The notes: generated from the sequence alone by a model not told the origin. DNA of 47,096 nt from Elusimicrobiota bacterium (GCA_016207685.1 JACQPE010000083.1:1-47096); one strand, 5' to 3'; numbered from the stretch's first letter, positions 1 through 47,096 are shown. Program-made: numbers and translations.

Positions 1-432
1 ATTTCCAGAAACATTGACGCCGAGCTTACGCTGGCGGCTTTGCGGGTGGCCATTAAGGAACGCCGGCCGCCCAAGGGCTGCATCCATCATTCGGATCGGG
101 GCGTGCAATACGCCGCTGATGATTACGTCAAGGAGCTCAAAGCCGCCGGTCTTATCCCCAGCATGGCGGCCAAGGGCAATCCCTATGACAATGCGGCGGC
201 CGAATCTTTCATGAAAACCTTAATATACGATGAGGTTTATCTGTGGGATTACCGCACTATGGACGATGTCTTGCAACGCGTTCCCTACTTCTTGGAAGAG
301 GTTTACAACAAAAAACGGCTTCATTCGGCTCTAGGGTATTTAAGCCCGGATCGCTTTGAAGCCAGGCAGCGGAAGAATCAATTAAAATTAGATGCAGAGC
401 AACCTACTTCGGAGGCTGTTTGTGTCCAATGA
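1..432 (+). CDS. IS3-family transposase, C-terminal DDE integrase core (5' truncated by the window edge)
   Basis: Frame is open from base 1. Motifs HHSDRGVQY, GNPYDNAAAESF and YNKKRLHSALGYLSP are typical of IS3 OrfB. Confidence 0.95.
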   Translation: MSRNIDAELTLAALRVAIKERRPPKGCIHHSDRGVQYAADDYVKELKAAGLIPSMAAKGNPYDNAAAESFMKTLIYDEVYLWDYRTMDDVLQRVPYFLEEVYNKKRLHSALGYLSPDRFEARQRKNQLKLDAEQPTSEAVCVQ

Positions 433-447
433 TAGGGGTTCACTCCA
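1..447 (+). mobile_element. IS3-family insertion sequence, right part ending in the IRR
   Basis: The transposase is followed by TGTCCAATGATAGGGGTTCACTCCA, ending in CA at 447. Its reverse complement TGGAGTGAACCCC...TGGACA has the form of an IS3 terminal IR. Confidence 0.85.
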
Positions 448-1616
448 ATTGCTTTACGGCGCATGAGGAGGAAGGGGCGCTCAATGAGCGCGTAGGATAA
501 TGCGGATAAAAAAATCAAGGCCGTTCCATAAAGGACGTAGAAAAAAAACGGGGCATGAAACACCGAACTCACACCCAAACTACCGTTGATTGATCCGGTT
601 CCATTAAATATGATCGGTGTTCCCGTGGCAACAAAAAGACTGTGCCACATATACATGCTGTAGGATACGATTCCTAACAAACGAAAAGGATACCAGCTTA
701 AGACCCGATTGATCAGAGTTATGCTCACCGATGACCACAAGAGGCACAAGACAGAGATTGGGAGGCACTCCCCGATGAAAAGTCGGTACTCCGGATCTAA
801 GTCCAAAACCCAGGCGTAGGGTTCGTGCGGGATATAGGCGCATATCGCCGTAAAACCCAGGCCGAGTCCAACCAAAAAAATGACCCATGGGACCCATTCC
901 CGAGTCTTAAAATCAATGACTTCCGTTAAAAAGATACCAATGGAAAAATATCTTAATAAGTCCAGTTCCCGGGATGGCCAAAAGACCATAGCGAAGGAAC
1001 TCGCCACATAGGATAAGACAGACCCTAATATTGGGCGTTTACTAAAAATAAGGAACCAAACGGGAGCGAGGATGTAAAAACCCTCTTCGACATATAGGCT
1101 CCAGCACGGCGGATTGTAATAATTTGGATACCCGAATAGCCGCCTCATGAAAATTTCGGAAAGAATGTCCTTGACGTTGAATGGCTCTGCCGCATAGCCG
1201 CCGATAAAGATCACAAGCGCCACAATAAAATACAAAGGATAAATTCTAAGCCAACGGCGTTTGAGATAATTGGCCAAATCATGCGCTGAAGCGACGGGCC
1301 GGAGAGTCCGGTAGATGAGAAAGGCACTGATGGATACAAACAGCGGCACCGCAAGAAAGCCCTGTTCAATCATAAAATGTGTTCCCGCGTCATTAAAAGG
1401 GTACAGCCATTGCCAGCAATGAAATAGCGCCACCCAAAGCGCCGCGAAGCCTCGTATGGAATCGAAAGGCTTGATGACGGATTGATTGGCCGGCGCGGGC
1501 AGGCTAAAGACGGTCAGGAAAAGCTTACGAAATTCGTTTGAGAAAGCGAGGAGCGCCAATGCGACGACAAAACCCAAGCTGCTGAAATACAAAATCGCAA
1601 GATGGTTGTAAAACAC
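378..1616 (-). CDS. Acyltransferase family 3 (OafA-like membrane O-acyltransferase); the last ~22 residues are IS-derived
   Basis: Motifs FDSIRGFAALWVALFH, RRWLRIYPLY, WSLYVEEGFY, LGIVSYSMYMWH and IERPF; many TM segments. Confidence 0.9.
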   Translation of the reverse strand: MFYNHLAILYFSSLGFVVALALLAFSNEFRKLFLTVFSLPAPANQSVIKPFDSIRGFAALWVALFHCWQWLYPFNDAGTHFMIEQGFLAVPLFVSISAFLIYRTLRPVASAHDLANYLKRRWLRIYPLYFIVALVIFIGGYAAEPFNVKDILSEIFMRRLFGYPNYYNPPCWSLYVEEGFYILAPVWFLIFSKRPILGSVLSYVASSFAMVFWPSRELDLLRYFSIGIFLTEVIDFKTREWVPWVIFLVGLGLGFTAICAYIPHEPYAWVLDLDPEYRLFIGECLPISVLCLLWSSVSITLINRVLSWYPFRLLGIVSYSMYMWHSLFVATGTPIIFNGTGSINGSLGVSSVFHAPFFFYVLYGTALIFLSALSYALIERPFLLMRRKAIGVNPYHWTQTASEVGCSASNFN

Positions 1617-1674
1617 ATGTCGCTCCCAGACACGAGCAATTTTAGGATAATTCGCTAAAATTAGTGACGGATAC

Positions 1675-4302
1675 GTGCATCTATTTCATCGTTTTCTAAA
1701 ATCTCCGGCCCTTCCTGTTTTTTTGATCCTAGGCAGTTTTTACCTGCTCATCCTTCGCCACGCTAATCCAGGCGCCTCCTTGTATCATGGGGATGCCTTA
1801 AGAATGGCCCTGGGCATTCTTCCTGTGGCCGAACACATCAAAATCCCGGAGGAATACGGACAATACGGCGCCTCAGGTTCACCCTATGGGCTTATGATCT
1901 GGATATTGGCCTTCATCACCAAAAACGTCGCCCTTTCGCTTTTTCTACCGGCGCTGGCCGCGCTCATCGCCTATTTGATCATCAGCGCCGCGATCGGCCG
2001 GCGGCTGGAAGGCACGGCCATGGCATTTTTCAGCGTTATTTTGACGTTATGCTGCCCCAGCATTGTTTTGGAGTCGCGGCTAAGCCTCTATCACCAAATT
2101 TTTACCCTAACAATCGGTGGCGCCATGATTTTGGTGAGCCTGCAAAGCGACTGGACCCGATGGAAAAAAGCATCGCTTCTAACGGCCTTGCTGGGCATTG
2201 GGCTCTTATCAGGCGCATTCAACTGCGCTCTCTTCATTCCCAGCATGATCATTGTTCTCATGCTGCGCCCAGGGAAGGGCAAAATTCAACACGGCGGCAA
2301 ATTAGCCGCGTTGCTGGCGCTGGCCGCCATATTCATGCCTAAAATAAAACAACTGGTTCAAATCTTCTCCAAAAATATTCCCACCAGCGCGGAAACAATT
2401 TGGTCATATTTGGCCATCAAAACGTTTAAGGCGATTTCTTCTATTGATTTCATTGCGGGTTCAGAAAGACTCGCCAAGCTGCTCTACGATCTTTTTTGGA
2501 GGGCGGACTCATTTTTTTATAAAGAAGCATGGCTGTTTGATTTTTTTGACCAGCCCCTGGTTCCCGCTGCCATCGGACTGCTCTTCATCGCCGGCCTCTG
2601 GCGCTCTATGGAACGCCGGGATCAAACCGACATTGCGCTCTGGGCGTTTCTCATTCCTCCGGCGTTAATGCTCGGCTTCATCGTGGATTCCTACGATGCG
2701 CATTGTGCCGTGGCTTTCATGCCGGCGATCTTGACGATGGCCGCGCGTGAAACGCATCTTTGGTGGAACCGCTTTCCTAAACTGCCGCGAATCGCCGCCA
2801 AGACGATTATTTCATCTTCCATCGCCGCCATGTTAATATATGCCTATCTTTACTGCGTCCCAACATTTGACCAAAGAAATCCCCTGGAATTCGTCGAATC
2901 CGTTGCCGCCTACGTCAACAACATCAAAAACCCCCAACGCATGGTCATTTTTCTTCCTTTTCTCCCTCACGATTGGACGGAAGCGTTTCATTTCATCACC
3001 AGATTTAAATATGCCGGAAGGGTTTTCCCGCAGCCGGTTGATCACCAGGGATTGATCGATACGGGCTTTCAATTCGCCAAGCTGCACCCCGACAATCGCT
3101 CCCTCATTTTCATTGAAGACCGCTCTTCGGATAAACGCCTGGCCAACGGCATCTTTTCTTATTACCCGCCGGACTCGATCTTTTTCAAATATATTGCCGG
3201 CATCAATGCCTATGAGCGAAAACGTGAAAATTTTCCCTCAATGACTAATTTTTACATGCCGGCCTTGCTGGAACCTCAAAAGCCCTTTATCTGGAACTTC
3301 AACAATCCTCTTAAGGGCCGCTATCAACTTTGGTGCCGTTTTAAGCCGGTGGATCCGCAATCATTGAGTATTGACGCCTGGCTAAAAACTACAAAATTAT
3401 CAACAGGCGCCAAAACCGCTTGCGGCGCCGGCAGTGAATCAAACTGTTGGAAATTCTTCGGATCGCACAAAATTAATGCCGGCAACCAGTCTTTAGTTTT
3501 AAAAAATTCAGACGCCGAAGGGGATATCAATCTTCATCAATGCCTGTTCATCAATGAAAACGAACCGATGACTTGGCCCAAAAAAATCGTCAGCCAAACC
3601 AAAACGGGAAGCTTCGCCACCGATAAAAAAGGCTTCTATGAATTCACCATCAACAGCTCGACGGACTGCATCAATATTGTGCGCGTTGACAATGAACTCT
3701 ATCCAAATTTTGTCAAAACCGTTTTTATGCGCTTTTTACCGGCCGGCAAGCACCGTATTGACGCTGAATCCTCCTGCCGGACAGATGAAACATTCAACAT
3801 AGCAATAAATCCTCTGGAAGTTATACGGAAATTGACGCCGAAAGATATCATCGCCAGCCATGGCGTCGAAATTAGCAGCGAATCAACCAAGGTCTTTTTC
3901 TCCCCGACCGAAGTTGTCAAACATCAAAATAGGGACGTTGCCAGATCTCTTGACGGCAAACTCGCTGACTCCTCATGTTATGCCACCTACCGTTTCTCAA
4001 TACCCGAGTCGGGGCCCTATGATTTATGGGTCCTGATCGAATACGGCAAAACCGCCGGGGAATTCTACTTGTCCATCAACGAAGGTCAAAAATTTAAAAT
4101 CAAACCCCTCAATATCACCTGGGGGGCGGAAAGCTACGCCCGATGGGTCAAAATAGCCTCGGTTAACTTTGATAAAAACGATTTTATTATCTCAATTGGA
4201 ACGCCGCTTTACGGTAAGGACCTGACGCTGCGCGATATTCTTATCGTTAAAACGCCGGATAGGGGCTGGTCAAAAGAAAAATCCGATTTACCAACAAACT
4301 AA
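1675..4302 (+). CDS. Polytopic membrane protein, GT-C (ArnT/PMT-like) N-terminal half with C-terminal CBM-like beta-sandwich modules
   Basis: About 10 or more hydrophobic segments in aa 1-390, including LTLCCPSIVLESR. Two soluble repeats resemble carbohydrate-binding modules (GRYQLWCR...WKFFG and GPYDLWVL...WVKIA). Confidence 0.6.
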   Translation: MHLFHRFLKSPALPVFLILGSFYLLILRHANPGASLYHGDALRMALGILPVAEHIKIPEEYGQYGASGSPYGLMIWILAFITKNVALSLFLPALAALIAYLIISAAIGRRLEGTAMAFFSVILTLCCPSIVLESRLSLYHQIFTLTIGGAMILVSLQSDWTRWKKASLLTALLGIGLLSGAFNCALFIPSMIIVLMLRPGKGKIQHGGKLAALLALAAIFMPKIKQLVQIFSKNIPTSAETIWSYLAIKTFKAISSIDFIAGSERLAKLLYDLFWRADSFFYKEAWLFDFFDQPLVPAAIGLLFIAGLWRSMERRDQTDIALWAFLIPPALMLGFIVDSYDAHCAVAFMPAILTMAARETHLWWNRFPKLPRIAAKTIISSSIAAMLIYAYLYCVPTFDQRNPLEFVESVAAYVNNIKNPQRMVIFLPFLPHDWTEAFHFITRFKYAGRVFPQPVDHQGLIDTGFQFAKLHPDNRSLIFIEDRSSDKRLANGIFSYYPPDSIFFKYIAGINAYERKRENFPSMTNFYMPALLEPQKPFIWNFNNPLKGRYQLWCRFKPVDPQSLSIDAWLKTTKLSTGAKTACGAGSESNCWKFFGSHKINAGNQSLVLKNSDAEGDINLHQCLFINENEPMTWPKKIVSQTKTGSFATDKKGFYEFTINSSTDCINIVRVDNELYPNFVKTVFMRFLPAGKHRIDAESSCRTDETFNIAINPLEVIRKLTPKDIIASHGVEISSESTKVFFSPTEVVKHQNRDVARSLDGKLADSSCYATYRFSIPESGPYDLWVLIEYGKTAGEFYLSINEGQKFKIKPLNITWGAESYARWVKIASVNFDKNDFIISIGTPLYGKDLTLRDILIVKTPDRGWSKEKSDLPTN

Positions 4303-4312
4303 CTTCAGTTGG

Positions 4313-4344
4313 GCGCGCTGTTACAGGCAGCCATAACAGCGCGC
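4313..4344 (+). terminator. Stem-loop after the 875-aa gene
   Basis: GCGCGCTGTTA / TAACAGCGCGC 11-bp stem; no strong U tract. Confidence 0.4.
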
Positions 4345-4385
4345 ATCTGAAAAATTTAGGATAAAAGTAAAATAGAGATTTGACC

Positions 4386-4470
4386 CTAGTTCGCTAGTTT
4401 GTCTAGTTCTCTACTGGATATTGAAACTACTTCAGTGTATAATGTAACTACAATGCATAACTATAACTAC
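4386..4470 (+). promoter_or_regulatory. Sigma70-type promoter and putative operator repeats of the TA operon
   Basis: TGGATA (4415-4420), 17-bp spacer, TATAAT (4438-4443). Three CTAGTT boxes lie upstream and four AACTA(C/T) boxes lie over the promoter and start codon. Confidence 0.55.
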
Positions 4471-4755
4471 CCTGTGCCCAATTCCTCAACCGCCGGCATT
4501 CGGCAATTAAAAGCGCATCTGAGCGCATATCTCAATCAAGTTAAACATGGCCAAGCGGTCACCATTACCGAAAGAGGTCATAAAATCGGCATTATTCTTC
4601 CTACCGAACAAAAAGAAGAACCCCCGCAATGGCTTTGGTCTTTAATTAAACAAAGCGCCATCAAATGGTCAGGGGGTAAACCGAAAGGCCTGCAAAAGCC
4701 GGTTTCTATTAAGGGCAAACCGCTATCTCAAACAATCCTAGAGAATAGAAATTGA
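4453..4755 (+). CDS. Type II TA antitoxin, Phd/YefM family
   Basis: GIRQLKAHLSAYLNQVKHGQAVTITERG Phd motif; lies upstream of a PIN toxin. ATG 4453 preferred over TTG 4399. Confidence 0.88.
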   Translation: MHNYNYPVPNSSTAGIRQLKAHLSAYLNQVKHGQAVTITERGHKIGIILPTEQKEEPPQWLWSLIKQSAIKWSGGKPKGLQKPVSIKGKPLSQTILENRN

Positions 4756-4816
4756 CGCTGCCCGCCCTTTGCTCCGGAACCAATCGCGACTCCAACAGCG
4801 TTCGGTGGCGCGCAGA

Positions 4817-5248
4817 ATGAATCTCTACCTGGATACCAGTTGCCTGGCCAAGGCGTATATCCAGGAATCAGGCAGTGATATTGTGCTTCAACAAATCGGC
4901 CAAGCCGAGCTTATCGCCACCTCATTAATTAGCTATCCAGAAATGCGTGGCGCTCTAACGCGAAGGCTTCAAGAAAAACACCTTCGCGAATCTGATTACC
5001 GCAAGCTTCTCCATCAATTTGAAAAAGACTGGCCATGCTTTGTCCGCATTCCCGTTGCCGAGGAATTGGCTCTTCAGGCAGGAAAGTTGGCGGCCCGGCA
5101 TTTGCTTCGCGGGCTCGACGCCATTCATTTGGCCTGCGCTATCAAGCTCAAACGCTCCGGTGCGGCGATTCTTTTTTATAGCGCCGATCAAAAACTCAAC
5201 CGCGCCGCCCACAAAGAAGGCTTTCGGGAACTTTACCCTGCTATCTAA
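4817..5248 (+). CDS. vapC: Type II TA toxin, VapC PIN-domain ribonuclease
   Basis: MNLYLDTSCLAK...E...LRGLDAIHLACA...SADQKL acidic PIN motifs. Confidence 0.9.
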   Translation: MNLYLDTSCLAKAYIQESGSDIVLQQIGQAELIATSLISYPEMRGALTRRLQEKHLRESDYRKLLHQFEKDWPCFVRIPVAEELALQAGKLAARHLLRGLDAIHLACAIKLKRSGAAILFYSADQKLNRAAHKEGFRELYPAI

Positions 5249-5323
5249 AGTATTGCCCCAGGGAGAGCCCCCCTGACCCCGGTTTGATCCCTGGCCGAAC
5301 CTTGCGCTCATCTGAAGAACTGC

Positions 5324-5386
5324 GTCATTCCAAGGAGCAAAATGACGAAGAATCTCGATCAATTCTCGCCTGCGGCTTAGAATGAC
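5324..5386. repeat. REP-like palindromic element (GTCATTC...GAATGAC)
   Basis: Inverted ends GTCATTC/GAATGAC with internal GAAGAATCTC, followed by a T tract. Looks like a degenerate extragenic palindrome. Confidence 0.55.
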
Positions 5387-5426
5387 AACTTTTTTTGAAC
5401 GCGCTCTTACAGGCAACCAGATTTAT

Positions 5427-5464
5427 GGGACTTTAGTCCTAAGTTAATATTAGGACTTTAAAGT
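5427..5464 (+). promoter_or_regulatory. Putative transcription factor boxes GGACTTTAGTCC / GGACTTTA
   Basis: Near-palindrome at 5428-5439 and a repeat 25 bp downstream. The 12-mer ACTTTAGTCCTA recurs upstream of the subtilase gene. Confidence 0.5.
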
Positions 5465-5521
5465 AATATTTTTTCCCCCAAGACCCAAGAATCCCGCCGA
5501 TCAATAAGATATCTTTAAATA

Positions 5522-6865
5522 ATGCGCGCTATTTTCGCGTTGAGCATGGTTTTATTATCAGTCCGGCCATCCATGAGCGAATGTCCGTCTGGTTTACCAT
5601 ATTGTCCGGAGAATTCCGCGGTGGCGGCGCAAAAATCTTTTGAAGGAACGATTCCCGAACGATTTAAGCCGGAATCACCCGTTCGGGCTCCCGGCGGCGC
5701 GCACATAAACTTTTTGGCGGCCGTGGTAATGCCCAATGCGATTTACGGCGCCGCTTCAGCCTCCCATGCCGCTCATCGAGTGACTGCCCGACAAAAATTA
5801 TGGGCTTCAGTCACGCCAAGCGTTCAGGTAACGGATCAAGGCATTTTTGTGTCGGTTTCAGGAGGTCAGCCAACGGTTTTTCCCCCTGAACTTGAAAACG
5901 ACCCTGCCCGCATTGCCGAGTTGCAGGAGGATTACAATCCCGCCGGCTACCACACGGCTTTTATCATGGGCGGCACAAGTATGCTCGCGGGAGCTCTCCT
6001 TGAAGCGGGAGGCGTTGTTTCAACGCCGGAGCCTTGGTATGTTGACCTCGTTCTCAACGGCGGCAGCGGCTTTGCTTTGGGCTGCACTTTCAACCAAGGC
6101 GCCTTAAGCAGGGACATCGCGCAAGGCGCCTTAAATGGCATCAGCGGCTGGGGCACATCCTTGGCCGCTTCCGTCATTTTTGACAAACCGGCGCCGGACC
6201 CTAGATATGCTACGATCTCCTATGCTGCCATTTATGGATTAAAGGGTGTCTTGCCCAACAATGGCAATCCCATTTTTACCGATGGCGTGACCAATGGCAA
6301 TTGGCTCACCAATGCGGCCACGGACATTGTTTTTGCCGGCCTCTGGGATGGCACATCCGGATTTCTGGCCCAGACCCTGCGCGGCCGGCCCGAATCGAAA
6401 GATTTTCTCTCGGACTTAGCCGGAGGCCTTATATTCAAAGGCATCCAAAACGCCTACTATGGAACCCGCATTGAATTAGACCCCTCCGTGCTTGCCCGGG
6501 CCGAACGCCTCGCTTTAACCGGCGCCGGGGCCGATGTCAGCCATCTCATGGGTGATGCGGAAATCCGGCGGGGCGGTCTCTATTTCATGTTCAATCCCGG
6601 CGATCAGACAACCGCCAGAACCTGGATTACCGTTAAAAACTCCTACGCCCTAGGGGATCTCGCCAATCGAGGCGAATTGACTTCTTCCGGCGACCGGACA
6701 TCAGCCGTTTTGGCCGGTGGATTCACGCATTTATGGACCCTGGATCGCGTGGGCTTGCAGCTTGGCCTTTGGAGAGTCTACCGCACGATCACAGGCGCCG
6801 ATCAAGGCGCAACCCTCTATGATGACTTACCGGATGAGGCAAAGAGACCGTTGGAACCAGAGTAG
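5522..6865 (+). CDS. Secreted hypothetical protein, Gly/Ala-rich
   Basis: 447-aa ORF with a signal-peptide-like N-terminus (MRAIFALSMVLLSV); no family recognised. Confidence 0.7.
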   Translation: MRAIFALSMVLLSVRPSMSECPSGLPYCPENSAVAAQKSFEGTIPERFKPESPVRAPGGAHINFLAAVVMPNAIYGAASASHAAHRVTARQKLWASVTPSVQVTDQGIFVSVSGGQPTVFPPELENDPARIAELQEDYNPAGYHTAFIMGGTSMLAGALLEAGGVVSTPEPWYVDLVLNGGSGFALGCTFNQGALSRDIAQGALNGISGWGTSLAASVIFDKPAPDPRYATISYAAIYGLKGVLPNNGNPIFTDGVTNGNWLTNAATDIVFAGLWDGTSGFLAQTLRGRPESKDFLSDLAGGLIFKGIQNAYYGTRIELDPSVLARAERLALTGAGADVSHLMGDAEIRRGGLYFMFNPGDQTTARTWITVKNSYALGDLANRGELTSSGDRTSAVLAGGFTHLWTLDRVGLQLGLWRVYRTITGADQGATLYDDLPDEAKRPLEPE

Positions 6866-8233
6866 TCAATTTCCAAAAAGCCTGAAACCAAGAGCCATGC
6901 TCCGTAACGCCGGTTTTTCGATCCCAGCATTGATTGGCGTGGCATCTCCAACAATTCCTGACAGCGCAGCAGCCCATGTCCGCATTCCGGATAAAACGGG
7001 GGTAGACCGGCTTTGGGATACCAATGAAAAACCGCTGCTTGCCGCCTCCATAGCGGCCCGCGCATTGACCAATCCCGCGCCCTGCGCCCCGGCGTCATAG
7101 CCCAAATTCTCCGCCGATTCGAGCAAAATGCGTCTAACTTGTCCGGCTGCAAGTGAAGGATTTACGTTCAATATCAACGCCGCAACGGCGCTGACCATTG
7201 GAGCCGACATGGAAGTTCCACTATATCGCTCATAGCCGCCTCCGGGAACAGTAGAAAAAATTTCAGCGCCTGGGGCTATGAGATCGAGCCCTTCGCCGGT
7301 GTTAGAAAAATCAGCCACGCTGTCATAACCGTCACTGGCTCCCACGGCAATGACCTCATCATAAGCCGCGGGATAGTCCATCTCATCTTTGCCGTCGTTG
7401 CCGGATGCGGCAACTAAAATAATCCCTGCCCTGGCGGCCTGCCTGACCGCTTGATAGAGAGCTTCGTTGTCATCGGGGCTGCCCAAGCTCATGTTGATGA
7501 CGCGCGCTCCGGTCCCCATGCAATACTCAATACCGGAGATCACCGCCGAGTCCGGAGCGCCGCCTTCGGCGCTGAAGACCTTGGCGTGGAACAACCGGGC
7601 CCGCGGCGCGACACCAGCCACGCCGCGGCCATTGACGCGCGCCGCGATGATGCCGCTGACATGCGTGCCGTGGCCCAATTCATCTTCCAAGTCCCCTGAT
7701 CCGGTAAAGTCCATGCCGCCTTGATAAACTCCCGCCAAATCAGGATGTCCGCGGTCAATGCCGGAGTCAATGATGCAAACTGCCGCTCCTTGCCCTTGCG
7801 AGATTTTCCAAGCCTCCGGAGCCTCAATACGCGCCACGCCCCAATCAATTTCCGAATCCTCATCCAATTTCATGGGCCTGAATAACTTTTTAGCCCCAGG
7901 CAGCGGGACTATGGGCCTGACAAGGCCGTCATCAATAACCTCTTCGATCTGCGGATGACCCTGAAGACGCGCGGCGGCTTCGCTGGAGATACGCCCCAAC
8001 ATTCCGTTGATGAGCCTTAATTCCATCACCGGCTCGCCACCGGCCTCATGGATAAGGTCTTCCCGGCCTTCGGTGTCCAGCTTGCAGGAATGTTTAAAAA
8101 GGACTATTTTTCTTTGATTTACCGGCTCCCATGAATCATCTGCTGCCCATCCCCAAGGAGATTGGATGCTCCACGCGACCAACCCAACAACGCCCAGCGT
8201 AAAAAATCCCATTCCCTTGCCGCCGGTCTTCAT
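6866..8233 (-). CDS. S8 subtilisin-like serine protease with signal peptide and propeptide
   Basis: Catalytic triad motifs IIDSGID, HGTHVSG and GTSMSAP; oxyanion motif AASGN; AGGAGG RBS. Confidence 0.95.
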   Translation of the reverse strand: MKTGGKGMGFFTLGVVGLVAWSIQSPWGWAADDSWEPVNQRKIVLFKHSCKLDTEGREDLIHEAGGEPVMELRLINGMLGRISSEAAARLQGHPQIEEVIDDGLVRPIVPLPGAKKLFRPMKLDEDSEIDWGVARIEAPEAWKISQGQGAAVCIIDSGIDRGHPDLAGVYQGGMDFTGSGDLEDELGHGTHVSGIIAARVNGRGVAGVAPRARLFHAKVFSAEGGAPDSAVISGIEYCMGTGARVINMSLGSPDDNEALYQAVRQAARAGIILVAASGNDGKDEMDYPAAYDEVIAVGASDGYDSVADFSNTGEGLDLIAPGAEIFSTVPGGGYERYSGTSMSAPMVSAVAALILNVNPSLAAGQVRRILLESAENLGYDAGAQGAGLVNARAAMEAASSGFSLVSQSRSTPVLSGMRTWAAALSGIVGDATPINAGIEKPALRSMALGFRLFGN

Positions 8234-8296
8234 AGATACCTCCTATTCCCGTTCAATTCCCTCAAATCCCCTCCTCCCCTTCACTTTAACCCTGTT

Positions 8297-8352
8297 CCCA
8301 AAAGACTTAAAAAAATAGGGTCTTTTGGGTAAGTTAAAAATAGGACTAAAGT
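8297..8352 (-). promoter_or_regulatory. Putative regulatory boxes upstream of the subtilase
   Basis: Perfect 10-bp inverted repeat CCCAAAAGAC-N13-GTCTTTTGGG, plus TAGGACTAAAGT at 8341-8352. Confidence 0.5.
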
Positions 8353-8371
8353 TGCGATATATGTGAATTAA

Positions 8372-8549
8372 CCCAGATTCCGCAGTTGCGGAATCCTCCT
8401 CGCAAGCCCCGCAGACAGGGCTGCGGGACCCTGAAGCGCCACAGGCGCGACGGGAGCGAAACAATCCCCCACCGGCGTAGCCGGAAATTCCGCATTTTTC
8501 TGTGCGCGTGTTTCCCCTATGCAAAGGCTGTTCAAATGCGGAATTTGGG
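8372..8549. mobile_element. 178-bp MITE with IS1380-like ends
   Basis: TIRs CCCAGATTCCGCAGTTG / CAAATGCGGAATTTGGG (15/17 match), flanked by an exact 5-bp direct repeat ATTAA (8367-8371 and 8550-8554). Confidence 0.85.
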
Positions 8550-8600
8550 ATTAATACGCACGTTGGAAATTTTTAACTTGGCCTGGTAAACTTAAATGCT

Positions 8601-9695
8601 ATGCGATGCCAGTCTTGTAGGCTATTGAGGAAAGAAGGGCTCGCTTTTTCATTGGCGGCCTTTTTAAGCCTGGCGCCGGGAGGCCGCCAGGCGGTCCAGG
8701 CAATGACTCTACCCTTAATGCTCGCCGGCTGCAACCAGGGGCCGGGCTACGATGAATGCACGAAGTCCACAAGCTACGATAAAAGCCTTGTTGTGACTAA
8801 TGCGCAATTTGAGGACATTGCCTCGGCGTGCAATTTGTATTTGGTCACCTGGGATGCTTTTCACCATCCCATCATCAGCCAGGAGTGCGCGGATGAGATC
8901 AAAAGCGTTCTGCCCATTGATCCCGAATGGGAAGATAACGACGATGAAACAGCCCAAGGAGTCTTAAATACGGTCATACGCGGATTCCATTATCTGCTTT
9001 TTTTCCCCTTGGCGGATGATCAAACGATGATGGGAATTGAGGATTACTACTGCGATTCCATTTACCAGGGCTTCCTTCACGCCCAAAAAAAATCCGCCGT
9101 ATTGACGGCCCGCGTTTTAAGCCGTTCAGGATATCAAAACAGCTTATCCCAAATGAATACGGGGCTATTTCGATTCATCGTTGAGCGGCTTGATTTCCTG
9201 GTTTATGACCCCGTAAAAGTTCACAAAAAAGAAGCGCTGGCTTATGAATCGGGAGGAGATATGATTTTTGGGTCGGATATTGAAAAGTTTTCTCCCATTG
9301 ACACTGCGGTTATCATTATCCATGAATCAAGGCATAACAACAGGGGTTTTTCCGACCTCGCCGATCATGTCCCTTGCTATAACTCGGACAATGTCGACGC
9401 CGAAGATGGGGAACAGGCTTGCGATGATTCTTTCTTTGGAGCCTTTGGAGCGGGGCTCTCCTATCTGGATGCTCTGGCCAAAGGTTCGTCCTACCTGACC
9501 CTTGATAACGGCACTTCGATCTTAAGCGATACCTATCAAATAAGCTACCTTATTCAAGGCGCCTGCGAGATCGTCAACGGCGGCATTAATGAACCCGGGC
9601 CGGAGTTATCCGATATCTTCGGCGATTATGATTGTTTTCATAATACAAACACCGCCACTGACGAAGAAATCTTCGACCGCCTCTATGGGCGCTGA
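8601..9695 (+). CDS. Putative lipoprotein with HExxH zinc-metallopeptidase motif
   Basis: Lipobox-like LMLAGC; IIHESRH; acidic and Cys-containing. Start uncertain (8601 or 8703). Confidence 0.65.
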   Translation: MRCQSCRLLRKEGLAFSLAAFLSLAPGGRQAVQAMTLPLMLAGCNQGPGYDECTKSTSYDKSLVVTNAQFEDIASACNLYLVTWDAFHHPIISQECADEIKSVLPIDPEWEDNDDETAQGVLNTVIRGFHYLLFFPLADDQTMMGIEDYYCDSIYQGFLHAQKKSAVLTARVLSRSGYQNSLSQMNTGLFRFIVERLDFLVYDPVKVHKKEALAYESGGDMIFGSDIEKFSPIDTAVIIIHESRHNNRGFSDLADHVPCYNSDNVDAEDGEQACDDSFFGAFGAGLSYLDALAKGSSYLTLDNGTSILSDTYQISYLIQGACEIVNGGINEPGPELSDIFGDYDCFHNTNTATDEEIFDRLYGR

Positions 9696-9706
9696 TAAAA
9701 ATATCG

Positions 9707-11362
9707 CTAGCCGAATTTGTATTCGACGCCTTTGTTGCCGCGGGGGTGCTCCCATTGGGTGGCGCCCACGACGGCGCAAGTGCCGCATTCAACGCAGGGC
9801 TGGGTATCTAAGACAACTTTCTGCACTTTACGGCCGTTTACTTCCTGTTCCACCAGGCTGTAGCAGCCCCTTGACGAATCGCGCGCGCTCACAGGACACG
9901 CCGTCACGCAAGCGCCGCTTGCCTGTGGAGTGTCATCTAAAACTTCGATATGGGGCTTGCCGATGTCCGTGTCATAACTCAACCGGGCAATGCGCTCATC
10001 AATAGGGAGCGTTGTGAAGCGTTTTGCGGTTTTGACTTCATCGCCATGGATTTCGGCTAATTTCGACGGCAAAGTATTATAGGCGAAGGCGGAATCCGGG
10101 GCCGATTCGCTTAAACGATAACTTTTTAACATGCCCTCGATTTGTCCCAAGACTAAGGGCGATTTGACCGCGGAAGAGAATAAAGAAGTCTTCGCCACTC
10201 CCTCGCCGATCGAGGTCAAGATTGAAAGAGCGCTTCTTAACAAACCATTGCCTTCAAGGGATTTACGAATGTAGCTGTCGCTTAATGCCTGCGCGTAACG
10301 GGCTCCGACTGACTCTAAATCGCCGCGTTTCTTGGCTTCAACATAAGACTTTGCCGCCAAAATACCGGCGGTGATGCCCAAATTCATACCCTTGATAATG
10401 GGCCCCGCCGCCAGCATTTGATTGGCCGCGTCGCCGATAACAAGCATTCGGTCTTTATAGGGCCGCTCAATAAAAGCCTTTTTACCATCAGGAATTAATT
10501 TGGCCGAATACTCGACTTCACGGGCGCGGTCCGCCAACATTTCAGCCAATACAGGATGCGCCAGCAAGCGGTCCAAATACCGGTGAGGTTCAAGGCCCTC
10601 GGACACCACGGAGTCCAAATGAAACACCGTGCCGATGCTTAAGGTGTCTTTATTGGTGTACAGAAACCCCCCGCCGCGCGCGTTGCCAAAAAGATTACCG
10701 GCATAAAGGTGGGCAACACCCTCATCGCCGCTCACGTTAAAGATGCGTTCGAGCTCCGATTGCGACATGGAAAGAACCGCCTTGACGCCCTGAAACCACG
10801 ATGAAGGCTCCATCCAATTTCGAATCTTAGATTGGCGCACCAGCTCGCTGGTGGCGCCGTCAGCCGCGATGACCACTTCGGCATGAATGGGCTCAAGCTC
10901 GGAGGTCTCCACCCCCGCAATGCGGCCGTTCTCCAGAACCAAGCCCGAAACGCGCACGCCGGAAATCAGGCCGCCGCCGGTTTTTTTAGCCGCAAGATGA
11001 ACCTTTTGGGAAAGCCACGCATCGAACTTTGTGCGCAGCACGCTCCAAGCGAATTTGGTGTTGTATTCATGAAGTTCGGTCAAGTCCACGCGCCGAACTT
11101 TGTTGCCGGAGATGGCATGCATGAAATACTTTCGAATCCGCCGCTCCAAGGGCGCCTCTTTTTCAAATTCAGGAAGAACATAGTCCAGGTTATAGGGCGT
11201 GTCGTTCTGGCCGTAGAGAATGCCACCGGTTACATTTTTGCCTCCGGGAACCCGGGCGCGGTCTAAAACAAGAACTTGAACGCCGTTTTTGGCGAGCTCC
11301 AAGGCTGCCGCGGCTCCGGCCGGACCGCAGCCGACAACAACTGCCTCAAACTTTTCCGCCAC
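9707..11362 (-). CDS. fixC: FixC-like FAD oxidoreductase (ETF:quinone oxidoreductase) fused to a FixX ferredoxin
   Basis: VVVGCGPAGAAAA, GKNVTGG and IGDAA motifs; C-terminal CVTACP...CY...CVECGTC...WEHPRGNKGVEYKFG. Confidence 0.9.
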   Translation of the reverse strand: MAEKFEAVVVGCGPAGAAAALELAKNGVQVLVLDRARVPGGKNVTGGILYGQNDTPYNLDYVLPEFEKEAPLERRIRKYFMHAISGNKVRRVDLTELHEYNTKFAWSVLRTKFDAWLSQKVHLAAKKTGGGLISGVRVSGLVLENGRIAGVETSELEPIHAEVVIAADGATSELVRQSKIRNWMEPSSWFQGVKAVLSMSQSELERIFNVSGDEGVAHLYAGNLFGNARGGGFLYTNKDTLSIGTVFHLDSVVSEGLEPHRYLDRLLAHPVLAEMLADRAREVEYSAKLIPDGKKAFIERPYKDRMLVIGDAANQMLAAGPIIKGMNLGITAGILAAKSYVEAKKRGDLESVGARYAQALSDSYIRKSLEGNGLLRSALSILTSIGEGVAKTSLFSSAVKSPLVLGQIEGMLKSYRLSESAPDSAFAYNTLPSKLAEIHGDEVKTAKRFTTLPIDERIARLSYDTDIGKPHIEVLDDTPQASGACVTACPVSARDSSRGCYSLVEQEVNGRKVQKVVLDTQPCVECGTCAVVGATQWEHPRGNKGVEYKFG

Positions 11363-12503
11363 TTAGAACCACCTCCAGCTTTTTTCCCGTTTTAATTTGC
11401 TCAATCATTTGAGGCAGCACCTCAAAGAGATCGCCTTGAATGAAAACATCCGCAAAGTCATGGATCGGAACCATCGGGTCCGTGTTGATCGCGACAATAA
11501 ACTCCGACTGATCCATGCCCTTTTTGTGTTGGATGGCGCCGGAAATGCCGACGGCAATATAAAGTTTGGGTTTAACCGTCTGTCCTGTTTCGCCGATTTG
11601 CCGCGCTTCGGTCACATATTGGGCAAACGCGGGTTCAACGGTGTATTTCGCCGTGCACACGCCTCGGGAAAGACCCATCTCGCCGCCCAATAAACGAGCG
11701 AGTTCAATGCATAGCCGCAAGCCTTCGGTGGGATTCTTTCCGATGCCTCGTCCGGCGGAAACAATGACGTCATGGCCGGTTAAATCCATAAGATTGGGAA
11801 TTTTTTCATGGCCCGTCACGGTCACCAATAAATCCTGCTGCGCCAAATCGAATTGATAGCGGACAATTTCCCCTTTGGAATTTTCCTGAAACGGCAATGG
11901 TTTAAATGAACCCGGAATAACGCTGCACGCCTGGGGGGAGTATTCCATTTTGGGACTATCAAGGCACAGGATGGTGCTCCACTCATAGCCGGAGAAATCC
12001 GGCCGTTTCATGTGCAAAATGCGGTAAAACACCCTCGGTGTTCCATCTGTTTTGGCCCGATGGGAAATCGTTGTTTCCTTAATATAAAGTTTGTTGCAAT
12101 CAGAAGCCAAACCGCTCTCCAGCTCCGCTAAAACGGTTGAAGAAAGGTCGCGTCCGTTGTTGGTCGCCGGAAATAAAAAATAACGCGGCTTATCATAATT
12201 TTTATGGGCGTCTTTTTGGCGGCTCATATTGGCGATGATTTTGGTGTAAGGCTGCATGCGGATATCTTTGAGCTCCGAATGGTCGGCCGCGTAGACTCTA
12301 TCAGCGCCGCGTCCAAGCGCCTCTTTGACAAGATGTTCAATGTTGTGCCCAAGAACAACGGCAACCACGGATTCCTGCTCATTGTAATCGACGTTGTATT
12401 TGTCCATTAAACGGCGCGCCTCGCCCAGCATCTCTAAACTTACATTTTCAAAACGTCCGTTGCGCTGCTCACAAAAAACCCAGATGTCGCGATACTCCGC
12501 CAT
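11346..12503 (-). CDS. fixB: Electron transfer flavoprotein alpha subunit (FixB type)
   Basis: IWVFCEQ, GRDL...GLASDC, VSAGRG, QIGETGQTVKPKLYIAVGISGAIQH. Confidence 0.92.
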   Translation of the reverse strand: MAEYRDIWVFCEQRNGRFENVSLEMLGEARRLMDKYNVDYNEQESVVAVVLGHNIEHLVKEALGRGADRVYAADHSELKDIRMQPYTKIIANMSRQKDAHKNYDKPRYFLFPATNNGRDLSSTVLAELESGLASDCNKLYIKETTISHRAKTDGTPRVFYRILHMKRPDFSGYEWSTILCLDSPKMEYSPQACSVIPGSFKPLPFQENSKGEIVRYQFDLAQQDLLVTVTGHEKIPNLMDLTGHDVIVSAGRGIGKNPTEGLRLCIELARLLGGEMGLSRGVCTAKYTVEPAFAQYVTEARQIGETGQTVKPKLYIAVGISGAIQHKKGMDQSEFIVAINTDPMVPIHDFADVFIQGDLFEVLPQMIEQIKTGKKLEVVLSGGKV

Positions 12504-12506
12504 AAT

Positions 12507-13352
12507 TTACGCCCTTCTCTCCAAAATAAGTTCAACTACCCCTTGCAATTGATCACGATCGCGCCCATTGATCACGCGCGCCTTTCGCTCGGATGGCGCC
12601 CTCGGAATAGGGTCCACTGCCTCAACGATGGTCGGCGAACCCTTGATGCCCACTTTCCACTCATCGGCGCCAAGCGCAGCCGCGTCCCAGATCGTTAAAA
12701 ATTCTTCAAACTGATAAGCGCGTTTCTTCGTTTCTTCGCGGTAATCTTGAAGCTTTAAGCGCTGTGTTGCCGTGCGGTATTCACTTTTAAATGCAGGGTC
12801 CGTCACCAGGAACGCCGGCAAAGGCCCGCGAACAAACTCAAGCTCATCTTTTATGGACCGCGTCACCTCAAAAATTCCGGCTTCGGGGTTAAGGTTATAA
12901 CGGATCACATGAGTGGCCAACGAATAACCCAATTTCCAGGCCGCCTGCGGCCCGGTTTGGCCGGTTTCGCCATCCGCGGTTTTAAAACCCGCAAAAATAA
13001 TATCCGCGCCGCCCAACTTTTGAACAGCCAAACGAATGGCTTCGGCTGTGGCCAAAGTGTCGGCCGCGGCAAATTTGGCATCAGAGAGAAGATAAAGATG
13101 GTCGGCATAACGCTGCATGCCCTCTTGAACCACTTTTTTATACGGCGGCGGCCCCATACAAATAATATTGACCGTTCCTCCATATTTCACTTTAGCCTCA
13201 AGAGCGGCTTCAAGGGCCAGATAATCATTGGGATTCATCACCGTCGGCGTGGCCGCGCGATTGAGCGTATTGTCCTCTTTGAAAACAACCTTGCCTTCCC
13301 GGAAATCCGGAACGCCTTTTGTCAAAACAACATAATTGAGCTCTTGGGCCAT
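12507..13352 (-). CDS. fixA: Electron transfer flavoprotein beta subunit (FixA type)
   Basis: KGVPD, MNPND, MGPP, ADTLAT, DGETGQTGP, GSPT. Confidence 0.92.
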   Translation of the reverse strand: MAQELNYVVLTKGVPDFREGKVVFKEDNTLNRAATPTVMNPNDYLALEAALEAKVKYGGTVNIICMGPPPYKKVVQEGMQRYADHLYLLSDAKFAAADTLATAEAIRLAVQKLGGADIIFAGFKTADGETGQTGPQAAWKLGYSLATHVIRYNLNPEAGIFEVTRSIKDELEFVRGPLPAFLVTDPAFKSEYRTATQRLKLQDYREETKKRAYQFEEFLTIWDAAALGADEWKVGIKGSPTIVEAVDPIPRAPSERKARVINGRDRDQLQGVVELILERRA

Positions 13353-13357
13353 AAATT

Positions 13358-14386
13358 TTATGATTGATGCTTCTGTAACTCTTTGACAGCCGCAGGAATA
13401 AATTCATAAAGGTCCGCCTCTATGGAAAAAGAGGCGAGCTTCATCATGGGGCATTCCGGGTCTTTATTAATCGCCACAATGACTTCCGACTGGCCCATGC
13501 CCGCCAAATGCTGCACTTGCCCCGATACGCCGCAAGCCACATAAAGCTTAGGCCGAACCGTGCGGCCCGTGATGCCGACTTGATGCTTATAAGGAATCCA
13601 TCCCGAATCAACAGCCGCGCGGGAAGCGCCCACCGCGGCGCTCAAGGCTTTGGCCAGAGACCGAACCGTCTCAAAACCCTCGGCCTTGCCCAATCCCCGG
13701 CCGCCCGAAACGATTTTATCCGCGGAGCCGATATCAATTTCGTTGCTTGATTCAGCCTGAAACGCGATAAATTTCGTTCTTAAATTCCACGTTGCAGGGT
13801 CAACCGTGATATTTCTGACCACCCCGGTCCGGGTGGAATCTTTGGGCGATCGAGGAAAAACCATGGGCCGAATCGTGTAAATTTCCGGCCGGCTCCTGGT
13901 ATTGACCAACGTGGCCAAAATGTTTCCGCCGTAACTGGGCCGAGTGGCCAACAGCGTTCCCTTCTCAAAACCATTAGAGCCGCTGGCTGCGGAGAGATCC
14001 GTCAAATCAGCGGCGGCCCCAGTCTTGAGCATGACTGCGGCTCTGCCGGCCAGAGACCGTCCTATCGTGGACGCCGGCAAAAAAAGCGCTCTGGGTTTTT
14101 CTTGATTGACTAAATCAGTCAATGCCTTGGCATAAGCCTCATCCACAAATTGCTCCAAAGAGGAATGATCAATAAGATAAACTTGATCCGCGCCGGCTTC
14201 AATCACTTCCTTCGTCCATGGACCCAGGCCGCTACCGATGAGAACAACGGAAAGCTTCTGTCCCAGAGCCGCGGCGATTTGACCGCCGGCTGTCAGGATC
14301 TCAAAAATTGTCGGCGCCAGCTTGCCGTGGCGCACCTCGCCGACGCACCAAATTCCGGAATAGGCGCTTAAGTCCTGATTGCTCAT
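13358..14386 (-). CDS. etfA: Electron transfer flavoprotein alpha subunit
   Basis: IVSGGRG, VGASRAAVDSGW, QVGITGRTVRPKLYVACGVSGQVQH. Confidence 0.95.
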   Translation of the reverse strand: MSNQDLSAYSGIWCVGEVRHGKLAPTIFEILTAGGQIAAALGQKLSVVLIGSGLGPWTKEVIEAGADQVYLIDHSSLEQFVDEAYAKALTDLVNQEKPRALFLPASTIGRSLAGRAAVMLKTGAAADLTDLSAASGSNGFEKGTLLATRPSYGGNILATLVNTRSRPEIYTIRPMVFPRSPKDSTRTGVVRNITVDPATWNLRTKFIAFQAESSNEIDIGSADKIVSGGRGLGKAEGFETVRSLAKALSAAVGASRAAVDSGWIPYKHQVGITGRTVRPKLYVACGVSGQVQHLAGMGQSEVIVAINKDPECPMMKLASFSIEADLYEFIPAAVKELQKHQS

Positions 14387-15195
14387 AGAAGTTTTAACTC
14401 CCTTAACTTATCCACGAAAATTTTAGCCTTTTCCTCAATGGTGGCTCCCCCGATTTTAAGGCCGCCTGCTCTCTTGGGCGGAGATTGCCGCTTGGCAATT
14501 TCCACCAAGCTCCCCTTGAGGCCAATGAGCGCCGGATCGGCTTTGATATCAGAGGCGCCCCATCGGGGAATCACGGCTTTTTTAGCCGCCATCTTTCCCT
14601 TCAAGGACGGCAAGCGCGGCTCATTGATTTCTTTAACCACTGAAATAAGCGCCGGTCGTTGAATCTCCAAAATATCCGTTCCATCTTCCATCATTCGGTG
14701 AACCCGCAATAATGTATCGGTGACTTGTTCAACTTTTTTAACATAAGCCGTATTGGGCCAATCAAGCCACGCAGCCAGGCCCGGACCCACCTGGCCGGTA
14801 TCGCCGTCATTGGTTTGCTTGGCGCAGATCACAAGATCAATTTTAATTTTTCGCTCTTCTTCAATTTTTCTGATTCCTTGAGAAAGAATATAGCTTGTCG
14901 CAAAAGTGTCCGAGCCGTCAAAAGCTTCGTCGCAGAGATGATAAACGCCATCTACCCCGCGCGCGATGGCCTCGCGCAGAATCTCCTCCGCTCGAACCGC
15001 ACCCATGGTCAGCGCCAAAGTCGCGCCCCCTGGAAAACGCTCCTTTAGCCGCAGCCCCTCTTCCAGGGCGTATTCATCAAAAGGACTGATGGCGTAACTA
15101 ATGCCCTCTTTGCTGATGTCTCCTGTTTGAGGATCAATTGAAACGCTTCCCGTGGCCGGCGTTTGTTTAATGCAAACAACGATATTTAACGGCAT
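14383..15195 (-). CDS. etfB: Electron transfer flavoprotein beta subunit
   Basis: IVVCIKQ, PFDEYALEE, GSDTFATS, KQTNDGDTGQVGP, INEPRLPS. Start placed at ATG 15195. Confidence 0.95.
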   Translation of the reverse strand: MPLNIVVCIKQTPATGSVSIDPQTGDISKEGISYAISPFDEYALEEGLRLKERFPGGATLALTMGAVRAEEILREAIARGVDGVYHLCDEAFDGSDTFATSYILSQGIRKIEEERKIKIDLVICAKQTNDGDTGQVGPGLAAWLDWPNTAYVKKVEQVTDTLLRVHRMMEDGTDILEIQRPALISVVKEINEPRLPSLKGKMAAKKAVIPRWGASDIKADPALIGLKGSLVEIAKRQSPPKRAGGLKIGGATIEEKAKIFVDKLRELKLL

Positions 15196-15196
15196 A

Positions 15197-16459
15197 TTAG
15201 ACCTTGAGCAACTCCTTTTGAACCATCTGCGAAGCATATTCCTTAATCATCATCATGGCAATCTCGTTTCGTTGAACCTGATTGGTGCCTTCGTAGATTT
15301 GGGTAATCTTGGCATCGCGCATGTATTTTTCAACGGGAAAATCGCGCATATAGCCGATGCCCCCGCACATTTGCACGCAATCGGTCGTCACTTGCATGGC
15401 CACGTCCGAACAGAAAGCCTTGACCATCGCGGAGTATTTGGTGACGCGCCCGGGATTTAAAGCGCGCATTTCCTCATAAACCAGCTTTCCCGATTCCTTG
15501 GCCCTGGCGTAGGCTTCTTTTTGAATTTTGTCCATTGTGCGATTGACGGAATAAAGAAGAGCCCGGCCCGCCTCAATTTTCATGGCGCAATCAGCCATCA
15601 TGTGCTGAATCGCCTGAAATGAAATAACGGTTTGGCCGAATTGCTTACGATTACGAATATACTTAATAGTCTCATCAAGGGCTCCCTGGGCAATGCCCAG
15701 TGCCTGGGAGCCGACGCCCGGCCTTGAAAAATCAAAGGTGGCCTGCGCCACAAAAAGACCGTAGCCTTCGGATCCCAACCGGTTGCTCGCGGGAATTTTA
15801 CAATTCTCAAAAATAAGCTCGTACGTCGAACTCGCCCGAATCCCCATTTTTGTTTCCTTCTTGCCGAAGGTAAATCCCGGAGTTCCCTTCTCTACCACAA
15901 AAGCCGTGATTCCCCTCGGACCGCGCACGGGATTAACCGTCGCAAAAACAATATAAATTTCAGCGGCTTCGCCGTTGGTGCAAAAATTCTTCAACCCATT
16001 TAACACATAGTAGTCGCCCTCGCGCCGGGCCGTGGATTTTGTGGCCGTGGCATCGGATCCGGCATCGGGTTCGGTTATATTAAAAGCACCCAGGCGCTTG
16101 CCCGAGCCCAAATCAGGCAGCCAGCGTTGACGCTGCGCTTCATTGCCAAAAAGCAATATCGGAATGGCGCAAAGGCCGCACGCCGTCACCGCCAATGAAA
16201 TGCCCCCGCACGCCTTGGAGAGCTCCTCCGAAACCAAGCACATCTCCGTGTTGGCGCCGCCGAAACCACCATACTCAACCGGCAAATAGACCCCAAAAAG
16301 ATCGGCTTTCCGGATATCCTCAATCACCTCCCAAGGAAATTCTTCCGTTTCATCATAATGAGCCCGCACCGGCTTGATCTTTTTTTCAGCGATCTCGCGA
16401 GCCAGCTTGATGATCTCTTTTTGATCATCCGTGAATCCGTAGTCAAACGTCATTAACAT
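15197..16459 (-). CDS. Acyl-CoA dehydrogenase (short-chain/butyryl-CoA type)
   Basis: TEPDAGSD, KETKMGIRAS, RKQFG, GGIGYMRDFPVEKYMRDAKITQIYEGTNQVQR. Confidence 0.95.
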   Translation of the reverse strand: MLMTFDYGFTDDQKEIIKLAREIAEKKIKPVRAHYDETEEFPWEVIEDIRKADLFGVYLPVEYGGFGGANTEMCLVSEELSKACGGISLAVTACGLCAIPILLFGNEAQRQRWLPDLGSGKRLGAFNITEPDAGSDATATKSTARREGDYYVLNGLKNFCTNGEAAEIYIVFATVNPVRGPRGITAFVVEKGTPGFTFGKKETKMGIRASSTYELIFENCKIPASNRLGSEGYGLFVAQATFDFSRPGVGSQALGIAQGALDETIKYIRNRKQFGQTVISFQAIQHMMADCAMKIEAGRALLYSVNRTMDKIQKEAYARAKESGKLVYEEMRALNPGRVTKYSAMVKAFCSDVAMQVTTDCVQMCGGIGYMRDFPVEKYMRDAKITQIYEGTNQVQRNEIAMMMIKEYASQMVQKELLKV

Positions 16460-16575
16460 AAAAACTCCTTATCAATAAAAAAAGTGACGCGCAAAGCGTG
16501 AAGAGCGGGACGTTTTTTCGGACCGCCAAATTAAGGATCTTCGCTCTCCACGCTGCACGCTTCACTGTATTATAT

Positions 16576-17319
16576 TCACTTGACGAGAATTTTGACATTG
16601 CGCAAGGCCTCTTTTGCGGCAATCTGCTCAGCTTCTTTCTTATTTTTACCCACGCCGCGGCCCAGCATCTTTCCCTCGAAACATGCCTCAACCTCAAACA
16701 TTTTGGCATGCTCCGGACCCCAACTTTGGCGCAGACGGTATTCCGGAATTTTCTTATAGGTCTTCTGGATGACTTCCTGAAGACGGCTTTTGTAATCACG
16801 AATCACCAAGCGTTTTTTCTTGGAAACCCAGCGATTGATAATCAAATCCCGGCAAATCTCAAGGCCGCCATCCAGGTAAAGCGACCCGATCACCGCCTCG
16901 GCGCAATCGGCTAAGATATTCTCCCGCTCCCGAGCCATCAAGGTTTTTTTCTGGACATCTTCTTTGGAGCCCACCATGATGCAGCGCTCCAAATCCAAGT
17001 ACTGCGCCAGTTCCAGAAGGCTTTTTTTGGCCACGAGCATGGATTTAAGTTTCGAGAGCTTTCCCTCGTCGGCTTCGGCAAATTTACCGTAAAGATACTC
17101 GGCAATAAGCAAGTTGAATACGCTGTCGCCCAAAAATTCCAATCGCTCATTAGAGCCGCGCAACGCATTATCCGAACTATATGAGCTATGCGTTAAAGCC
17201 AGTTCGAGCAATTTTTGATTCTTGAATTGATAAGAAAGCGACTCCTCAAGCGAGCTTAGGGAATTTTTCCCCGGCATCAGTTCAGGTTTTTGCGTCAATA
17301 AAGAGAAAGATGAAGCCAT
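16576..17319 (-). CDS. rnc: Ribonuclease III
   Basis: ALTHSS, NERLEFLGDSV signature, DYKSRLQE dsRBD. Start at ATG 17319 (or 17277). Confidence 0.97.
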   Translation of the reverse strand: MASSFSLLTQKPELMPGKNSLSSLEESLSYQFKNQKLLELALTHSSYSSDNALRGSNERLEFLGDSVFNLLIAEYLYGKFAEADEGKLSKLKSMLVAKKSLLELAQYLDLERCIMVGSKEDVQKKTLMARERENILADCAEAVIGSLYLDGGLEICRDLIINRWVSKKKRLVIRDYKSRLQEVIQKTYKKIPEYRLRQSWGPEHAKMFEVEACFEGKMLGRGVGKNKKEAEQIAAKEALRNVKILVK

Positions 17320-17386
17320 AACGTCAGCCTTCCCCCCGTAACGGGGGAGAATCATCAGTCGCAAAGCCTCGAAGGGAACTTGACGC

Positions 17387-17635
17387 TTATTTTTTTCCGT
17401 GGGTCCTAATATATTCGACCGCTTGACCGACGGTTTGAATTTTTTCCGCGTCCTCATCAGGAATTTCGGCATTGAATTCTTCTTCAAGAGCCATGACGAG
17501 TTCCACGGTGTCCAAAGAATCTGCGCCCAAGTCATTGACAAAATGGGCTCCTATTGTCACCTCGGCCGCATCAACACCTAGCTGCTCGACGATAATTTTC
17601 TTTACGCGCGCCTCAACATCATTTGACTCTGCCAT
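17387..17635 (-). CDS. acpP: Acyl carrier protein
   Basis: [20 protein letters not shown]; GGAGG RBS. Confidence 0.98.
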
Positions 17636-17750
17636 TTTAAGTTCCTCCGATTTATTTTTCTAATTAGCCCGCGCCAGCAGTTAGGCTTTTATTCCACGCT
17701 TAAGCGTTGGATACCCGCTTAACTGCCTCAAACAGGCAAAATCCAGTCAT

Positions 17751-18491
17751 TTAAGTATACAAACCCCCGTTGACACCGATTACTTGCCCCGTGACATAGC
17801 TGGAGTCATCGGATGATAAAAAAAGACACACCTTGGCAATTTCCTCCGGTTCGCCGAATCTCTTAAGGGCTATGCCTGAAAGATACTGTTTTTTGACATC
17901 TTCCGGCAAGACGTCCGTCAATCGTGTCCTGATAAACCCGGGGGCCACGGCATTGCACAAAATTTGGCGCGATGCCAATTCCCTGGCGAGCGACTTGGTC
18001 AAGGCCAAAACACCGCCTTTGCTGGCCGCGTAATTAACCTGGCCGGCGTTACCCATCTGGCCGACGACGCTTGAGATATTCACCATCCGTCCCGAACGCT
18101 GCCGGACCATGATCGGAGTGCAGGCCTTGGCCATGTTAAAAACGCCTTTTAAATTAACGTCAATAACCGCATCCCACTCGGCTTCTGTCATGCGCAGCAT
18201 CAGATTGTCTTTAGTGATGCCGGCATTATTAATGAGAATATCCAGTCGGCCAAAAAATTCCATCGCTTTTTTAACGACGCCGTCGCATTCGGCAAATTTC
18301 GTCACATTGCAAAGCGCCGTAGTCACGGATTTTCCAGATGGGTCAAGCTCCCGTGCCGTTGTCGCCAAAGCGGCGGCATCCATATCGGCAAGCATGAGCT
18401 TGGCGCCTTCTGTTAAAAACAGCCGGGCCGTCGCTTTTCCGATGCCCTGGGCGCCGCCTGTAATAATAGCAGCCTTATCCTGAAGTCTCAT
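17751..18491 (-). CDS. fabG: 3-oxoacyl-ACP reductase
   Basis: TGGAQGIG, NNAGITKD, GNAGQVNYAASK; adjacent to acpP. Confidence 0.95.
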   Translation of the reverse strand: MRLQDKAAIITGGAQGIGKATARLFLTEGAKLMLADMDAAALATTARELDPSGKSVTTALCNVTKFAECDGVVKKAMEFFGRLDILINNAGITKDNLMLRMTEAEWDAVIDVNLKGVFNMAKACTPIMVRQRSGRMVNISSVVGQMGNAGQVNYAASKGGVLALTKSLARELASRQILCNAVAPGFIRTRLTDVLPEDVKKQYLSGIALKRFGEPEEIAKVCLFLSSDDSSYVTGQVIGVNGGLYT

Positions 18492-18569
18492 TATATTCTA
18501 CTAGTCTAAAATTATAACCACCATAAAATCAAGCTCATCTTGGCCCGAACAAAAAATACCGTTAAGAAC

Positions 18570-18749
18570 CAATGCCGTTCACTTAAAGCCCAAGCGCGCC
18601 ATTTTTGTCATTGCTGGCGCCCTGGGCCCCTACGGGGCCCGGGCCGGCACTCGAAGCTCCGCGGAGGGTGCTGACCCGCCGGAGGCGGGTCCCCAGCAGC
18701 CCCCCTGGGATCGCAATGATAGGCGGGGGGCTTTAAGTGAACGGCATTG
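18570..18749. mobile_element. 180-bp MITE with IS4-like terminal inverted repeats
   Basis: Perfect 22-bp TIR CAATGCCGTTCACTTAAAGCCC (18570-18591 and 18728-18749). Flanks CGTTAAGAAC / CGTTAAAAAA (8/10) may be a decayed TSD. Internal GC-rich hairpins. Confidence 0.85.
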
Positions 18750-18762
18750 CGTTAAAAAATGT

Positions 18763-19806
18763 CTAAGAGCCACTCAAAAATAAATCAGGGTTCTTATTCA
18801 GAAGTTCTTCATAACGATGCAGCATGACCTGGGACATTCCTTGTGAAGAAAGACGCGCGCAATTAATAAGAGCATTATGAATCGCCAAAGGCGTCGATCG
18901 CCCATGCGCCACGAAAACATTGCCACGCACGCCTAAAAGCGGGGCGGCGCCGACGGCTTCCCAAGACAGCTTCTTCTTTAACTTTTTAAGGCTGGGCAGC
19001 ATTAAAAACCCGCCGATTTTTCCCAGCAAATTCAAATTTTTTTTGAGCATCCGTCCCGCTTCTTCAACAAAGCCTTCCCCCAGCTTGAGCATAATATTGC
19101 CCACAAACGCGTCACAAACGACCACGTCTACTTTTCCCGTTGGTAAATCGCGGCCCTCGACCATGCCGGCGAAATCATCGCCCAAGGCCTTTTCGATCCG
19201 GGCATAGGCCTCTTTGACCGTGGCGCTGCCCTTGGAACGCTCCTCCCCAATGGATAGAAGCCCGACGCGAACTTTTTCCCGGCCAAAAAAAACCTTGGCA
19301 TAAAGGCTGCCCAAAATAGCAAAATGAGCCAATTGAATGGAATTGACGTCAGGCGACGCCCCGGCGTCCACCAATAAGGTATGACCCTTGCTATTGGGCC
19401 AAGGAGCCGGTAAACAGGGCTTGAATCCACCCTCAGGAAAAGTCTTTAAAAGATCAATTGACCAAAGAACGCTGGCCGCTGTTGATCCAGCGCTCACGAC
19501 GCCCTGGACGTCTCCCTCTTGATGTAACCTTAGGCACTGGACGATGGATGAGCCCTTGCGCTTGCGGGCAATGGAAAAAGTTCCCTCCCCCATTTCTACT
19601 GCGGCATCCGAATGAACGACCGAAATCGCCAAAGACCGCCATCGGGAATTCAATTTGCCCAAAATGCGTTCCAGTTCGCCGGAGACGCCAACCAATGAAA
19701 CCATAATCGTCGGCATGGAGCGCACGGCAGAAAGAGCTCCCGCCACCAGAGGTTCCGGACCTAAATCTCCGCCCATTGCGTCAAGAGCGACGGAAACTTT
19801 ATTCAT
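18763..19806 (-). CDS. plsX: Phosphate acyltransferase PlsX
   Basis: ALDAMGGD, VVSAGST, DAGA, DVVVCDAFVGN, GAAPLLGV...HGRS; follows rpmF. Confidence 0.95.
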   Translation of the reverse strand: MNKVSVALDAMGGDLGPEPLVAGALSAVRSMPTIMVSLVGVSGELERILGKLNSRWRSLAISVVHSDAAVEMGEGTFSIARKRKGSSIVQCLRLHQEGDVQGVVSAGSTAASVLWSIDLLKTFPEGGFKPCLPAPWPNSKGHTLLVDAGASPDVNSIQLAHFAILGSLYAKVFFGREKVRVGLLSIGEERSKGSATVKEAYARIEKALGDDFAGMVEGRDLPTGKVDVVVCDAFVGNIMLKLGEGFVEEAGRMLKKNLNLLGKIGGFLMLPSLKKLKKKLSWEAVGAAPLLGVRGNVFVAHGRSTPLAIHNALINCARLSSQGMSQVMLHRYEELLNKNPDLFLSGS

Positions 19807-19857
19807 GAATCCGCAGAACAACTTTGACGGCTGATGAATGAAGATTTGCTTTTATTA

Positions 19858-20076
19858 TTATTGTTGCTGTTGGCTGTCGTCTTTTTTGGGTTTTTCCAAC
19901 TTTGGCGGCAATACCGCCCGTCCGGCATAAAAACCGCAATGGGAACACACTCGATGCGGCAGCTTAGGTTCGTGACATTGAGGACACTCCGTTGTGGCCA
20001 CGGCCGCGATGCGCCAATTTGACGCTCGCCGGATTCCCGTGCGATGCCGCGTGTGTTTGCTCTTTGGATTGGGCAT
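19858..20076 (-). CDS. rpmF: 50S ribosomal protein L32
   Basis: MPNPKSKHTRHR...CPQC...PHRVCSHCGFY. Confidence 0.97.
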   Translation of the reverse strand: MPNPKSKHTRHRTGIRRASNWRIAAVATTECPQCHEPKLPHRVCSHCGFYAGRAVLPPKLEKPKKDDSQQQQ

Positions 20077-20094
20077 ATGGCTTAATTTCCTTCT

Positions 20095-20556
20095 TTATGA
20101 ATGGTATACGTTCTTCAGTTTAGCAAAAGGATTTGAGCCCGTGGGTTTGCACTGACACTGGCGCCGGTTAAAATTGGTGCCGCATTGATGGCAAAGACCC
20201 CTGCATTCCACCCGACACAAGGGCTTTCCCGGAATCCCCAAAACAATAGCCTGCCGGATTTGTTCTCCAACGTTTATTTGAGGAATATTTATGGCGTAGG
20301 TTTCTTCTAATTCCTGTTTAAAACGCTCATCAAACGCTTCATTGCAACGGGAACAAACCAAACGAAACTCTCCGGACACATCACCGAAGAGCAACAATTC
20401 CTTGCTGCCTACTGATATATCAAATTCGACATGAAGCGGACTGATCAATCGAACCATCTCCAATGGATAATCCGGGGCATAGTCCTCGATTTTATCCAGT
20501 CGGCCGCAAAAGTTGTATCCACCCTCCTCAATAACGCCTTGCGTCTCAATGATCAC
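20095..20556 (-). CDS. yceD: YceD/DUF177 family protein
   Basis: CSRC...PLCRVECRGLCHQCG...C.C...PFAKL; upstream of rpmF. Confidence 0.92.
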   Translation of the reverse strand: MIIETQGVIEEGGYNFCGRLDKIEDYAPDYPLEMVRLISPLHVEFDISVGSKELLLFGDVSGEFRLVCSRCNEAFDERFKQELEETYAINIPQINVGEQIRQAIVLGIPGKPLCRVECRGLCHQCGTNFNRRQCQCKPTGSNPFAKLKNVYHS

Positions 20557-20601
20557 CCCGTCGCCTCTTTTTAACCGGCCGCACGGCGGCTAAAATTGAT
20601 A

Positions 20602-21675
20602 TCAAACAGCCGCGCCAACCGGGACTCTAAGTTTCTCAATAATGGCATCCGCCATCTGTGATGTTGTGGCGCTGCCGCCCAGATCATAAGTCACGGAGCG
20701 TCCTTCTTTAATAATGGAGGCAACCGCCATTTCCAAATTTTTGGCTGCTCTTGCCTCTCCCAGGTATTCCAGCATCAGTTGAGCTGAAAAAATTATGGCC
20801 GTCGGATTAACCTTGTTTAGTCCTGTATATTTAGGCGCCGATCCATGCACCGCCTCAAATAACGCTCCATTTTCCCCAAAATTAGCCCCTGGGGCGACGC
20901 CCAAACCGCCGATCAGACCGGCGCAAAGGTCGGAAAGAATATCGCCATAAAGATTCGGCAGCACAAGCACGTCATAAAGATCCGGCTTTTGCACCAACTG
21001 CATGCACATGTTATCCACCAAACGCTCTTCATACTCGACCCGGCCCTCATACTCTTTAGACACCTCGCGGGCGACGCTTAAAAAAAGGCCGTCGGTAAAT
21101 TTCATAATATTCGCTTTGGTTACGGCTGTCACTTTGCGACGTTTTTTCTTAACCGCGTAATCAAAAGCAAATTTAACAATCCGCCGGGAGCCCTCCGGGG
21201 AAATGGGCTTAATAGAAATCGCCGCCGACTCCGCGATTTTCCCTTTAGAAAGAACCCGTATCGTCTTTGCCGCTTCGCTGCCCGGCTCAAACTCGATGCC
21301 CGCGTACAAATCCTCCGTATTTTCGCGGACGACAACGAGGTCAATGTTCGCGTAACGCGAGCGCACGCCGACATAAGACTTGCACGGCCGAAGACAAGCA
21401 TAAAGCCCCAATTCTTGCCGCAACGCCACATTGACGCTGCGAAAACCCATTCCGATTGGAGTCGTGATCGGACCCTTGAGAGCGACTTTATTTTTACGGA
21501 TTGAATCAAGAACGTTTTGCGGCAAAGGCGTGCCGTATTTCGCCATGGCCGCTTCGCCGACCTCAACCCTCTCCCATTCAATCGCCACCCCCGTGGCCGC
21601 CACGACACGCACAACCGCATCGGTAATCTCAGGGCCCGTGCCATCACCCGGAATCAAAGTTACTTTGTAAGTCAT
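20602..21675 (-). CDS. icd: Isocitrate dehydrogenase (isocitrate/isopropylmalate dehydrogenase family)
   Basis: [46 protein letters not shown] suggests NADP preference. Confidence 0.85.
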
Positions 21676-21719
21676 ATTAAATATTTTATCAAATCCGGCC
21701 CAGGTGTTCCGAAACCAAT

Positions 21720-22247
21720 CTAGTTGATGCCGGAAATCGCTTCGGTTACCGCTCGACCAAAGGAATCCGGATCAATAGCCGGATAACGATAAAGCTCACT
21801 CTTGATTTGCTGAAATAGCTTAATCAGTTTTATTGGATCAACCAATCCGCTCTGGATAAAATTCTTAATATCCTCCACGTCCTGGGCATGACCGCGCTCA
21901 ATTTTGGACAATACTTGCGCGTAGGGATCATAATGATAAAAATGGACAACTCCGTAGCTGGCGATAAAAACGCTTCGGTCCTTCCATCCGGGAAGCTCCG
22001 GAATAAAATCCGAAGGACTGGCCAACTCCACATTGATTTTAAGTTCTTCTTTGATAACAGGGATTTGCCTAAGCAAACCATCCTCACCGGTCGTGGCGCT
22101 CAAATCCACATCGATTGTGGTCTCGCGCCAGCCATGAAGCAGGGCCGTGACTCCCCCCGTAAAATAGACGTTTGCCGGCTTCGTTAAACGACTGCCCAAT
22201 AACTCCATAAAGCGACGCAAAAGTTTTAATGTCGTTACTTGGCGCAT
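21720..22247 (-). CDS. Predicted nucleotidyltransferase (DUF6036-like)
   Basis: YFTGG...RETTIDVDL (Pol-beta superfamily GG...DxD), [18 protein letters not shown]. Confidence 0.75.
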
Positions 22248-22522
22248 GAGAGAGCCCGCTCAAAACTCACCAAACGGCGAATCCAGGAGTTATAAAGGGA
22301 ATGCACGGAGCGGCCAGGATTGGTTCGAGCCAGAAGCGAATAAAGTTTCTGTTCGGGATTCTTAATCGTATGGGCGGGTTTGTAACCCAAAAATCGAAGC
22401 CTCGGCGCGCCGATGGACACCAACAAAGCCGGGATATTCGCCCTGGCCCGAGGATTCTTCAGCGCCCTCAATCCCTCTTGGATAACATTTTCGAGCGGCA
22501 GCTTCGCGTTATTCTCATCCAC
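22235..22522 (-). CDS. Small hypothetical protein coupled to the nucleotidyltransferase (possible antitoxin)
   Basis: 95-aa ORF overlapping the next gene by 13 bp; ends with YNSWIRRLVSFERAL. Confidence 0.7.
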   Translation of the reverse strand: MDENNAKLPLENVIQEGLRALKNPRARANIPALLVSIGAPRLRFLGYKPAHTIKNPEQKLYSLLARTNPGRSVHSLYNSWIRRLVSFERALSCAK

Positions 22523-22557
22523 CCTTAAATTATAACCCGAATTCCCGGAATGAATAT

Positions 22558-22661
22558 GGGGTCACATCTCTACATTTTACATTTCTATCAATACTCTTGG
22601 AAAAAATTGCTCATTTTATTTGGCTATTTTTTCAAAATGTAAAATGTAGAGATGTGACCCC
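22558..22661. repeat. Perfect 27-bp inverted repeat element (REP/MITE-like)
   Basis: GGGGTCACATCTCTACATTTTACATTT (22558-22584) and its exact reverse complement (22635-22661) around a 50-bp AT-rich spacer. Confidence 0.9.
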
Positions 22662-22677
22662 TTCTATTTTTGATTAA

Positions 22678-24261
22678 ATGATGCCGATGCCGATTATTGG
22701 GACGGACGTGTTTTATTGGTTTCAAAAATTTTTAGGATTGACGGCGGCATTGTGTTTTTTTATTTGGGCCGCCAACGCCGGGGCTCGGCGGGCATTTCTA
22801 AATTTAGTGGAACGACTGGACAACGCGCGCAAAGCCCGTGTCATTTTGCTGGCGTTGGCGGCATTCTCTGTCTGGACGTTTCTGTTGCCGATTTTAAGGC
22901 ATAAGGCGTTTCAGAGCCATACGCTTGAGCTTGGTATTTTGACGAATGTTTCTTGGAATTTTTTGCAGGGAAAAGGATTTTATGACCCTGTAATGCATGT
23001 TCAAAATTATCTGGGGGATCACTGGCAGCCCGTTTTGGCGTTAATGGCGCCGGTATTTTGGTTTTGGCGCAACGCGGCGGCGTTGATTGTTATTCAGTCA
23101 CTGGGTCTTGTCGCGGGCGGGATTATGGTTTACCGGTTATCCCAAAAAATTTTAAGTCAGCGGAGCTGGGCTATTTTGGTTGCGGCAATGTATTTTTTAA
23201 GCGCGCCCATGCATGCGATCAACAGGTTTGATTTTCATCCTGAATTCTTGGCCGTGCCTCTCATTGTCGCGGGTTACTCAATGGCTTATCGAAAATTATG
23301 GTGGAAAGCATTTTTTTGTTTTGCGGCCTTATGGCTCGTTAAAGAAGATATGGCGATTGTGGCCGCGGCAATCGGCTCGCAGTTTGTCCTATGCGCCAAG
23401 GAATCCCGGCGTTTTGGAATTTTGATGATAACGGGCAGCGCTTTTGTTCTTGGGGTGGTTATTTTTGTTTTGATGCCCCTATTTTTGGATCATGCGACGC
23501 CGACTCATTTAGCCCGTTATGCCAATTTGGGGACGAGTTGGCCTGAAATATTCAAAAAAATTCTCTTAAAGCCACATTTTGTGTTATTCGAGATGGTCGG
23601 CCACAGGGCTTTTTGGCAGGGATTAAAAAATATGATTCTGCCTTTCCTGGGATTGCCCCTTTTATCTCCCGCGTCCTTTTGGTCGGCGATTGTTCTGGCC
23701 TGGCTGCCGCACGCTTTAAGTTCTTATGCGCCCCAACGCGAACTCGCCGGACAGTATGCCGCGGCATTTTTACCGATATTGACCATCGGTTCCGCCCATG
23801 CAATTAAAAAATTGCTAGAAGCCAACGGCGGCGTTTTTAGAGTGGTTGGCGCCTGGCTCCGTCAGACAACAGCCTGGCCTTTGTTGGCCGTGGTTATTTC
23901 ACAGTGGTCTTTTACGGTATCAAGATATTTTAGTCCGATCGATCCTGCGCGCCTCGATGTTCTTAACGAACTCGTGCGCCTTGTTCCCAAAGAGGGCACC
24001 GTATGCGCCCAATCGGACCTTGGCCCGCATTTGGCCTTCCGGCAAGAATTGACTCAATTTCCCGATATTAGCCAAGCCCAATTCATTGCGCTGGATATAA
24101 ATGGGAATAAATGGCCCTTATCCGATGAAGAGTACGGTCAAAGGGTTCAAAATTTAGAAACGGATCATTTTTATGAACTGCTCTACAACAAAGAAGGGGC
24201 TCGGCTTTATCGCAAAATTGCCGGGACCGGGGCCGACGGTAAAACATCAAATAAAGAATAG
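22678..24261 (+). CDS. DUF2079-like membrane protein (predicted GT-C glycosyltransferase)
   Basis: ELGI, YLGDHWQP, FDFHPE, LVKED, QYAA and HLAFRQ motifs; many TM segments. Confidence 0.8.
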   Translation: MMPMPIIGTDVFYWFQKFLGLTAALCFFIWAANAGARRAFLNLVERLDNARKARVILLALAAFSVWTFLLPILRHKAFQSHTLELGILTNVSWNFLQGKGFYDPVMHVQNYLGDHWQPVLALMAPVFWFWRNAAALIVIQSLGLVAGGIMVYRLSQKILSQRSWAILVAAMYFLSAPMHAINRFDFHPEFLAVPLIVAGYSMAYRKLWWKAFFCFAALWLVKEDMAIVAAAIGSQFVLCAKESRRFGILMITGSAFVLGVVIFVLMPLFLDHATPTHLARYANLGTSWPEIFKKILLKPHFVLFEMVGHRAFWQGLKNMILPFLGLPLLSPASFWSAIVLAWLPHALSSYAPQRELAGQYAAAFLPILTIGSAHAIKKLLEANGGVFRVVGAWLRQTTAWPLLAVVISQWSFTVSRYFSPIDPARLDVLNELVRLVPKEGTVCAQSDLGPHLAFRQELTQFPDISQAQFIALDINGNKWPLSDEEYGQRVQNLETDHFYELLYNKEGARLYRKIAGTGADGKTSNKE

Positions 24262-24296
24262 GGCAAGGTGACGAATGTAAAGAAATTTTTTGGACA

Positions 24297-25472
24297 CTAC
24301 ATTAGCCGCTGATACAAATTTTCTTGTTGGCGTATCATGTAATCGATGTCGAATTCTTCGGTAATGGCCAAGGCTGCTTGACGGCCCCAGTTGCGGCGCT
24401 TGGATTGATCAGCGGCCAGATCGCGCAAAACGCGCTCTAAATCGTCAAGATTGCCCGATGGCGACAAGTGGCCGTTAACATTATTTTTGACGATCTCGAC
24501 CAAACCGTCTGTTTGATAAGCAATGACCGGCAACCCGATTGTCATGGCTTCAACCGCGCTGCGGGGCAGGCCTTCCCAAAGGCTCGTCATGACGAAAATA
24601 TCGCTGACTTTCAAAATATCCACCGCATCCTCGCGCCAGCCGAGATAGATCAAATTTGTGGGCACATGCCGGAAGAGCTCCCCTCTGGGACTTGGGCCCT
24701 CCCAGCCGCCGATAAATAAAAACTTAAGCTGCGGCAAATCAATCATGCGCTTGGCCAATTCCCAAAAATGTTCCGGGTTTTTTTGAGGCTTAAGATTGCC
24801 GACAGTGGTGACAACCAAATCATCCGGCCTTAAACTTAACTGCGATCTTTTATTCCGGCGCTTCCCCTCGTCCCAGGGTTGCAGCCGGTTCAACTGAACA
24901 CCGCTTCGGATCAAAACAGGCGGGTTCCGGCCATGGACGCCCCAGTGATCGCCATAAGCCTTGTTGCTCTCGGAAACATAAACAAGCTGCGTCGTGATTG
25001 CCGCCACCCATCGCTCCAGCCATGAAAGAAAAATAAACGCAGCCTTCGGCAAACGATCATGAAAACCAAAACCATGATACGTGTGGATAATAACCGGCGC
25101 GCCGGAGAGCCATGCCGCGAGCCTGCCTAATATACCAGCCTTGGAGGAATGCGTGTGCGTCACACGGGGACGGATCCTCATGGTCACAAGCCAAAGCTCG
25201 ATTAGAGCAGGAAAATCAAACCATGGCCGGATCTCACGGCGCATCCAGCCCAGCCAGTGCACATTAACATGGCGCGGCAAGTCAGGGATCGTCTTATCAA
25301 GATAACCGCCGCGGCCGCACGCTAAATGAATTTCAAAACGATTAGGATCAAGATGGCCGACGGTATAAAGCGTATTCTGCTGTGCCCCGCCGAATTCAAG
25401 CTTGGTAATAATATGAAGAACGCGAATTTTGGAAGTGACAGGGGCCGGGGGATGGGTCTTGGGAGTTGGCAA
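24297..25472 (-). CDS. Glycosyltransferase family 4
   Basis: VLHIITKLEFGGAQ, HTHSSKAGILGR, SLWEGLPRSAVEAM. Start uncertain; in-frame TTG 25472 chosen. Confidence 0.92.
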   Translation of the reverse strand: MPTPKTHPPAPVTSKIRVLHIITKLEFGGAQQNTLYTVGHLDPNRFEIHLACGRGGYLDKTIPDLPRHVNVHWLGWMRREIRPWFDFPALIELWLVTMRIRPRVTHTHSSKAGILGRLAAWLSGAPVIIHTYHGFGFHDRLPKAAFIFLSWLERWVAAITTQLVYVSESNKAYGDHWGVHGRNPPVLIRSGVQLNRLQPWDEGKRRNKRSQLSLRPDDLVVTTVGNLKPQKNPEHFWELAKRMIDLPQLKFLFIGGWEGPSPRGELFRHVPTNLIYLGWREDAVDILKVSDIFVMTSLWEGLPRSAVEAMTIGLPVIAYQTDGLVEIVKNNVNGHLSPSGNLDDLERVLRDLAADQSKRRNWGRQAALAITEEFDIDYMIRQQENLYQRLM

Positions 25473-25480
25473 TGAAATAA

Positions 25481-26803
25481 TTACAAAACCGGCGTCGCGT
25501 GGCCGGCGGCCAGCACGCGTTCGGCCGCGGCCTTGCCATCTAAAACAGCTTCTTCCATGAAAGAGTATTTCCAAGCCCCATAGCGGCCGGTTGAAATAAT
25601 ATTTTGGCGCTCCAAAAATTCAAAGGCTTCCGGTAAAAACTTACGTCGCTTCTTGGTGTAGATGACATAAGCGGGAGCGATCCGCAGCCACCGGGCGACC
25701 ACGACCTCATCCACAGGCCGCATCCAACCCAATTCGCGAACCATGGAGATCACATGATCAAACATTCCTTTTTCATCAAACGACTCATCCTTCCGCCTGC
25801 TGAATTCGCAATAATAAGAGCTCGTTCCGGGCAAGGCCAGCGCGGGCGCAAAATTGCTTGAAATGCCGATGCGGTAAAAACGAAACTTGTTCTCCGGAAA
25901 ATAAACCCAATGTTTATCGGTCGGCTTGGGGTTGCTTAGGCCCAAATTAAGATTATAAACAACCGTATACTTTAAGGCCTCGCCCCGCGCGCGATCCAAG
26001 CGTTCAGGAATCCGCGGCCGCATTTTTTCAAGGAGCTCATGCAAGGGGATGGTGGAAATGAGCCAATCATAAGGATAGCTCCGGCCGTCAGAGGCCGCCA
26101 CTTCGCGGCGCTCCCAGTGAATTTCGATCGCTTGCGTATTTAAAAAAAGCCGGCTTTGATTAAGCCCTGCGGCCATGGCATCAGGAAGCCCTTGAATGCC
26201 GCCTTCTTTGGGATAGAAAAAAGTCGCATTGTATCCAAAAAATTTTTTTTGATCCGTCAGGGCTCCGTAAAGAACTTCCTCGCGCGATGGGATGGGAACG
26301 AAATCTCGAATCCATTCGGTCGTCATTTTTTTCAAATCAATGCGCCATAGCTTGCTGTTATAGGGCAGCATAAAATAACGCGAAATGCCCTTGCCGAATG
26401 TTTGCAGGCACCAACGCTCAAAACTGGGGTCTTTAACCGGTTTCAAACCCCGATCGCGCGCTTGCAGGAACGCCACCAGACACTCGCGCACGACTTTCGG
26501 CGGCAGGCCGAAAGTATTCGCTTGATATGGGTAACGCGTAAAAACGCCGTTGGAAAAAATCCATGAATCGCGCTTCAAATGCAAAAGCTTGTCTTTGAGC
26601 AAATTTTCAATGAGCCAGCCCTTGGTGTAGGGATGGTGCATGTGCAGCAAGTGGCCCGTCTTATCAAAAGTGAACCCCTTGACCCGGTCCGAGCCCGCCA
26701 AGCCGCCCACTTTTAAATTTTTCTCCAAGATCGTCCAATCCTTTTGAAGATGATGCGCGGCAGATAGCCCGCAAAGTCCCGCGCCCAAAATCAAAACGCC
26801 CAT
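25481..26803 (-). CDS. FAD-dependent oxidoreductase (UDP-galactopyranose mutase/protoporphyrinogen oxidase-like)
   Basis: ILGAGLCGL, VGGLAGS...FTFDKTGH, PYNSKLW, FFYPKEGG, GRYGAWKY. Confidence 0.85.
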   Translation of the reverse strand: MGVLILGAGLCGLSAAHHLQKDWTILEKNLKVGGLAGSDRVKGFTFDKTGHLLHMHHPYTKGWLIENLLKDKLLHLKRDSWIFSNGVFTRYPYQANTFGLPPKVVRECLVAFLQARDRGLKPVKDPSFERWCLQTFGKGISRYFMLPYNSKLWRIDLKKMTTEWIRDFVPIPSREEVLYGALTDQKKFFGYNATFFYPKEGGIQGLPDAMAAGLNQSRLFLNTQAIEIHWERREVAASDGRSYPYDWLISTIPLHELLEKMRPRIPERLDRARGEALKYTVVYNLNLGLSNPKPTDKHWVYFPENKFRFYRIGISSNFAPALALPGTSSYYCEFSRRKDESFDEKGMFDHVISMVRELGWMRPVDEVVVARWLRIAPAYVIYTKKRRKFLPEAFEFLERQNIISTGRYGAWKYSFMEEAVLDGKAAAERVLAAGHATPVL

Positions 26804-26804
26804 C

Positions 26805-27839
26805 TTAATGACGCTCTCCGTGTTTCATTTGAATCCTTGTCAATCGGCGCGCGATCACCCACAAACACAAAAATAATAATGCGTAAATGCCCAAAGCCTT
26901 GGCGTCATCGTCAACCCTGGTTAACATGAAAGCCGCCAGCGACAAAACAAGGGTTCCCGATCCCATGACTAAAACGATATTTTTTTCGGAGAGGCCCACC
27001 ATTTGAAGCCGATGGGCGATATGGTCGCGGCTCCCCCTGAATGGATTCATCCCCTGTTTCACGCGAATGTAGATAAGAAACAGCGTTTCAAAAATGGGAA
27101 CGCCTAAGATCAAAATAGGAGCATAAACCGCGAGTGGATTTTTTGTTGAATAGGAGCACCCCAGCGCCAGCACCGCGAGAATATATCCCAAGGTCAAACT
27201 TCCGCTATCCCCCATAAAAACTTTACCCTTGGCTTTAAAATTATGCGGTAGAAATCCCAGCGTTGCGCCTAGGAGCGTAGCGGCCAGAATGTTGACATAA
27301 ATTTCCTCCGATGGAAATCCGATGGCCAAAAAGCTGGCGGCCGCTATCGCAGCCTGGGTCGCGGCCAAGCCGTCTAAAATATCGATAAGATTAAGCGCAT
27401 TGGCCACGCCCACAATCCAAATGACCGACAAAATCGCCGCCAAATAAGGCGGTGAAAAAAAATGAATTCGTATCGAAGCCACCACCAAAAGCAAAGCGGC
27501 GGCTATTTGAAATAGAAACTTCCACCGGTAGGAAATTCCTCCAGGCATCGTGTCATCGGCAAGGCCCAGCGTAAAAATACCGGCCATGCCAAAAAGAATG
27601 TAACGGAAATTGCGGATAGTTCCCGTGGGATAATGCGTCAAGAAACGCGTCGCCACCAGCACGATCATCATGGAGAAAAAAATGGCGACCCCCCCGATGC
27701 GCGGCGTGGGCTCGGTGTGGGTTTTTAAACGCCGGTCCGGCATATCGTAAAGGCCGAGACGAAACGCCACCCCTCTCGTTAGCGGCGTCAGCAAAAAACT
27801 TAAGGCAAAAGAGCTGGCAATAATGAGTAAATAAACCAT
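26805..27839 (-). CDS. wecA: WecA/MraY-family undecaprenyl-phosphate HexNAc-1-P transferase
   Basis: PTPRIGG, GLADD, NALNLIDILDGL, VFMGDSGS, DHIAHRL. Confidence 0.88.
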   Translation of the reverse strand: MVYLLIIASSFALSFLLTPLTRGVAFRLGLYDMPDRRLKTHTEPTPRIGGVAIFFSMMIVLVATRFLTHYPTGTIRNFRYILFGMAGIFTLGLADDTMPGGISYRWKFLFQIAAALLLVVASIRIHFFSPPYLAAILSVIWIVGVANALNLIDILDGLAATQAAIAAASFLAIGFPSEEIYVNILAATLLGATLGFLPHNFKAKGKVFMGDSGSLTLGYILAVLALGCSYSTKNPLAVYAPILILGVPIFETLFLIYIRVKQGMNPFRGSRDHIAHRLQMVGLSEKNIVLVMGSGTLVLSLAAFMLTRVDDDAKALGIYALLFLCLWVIARRLTRIQMKHGERH

Positions 27840-27861
27840 CTGATCATCATAGATAACATCG

Positions 27862-29997
27862 TTAATTGGCGCCAGGCAGCTCATGAATGACAATTTCAAA
27901 TTGCGTTGGGATGGCGGTTTGAATTTTAGCTTTTAGTTTGATCGTCTTGATAAAAACGCCAAATTCGGGTGAAAACAAACCATCCGCAACTTCCAAGGGA
28001 AAAGGCGCCGATATTTCATAACGCCTCCCCCTGGGTGTTATCAGCACGGCCTTGCCTGCGCCTGCAAAACCCAATGAAATGTCTGGGGCAAGAACAAAAT
28101 TCCATTGCAAAGACGCTTCGTCCCCCTCATTCTTATGCAAAACGACAACCCGGTCGGACAACGTCAATCGAAGCAGCGCGCCGGCCGGATCAAAAATAAA
28201 ATTTCGGCGATGAATAAAACCTCCGGGGAGGCGCAAGTAACCATCATGCTCTCCCATAAATCGCCAAATGGACGTTTTTTCATCTAAATTAACGGCAACA
28301 GCGTTGGGATTTTTGACATGCGGCTCCAGGGCGAAAGGGCCGCCAAATTCATTCTGTTCGACATCATTAATGATAAGCGTATTATGGGACCCAGTTGACC
28401 GAAGTTCGTTACGAATGGAACGGTCGCGTAAATAAACCCCCGTCCCGGGATCCACAATGATATCTTCTCCATAAGCGGTCAAATGAAACGAAAGCCGGTC
28501 ATTGTGCGCATGCCCTCCCCTGTCGTGGGGTCCATTGCGGCCATTGCTCACTAACAGCAAATGCCCTCTTTTATAATGGGCGCACGAATAAAGGCCCCCT
28601 TGGGATAACTCCCGCGCAATGACGGCTCGGGATTCGATTTCCTGAAATTCGCCGGACTTTTTTTTGGAATCAAGCCATTGACGCCAAGTCACCCATGCGC
28701 GAGGCCCCAAAAGCCATAGGGCTTCCGGGGCTAAGTCATTATCCCGGCCTTCAAAAAAATTTGGATCGTTAAAAGCCAAGGCCCCCAAGCTGATCAAATA
28801 GGAATAGTCCAAGATCGGTCGCTCCGGAGCAAATCCCCAAAGTCTTCCGGAATCATTATCGCCGACCTGGACGGTCCGGCCATTGGACTTCATAAAAACA
28901 TCAATAGCCCTAATCATTGATTTAACGCGCCCGCCAAAGGCTGCCGGCATTTTCTCGTCCCGCATCAAGAGCCAGGAGGCCAAAAAAAACTCCGTCGCTA
29001 AACGGTGATAGCTCGTTGAACCCTCAAAATCCATCCCATCGTGAAATACCTGAAGGTCCAACTGCCGAAATAAACCTTGGCGGGCAAAATCGGCCCAATT
29101 TTGAGACGCCTGAAAATACGGATAGCAAACACTAATGTAGGCAAGACCGGTTAAATCTCCCAGCAAATGGTTCGTGGGCAACTCGAGATTCTTAAGAATA
29201 TGGGCGCCATGATGATAACTAAATGCCATTAACATTTCATTGACCCTGGGCTGGGTATTGAGCCATTCATCACCCAGCAAAGAAATGGCGGACAGGACAT
29301 TTGCGGCTCGCAAACCCACATCCATCGTGCATGCCCAATTGACCCCAAAGCCCGGTGGATTATGCCGGCACCAGTCTAAAAATTGCGCCGCGATCTCATC
29401 GGCATACTCCCGCTCGCCTGTTAAAACATGGGCTTGGGCCAGCGTAACAAAATGCGCCATGCGCGAAAGTTCCCATGGCAACTTGACATCAATGCCGTCC
29501 AATGATTCATAATCGCAATCAAGATAAACCCGCCCGGGCTCCCACCGGTGCGGATGAACCCAATCGTAATGCCAAGGAAGATACGTCGGCACATGATGAA
29601 ACCGCTCCGCGAGTTCTAGGGATAATTTTTTTAAATCACGCCCATGCGGCTCGAGAAGCCGATAACGCCCGGACAAGTGCTCCTTGGCTCGCCCAATAAT
29701 CGCCCCGGCATGGACGGGAAATTCTTGATGAATGAGCGCAACGAGCTCCGATTTTTGATTTAAAGGCCAAAACACCCACCGTGGAGAAAGGCTTTTGGGA
29801 GCTTGTTCTCGCGCTTGCGGCAAAAGCGCCCAACGCAACCGGCTCCGGCTTAACCAGCTTGTCAAACCCGCCTTTTGAAGCGCCCGCAAATACTCTCGGG
29901 CGGCCAACAAACGTATTTTTTTAGCGGCCTTTAATGCCAATAACCGCCATGGCTGGCGCCCATGTTTAAGGTAGCGCTGTTCCTGGCCCAACACCAA
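27862..29997 (-). CDS. Heparinase II/III-family protein
   Basis: DVKLPWELSR, NPPGFGVNWACTMDVGLR, NHL, DGMDFEGSTSYH, GDNDSGR, GHAHND, VDPG, RSTGSHNT. Confidence 0.9.
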   Translation of the reverse strand: MVLGQEQRYLKHGRQPWRLLALKAAKKIRLLAAREYLRALQKAGLTSWLSRSRLRWALLPQAREQAPKSLSPRWVFWPLNQKSELVALIHQEFPVHAGAIIGRAKEHLSGRYRLLEPHGRDLKKLSLELAERFHHVPTYLPWHYDWVHPHRWEPGRVYLDCDYESLDGIDVKLPWELSRMAHFVTLAQAHVLTGEREYADEIAAQFLDWCRHNPPGFGVNWACTMDVGLRAANVLSAISLLGDEWLNTQPRVNEMLMAFSYHHGAHILKNLELPTNHLLGDLTGLAYISVCYPYFQASQNWADFARQGLFRQLDLQVFHDGMDFEGSTSYHRLATEFFLASWLLMRDEKMPAAFGGRVKSMIRAIDVFMKSNGRTVQVGDNDSGRLWGFAPERPILDYSYLISLGALAFNDPNFFEGRDNDLAPEALWLLGPRAWVTWRQWLDSKKKSGEFQEIESRAVIARELSQGGLYSCAHYKRGHLLLVSNGRNGPHDRGGHAHNDRLSFHLTAYGEDIIVDPGTGVYLRDRSIRNELRSTGSHNTLIINDVEQNEFGGPFALEPHVKNPNAVAVNLDEKTSIWRFMGEHDGYLRLPGGFIHRRNFIFDPAGALLRLTLSDRVVVLHKNEGDEASLQWNFVLAPDISLGFAGAGKAVLITPRGRRYEISAPFPLEVADGLFSPEFGVFIKTIKLKAKIQTAIPTQFEIVIHELPGAN

Positions 29998-30000
29998 AAT

Positions 30001-32157
30001 TTAAACGGAGGATACTCGCCTAATCTCTTGATCAATGAAAAACGTCAGGCGCGTCACGGCTGCGGCCTCATCAAATGAAATCAAGGGCGAAGGGCTGATC
30101 CCGCCAAAATACCTTGCCAGAAGGCGCCACTGCTCTTCGAATCCCTTGGCGGGCGCATCGCGCTCAATAGTAAAATCTTTCCCTCTCACATGCGCCTTGA
30201 GCCGCTTGAAATCCTCCAGCACGATGGCGCCATCGGTCCCGGTGATCTCAAGCCGCTCTTTCCCTAAAAATCCCGGCGAGCTTGCCTGATACTGGATAGT
30301 GGCCATGACATCTTGCGAATACCTTAATGTGACGATTAACGCGTCCGTCAAGTGGGTCGCGCCATTCAAAGAATTAGCCGAGCAATCACTGGGTCCCACC
30401 GATGGATCGAGTGTCGTCGAACCAATGAGATAACCAACCAAATCAATCATATGACAAAGCTCGCCGATCACCCGTCCGCCTTCGAGCGGCTCGTAAATCC
30501 AATGGGACGCAGGCAGGGACTCCGCGGCCACGCGATATTGAATCATCCAAGGCTTGCCAAGGTCTTTTAATTGAAACTTCAACTGCTGCACCAAAGGAGA
30601 GAATCTTCTATTAAACCCAATATGGAAAGGCGCCGGCTTATCGTGATAAACTCTTTCCAGGTTCTCCAAATCCCCAATCGTCACAGCCAACGGCTTTTCC
30701 AAAAAAACAGCCTTGCCGGCAGCCAGTGCCTCGCGCGCCAAGAGCGCGTGCGTTTGATGCCGCGTCGCAATCAACACGGCATTAACGCGCTGATCGGAAA
30801 AAATTTCAGCCGGACTCGAGCAGGCGCGAGCGCCGAATTTCCGGGCCGCTTGCCACGACTTCTCCGGATGGCGATTGCAAATGGCGCGGATTTCATAAAG
30901 TTCAGAAAGCTTAGAGAGCAACGGCAAATGGGTGCTTGAGGCAAACCCGCCGGCGCCAATGATGCCGAGCCCAATTCGGCCTCTTGGGCGCGCATTTACT
31001 TGAGGCGCGAGCGCCATAGGCTTATCTGCCTTGCGGCCGTTCGCGTAGCCATAGGTTAAGAGGGTTAAAATGGCCGCTTGAGATGCGCCGGGCGCCAACT
31101 GCGCATAGGCTTCTTCCGCCTTCTCTATGGGATAAACAGCCTGGACCAAAGAGTTCACATCGAGCCGCTTATCCGAAATTAATTCCAAATAACAGGCCAT
31201 GTTCCGCGCTGCGGTCCAGCGCACATAAGTCTCGGGATAGTCAACCCCGCGCTCTTCATAATCAGGGTCATAGCGGCCGGGACCATAAGAAACGGCGATA
31301 TTCAGTTTCAAATCTTTTTCATAAAACAAGGACCGCGGCAATGCCACGGGGACGTCGCCCAGAATGGTCAATCGTCCGCGTCTTCTTAAAATCCGCGCCG
31401 CAAATTCGATGGGGGCGGGATCCGCCGGGGCATGCAAAGCCAAAACAACGCCATCAACGCCATGCCCCCGGGTCCAGTCGAAAACTTGAGCCGGAGATGA
31501 CGCCGAGGGCTCCAAAAATTTCCAAATCCAGCCGCGCTCGTGAGCGAAGCTCAACCGGCGCGCATTGCGGTCGATACCAATGACGCGCGCTCCGGCCGCC
31601 CGAGATAGCTGGGCCGCGATTTGACCCAAAGCTCCCATGCCGACGATAGCGATCGTTTCTCCGAGACGCACATCAAGCTGGCGCAACGCATTAAGCGCAA
31701 TGGCGCCCAAAGTCGCGGTTGATGCTTCTTCGAAACTCACACCATGGGGAATTTTGACGCACAAACGGCTCGATGCCAAAATCTCTTCCGCGTGATGCGC
31801 AAACTGATTGCCGGAACACGCCACCCGGTCGCCGGGAGCAAAACCTGAAACTTGTCTCCCGCAAGCGACAACAATGCCGGCGGCGGAATAGCCCACGGGG
31901 TGTCCCATGTGTAATTTTTCACTGATTTTTTCCACAAGAGCGCCAATGCCCCGTTGTCGCCAATAATCCAACGCTTGCCTAAAACGATTCGAACTTTGGA
32001 CTGGATTAAAACCGGAGGAGACAATCAGCGCTTGTTCCGATCCAGGCGATAGAGCGGAGGCCAAAAGACGGACCTTGAGCTCATGATCGTCCGGCTCCCC
32101 AATCCCGGGGACCTCGCAAAGTCTAACCCGGCCGCCTTCAAGCAATAATTTTTTCAT
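30001..32157 (-). CDS. Bi-domain oxidoreductase (MDR alcohol-dehydrogenase-like plus Gfo/Idh/MocA)
   Basis: GYSAAG, HAE, SYGPGRYDPDYEERGVDYP...RW, then GIIGAGGF, VFLEKP, GFNRRFSP, GELCH. Confidence 0.9.
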   Translation of the reverse strand: MKKLLLEGGRVRLCEVPGIGEPDDHELKVRLLASALSPGSEQALIVSSGFNPVQSSNRFRQALDYWRQRGIGALVEKISEKLHMGHPVGYSAAGIVVACGRQVSGFAPGDRVACSGNQFAHHAEEILASSRLCVKIPHGVSFEEASTATLGAIALNALRQLDVRLGETIAIVGMGALGQIAAQLSRAAGARVIGIDRNARRLSFAHERGWIWKFLEPSASSPAQVFDWTRGHGVDGVVLALHAPADPAPIEFAARILRRRGRLTILGDVPVALPRSLFYEKDLKLNIAVSYGPGRYDPDYEERGVDYPETYVRWTAARNMACYLELISDKRLDVNSLVQAVYPIEKAEEAYAQLAPGASQAAILTLLTYGYANGRKADKPMALAPQVNARPRGRIGLGIIGAGGFASSTHLPLLSKLSELYEIRAICNRHPEKSWQAARKFGARACSSPAEIFSDQRVNAVLIATRHQTHALLAREALAAGKAVFLEKPLAVTIGDLENLERVYHDKPAPFHIGFNRRFSPLVQQLKFQLKDLGKPWMIQYRVAAESLPASHWIYEPLEGGRVIGELCHMIDLVGYLIGSTTLDPSVGPSDCSANSLNGATHLTDALIVTLRYSQDVMATIQYQASSPGFLGKERLEITGTDGAIVLEDFKRLKAHVRGKDFTIERDAPAKGFEEQWRLLARYFGGISPSPLISFDEAAAVTRLTFFIDQEIRRVSSV

Positions 32158-33145
32158 CACCAGCGCCCTTTAATTCTACCTCTTGAGCGGCCAAAGGCGC
32201 CGCCATCGCCTCCCAAATAAGAGCCCCGACCACTGATGCCGTTAACGACAAATAAATCGTCGCATGAAGAACCAGGAGCATGGCCAGCGACTGTTCCTTG
32301 GCGAATCCCATTTGACCCAATGTCCATGACCCCATCAACTCATAAATGCCGATAGCGCCGGGACTCACCGATGAGGCATAAGCCATCGCCAAGACAGCCT
32401 GGGTGAACACCATCTGAGGAAAAGTTAATGTGATGCCGAACCCCCTGCTGATTAAACCCAATTGCAGCACATCAAATAACCAAATGGTCAGGGCCGTCCC
32501 CAGGGCCACGGCAACGCGTCCCCGGAGCCGTTCAGCCAAACGGCGCCAACCTTGAACAATATCGTCACGTTTTGACATGAGCTTAGTGCGCCAGGCTCCT
32601 ATATCAAAAATTAACGCAATAACCGCAACGATAACGAAAAATCCGAGGATCAACGCCAGCATCAGCACGGCCCTCCCCCGGTCCTGGACCGTGCCGGCAA
32701 CCCCCTCGAACCACAAATAAAAAAGTCCGGTATTTGTTAAAAAAGCGAAAGCCAAAAGAATTAAGAGGCATAAAACATCAAGCATCCGCTCAACTGCCAC
32801 GGCCAAACCTGAGGCCAGAATCCCTGACTTCAAGTTCTTAACCAAATAAAAAACTTTGATCCCCTCTCCCACCCGCAGAGGAATAACCGCATTGGCCCCC
32901 AAGCCAATGGTCATGGCCCGCGCGCATGGAGCCCAATAGCGCCATTGGCCGCTGATAATCCATGACATTCTAAAACCACGAAACAACATGCCTGCCATCA
33001 TCATGGCTGCCATAAGAACCGGCCGCCACCAAGCAAGCTCTGCAATCTGACCACGCAGATCGCTCCAAGGCATCCGCCGCAGCGCCAGCCATAAAAATAA
33101 GACCCCGAGCGCAACGCTAATGATTGCTCGAAAAATCTTCCGCAT
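32138..33145 (-). CDS. Lysylphosphatidylglycerol-synthase TM domain protein (UPF0104/AglD-like flippase)
   Basis: RGFR, NAVIPLRVGE, VERMLD, PGAIGIYE motifs; multi-TM. Confidence 0.85.
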   Translation of the reverse strand: MRKIFRAIISVALGVLFLWLALRRMPWSDLRGQIAELAWWRPVLMAAMMMAGMLFRGFRMSWIISGQWRYWAPCARAMTIGLGANAVIPLRVGEGIKVFYLVKNLKSGILASGLAVAVERMLDVLCLLILLAFAFLTNTGLFYLWFEGVAGTVQDRGRAVLMLALILGFFVIVAVIALIFDIGAWRTKLMSKRDDIVQGWRRLAERLRGRVAVALGTALTIWLFDVLQLGLISRGFGITLTFPQMVFTQAVLAMAYASSVSPGAIGIYELMGSWTLGQMGFAKEQSLAMLLVLHATIYLSLTASVVGALIWEAMAAPLAAQEVELKGAGDEKIIA

Positions 33146-33882
33146 TAGCCTCTCATCAAAAGTTTCGTGTAATCCGCCATGGACCGCGCCCATCGGAAGC
33201 CGCTGGCCGATCGCTTAAGTCCGTAATCGAGCATTAGCGGAATCTCCCTAACCCGCGCGTCCAAGACCGCGGCGCGCAAAAGAATCTCAAGTTGTATGCC
33301 GAATCCATTTTGGGACAGCGGCTTCTCCCGGTTCTCTAGAATTCTTTTGATAAAATCCCCCCGGTACGCGCGGAATCCGCAAGTTAAATCCCCTATCCCG
33401 CCCAAAAGCCGATAACGATAACGAAAAATAGCGCGCGCCATGGATGCCACACGGGAACGCAATAAGGGCATCCCGATCTCGCCTGATCCTTCCCCGGCAA
33501 AACGCGAAGCGATCACCAGATCAGCCCGGCCGTCATGGATCATTTGAACCATAGCCGGAATCATCGCCGCCGGATGCGTTCCATCGGCATCAAGCGTGAC
33601 GACGGCATCCGAAAAACCAAGATCGGGCCGAAGCCGATTAAAAATCTCACGCAAACTTGCTCCCAAGCCTTTATTTGTTTGATGACGAATAAGCTCAATC
33701 GGCATCTTGGACTGAAATGGCGCGGCAGCATCATAAGTTCTGTCCGATGACGCATCATCAACAAAAATAACACGCCAAGGCCTTTCCCTGCTTATTTCCG
33801 CAAAATTTTGAAGAAGGCGCCCGATCGCGGCCTCTTCATTATAGGCGCACAAAGCAATAATAATCGCCGGGTCAGCATCCAT
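33145..33882 (-). CDS. Glycosyltransferase family 2 (polyprenol-phosphate sugar synthase-like)
   Basis: AYNEE, VDDASSD, TLDADGTHP, IASRF, DLTCGFRAY. Confidence 0.9.
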   Translation of the reverse strand: MDADPAIIIALCAYNEEAAIGRLLQNFAEISRERPWRVIFVDDASSDRTYDAAAPFQSKMPIELIRHQTNKGLGASLREIFNRLRPDLGFSDAVVTLDADGTHPAAMIPAMVQMIHDGRADLVIASRFAGEGSGEIGMPLLRSRVASMARAIFRYRYRLLGGIGDLTCGFRAYRGDFIKRILENREKPLSQNGFGIQLEILLRAAVLDARVREIPLMLDYGLKRSASGFRWARSMADYTKLLMRG

Positions 33883-33898
33883 AGGAATCTTGAATTTC

Positions 33899-34008
33899 AA
33901 ATGTCGAATGTCGAATTACGAAATCAGAAAAATTTCGAATTTCGAATTTCAAATTTCGAATTAAGGAAGTCCCCTTATTCGTCATTTAAAATTCGTCATT
34001 CGACATTT
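33899..34008. repeat. Inverted heptamer (TCGAATT/G-type) repeat array
   Basis: AAATGTCGAATGTCGAATT (33899-33917) pairs with AATTCGTCATTCGACATTT (33990-34008), 18/19; internal TTTCGAA repeats. Confidence 0.85.
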
Positions 34009-34958
34009 CCGAGGACTGTCTTTTTCTCAACATGATACGTTTTCACGGTTGAGGTCGCCATAAAGTTGCGCACCGTCAAGTCCGCCAACACTCCCAAAAA
34101 TAAAAAAAATAGAGAGCTGCATGCCAAAAAAAGTCCCAAAAAGAACAAAGGCGAAATCCATTCCCCCCCCAAAATCAATTTCCTAAAAATAACGAAAGTT
34201 TCAAGCCCTCCGGCCGCCAAAAAAAGCCCCGCGGCCGCCGAACCAAAAAGGTGCATTGGTCGCGTCATATAGGAAAAATAAAATTCCAATAAAATAGCGT
34301 CCAGCACGACTTTCCAAATTCGCGGAATCAAGGCATAGTTAGACCGTCCCGCCACGCGCCGGCGATGGCGCACCGGAATCTCCACGAGGCGAGCCCCGCT
34401 CCAGACCAAATAAGCCGGTAAAAGCCGGTGCATTTCACCCATAATAGGGAGCTTTTCAAGCGCTTTCCTTTTATACGCGCGCAAGGTGCAGCCGGAATCA
34501 TGAAGTTCCACATGGGCGATGGCGCCGATTAGCCTATTGGCTGCTCGCGAGATTACGCTGCGCAACCAGTCATCCTGGCGGCTTTGGCGCCATCCACAAA
34601 CGACATCCGCGTCATCGCCAAGCTTTTCAATAAGCGCCGGAATATCCGCCGGGTCATTTTGGCGGTCGCCGTCAATGGTGACAACGATTTCGCCGCGGGC
34701 ATGTTCAAGCCCGCAAGCCAAAGCAGCCGACTGGCCAAAATGGCGCCTCATCTTAAGATAAACGCAGACGCCGCCCCGCGGTTGAAGAGCAAGGACTTCC
34801 TCTTCTGTTTTGTCCGTGCTCCCATCATTGACCCAGAGAATCTCCCAATTTCCACCGGCTGAACATACGGCCGCAATCTCGTTAAACAAGGGCCTGATAT
34901 TAGGCCCCTCGTTATGCACCGGAATAATGATTGAAATCATCGGGTTTTCTTGTCTCAT
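33996..34958 (-). CDS. Glycosyltransferase family 2 (ArnC/GtrB-like, two C-terminal TM helices)
   Basis: PVHNE, VNDGSTD, FGQSAA, DGDRQNDP, DSGCTLRAY, GEMHRLLP. Confidence 0.93.
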   Translation of the reverse strand: MRQENPMISIIIPVHNEGPNIRPLFNEIAAVCSAGGNWEILWVNDGSTDKTEEEVLALQPRGGVCVYLKMRRHFGQSAALACGLEHARGEIVVTIDGDRQNDPADIPALIEKLGDDADVVCGWRQSRQDDWLRSVISRAANRLIGAIAHVELHDSGCTLRAYKRKALEKLPIMGEMHRLLPAYLVWSGARLVEIPVRHRRRVAGRSNYALIPRIWKVVLDAILLEFYFSYMTRPMHLFGSAAAGLFLAAGGLETFVIFRKLILGGEWISPLFFLGLFLACSSLFFLFLGVLADLTVRNFMATSTVKTYHVEKKTVLGNVE

Positions 34959-36481
34959 TAAAATTCGTCGCGCCCGGCCATCATCTTAAGAAGTTTCCAT
35001 TGTCCCTTGCGAAAAGGCTCGATGCGGCATGCCATTCGCCCGGCCCACAAGGCGTAAGGCCTCCGCACGGGAGCAACACGGCTGATTAAATACTCGAAAT
35101 AACCCCTTTGCGACCACGTCTCCGGGTTTTGCGAATCCCAGCGCAGCGAGGCCTTAAGCTCGCGGTCGATTTCCTTTTCCGCGGTTCCCGGCATCACCGC
35201 CATCATCCCAACCCATGCGCCGCTCTGCATTAATGCCGCGCGCCCCAAGGTCAACGTGGCGGCGCCGGAAAAAAGCGCCATGGCGCAAAAAACAACAACG
35301 ATCACGCCCCCTGCGTTCCCGGCAGGCTTTTGGGCCGCACTTTTGTTTAGGCTTGCGTGCGAAGCCGTAAGAGCGACAAAAACAAGAAAAATGGGCAATA
35401 GAAAATGGCTGGACTCAAAAATCCCTGATAACGCGAAAATCCAAAGGGTTGCTGAAAGACTCCACGAAAAGGGCCGCCGGCGCAGATATAAATGCCTGCA
35501 GGAATAAATCAACCAGCAAATCAAAAAAACACCGATGAGACCATATTGACATAAGTATTCTACGGCCGCATTATGACTCAAAATCGAACGAAGCCCAGAC
35601 GAGTCCCCGTGATAAATAGGATACGCCGAAGCAAAGCCGCCTAAATGAGCGACGCCCAGCAATGGATGGTCAAGAAACATCAGCCATCCCGCGCGCGTCC
35701 AGTGCAGCCGCTGCGTTAAAGACTGCGGCCCCGTGGAGCCACCGATGGCCATCGCAAAAAACAATACGCCCAACATGGCAGCTAAAATAAAAATCTTAGG
35801 GCCAAAACGTTCCTTCAACAAACGCCTTGCTCCAATGACAAGTCCCATCAACGCCACCGCGCCAACCATCGAGCGGCTGCTCAGAAGTGAAACGGCCGCA
35901 ATCGCCACGACGCCACCATAAAACCAAAAAATCCGACCATCCCTGTTGCGGTTCTCCTCAAGCCAAAATTCAATCGCCGTCGGTAAAATAAGGCCTAAAT
36001 ACACGGCTAAAATGTTCTGATTCGCCAGCGCCAAATGCCTTGCTTCGCTGTGACTAAAAATCCATCGAGCGCCGATCCAAATGCATGAAACAATCCAGGC
36101 CCCGGCAACAGCCAAAAAACGAATTCCCCGGACACGCTCCGGAGAACAGGCGGCATCCTCATTGACGCGCTCGATCAGAAGGCAGCCGAACACAAGACAA
36201 ACGGCAATTCCGAGAGCCTGCTCCCACATCCAGCTTGTCGTGCGCCAAGCCGAGCATAAACAATAAACAATCAAAGCGCCCCAGGGCCTAATATCAACCG
36301 CTTCAAAACGGCGTTTTGCGCTTAACATCGAGGCGGCCAAAATCACCGCTGCGATAAAACATAAAATAAACGGCCCCGTAACTTTCGGTGCTAACCCATA
36401 AAGAGACGGCGCCGTCAAAAGCGGCAAAAATAACAAAAAATCTTTGGGGTGAATTGTCAGCGGCTGATCAATATCAGTCAA
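34958..36481 (-). CDS. O-antigen ligase (WaaL/Wzy_C)-family protein, candidate pilin oligosaccharyltransferase
   Basis: NQNILAVY, SRS, QRLHW...FLDHPLLGV...F...Y, SHN; multi-TM; overlaps the pilQ stop. Confidence 0.8.
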   Translation of the reverse strand: MTDIDQPLTIHPKDFLLFLPLLTAPSLYGLAPKVTGPFILCFIAAVILAASMLSAKRRFEAVDIRPWGALIVYCLCSAWRTTSWMWEQALGIAVCLVFGCLLIERVNEDAACSPERVRGIRFLAVAGAWIVSCIWIGARWIFSHSEARHLALANQNILAVYLGLILPTAIEFWLEENRNRDGRIFWFYGGVVAIAAVSLLSSRSMVGAVALMGLVIGARRLLKERFGPKIFILAAMLGVLFFAMAIGGSTGPQSLTQRLHWTRAGWLMFLDHPLLGVAHLGGFASAYPIYHGDSSGLRSILSHNAAVEYLCQYGLIGVFLICWLIYSCRHLYLRRRPFSWSLSATLWIFALSGIFESSHFLLPIFLVFVALTASHASLNKSAAQKPAGNAGGVIVVVFCAMALFSGAATLTLGRAALMQSGAWVGMMAVMPGTAEKEIDRELKASLRWDSQNPETWSQRGYFEYLISRVAPVRRPYALWAGRMACRIEPFRKGQWKLLKMMAGRDEF

Positions 36482-38345
36482 CGATTTTAGGCGTCACAAA
36501 CACTAAAAGTTCGGTTCTTGGCTCATTCAACGACGTTCGACGAAAAATCCAGCCGATAAGCGGTAAATCACCCAAAAACGGCACCTTAGTTGTTTGTCTA
36601 TCTTTCAGTTCGGTAATCAAACCGCCAATAACGGCCGTCTCGCCATCTTTCACAATGAGCGTCGTTGAAGCCGTGCGTGAATTGATCGCCGGCGCCAGCC
36701 CCGGAATGCCGCCGGTTGATCCCACTTGGCTGACAGTGGGCGTAATTTTCATCCGAATGTAACCATCTGAAGTAACCACGGGGGTCACCGCCAGCATCAC
36801 GCCCACGCTAAGATAAGAAACGCTCTGCGTCGTTCCCACGCCCGGCGAGACCGTCGTCTGCACTGTCGGCACTTGGCTGCCCGCTGATATGGTGGCCGGC
36901 TGGTTGTTCAACGTGACAATTTTCGGATTGGAAAGAACCTTAAGCTTTCCTTCGCGGGCCGCCAGCGTCAATGCCGTCGTTAAAAAAGAGGTGTTTGTCA
37001 CGCGTCCAAAGGCAAATCCGAGCGATGTGACGGCCGTTCCTCCGGCCGGAAGGCTTAATCGAAGAGGATTGTCCGGCATCACACCGTCAGCGCCGCCGAT
37101 GGGTTCGGCGCTGTTAGGGTCGAAACTGCCCAGCGATTGCCGGTCTACTTTATCACCGGAGCTTCGATCCCAAGACTTGGCGTATTGCCACTCGATGCCG
37201 TAATCAAGCGCCTTATCTATCTGCAAATCAATCACCTTGGCCTCGATAGAAACGGCTTTAGGCCGGGCGTCCAATTCTTTAATGAGCTTGGCCGTCTGCA
37301 ATAAGCCATCTTCGGTATCGACCACGATCAATGCGTTGATATCATTGGCGATCAAAATGTTGCCTTTACGGCCCTCCAATTGGCGGATAGCGTCCAAATG
37401 CGTTTTCATTTCGGAAGCCGCGATATAATTCAAAACAAAAATCCTCGTGAACGTAATGGCTTGCTGCTTCTCGGCCAAATAGGTATTCGGACCCATGACC
37501 TTAATGACATTGGACCCCGTCTGCAGGGCCACCATCTGCTTCATGGATAAAACCGTCTGCCAAACCTCCCGAAACGGCGTCTGCTTGAGCTTAAGCGTAA
37601 TCATTCCCGAGACATCAGATGCCGTAATCAAATTAACTTTGCTGCCGGTTAAAGCCTCCAATTTTTCAATCATGATGGTTAAAACGATTTTCATGTCAAC
37701 ATCTTGGAAATTCACATCAATCGGTGAACCCGGAAGCTCCGCTAAGATATCATGAACGCGCGCCGGCTCCCGGGAAGGCGCCGCCGGCGCTTGAGCCGGT
37801 TCTCGGGAAACATCCGATACAATTTTAGGAGACGGACCCTTGCCCGTGTCATCCAAAAAAAGCGTCACCAATCCCTCGGTTTCTTGGGTTTGGAAAGGGG
37901 TTGCCCGGCCCAAATCAACCACCACGCGCGCGACGCTTTCCGGGGCGCTGGCAAACTGCGCCACGCGAATATCCTCGATTAATCCGGAAGAATCTTTGGG
38001 CGCCTTGAACTTCTCGGCAAAACCGGCAGGCACCCATGTGTCATAAAATTCGAGAATGACTTTCGGCGGCCTGCTGACGGCGAAAGCCTTATATTTGGCC
38101 TCCTTGCCGTCTAGATGAACTCGAATTTTTTGCGTCTCCATCTCAATTCCGGAAAGCTTCGTCGCCGCCCGCCAAGTTTCCGCCGCAAAGGAGCCGCGGG
38201 TTGCGAGTTGCGGGTTCAAAGCTAGAAAAGCCAGCCCAAAAACTAAAAACGGATAGCGGATCTTAAGCAAGCGCAAATTTAAAAAAATTTTTCTATTTTT
38301 TCCGCTAACGCGCAACTCGCAACGCGCAACGCGCAACCTCTTCAC
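36474..38345 (-). CDS. pilQ: Type IV pilus secretin with N-terminal AMIN domain
   Basis: IRVAQF...ARVVVDL (AMIN); LSNPKIVTLNNQPATI, VKDGETAVIGGL, KVPFLGDLPLIGWIF, ELLVFVTPKI. Confidence 0.95.
   Translation of the reverse strand: MKRLRVARCELRVSGKNRKIFLNLRLLKIRYPFLVFGLAFLALNPQLATRGSFAAETWRAATKLSGIEMETQKIRVHLDGKEAKYKAFAVSRPPKVILEFYDTWVPAGFAEKFKAPKDSSGLIEDIRVAQFASAPESVARVVVDLGRATPFQTQETEGLVTLFLDDTGKGPSPKIVSDVSREPAQAPAAPSREPARVHDILAELPGSPIDVNFQDVDMKIVLTIMIEKLEALTGSKVNLITASDVSGMITLKLKQTPFREVWQTVLSMKQMVALQTGSNVIKVMGPNTYLAEKQQAITFTRIFVLNYIAASEMKTHLDAIRQLEGRKGNILIANDINALIVVDTEDGLLQTAKLIKELDARPKAVSIEAKVIDLQIDKALDYGIEWQYAKSWDRSSGDKVDRQSLGSFDPNSAEPIGGADGVMPDNPLRLSLPAGGTAVTSLGFAFGRVTNTSFLTTALTLAAREGKLKVLSNPKIVTLNNQPATISAGSQVPTVQTTVSPGVGTTQSVSYLSVGVMLAVTPVVTSDGYIRMKITPTVSQVGSTGGIPGLAPAINSRTASTTLIVKDGETAVIGGLITELKDRQTTKVPFLGDLPLIGWIFRRTSLNEPRTELLVFVTPKIVD
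38196..38338. repeat. Inverted heptamer (CGCAAC[G/T/C]) arms inside the 5' end of pilQ
   Basis: GCGGGTTGCGAGTTGCGGGTT (38196-38216) pairs with AACGCGCAACTCGCAACGCGC (38307-38327), 19/21. Confidence 0.8.
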
Positions 38346-38950
38346 GGCTTGCCCTGTCCTTCCTTTGAGGGAAATGAGAGCACCGCCATCATTGGTTCCC
38401 CTTGCACACGCTCTATAATGACATTTTCTTGTTCAACACGCGCCCTATAAGACGCCAAAACCAATCCCGTGGCGATATGCTTAAGCTTAAAACCATGGAC
38501 AATGAAACTATCTTCAGGATTTGAGACCATGGATAAGAGCGCCATCGGTTCTCCGCGCACATGATCAGTCATTACCGCTTTTAAAATCAAATCATCAACG
38601 CTGAGCGCTTCCTCAATTTCCTTAACCGACGCATACTTCGTCGCGGAGGAACCGCCCGAAGCGCGTGAGTCGCCCCCCGAACCTCCAAACGCAATCGCGA
38701 TAAAAGGATCTCTCATGTTGCGCGCCTTGTAAACGTAAGACGCGGCCGAAGTCGCCGTGCTCAAGGCCGCGGATCCTTCAGCGTGCAAGAATGACCCACA
38801 TGCTCCGATAGAGACAAGGACCAATAAAAAATGCCGAATGCCTAATCTTGCAATCTCGAACGACGAATTTCGAATGACGAATAAAAAGGATTCCTTAATT
38901 TGACATTCGAGATTCGACATTCGAGATTCGCTCATTTCTAAATTCGTCAT
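38342..38950 (-). CDS. PilP-like type IV pilus assembly protein
   Basis: Sits between pilO and pilQ; Y...MRDPF motif; hydrophobic signal after a repeat-derived N-terminal extension. Confidence 0.7.
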   Translation of the reverse strand: MTNLEMSESRMSNLECQIKESFLFVIRNSSFEIARLGIRHFLLVLVSIGACGSFLHAEGSAALSTATSAASYVYKARNMRDPFIAIAFGGSGGDSRASGGSSATKYASVKEIEEALSVDDLILKAVMTDHVRGEPMALLSMVSNPEDSFIVHGFKLKHIATGLVLASYRARVEQENVIIERVQGEPMMAVLSFPSKEGQGKP

Positions 38951-38953
38951 TTT
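38829..38953. repeat. Inverted heptamer (CGAAT/ATTCG) repeat array in the 5' end of the pilP-like gene
   Basis: About 7 AAT..CG units, a short spacer, then about 7 ATTCG.. units. Confidence 0.85.
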
Positions 38954-39520
38954 CTAGCTTCCTTTGTACTGAAACGTCACCAAAGTCAAATTAGCGCTGA
39001 TGCTCACCCATGGTTCATTGGCCGTGGGCGGGGATGGAGAAATACTGACTCCTCGGGCATGAAAAATTCGTTCCGTCTCCCCCATGGCCGCTAAAAATAG
39101 AGCTAAATCGTGGTACGAGCATGTCACCGTTAACCCAAAGGGAATTTCATAATAAAGCTCGCTGCTGGTGATGCCCTGCGGGTTGATCGAACCCATGCGA
39201 ATTCGGAAGCGCCTGGTCAGTTGGTTGATCGTCTGGAGTATCTGTGGCAAATTTTTCTTATCGGGAAGTTTCGCTCGCAGAAAAACCCAAGTTTTTTCAG
39301 CCTGGTCAATTTCACTAACGAGCCTCTCCCGATTTCTCGCTCTGCGATCGAGATCGTCAACGCGTTTGCTTAATTCAGAAATTTTGGCCTTATCGGCTTT
39401 TATTTTCTTGAGAGTAGGCCTTAAGAAATACTGCACATAACCGAAGGTCACCATGCCCGCCATTAAAACGACGGCCAAAATCGTCTGCTGCTGTTGTTTG
39501 GTTAGCTTGATTTTGGGCAT
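38954..39520 (-). CDS. pilO: Type IV pilus assembly protein PilO
   Basis: TM plus coiled coil, KLPDKKNLP, YYEIP...SYHDLALFL...ERI. Confidence 0.9.
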   Translation of the reverse strand: MPKIKLTKQQQQTILAVVLMAGMVTFGYVQYFLRPTLKKIKADKAKISELSKRVDDLDRRARNRERLVSEIDQAEKTWVFLRAKLPDKKNLPQILQTINQLTRRFRIRMGSINPQGITSSELYYEIPFGLTVTCSYHDLALFLAAMGETERIFHARGVSISPSPPTANEPWVSISANLTLVTFQYKGS

Positions 39521-39521
39521 A

Positions 39522-40067
39522 TTAGTTTGGCGGAACCACGGTAAACTTTATCGGGAAACTAACCTGATTTTCCGAACTGCTGATGGCGCCCAAACTGACT
39601 TTTGTAACCTCCGGCATGGACTCGAGACGCTCGAGCCAACGAATAACCGTATCGATGTTTAATGCAATGGCCTGCAGAGAAATTTCATAGCCTTCCATCG
39701 TCTTGCTGGTATTCATGCCGGCAAACCACACCTGGCCCGGCGGCAATCCTTGCACGATAATTTCCATGATCTTTGGATAATCCACACGGCCGACCAGCAG
39801 GGCGTTGACCACATTATTTTTGGAATCAATCTGCTGTTTTTTGCTTTCAAGCTGATCAACCTCTAAGGCAATGGCCTCGAGCTGGACAATGCGATTTTGT
39901 AGGGAGCCCGCTTGGCCGGCCAAGGCCTTGGATTTCATGCTTAAGGTTAACGTCACTGCCCCCACGACAGCGACCACTAGGGCCGCCGCGGCGGCGGCCA
40001 TTGTGGTCGTGCTGCGCTTTTTCTCTCGCTCAATGTATTCCCTGGGAACTAAATTAATCCTAATCAT
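39522..40067 (-). CDS. pilN: Type IV pilus assembly protein PilN
   Basis: MIRINLVP N-terminal motif, TM, coiled coil, LPPGQVW. Confidence 0.92.
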   Translation of the reverse strand: MIRINLVPREYIEREKKRSTTTMAAAAAALVVAVVGAVTLTLSMKSKALAGQAGSLQNRIVQLEAIALEVDQLESKKQQIDSKNNVVNALLVGRVDYPKIMEIIVQGLPPGQVWFAGMNTSKTMEGYEISLQAIALNIDTVIRWLERLESMPEVTKVSLGAISSSENQVSFPIKFTVVPPN

Positions 40068-40073
40068 GGAGCA

Positions 40074-41231
40074 TCAGCCTTTCTTCCAGTCCATCCACAC
40101 CCTCATGCCCAGCCCGCAAGCCACGCTAAAAAGCGGTCCTGCCTCAAAAGACGCTTGCGCCTCCGCAGGCGGCGCCAGCAGGCTGAAAGGGTTAAAAAGT
40201 TCAACAGGCATGCTCATTTGACTGCCCGCAAAAGGAATCAAATTCTTTAACAGCGATCCCCCTCCGGTTAGATAAATCCTATTAATCGATCGTTCCACGC
40301 CGTGCGTTAAATAAAAATCGACGGATTTGCTGATCTCCCCAAAAAGGTCGCTGGCCACGCCGCAGCAAATTTCTGAAATCTTGAGCTTTTCCTCTCCATC
40401 GGAACTAGACGAAAGCTTCGCCTTCTCGGCTTCATCCAGAATAATGCCCACCTCGTGTTTAGCCTGAAGCACCTTGGCAATCTCCCAACCCATGGCATTG
40501 TGCAGCGCTCGCGTGAAGGCCGAACCGGCCACGGCGACATCGCGCACGAGCCTCGGCGTTCCTTTTTCCAAAATCGCAAGATTTGTCACCGTTTCGCCGA
40601 TATTGCAGACAATAATCGTTTCACGCAAAATTTCAGGTTTTAAAGACATCAAATTGGAGAGCGCAAAAGCGTCGACATCCACCACGGCCGGCGAAAGTCC
40701 GGCTATAGAAAGAACGCCTAAACGATTTTCAATCAAATCCTTCTTTGCGGCCACTAATATCGTCTCATACTTGCGTTGGCCCTCTTCGGTGATATCGCTG
40801 ATAATATGGTAATCCAGGCTCACCTCCTTGATGTCAAAAGGAATGAAAGGTTCCGCCTCAAAACTCAATGATTTTTCAAGCTCCTCATGCGGCAATGCCG
40901 GAAGCTTGGCTTCGCGCACTATAACCGAACTGCCTGATATATTCGTCGCCACCAGCGCATTTTTGATCTTTGTCGCTTCAAAAAGCGCTCGAACCTCCCG
41001 GCCAATAAAGGAATTCCTTTCTTCGCCCTCCATAGGAAGGTCTTGAGCCGGCACCTCTCTTGAAGCCGCCGCTTCGATAACCCATGACGGACCTGATAGT
41101 TTCATGCTGATCAATTTAAGAGAAAAAGTGCCGATATCAATGGCGACCATCGGCTTTGATGGCCCTGCCAACGTCTTGGCGCGTTCGGCAAACGACTTAA
41201 TTTTTTGAATGATCTCTTCTTTTCTACCCAT
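40074..41231 (-). CDS. pilM: Type IV pilus assembly protein PilM
   Basis: AIDIGTFSLK, EAEPFIPF, LVAAKK, VDVDAFAL, IYLTGGGS, VACGLGMR. Start at ATG 41231 preferred. Confidence 0.95.
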   Translation of the reverse strand: MGRKEEIIQKIKSFAERAKTLAGPSKPMVAIDIGTFSLKLISMKLSGPSWVIEAAASREVPAQDLPMEGEERNSFIGREVRALFEATKIKNALVATNISGSSVIVREAKLPALPHEELEKSLSFEAEPFIPFDIKEVSLDYHIISDITEEGQRKYETILVAAKKDLIENRLGVLSIAGLSPAVVDVDAFALSNLMSLKPEILRETIIVCNIGETVTNLAILEKGTPRLVRDVAVAGSAFTRALHNAMGWEIAKVLQAKHEVGIILDEAEKAKLSSSSDGEEKLKISEICCGVASDLFGEISKSVDFYLTHGVERSINRIYLTGGGSLLKNLIPFAGSQMSMPVELFNPFSLLAPPAEAQASFEAGPLFSVACGLGMRVWMDWKKG

Positions 41232-41382
41232 CGCCGCTCTCTCTGAAAAGTAACGCATATCGAGCGATGAATGACCCCGGAGGAAAAACATCTCTTATTT
41301 CCATGCGCTCGTTACTCATCGTTAGTTAATCCTCACTGATCCCATATGGACGTGTCGAGTGTATCAGGGGAGACTGGATAAT

Positions 41383-42210
41383 TCAAGAGGAAATGATAAA
41401 AATTAGGCGTTTAAAGATCGCGGGGCCCATCCAAAGCAAAATAATTGCGGCCACCGATAAAAACGGCCCATACGCGATCGGGTCGCGTCTTCCCAGGCGC
41501 TTCAAAGCCAACAAAGGCAAGGCATAGGCCAAGCCCAAGGCCGATGAGACCGCCACCAAAGGCACCAAACTGCGCCAGCCCAGGGCGCCAACGATTGCAG
41601 CCGCCAATTTGACGTCTCCCCCTCCCATTGCTTCAACTTTATAAATTTTTTTTCCGGCCGCGGCAAAGAGCCAATAAATCCCGCCGCCGGCGATCATGCC
41701 TCCCAATGAGCCCGCCATTCGTCCGAGCGGTGAAACGCCCAATAATTCATTGGCAGGTGACGCCAAAAACATCACCAGACACAATCCCAGGCTTAAAAGA
41801 TCGGGAATAGTATAAGTTTGCCAATCAATCGCGGCAACGGCCAAAAGCGCCGTTTGAAAAAAACAAAATGAAAAAAGCATCACCCACTGCGCCATCGAGG
41901 AAGGCGGATATCTGGATGCGACAATCACGGAGCATAACATTGAAACAACCTCCACCCACAGATACTGGAATGCGATTCGCCGGCCACAACAGCGGCCTCG
42001 GCCGCGTAAAATCAAAAAACTGATAATGGGAATGTTATCCAACGGCTTGATAGAACTGCGGCAATGCGGGCAATACGAATAGGGCGGCGCCCAGGGCAAT
42101 TCACCCTTAGGCAATCGCCAAATCAACACATTGGCGAAACTTCCAAATATCGCGCCAATAATAGCGCCAAAAATTAAATGCAGCTTTATAAGTCCAAGGC
42201 CCCCCGCCAT
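41383..42210 (-). CDS. pilD: Prepilin peptidase/N-methyltransferase
   Basis: FGSFANVLIWRLP, SYCPHC, DNIPIISF, ID...IPD, MGGGDVKL, YGPFL. Confidence 0.95.
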   Translation of the reverse strand: MAGGLGLIKLHLIFGAIIGAIFGSFANVLIWRLPKGELPWAPPYSYCPHCRSSIKPLDNIPIISFLILRGRGRCCGRRIAFQYLWVEVVSMLCSVIVASRYPPSSMAQWVMLFSFCFFQTALLAVAAIDWQTYTIPDLLSLGLCLVMFLASPANELLGVSPLGRMAGSLGGMIAGGGIYWLFAAAGKKIYKVEAMGGGDVKLAAAIVGALGWRSLVPLVAVSSALGLAYALPLLALKRLGRRDPIAYGPFLSVAAIILLWMGPAIFKRLIFIISS

Positions 42211-42260
42211 GGGAATGGCGGGGGGCCTCTCAAAACAGGCCCACCTTCTGAAGATGGGCC
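42197..42260 (-). terminator. Tandem hairpins after the pilin gene
   Basis: Perfect 14-bp stem AGGCCCCCCGCCAT-GGGA-ATGGCGGGGGGCCT (42197-42228) and a second hairpin GGCCCA...TGGGCC (42238-42260). Confidence 0.65.
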
Positions 42261-42276
42261 GAACAAGCAGTCAATT

Positions 42277-42747
42277 TTAACGGTTGTTCCAAATGACAGA
42301 CTTGCTGTCATTGTGATTGCAACCAACATAGAAGTGTCCCCAGTTGACCGCCGTATTTTCGTTGATGTACTGCCACTGGCCGCTATCCGTCGTCGATGAG
42401 AATTCCGTCCCAACTGCTACGGTCGAGTTGTTGCCATGGCCCGGATTGTTGACTGACGTAAACGGAGGCACCATTACTTCCGGCATCTGCTTGAGGTATT
42501 TCTGGCCCGCTGACAGCACCGACATGTCATCCAATGGATTAATGCCGTCGCTATCTCCATAATAAATGGAGAGCGCGCTGCGCACGGAAGACATATTGCC
42601 GCGGGTCTTGCCCTCTTGAGCTTTCTTCACTAGGTCGGCGAACTTGGGGATCGCGATTGCCGCGAGAATACCGATGATTGCCACCACGATCATAAGTTCG
42701 ATCAAGGTGAAACCCCGCTCGCCAGACCGATGCGAATGCTTCATCAT
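42277..42747 (-). CDS. pilA: Type IVa major pilin
   Basis: Class III signal RG|FTLIELMIVVAIIGILAAIAIPKF; strong RBS GAGGGGGTGA before ATG 42747. Confidence 0.9.
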   Translation of the reverse strand: MMKHSHRSGERGFTLIELMIVVAIIGILAAIAIPKFADLVKKAQEGKTRGNMSSVRSALSIYYGDSDGINPLDDMSVLSAGQKYLKQMPEVMVPPFTSVNNPGHGNNSTVAVGTEFSSTTDSGQWQYINENTAVNWGHFYVGCNHNDSKSVIWNNR

Positions 42748-43154
42748 TTTTATCACCCCCCTCATCAAAGAACAATCGCCGCTGGGGCTTGGGGAGCCCT
42801 TAACCGGCGCTTCTAGGTTAGCGATTATCAAAGTCAAATGCAAGGTGATCGCGCTCACATTGGCGGGGAGCTATCTAAAAAATTATCCCAGAAACACTAG
42901 AAGTGGTTCCAAAATTCCCCACAGGAATTCGATCCATCGATTCCCCATCTGACCTCCTTGAAGGAGCCGATCAAAATCCCTGTTTCATCTCTTAAGCCAT
43001 GCCCTGAAAATCCCATGAGCGAAATTTAAATTTTACCGTCGGATTCTTTTTGTTCCCAAAAAATTGTCTGAACTCCCCGGAAAATTCTTCCGGCTCCCCT
43101 GGCGCCCGCTTAAAAGGGGTGTTAATTTCAAAATTAATGAGCCGGTAGATTTCA

Positions 43155-43241
43155 CCGAAAAGGCAAACCCGCGGCAACGCGGGGACGCAAAGTCATGGAC
43201 CCCTGCACCCTGGGCCTCTTGGGGGCCGCCAGACTGCCGAA
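43155..43241 (+). ncRNA. Cyclic di-GMP-I (GEMM-I) riboswitch aptamer
   Basis: Consensus GGCAAA-CCCGCG-GCAA-CGCGGG-GACGCAAAG...GCCAGACTGCCG, located in the 5' leader of the 658-aa gene. Confidence 0.9.
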
Positions 43242-43278
43242 GGATCAGCAATGGATGCTGCGGCAGTCTGGTTTTTTT
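43229..43278 (+). terminator. Intrinsic terminator forming the riboswitch expression platform
   Basis: CCAGACTGCCG (43229-43239) / CGGCAGTCTGG (43261-43271) 11-bp stem plus T7. The left arm is the aptamer's 3' strand. Confidence 0.88.
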
Positions 43279-43298
43279 GTTTTTGAGGGAGGGAAATT

Positions 43299-45275
43299 TT
43301 GGGTTTAAGGAGACGTTTGGGGCCGGCATTGTGGCTGGCGGTTTTGGCCGTCCCCGGCTCATTAACAGTTTTCCCTGCCCTTGCTTCGGACATCGCCTCC
43401 TGGGTTATTCCCTCCGGAGGCGCGCTGGGTCAAGGAGCCTTTCAGGCAATCACGGTTGGTCAAGCCGTGGCCGCGCCTTCCGCAGGTTCAATCGCGGGTC
43501 TGGGCTTTGCCCCCACCATCCGCCCCATTGATCTTATGCCTCCAAGGACCTCTTTGCTTCTGGGCTTGCCCAAGTTTCAAGACTCCCAAGGGCTCCTGTT
43601 CATCGCTTCAAGCGCTGTTGCGGCCTTGGCCTCTGTTGATGATCTCCTTGAGATCGCAGACCAAGAGGGGACCGGGGTTCTCGAGCAAAGACTCTTTATT
43701 GACTCCTTGTTAAAAGCCGTATTCTCCAATACTTCTGATCTGCCCACTCCTGGTGATAAACGCGGGCAGGTGTTGACCTCGAGCTTCACCCTGGCCTTGG
43801 AATCCGAGGGCCTCCATCTCCTGGGTTTCTTCGCCCAAGACGCCTTGGGCAACGCGGAGAGCCTGATCACCCAAACGATTGCCCTTGATAAGACTCCTCC
43901 GGTGACCAGAGTCTCCCTGGGGCCATTGCAGCAAAACGTTTTCGGCATCGCCCTTGTTTCCACATCCAGCCTGATCACGCTCGAATCCCTGGACCCTGTT
44001 TCAGGAGGCGTGGCCTGCGGCGTCAAGGCGATTGAATTTAAGATCGAGACCTTAAGCGGGGTCAATGCCGCGACTTCGGGATTTCTTGCCTATGTCTCTG
44101 CCTTCTCTTTGCCCCAGGGAACCCATCGCATTAGTTTCCAAAGCATGGATCAGGTGGGCAATAAAGAACCAGAGAAAAGCATCGTTGTTGCGGTGAGCAT
44201 GCTTGAGGCCGCTGCTCTGACCGGAGTCGCCGGCGTTGAAGCCTCGGGAACAGCCGACATCAGGGGCGGTATTTTTTCCAATGGGGAGGTTTCCCTTAAA
44301 GGAACGGTCAATGTCACGGGTTCCGTGGCCGCTTCCACGATTAGCGTTACGGGCAATGGCTCCATTGCCGGTGAGCGTCGCATCAATGCCCTGACCTTGG
44401 AGGAGGAGCCTATGTCCCTGGCCCTGATGCTTGAAACCGCATCGCTCCATAACGATAACAATCTTATTCCTTCAAAATTTTTAGACCCTGATAGCGCCCT
44501 GCGCGTTGATTCCCAAAAAACCTTGGTCTTGGGCACGGGGACCTATCTTGTCTACGGCTTGACGATCTTAAGCCAGGGTTCCCTTGAAACTCAAGGTCCT
44601 GTCAATCTCTTCATTCAGGGGCCCCTGAGCATCGCCGGAGGCGGTCTCCTTAAGAGCCGGGGAAACCCGCAAGAGCTTTTTATCGCAGTGGCAGGGACCC
44701 ATAGGGTCTTCTTGGGAGGCGGCGCTTCGGCTTCCTTAACGCTCTACGCCCCCCGATCCGGCATCAGCCTGCAAGGCAACGCCTCAGTCACAGGACATCT
44801 ATGGGCCCGCCATGTGACAGCCCAGGGGACCTCTATGGTCATTCAAGCCCCGGAGGCGCCATCCCCTGCATTAACTCAAACAACTCAAAGAACATCCCCG
44901 ACCCCATCATCAGGCAAGGGCAACGGCTTCAAGACCGCCTCGCAGGAAGCCTCCCTGCCGGATAAGGCCTTTGCCCTGCGGGAAGTCTTTGTGTTTCCCA
45001 ATCCCTCCAGGCAGGGCCAAAAGCCTGTTTTCCATGTGGAAGCAGGCCTGGCCCAGGGCCTGGTGATCACTATCTATGACTTGAGCGGCGAGATGCTCTA
45101 CCGCAGGGTGTTGAATGCAACCCCTCAAATCATCGCCAGGGGCGCAGCGCCCCAATACGCCTATGAATACACCCTTGAGGAACCTTTGCCCACGGGAGTG
45201 TACCTCTATCTCATCGAAGCCCAGTGGGACAATTTGGCCCTCAAGCGAGCCGGGAGGTTCAGTGTTGTTAGATAA
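43299..45275 (+). CDS. Secreted surface protein: Ig-like repeats, beta-helix-like region, T9SS type A-like C-terminal sorting domain
   Basis: Signal peptide; D..PP.T...D..GN.E repeats; C-terminal VFVFPNP...ITIYDLSGE...LPTGVYLY...GRFSVVR. Confidence 0.8.
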   Translation: MGLRRRLGPALWLAVLAVPGSLTVFPALASDIASWVIPSGGALGQGAFQAITVGQAVAAPSAGSIAGLGFAPTIRPIDLMPPRTSLLLGLPKFQDSQGLLFIASSAVAALASVDDLLEIADQEGTGVLEQRLFIDSLLKAVFSNTSDLPTPGDKRGQVLTSSFTLALESEGLHLLGFFAQDALGNAESLITQTIALDKTPPVTRVSLGPLQQNVFGIALVSTSSLITLESLDPVSGGVACGVKAIEFKIETLSGVNAATSGFLAYVSAFSLPQGTHRISFQSMDQVGNKEPEKSIVVAVSMLEAAALTGVAGVEASGTADIRGGIFSNGEVSLKGTVNVTGSVAASTISVTGNGSIAGERRINALTLEEEPMSLALMLETASLHNDNNLIPSKFLDPDSALRVDSQKTLVLGTGTYLVYGLTILSQGSLETQGPVNLFIQGPLSIAGGGLLKSRGNPQELFIAVAGTHRVFLGGGASASLTLYAPRSGISLQGNASVTGHLWARHVTAQGTSMVIQAPEAPSPALTQTTQRTSPTPSSGKGNGFKTASQEASLPDKAFALREVFVFPNPSRQGQKPVFHVEAGLAQGLVITIYDLSGEMLYRRVLNATPQIIARGAAPQYAYEYTLEEPLPTGVYLYLIEAQWDNLALKRAGRFSVVR

Positions 45276-46191
45276 GCCCCATGCCTCAAGTCTCCCGTGC
45301 CTTGCCTTTGTCTTATTTTTCCTTCCCTCGCCCATCTTGTGCCAATCCTCCTCCGGCTTCTCCTTTTTGAAAATCAGCGTGGACGCGAAATCCGAGGGTC
45401 TCTCCGGAGCCTATACCGCCATGAGCAATAATGTAACGAGTCTCTACTGGAACCCGGCGGGATTGGCTTGGGTCAATAAAAAAGAAGTCTTGGCCACTCA
45501 TTCAGAGTGGCTCTTGGGGTCCCGGTTCGATTTCCTGGGGGTAGGCATCCCATTGTCAAAATTTAAGGGCTCCCTGGGCCTTGGGGTTTCCATGCTTTCT
45601 CAAAAAGAGCAAGAGGGAAGGGATGAACAAGGCAACAAAACAGGGAGCTTTCCGGCCAATGATGGGGCATTGACTTTGGCTTTGGGCCGCAAGATCAGCT
45701 TATCCTCCCAATGGGGCATGGGCTTGAAGCTCATCCGCAGTCAAATCGCCTCGGACATCGGCCAGGGTCTTGCCCTTGACCTTGGGGTCCGGCATGGTCA
45801 TCGTTTCAACCGGATACCTCTTACCTTGGGAGTCTCCATCTTGAACCTTGGGCCGGGCGTCACCTTCATTGATGAGCCCACAAAATTGCCTTTGACATTG
45901 GCCGCTGGCCTGGCCATTGAGTCCTGGGGAGCGTTTGCCCTGTCGGCTGATTGGCGTTACCGTGTTGATGATCAAAAAGTTCTCTGGGCAGCGGGGACGC
46001 AATACTCCCTTTCGCCTGGTTTTTCCTTAAGAACGGGATATGGCATCACGGATAAGACGGGAGAAGACATTGTATCCGGTCTTGGGCTAGGCTTTGGGAT
46101 TAGTCTTCGGGGATACCAGTTGGACTACGCCTTCACCCCGATGGGAGACTTGGGCAATGCGCATAAGTTCAGCTTGGGAGCGAGGTTTTGA
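45262..46191 (+). CDS. PorV/PorQ-family (FadL-like) outer-membrane beta-barrel
   Basis: SFLKISVDAKSEGLSGAYTA...LYWNPAGLA, LDYAF...LGNAHKFSL, terminal Phe. GGGAGG RBS before GTG 45262 / TTG 45265. Confidence 0.88.
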   Translation: MLLDKPHASSLPCLAFVLFFLPSPILCQSSSGFSFLKISVDAKSEGLSGAYTAMSNNVTSLYWNPAGLAWVNKKEVLATHSEWLLGSRFDFLGVGIPLSKFKGSLGLGVSMLSQKEQEGRDEQGNKTGSFPANDGALTLALGRKISLSSQWGMGLKLIRSQIASDIGQGLALDLGVRHGHRFNRIPLTLGVSILNLGPGVTFIDEPTKLPLTLAAGLAIESWGAFALSADWRYRVDDQKVLWAAGTQYSLSPGFSLRTGYGITDKTGEDIVSGLGLGFGISLRGYQLDYAFTPMGDLGNAHKFSLGARF

Positions 46192-46213
46192 TGAGCAACG
46201 AATCAGGGATTGA

Positions 46214-46627
46214 TCAGATGGGTTTATCCTGCGCCAAATTCAAAAATTGCCGTGGTGAGAGAACAGGAATATTCTCAAATGAAATAACCTTTTGCACCTG
46301 GCGGTCACTGCTCACAATGACATCCGCGCGGGCATCAACGGCGCATTCGAAAAATTTGTCATCTGAAGGGTCGCTGATGACAACCCGTAAAATTCTTCGC
46401 GGTTGCGACAAAATAGTTTTCCCTGAATCTTCGATCAACAAGGAAAGATTTTTTAAATGCGCCTTGCTGATGCCAGATTGCCGTAAAACCCGCTCGTATT
46501 CTTTGGTGATCACCGGCGAGACCGCCACCCGAATCACGCCCGAAATCCAAAAATTCAAAATCGCTTTAGGCGGACCGCCGAAAAATACAGCAGAAAAAAG
46601 CGTGCTTGTATCGATGACTAAAATCAA
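46214..46627 (-). CDS. PIN-family putative TA toxin
   Basis: LVIDTS...E...DPSDDKFFECA...IVSSD. Confidence 0.88.
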   Translation of the reverse strand: MILVIDTSTLFSAVFFGGPPKAILNFWISGVIRVAVSPVITKEYERVLRQSGISKAHLKNLSLLIEDSGKTILSQPRRILRVVISDPSDDKFFECAVDARADVIVSSDRQVQKVISFENIPVLSPRQFLNLAQDKPI

Positions 46628-46631
46628 AATT

Positions 46632-46886
46632 TTAGGGACTTCGTTCTTTGGCCCGGGCTACAAGACGCTCCAGGTCCGGCTCTCTCCATCCATGCCTCTT
46701 GGCAAGCCGTTGACCTTCTTGACAGAGGCGTTCGATACGTTCCTTAAGTTTCTTGTCCCTCGCGCGAAACATCTCTACTTCCAGATGATGAAAAATTTTT
46801 TCCTTCTCCGGCCTCGCGAGCCGGTCAATCTCTTTCAAAAGGTTTCCAGTTTTCGGCGACATAAAAGTTATGGCTTCTACAACCAT
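46632..46886 (-). CDS. Putative antitoxin partner of the PIN toxin
   Basis: Small charged ORF 4 bp upstream of the toxin. Start 46886 or 46862. Confidence 0.65.
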   Translation of the reverse strand: MVVEAITFMSPKTGNLLKEIDRLARPEKEKIFHHLEVEMFRARDKKLKERIERLCQEGQRLAKRHGWREPDLERLVARAKERSP

Positions 46887-46969
46887 AGTTTAGCAGGAAT
46901 TCTTCATGTCGCGCCATGCCTGCGCATCAAGCACACGCAGGCAGCGCAAATATTTACACGGGAGGAATC

Positions 46970-47096
46970 ATGAACATGCGTCAAAAAACAATTAAGCTCT
47001 TTTGCGTTTTCCTGCTTTCTTTAATTCTCAACCCGCAACTCTTTGTTTGGGCCCAAATCCCCATGTCTTTAGTCATCCAAGGCCGCATGATCAAGC
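46970..47096 (+). CDS. N-terminus of a secreted protein (3' truncated by the window edge)
   Basis: GGAGG RBS; MNMRQKTIKLFCVFLLSLILNPQLFVWA|QIPMSLVIQGRMIK signal peptide; frame open to the end. Confidence 0.7.
   Translation, partial: MNMRQKTIKLFCVFLLSLILNPQLFVWAQIPMSLVIQGRMIK

Follow-up and report, generated by a model that had tools for sequence, protein, structure and literature searches.

A type A sorting-domain protein and a PorV/PorQ-family barrel are encoded as a gene pair downstream of a class I c-di-GMP riboswitch in an Elusimicrobiota bacterium

The locus described here lies in a 47,096-nucleotide stretch of DNA (the window) from an uncultured Elusimicrobiota bacterium (GCA_016207685.1, JACQPE010000083.1:1-47096), whose 2.37-Mb genome is assembled in 202 contigs and is 90.27% complete. 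A gene for a protein with a signal peptide and a C-terminal sorting domain (CTD), hereafter the cargo, is followed on the same strand by a gene for an outer-membrane barrel of the PorV/PorQ family, and a riboswitch lies upstream of both (Table 1). The divergent pil operon gave Pfam matches to N_methyl, Peptidase_A24, PilM_2, PilN, PilO, and Secretin. A sequence-only reading of the window had placed the host outside Bacteroidota based on this type IVa pil operon and the gene content, and the taxonomy agreed: the genome is Elusimicrobiota, which NCBI taxonomy puts outside the FCB group, and 12 of 16 related loci, gathered from genome contigs with the single barrel protein as query, are recorded as Elusimicrobia, Elusimicrobiota, or Elusimicrobiaceae (the others as "bacterium" in three cases and "candidate division FCPU426" in one). 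Elsewhere in the genome, two FliG_C-bearing ORFs of 627 and 670 aa are found on contigs C8 and C118, with no PorV-like match on either contig; no connection of these ORFs with the cassette was found.

Table 1. Features of the riboswitch, cargo, and barrel locus (positions in the window).
Feature	Position	Strand	Basis or remark
Type IV pilin gene (context)	42277..42858	-	heads pilD-pilMNO(P)Q operon 36474-42858, divergent from cassette
Class I c-di-GMP riboswitch aptamer (GEMM-I)	43153..43242	+	RF03167 and RF01051
Expression platform, terminator hairpin	43228..43284	+	12-bp stem, then U7GU5
Cargo ribosome-binding site GAGGGAGGG	43285..43293	+	read from sequence; 5 nt upstream of TTG start 43299
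Cargo gene, 658 aa	43299..45275	+	ORF, TTG start; stop codon 45273-45275
T9SS type A CTD of cargo	44961..45272	+	TIGR04183, tail profile, AF2 model
Barrel ribosome-binding site GGGAGG	45252..45257	+	read from sequence; within cargo gene end
PorV/PorQ-family outer-membrane barrel, 309 aa from GTG 45262	45262..46191	+	NF033709; signal peptide

The aptamer passes both Rfam models for its class, with the "GGC" variant model RF03167 scoring 66.5 bits (gathering score 59) and the canonical model RF01051 scoring 63.5 bits at the same site (gathering score 35); it carries an A (GACGC-A-AAG) where the GGC consensus has a G. The 5' arm of the terminator stem overlaps the 3' side of the aptamer, the whole hairpin is upstream of the cargo start codon, and the minimum free energy fold of positions 43150-43290 contains this hairpin (-65.4 kcal/mol, z -3.68, with none of 200 shuffles equally stable). 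We infer that the riboswitch is an ON switch in which ligand binding blocks termination: the ligand-free leader RNA would form the terminator, while the c-di-GMP-bound aptamer would keep the 5' arm of the terminator, so that transcription continues. Terminator-like sites between the two genes were no more than shuffles predict, consistent with the earlier proposal that cargo and barrel are both under the riboswitch. Genes for surface and adhesion functions are a usual target class of c-di-GMP, and the genome has three matches to GGDEF genes. The sole other GEMM-I-like element in the genome (C181:252-366) scores under the gathering score and is located upstream of an operon encoding a PorV-like barrel and a giant CTD protein. 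In the loci of 14 relatives, Rfam gave no riboswitch match at the gathering threshold, indicating that linkage to a riboswitch is not a conserved feature of this cassette.

The cargo comprises a signal peptide read directly from the N-terminal sequence (aa 1-30), a disordered stretch to aa 74, Ig-like domains (aa 77-300), a beta-helix (aa 305-520), a disordered Pro/Ser/Thr linker (aa 520-551), and the type A CTD (aa 555-658), with the domain limits taken from an AF2 model (pLDDT 79.3). Part of the beta-helix matched DUF7305 (43.9 bits, aa 430-514), and an OmpL47-type domain scored 37.4 bits, under its cut-off of 40. A search for near-length homologues, which returned the cargo itself and one weak match, suggested that the cargo is an orphan; this was ruled out by an exhaustive HMMER search, which found 3080 relatives, many of them giant proteins with the same ~500-aa module at their end. 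A fold search with the whole model matched the SiiE adhesin, the HPI S-layer protein, RbmA, and ice-binding-type beta-helices, all of them weakly, and the modelled fold suggests that the cargo is an adhesin-like surface protein.

The C-terminus of the cargo had been proposed to be a type A CTD, and both profile and structural comparisons support this assignment. On TIGR04183, the T9SS type A sorting domain model (cut-off 23), it scored 24.2 bits when the last ~100 aa were scanned alone, 23.8 bits with neighbours in frame, and 18.7 bits, under the cut-off, within the full cargo. A genome-specific CTD HMM gave 63.5 bits for the cargo tail, which was itself among the seed sequences. Across 20 aligned tails, matches were obtained to TIGR04183 in 20, the PorZ model in 19, PF18962 in 17, the PorU model in 14, and TIGR04131 in one. 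The profile of these 20 tails found as its best solved matches the CTDs of PorZ (5m11, E 1.9e-14) and PorU (6za2, E 4.6e-11), both of which are uncleaved. An AF2 model of the tail (pLDDT 93.7) is an eight-stranded, Ig-like beta-sandwich, which VIA aligned with the CTDs of PorU (Z 10.9, rmsd 2.6, 92 aligned), PorZ (Z 10.6, rmsd 2.1, 82 aligned), and mirolase (Z 10.0), with generic FN3/Ig folds tying with these T9SS CTDs, so that the fold by itself does not prove CTD membership. When the CTD model by itself was searched with Foldseek, nothing matched at E <= 0.001. A C-terminal Lys column is near-invariant among the CTDs, and the cargo CTD has Arg at this position. Judged by its sequence, the cargo CTD is predicted to act as an export signal through a T9SS-type translocon.

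The longest barrel ORF spans positions 45115-46191 (+), but the 161-nt overlap with the cargo gene that it implies is probably not real. The barrel probably starts at the GTG at 45262, behind GGGAGG, which gives a 14-nt overlap with the cargo stop, and its relatives start at the matching position; the two genes are thus predicted to be translationally coupled. The barrel matched the PorV/PorQ family model NF033709 over positions 2-326 of 326 with 155.6 bits (cut-off 90), in keeping with the sequence-only reading of a PorV-family gene overlapping the cargo gene, and it fell under both equivalog cut-offs (PorQ NF033711, 85.8 bits, cut-off 220; PorV NF033710, 53.9 bits, cut-off 250). A profile of 21 barrel relatives matched F. 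johnsoniae PorV (6h3i_F, E 2.2e-32). With ~280 mature residues, the barrel is a small FadL/PorV-type protein. In Pfam, Toluene_X (23.4 bits) and UPF0164 (20.5 bits) matched it weakly and under their cut-offs, as might be expected of a general porin or a FadL-like channel for uptake that is encoded in one operon with surface proteins without being their partner. Four PorV-like genes in the genome have no CTD neighbour (on C201, C145, C156, and C114, the last at a contig end), which likewise favors mere neighborhood, whereas the PorV/PorQ family score is far over its cut-off. The cargo-less barrel on C156 neighbors genes for a DUF885 protein and a CsgG-like extension.

The distribution of such genes also argues against neighborhood without partnership. 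Among the 26 CTD proteins of the genome, 18 have a PorV-like barrel gene directly downstream, with the PorV-like match beginning 77-351 nt past the CTD protein stop on the same strand, and five more have one within the same cluster (23/26 in total); one of the others is at a contig end, and two lack a barrel. Eleven of the 16 related loci carry, immediately upstream of the barrel, an ORF whose end is CTD-like (10 with a TIGR04183 match, the eleventh, L025, judged by eye only), while two have a CTD-like ORF ~0.6 kb upstream (by eye), one is cut by a contig end, and two are without such an ORF. In the nearest cassettes (L019, L021, and L022), the CTD shares 35-42% and the barrel 38-41% identity with those described here, and the passengers measure 183, 203, and 978 aa, respectively. 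The PorV family is present in all 61 phylum genomes, over which PorV-like and CTD counts correlate with rho 0.93, these genomes being related rather than independent. CTD and barrel distances were also correlated in a Mantel comparison over 26 pairs (r 0.72, none of 5000 permutations as high) and over the 16 pairs of this genome alone (r 0.40, 10 of 5000 permutations as high), although such co-divergence is expected for any two genes duplicated together.

Modelling of the CTD with the barrel yielded ipSAE values of 0.88, 0.88, and 0.89 in three runs, compared with 0.00 for the best of three controls, with a partner pLDDT of 85 and at least 90% of contacts shared between runs. Of 157 solved complexes, 116 reached the ipSAE mark, as did 2 of 215 mismatched pairs; these counts are only rough here because author-made alignments were used. 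In the predicted interface, the barrel loops contact the last CTD strand. Since PorV-CTD complexes have already been solved (8glj, 8glk), likeness to them may contribute to the score. With the coupled genes, their recurrence in the genome and phylum, their co-divergence, and the predicted binding all bearing on it, the dedicated cargo-adaptor pair that had been proposed is supported, and we regard it as very unlikely that the barrel is an unrelated channel or porin.

We also searched for the canonical T9SS components, with a mixed outcome: a divergent SprA-like gene was found, while motor, ring, and sortase genes were not. The SprA-like ORF, on C187, encodes 1823 aa and matched TIGR04189 (2319 model positions) in three collinear stretches with 155.2 bits (E 1.4e-45), under the cut-off of 200; neither phmmer against the PDB nor Pfam at E <= 0.01 gave a match. 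This gene is single-copy in the genome, and an SprA-like ORF was found in 38 of the 41 phylum genomes searched. Because of its presence, it is more likely that the pair forms a module within a reduced T9SS-like system than that it exports by itself, and the minimal two-partner T9SS-related export system that the sequence-only reading had offered as one option was not supported. In a self-sufficient exporter of this kind, the PorV-like barrel alone would move the cargo over the outer membrane with no SprA-like pore. The compact, translationally coupled gene pair would suit it, as would the lack of linkage between the SprA-like gene and the pair and the three phylum genomes that have PorV-like genes with no SprA match (one of them, G040, with six PorV matches). 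However, a barrel of only ~280 mature residues would have to accommodate folded passengers of up to 3736 aa, the SprA-like ORF is kept as a single copy in nearly all genomes searched, and in the known system SprA gives over half of the buried CTD surface (PMC10994853). We therefore consider a self-sufficient exporter quite improbable.

No match to GldL, GldM, or GldN was obtained in this genome (90% complete), and across the 41 phylum genomes, most of them 96-100% complete, GldM was found in none and GldL gave three ~16-bit matches, none credible; these searches were run without a positive control genome. GldK gave one partial match in this genome (64.1 bits against a cut-off of 350), confined to model positions 219-404, which we take to be the generic, sulfatase-modifying-type half of the model. 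The PorU body was likewise not found in this genome in a search that also ran without a positive control: all nine NF033707 matches fell at ~953-1095, the CTD part of the model, with a best score of 47.8 bits against 420. A complete, ordinary T9SS could have been overlooked in part if its motor, ring, and sortase genes were too divergent or fell within the 10% of the genome that is not assembled. This would fit the fragmented assembly, the lack of a positive control for GldL/M/N, and the weak GldK-like match, but the GldM and GldL results from the more complete genomes and the generic position of the GldK match make this extremely unlikely. The pair thus belongs to a genome outside the FCB group in which a complete canonical set was not found, and its cargo ends in the CTD fold.

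Given that the search returned no sortase of the PorU type, and that the nearest tails to that of the cargo, those of PorZ and PorU, are uncleaved, the CTD probably stays on the cargo. Alternatively, the barrel could be a transient shuttle that carries the cargo from the translocon, after which an unrecognised protease cuts the CTD, leaving the cargo to be released or attached at another site. Bacteroidota PorV is such a shuttle, with release of the carrier-substrate complex being the energy-requiring step (PMC10994853), and a subtilase gene is present within the window (6866-8233). This alternative strikes us as unlikely, given that the PorU model was matched via its CTD part only, that the tails are nearest the two CTDs that stay uncleaved, and that a near 1:1 gene ratio suits stoichiometric partners better than a recycling shuttle.

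Our best reading, to which we give a probability of roughly 60%, is that the locus is a surface-display cassette, induced by c-di-GMP, that belongs to a reduced T9SS-related system in which each cargo has its own carrier/anchor barrel, rather than a self-sufficient two-partner system. The transcript released from termination would encode the Sec-exported, adhesin-like cargo, with its Ig-like domains, beta-helix, and type A CTD, together with the coupled PorQ/PorV-like barrel of the 14-strand type. The cargo would most likely cross the outer membrane via the one SprA-like giant barrel that the genome encodes, carried by its cognate small barrel; the surface loops of the small barrel are predicted to bind the CTD of its own cargo, and with the CTD probably retained, the barrel would anchor the cargo at the cell surface. 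One barrel per CTD cargo would be how most CTD proteins are wired, both in this genome and phylum-wide.

T9SS has been described as confined to Bacteroidota and their allies, with a proton-driven motor and one PorV for all type A cargo (PMC10202324, PMC12618676, and PMC10994853). No description of T9SS-type cargo/barrel pairs in Elusimicrobiota was found in the literature searched, which covered few subscription journals. The arrangement here appears to be different, with a phylum-wide pore, tail, and many carrier barrels encoded as one-to-one coupled gene pairs and with motor and sortase undetected. We tentatively propose, as a possibility that we would not favor at even odds, that the Elusimicrobiota system consists of an SprA-type pore, type A CTDs, and PorQ/PorV-type barrels, one per cargo, without a PorLM motor, PorKN ring, or PorU sortase; that it is powered otherwise or unpowered; that PorZ-PorQ and PorU-PorV are remnants of an older one-cargo-one-barrel design; and that c-di-GMP, acting directly via riboswitches, sets which cassettes are displayed in this bacterium. 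If so, the minimal core of the system, the power source for carrier release without a motor, and the basis of CTD-barrel specificity would become testable. A tail and barrel with exchangeable passengers resemble a natural surface-display module, and the predicted ligand response of the riboswitch would link this particular cassette directly to c-di-GMP, a sessile-state signal.

The retention of an uncleaved CTD by a cognate PorV-like barrel is discussed in PMC10202324, for PorZ with PorQ and for type B cargo with PorP/SprF. In P. gingivalis PorZ-PorQ and PorU-PorV, as we infer here, a surface protein with an uncleaved type A CTD is held by a PorV-family barrel (PMC10202324), and the barrel in the window resembles PorQ in scoring higher on the PorQ than on the PorV model. 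Unlike in P. gingivalis, where these pairs are two parts of the machine, pairing here applies to most cargo and the partners are overlapping neighbor genes. Moreover, no A-LPS, sortase, or PorKLMN context like that of the P. gingivalis attachment complex was found here, the barrel scores under the PorQ and PorV equivalog cut-offs, and the host belongs to Elusimicrobiota. In F. johnsoniae, a single PorV serves all type A CTDs, while a type B cargo gene such as that for SprB is, like the cargo gene here, linked to the gene for its own PorV-like barrel (SprF), which is needed for secretion and targeting (PMC12618676). The F. johnsoniae pairs differ in combining type B CTDs with PorP/SprF barrels, whereas here type A-like CTDs are combined with PorV/PorQ-family barrels. 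In the F. johnsoniae SprA-PorV translocon (6H3I, 8GLJ, 8GLK), the CTD sits on the extracellular loops of PorV (PMC10994853), and loops also contribute to the interface predicted here. An SprA-like gene is present here, but its product is shorter than the model and sub-cut-off, ~25 carrier paralogues take the place of one, the GldLM motor was not found, and Arg replaces the C-terminal Lys.

Compared with other GEMM-I riboswitches, the RNA itself is ordinary, and it is the target, a T9SS-like cargo/barrel cassette, that is unusual. Two-partner secretion (TpsA/TpsB) offers an analogy only, in that the gene for an adhesin-like secreted protein adjoins that for its own outer-membrane barrel in both. 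The TpsB barrel is of the Omp85 type and has POTRA domains, with an N-terminal TPS domain as the secretion signal, whereas here the barrel is of the FadL/PorV type and a C-terminal Ig-like domain provides the signal.

The cassette consists of five features in series on the + strand (aptamer, terminator, ribosome-binding site, cargo ORF and barrel ORF), with a divergent pilin-pilD-pilMNO(P)Q operon beginning upstream. We preferred the GTG start of the barrel gene over the start of its longest form because a ribosome-binding site (GGGAGG) lies 5 nt upstream of this GTG, a normal signal peptide results, and the position agrees with the starts of its relatives. With this start, the barrel gene overlaps the cargo stop by 14 nt, compared with 19 nt in the closest relatives, and between cargo and barrel genes no terminator-like site stood out from shuffles. 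A 261-aa + strand ORF (46188-46973) that overlaps the PIN-toxin pair is probably spurious. Elsewhere in the window, three + strand ORFs had no Pfam match at E <= 1e-5: 1675-4302 (875 aa), 5522-6865 (447 aa) and 8601-9695 (364 aa).

Features of the cassette and its downstream neighbor
Feature	Position	Strand	Basis
Class I c-di-GMP riboswitch aptamer	43153-43242	+	RF03167 (c-di-GMP-I-GGC) and RF01051 (canonical c-di-GMP-I)
Terminator, 12-bp hairpin then U7GU5	43228-43284	+	sequence, minimum-free-energy fold
Cargo ribosome-binding site GAGGGAGGG, then TTG start	start 43299	+	sequence
Cargo ORF, 658 aa	43299-45275	+	ORF call
Barrel ORF	longest form 45115-46191; GTG start 45262	+	ORF call and sequence
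PIN-domain toxin gene (66.7 bits) and 84-aa upstream partner, downstream of and convergent with the barrel gene	46214-46886	-	

The aptamer scored 66.5 bits on the Rfam c-di-GMP-I-GGC model (gathering score 59) and 63.5 bits on the canonical c-di-GMP-I model (gathering score 35) and, judged from its sequence, is a class I c-di-GMP riboswitch. We name it at the level of class rather than subtype because, at the column of the RF03167 alignment where G is the GGC consensus, it carries A. The terminator hairpin forms in the minimum-free-energy fold of 43150-43290 (-65.4 kcal/mol, z -3.68), and its 5' arm doubles as the aptamer's 3' side, so aptamer and terminator compete for the same bases; read from this competition, the leader would be an ON switch. 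The sole other GEMM-I-like element of the source genome (C181:252-366; C-numbers are contigs of this genome) has G at that column, like the GGC consensus, and falls under both gathering scores (RF03167, 43.7 bits; RF01051, 33.7 bits). It lies directly upstream of a barrel-first operon (C181:252-9686, locus L036) encoding a PorV-like barrel, an ORF of 198 aa without a Pfam match, and a CTD protein of 2564 aa. No riboswitch was found at the Rfam gathering threshold in the loci of 14 relatives. The source genome has three GGDEF matches. On C175 (12981-18153), a GGDEF gene (165.5 bits) lies just upstream of the gene for a CTD protein of 1036 aa, behind which comes a weak PorV-like match (24.4 bits); this GGDEF gene would be a possible local source of c-di-GMP beside a cassette.

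The cargo tail scored 18.7 bits on the CTD model TIGR04183 within the full protein and 24.2 bits alone (cut-off 23), and folded alone with a pLDDT of 93.7 in AlphaFold2 (AF2). When a profile of 20 tails (A2) was searched against all PDB sequences, the best match was the PorZ CTD (5m11, residues 668-758, E 1.9e-14), followed by the PorU CTD (6za2, 1055-1154, E 4.6e-11), with further matches to FlgD Ig domains (~1e-4) and to two substrate CTDs, those of 8glk (1.4e-4) and 8glj (2.5e-3). All 20 tails matched TIGR04183, 19 the PorZ model and 14 the PorU model. Structural comparison gave Z scores of 10.9 for the PorU CTD, 10.6 for the PorZ CTD and 10.0 for the mirolase CTD, with generic FN3/Ig domains level with these.

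The barrel scored 155.6 bits on PorV_fam (cut-off 90), far under the equivalog cut-offs of PorQ (85.8 versus 220) and PorV (53.9 versus 250), and its profile matched Flavobacterium johnsoniae PorV (6h3i_F) with an E of 2.2e-32. The sequence-only reading, which had placed a CTD-tailed cargo and a PorV-family barrel under a riboswitch in a host apparently outside Bacteroidota, was thus borne out on the TIGR04183, PorV_fam and RF03167 scores and on taxonomy: the 16 loci of species-representative genomes that encode relatives of the barrel are titled Elusimicrobia, Elusimicrobiota or Elusimicrobiaceae (12 loci), "bacterium" (3) or candidate division FCPU426 (1), and Elusimicrobiota lies outside the FCB group in the NCBI taxonomy.

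PorV_fam had 30 matches in the source genome, 15 of them over the cut-off, and a phmmer search with the window barrel returned 25 ORFs. A CTD model trained on 16 tails from the same genome identified 26 proteins with a C-terminal CTD. For 18 of these, a PorV-like match starts 77-351 nt past the stop codon on the same strand, and another five cluster with a barrel, with a second CTD gene (C163, C34), one gene between (C25) or the barrel first (C181, C112/C30); of the remaining three, one runs into a contig edge and two lack a nearby barrel. The same peptide is encoded at the end of C112 and the start of C30 (C112:2-1654, C30:2-2854), so one barrel-first CTD gene is apparently split between these contigs. 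Six cargo-paired barrels of 505-552 aa (C7, C136, C183, C79, C171, C34) carry C-terminal extensions, TPR-like by eye in C136 and C183; the window barrel (309 aa) has none. A 520-aa PorV-like protein with no CTD neighbor (C156:14725-18089, locus L038) has a CsgG match in its C-terminal extension (28.9 bits, residues 382-458) and is followed by a DUF885 protein (532.5 bits). Near-identical "KSSKFQVPSSKSK"-like peptides open many longest ORFs of the source genome (e.g. C51:5054, C7:19457, C85:15809, C112:6128).

Among the 16 related loci in other genomes, an ORF with a CTD-like end lies directly upstream of the barrel in 11 and ~0.6 kb upstream in two; one locus is cut by a contig end and two lack a CTD-like ORF (10 tails were confirmed by family scan, the others by eye). 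In the closest cassettes (loci L019, L021 and L022), the CTD is 35-42% and the barrel 38-41% identical to those of the window, with passengers of 183, 203 and 978 aa, so the conserved unit is the tail plus the barrel. CTD and barrel distances were correlated over 26 pairs (Mantel r 0.72; none of 5000 permutations as high) and within the source genome alone (r 0.40, 16 pairs; 10 of 5000 as high). These sequence comparisons show a pattern of CTD-barrel pairs inherited as units, co-divergence alone being no proof of specificity.

Docking of the mature barrel (residues 28-309, 21-row alignment) with the 101-aa tail (20 rows) gave ipSAE values of 0.88, 0.88 and 0.89 in three runs, compared with 0.00 for all three controls, with a docked-partner pLDDT of 85 and at least 90% of contacts agreeing between runs. 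Of 157 solved complexes, 116 reach the docking mark, as do 2 of 215 mismatched pairs; these rates are rough here given the custom alignments. The predicted interface comprises the PNP, IYDLSGE, GVY and last strands of the CTD and the N-terminal segment and loops of the barrel. Because PorV-CTD complexes have already been solved (8glj, 8glk), the modeled pass shows likeness to such a complex rather than proof that the window copy binds. Together with the direct pairing and the co-divergence, this result supports a dedicated cargo-barrel pair, one of the two forms in which the sequence-only reading had cast the cassette.

The cargo matched DUF7305 in the family scan (43.9 bits) and an OmpL47-type domain under the cut-off (37.4 versus 40). 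In its AF2 model (pLDDT 79.3, 23 relatives in the alignment), the chain is disordered as far as residue 74; Ig-like domains (77-300) and a beta-helix (305-520) come next, and a Pro/Ser/Thr linker (520-551), also disordered, leads to a compact C-terminal sandwich. Since whole-model Foldseek matches were weak (SiiE adhesin Ig domains, HPI S-layer protein, RbmA and ice-binding-type beta-helices, with target-normalized TM-scores of at most 0.57), we call the modeled passenger adhesin-like and nothing more specific. A near-length homologue search had suggested an orphan, an idea we dropped when an exhaustive search returned 3080 proteins at E <= 1e-3, 243 of them at E <= 1e-30. Many of these relatives are giants (1000-7000 aa) in which the final ~500 residues align with cargo residues 157-658 and the Ig region occurs in up to 30 repeats; the window cargo therefore represents a short form within a family of giant surface proteins.

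The other form proposed, a self-sufficient two-partner system, was not supported, since the source genome and 38 of 41 phylum genomes encode SprA-like ORFs (1730-1900 aa). In the source genome, the SprA/Sov match is a single 1823-aa ORF on C187 that aligns over three collinear segments (155.2 bits, E 1.4e-45, under the cut-off of 200), adjoins no cassette and had no phmmer match in the PDB and no Pfam match at E <= 0.01. With control genomes lacking T9SS, GldL, GldM and GldN had no match in the 90% complete source genome, GldK had one partial 64-bit match, and the PorU model matched through its CTD part only, the PorU body not being found; across the 41 phylum genomes, GldM was found in none and GldL gave three ~16-bit matches. 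FliG C-terminal domains (92.6 bits each) occur in ORFs of 627 and 670 aa (C8:11152-11469, C118:5477-5794), on contigs with no PorV-like match.

PorV-family matches occur in all 61 phylum genomes searched, from 1 to 33 per genome among the matches listed, and genomes with higher PorV-like counts also have higher TIGR04183 counts (rho 0.93 among the matches listed, the genomes being related and not independent). Among the 25, mostly small, genomes with at most six PorV-like matches, 19 had no TIGR04183 match. In families f2 and f6 (e.g. G014-G050, G002, G012, G021), the genomes of 1.1-1.8 Mb have 1-6 PorV-like matches and mostly keep the SprA-like ORF, and no TIGR04183 match was found in them; divergence may hide their cargo tails from detection, or their barrels may serve another purpose.

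Taken together, the observed gene anatomy, family memberships, recurrent pairing and distribution, with the predicted CTD-barrel binding, are most economically accounted for by a c-di-GMP-induced surface module in which the CTD cargo has its own barrel. Through the putative ON switch, c-di-GMP would induce the cassette; the PorQ/PorV-like barrel would recognize the adhesin-like cargo via its type A CTD; and export would probably proceed through the SprA-like pore. Because a sortase was not found and the tail is similar to those of PorZ and PorU, which stay uncleaved, the cargo probably keeps its CTD and stays on the barrel, which would anchor it.

Literature searches, with most subscription journals outside their coverage, returned no description of T9SS-type cargo/barrel pairs in Elusimicrobiota. 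In Bacteroidota, cognate PorV-like barrels are known for PorZ (PorQ) and PorU (PorV), according to a review (PMC10202324), and cognate barrels also for type B cargo with PorP/SprF neighbors, whereas a single PorV serves all type A CTDs (PMC12618676). In contrast to that single PorV, the type A-like tails of Elusimicrobiota each have a barrel, and unlike the Bacteroidota T9SS, these pairs occur without a detectable motor, ring or sortase.
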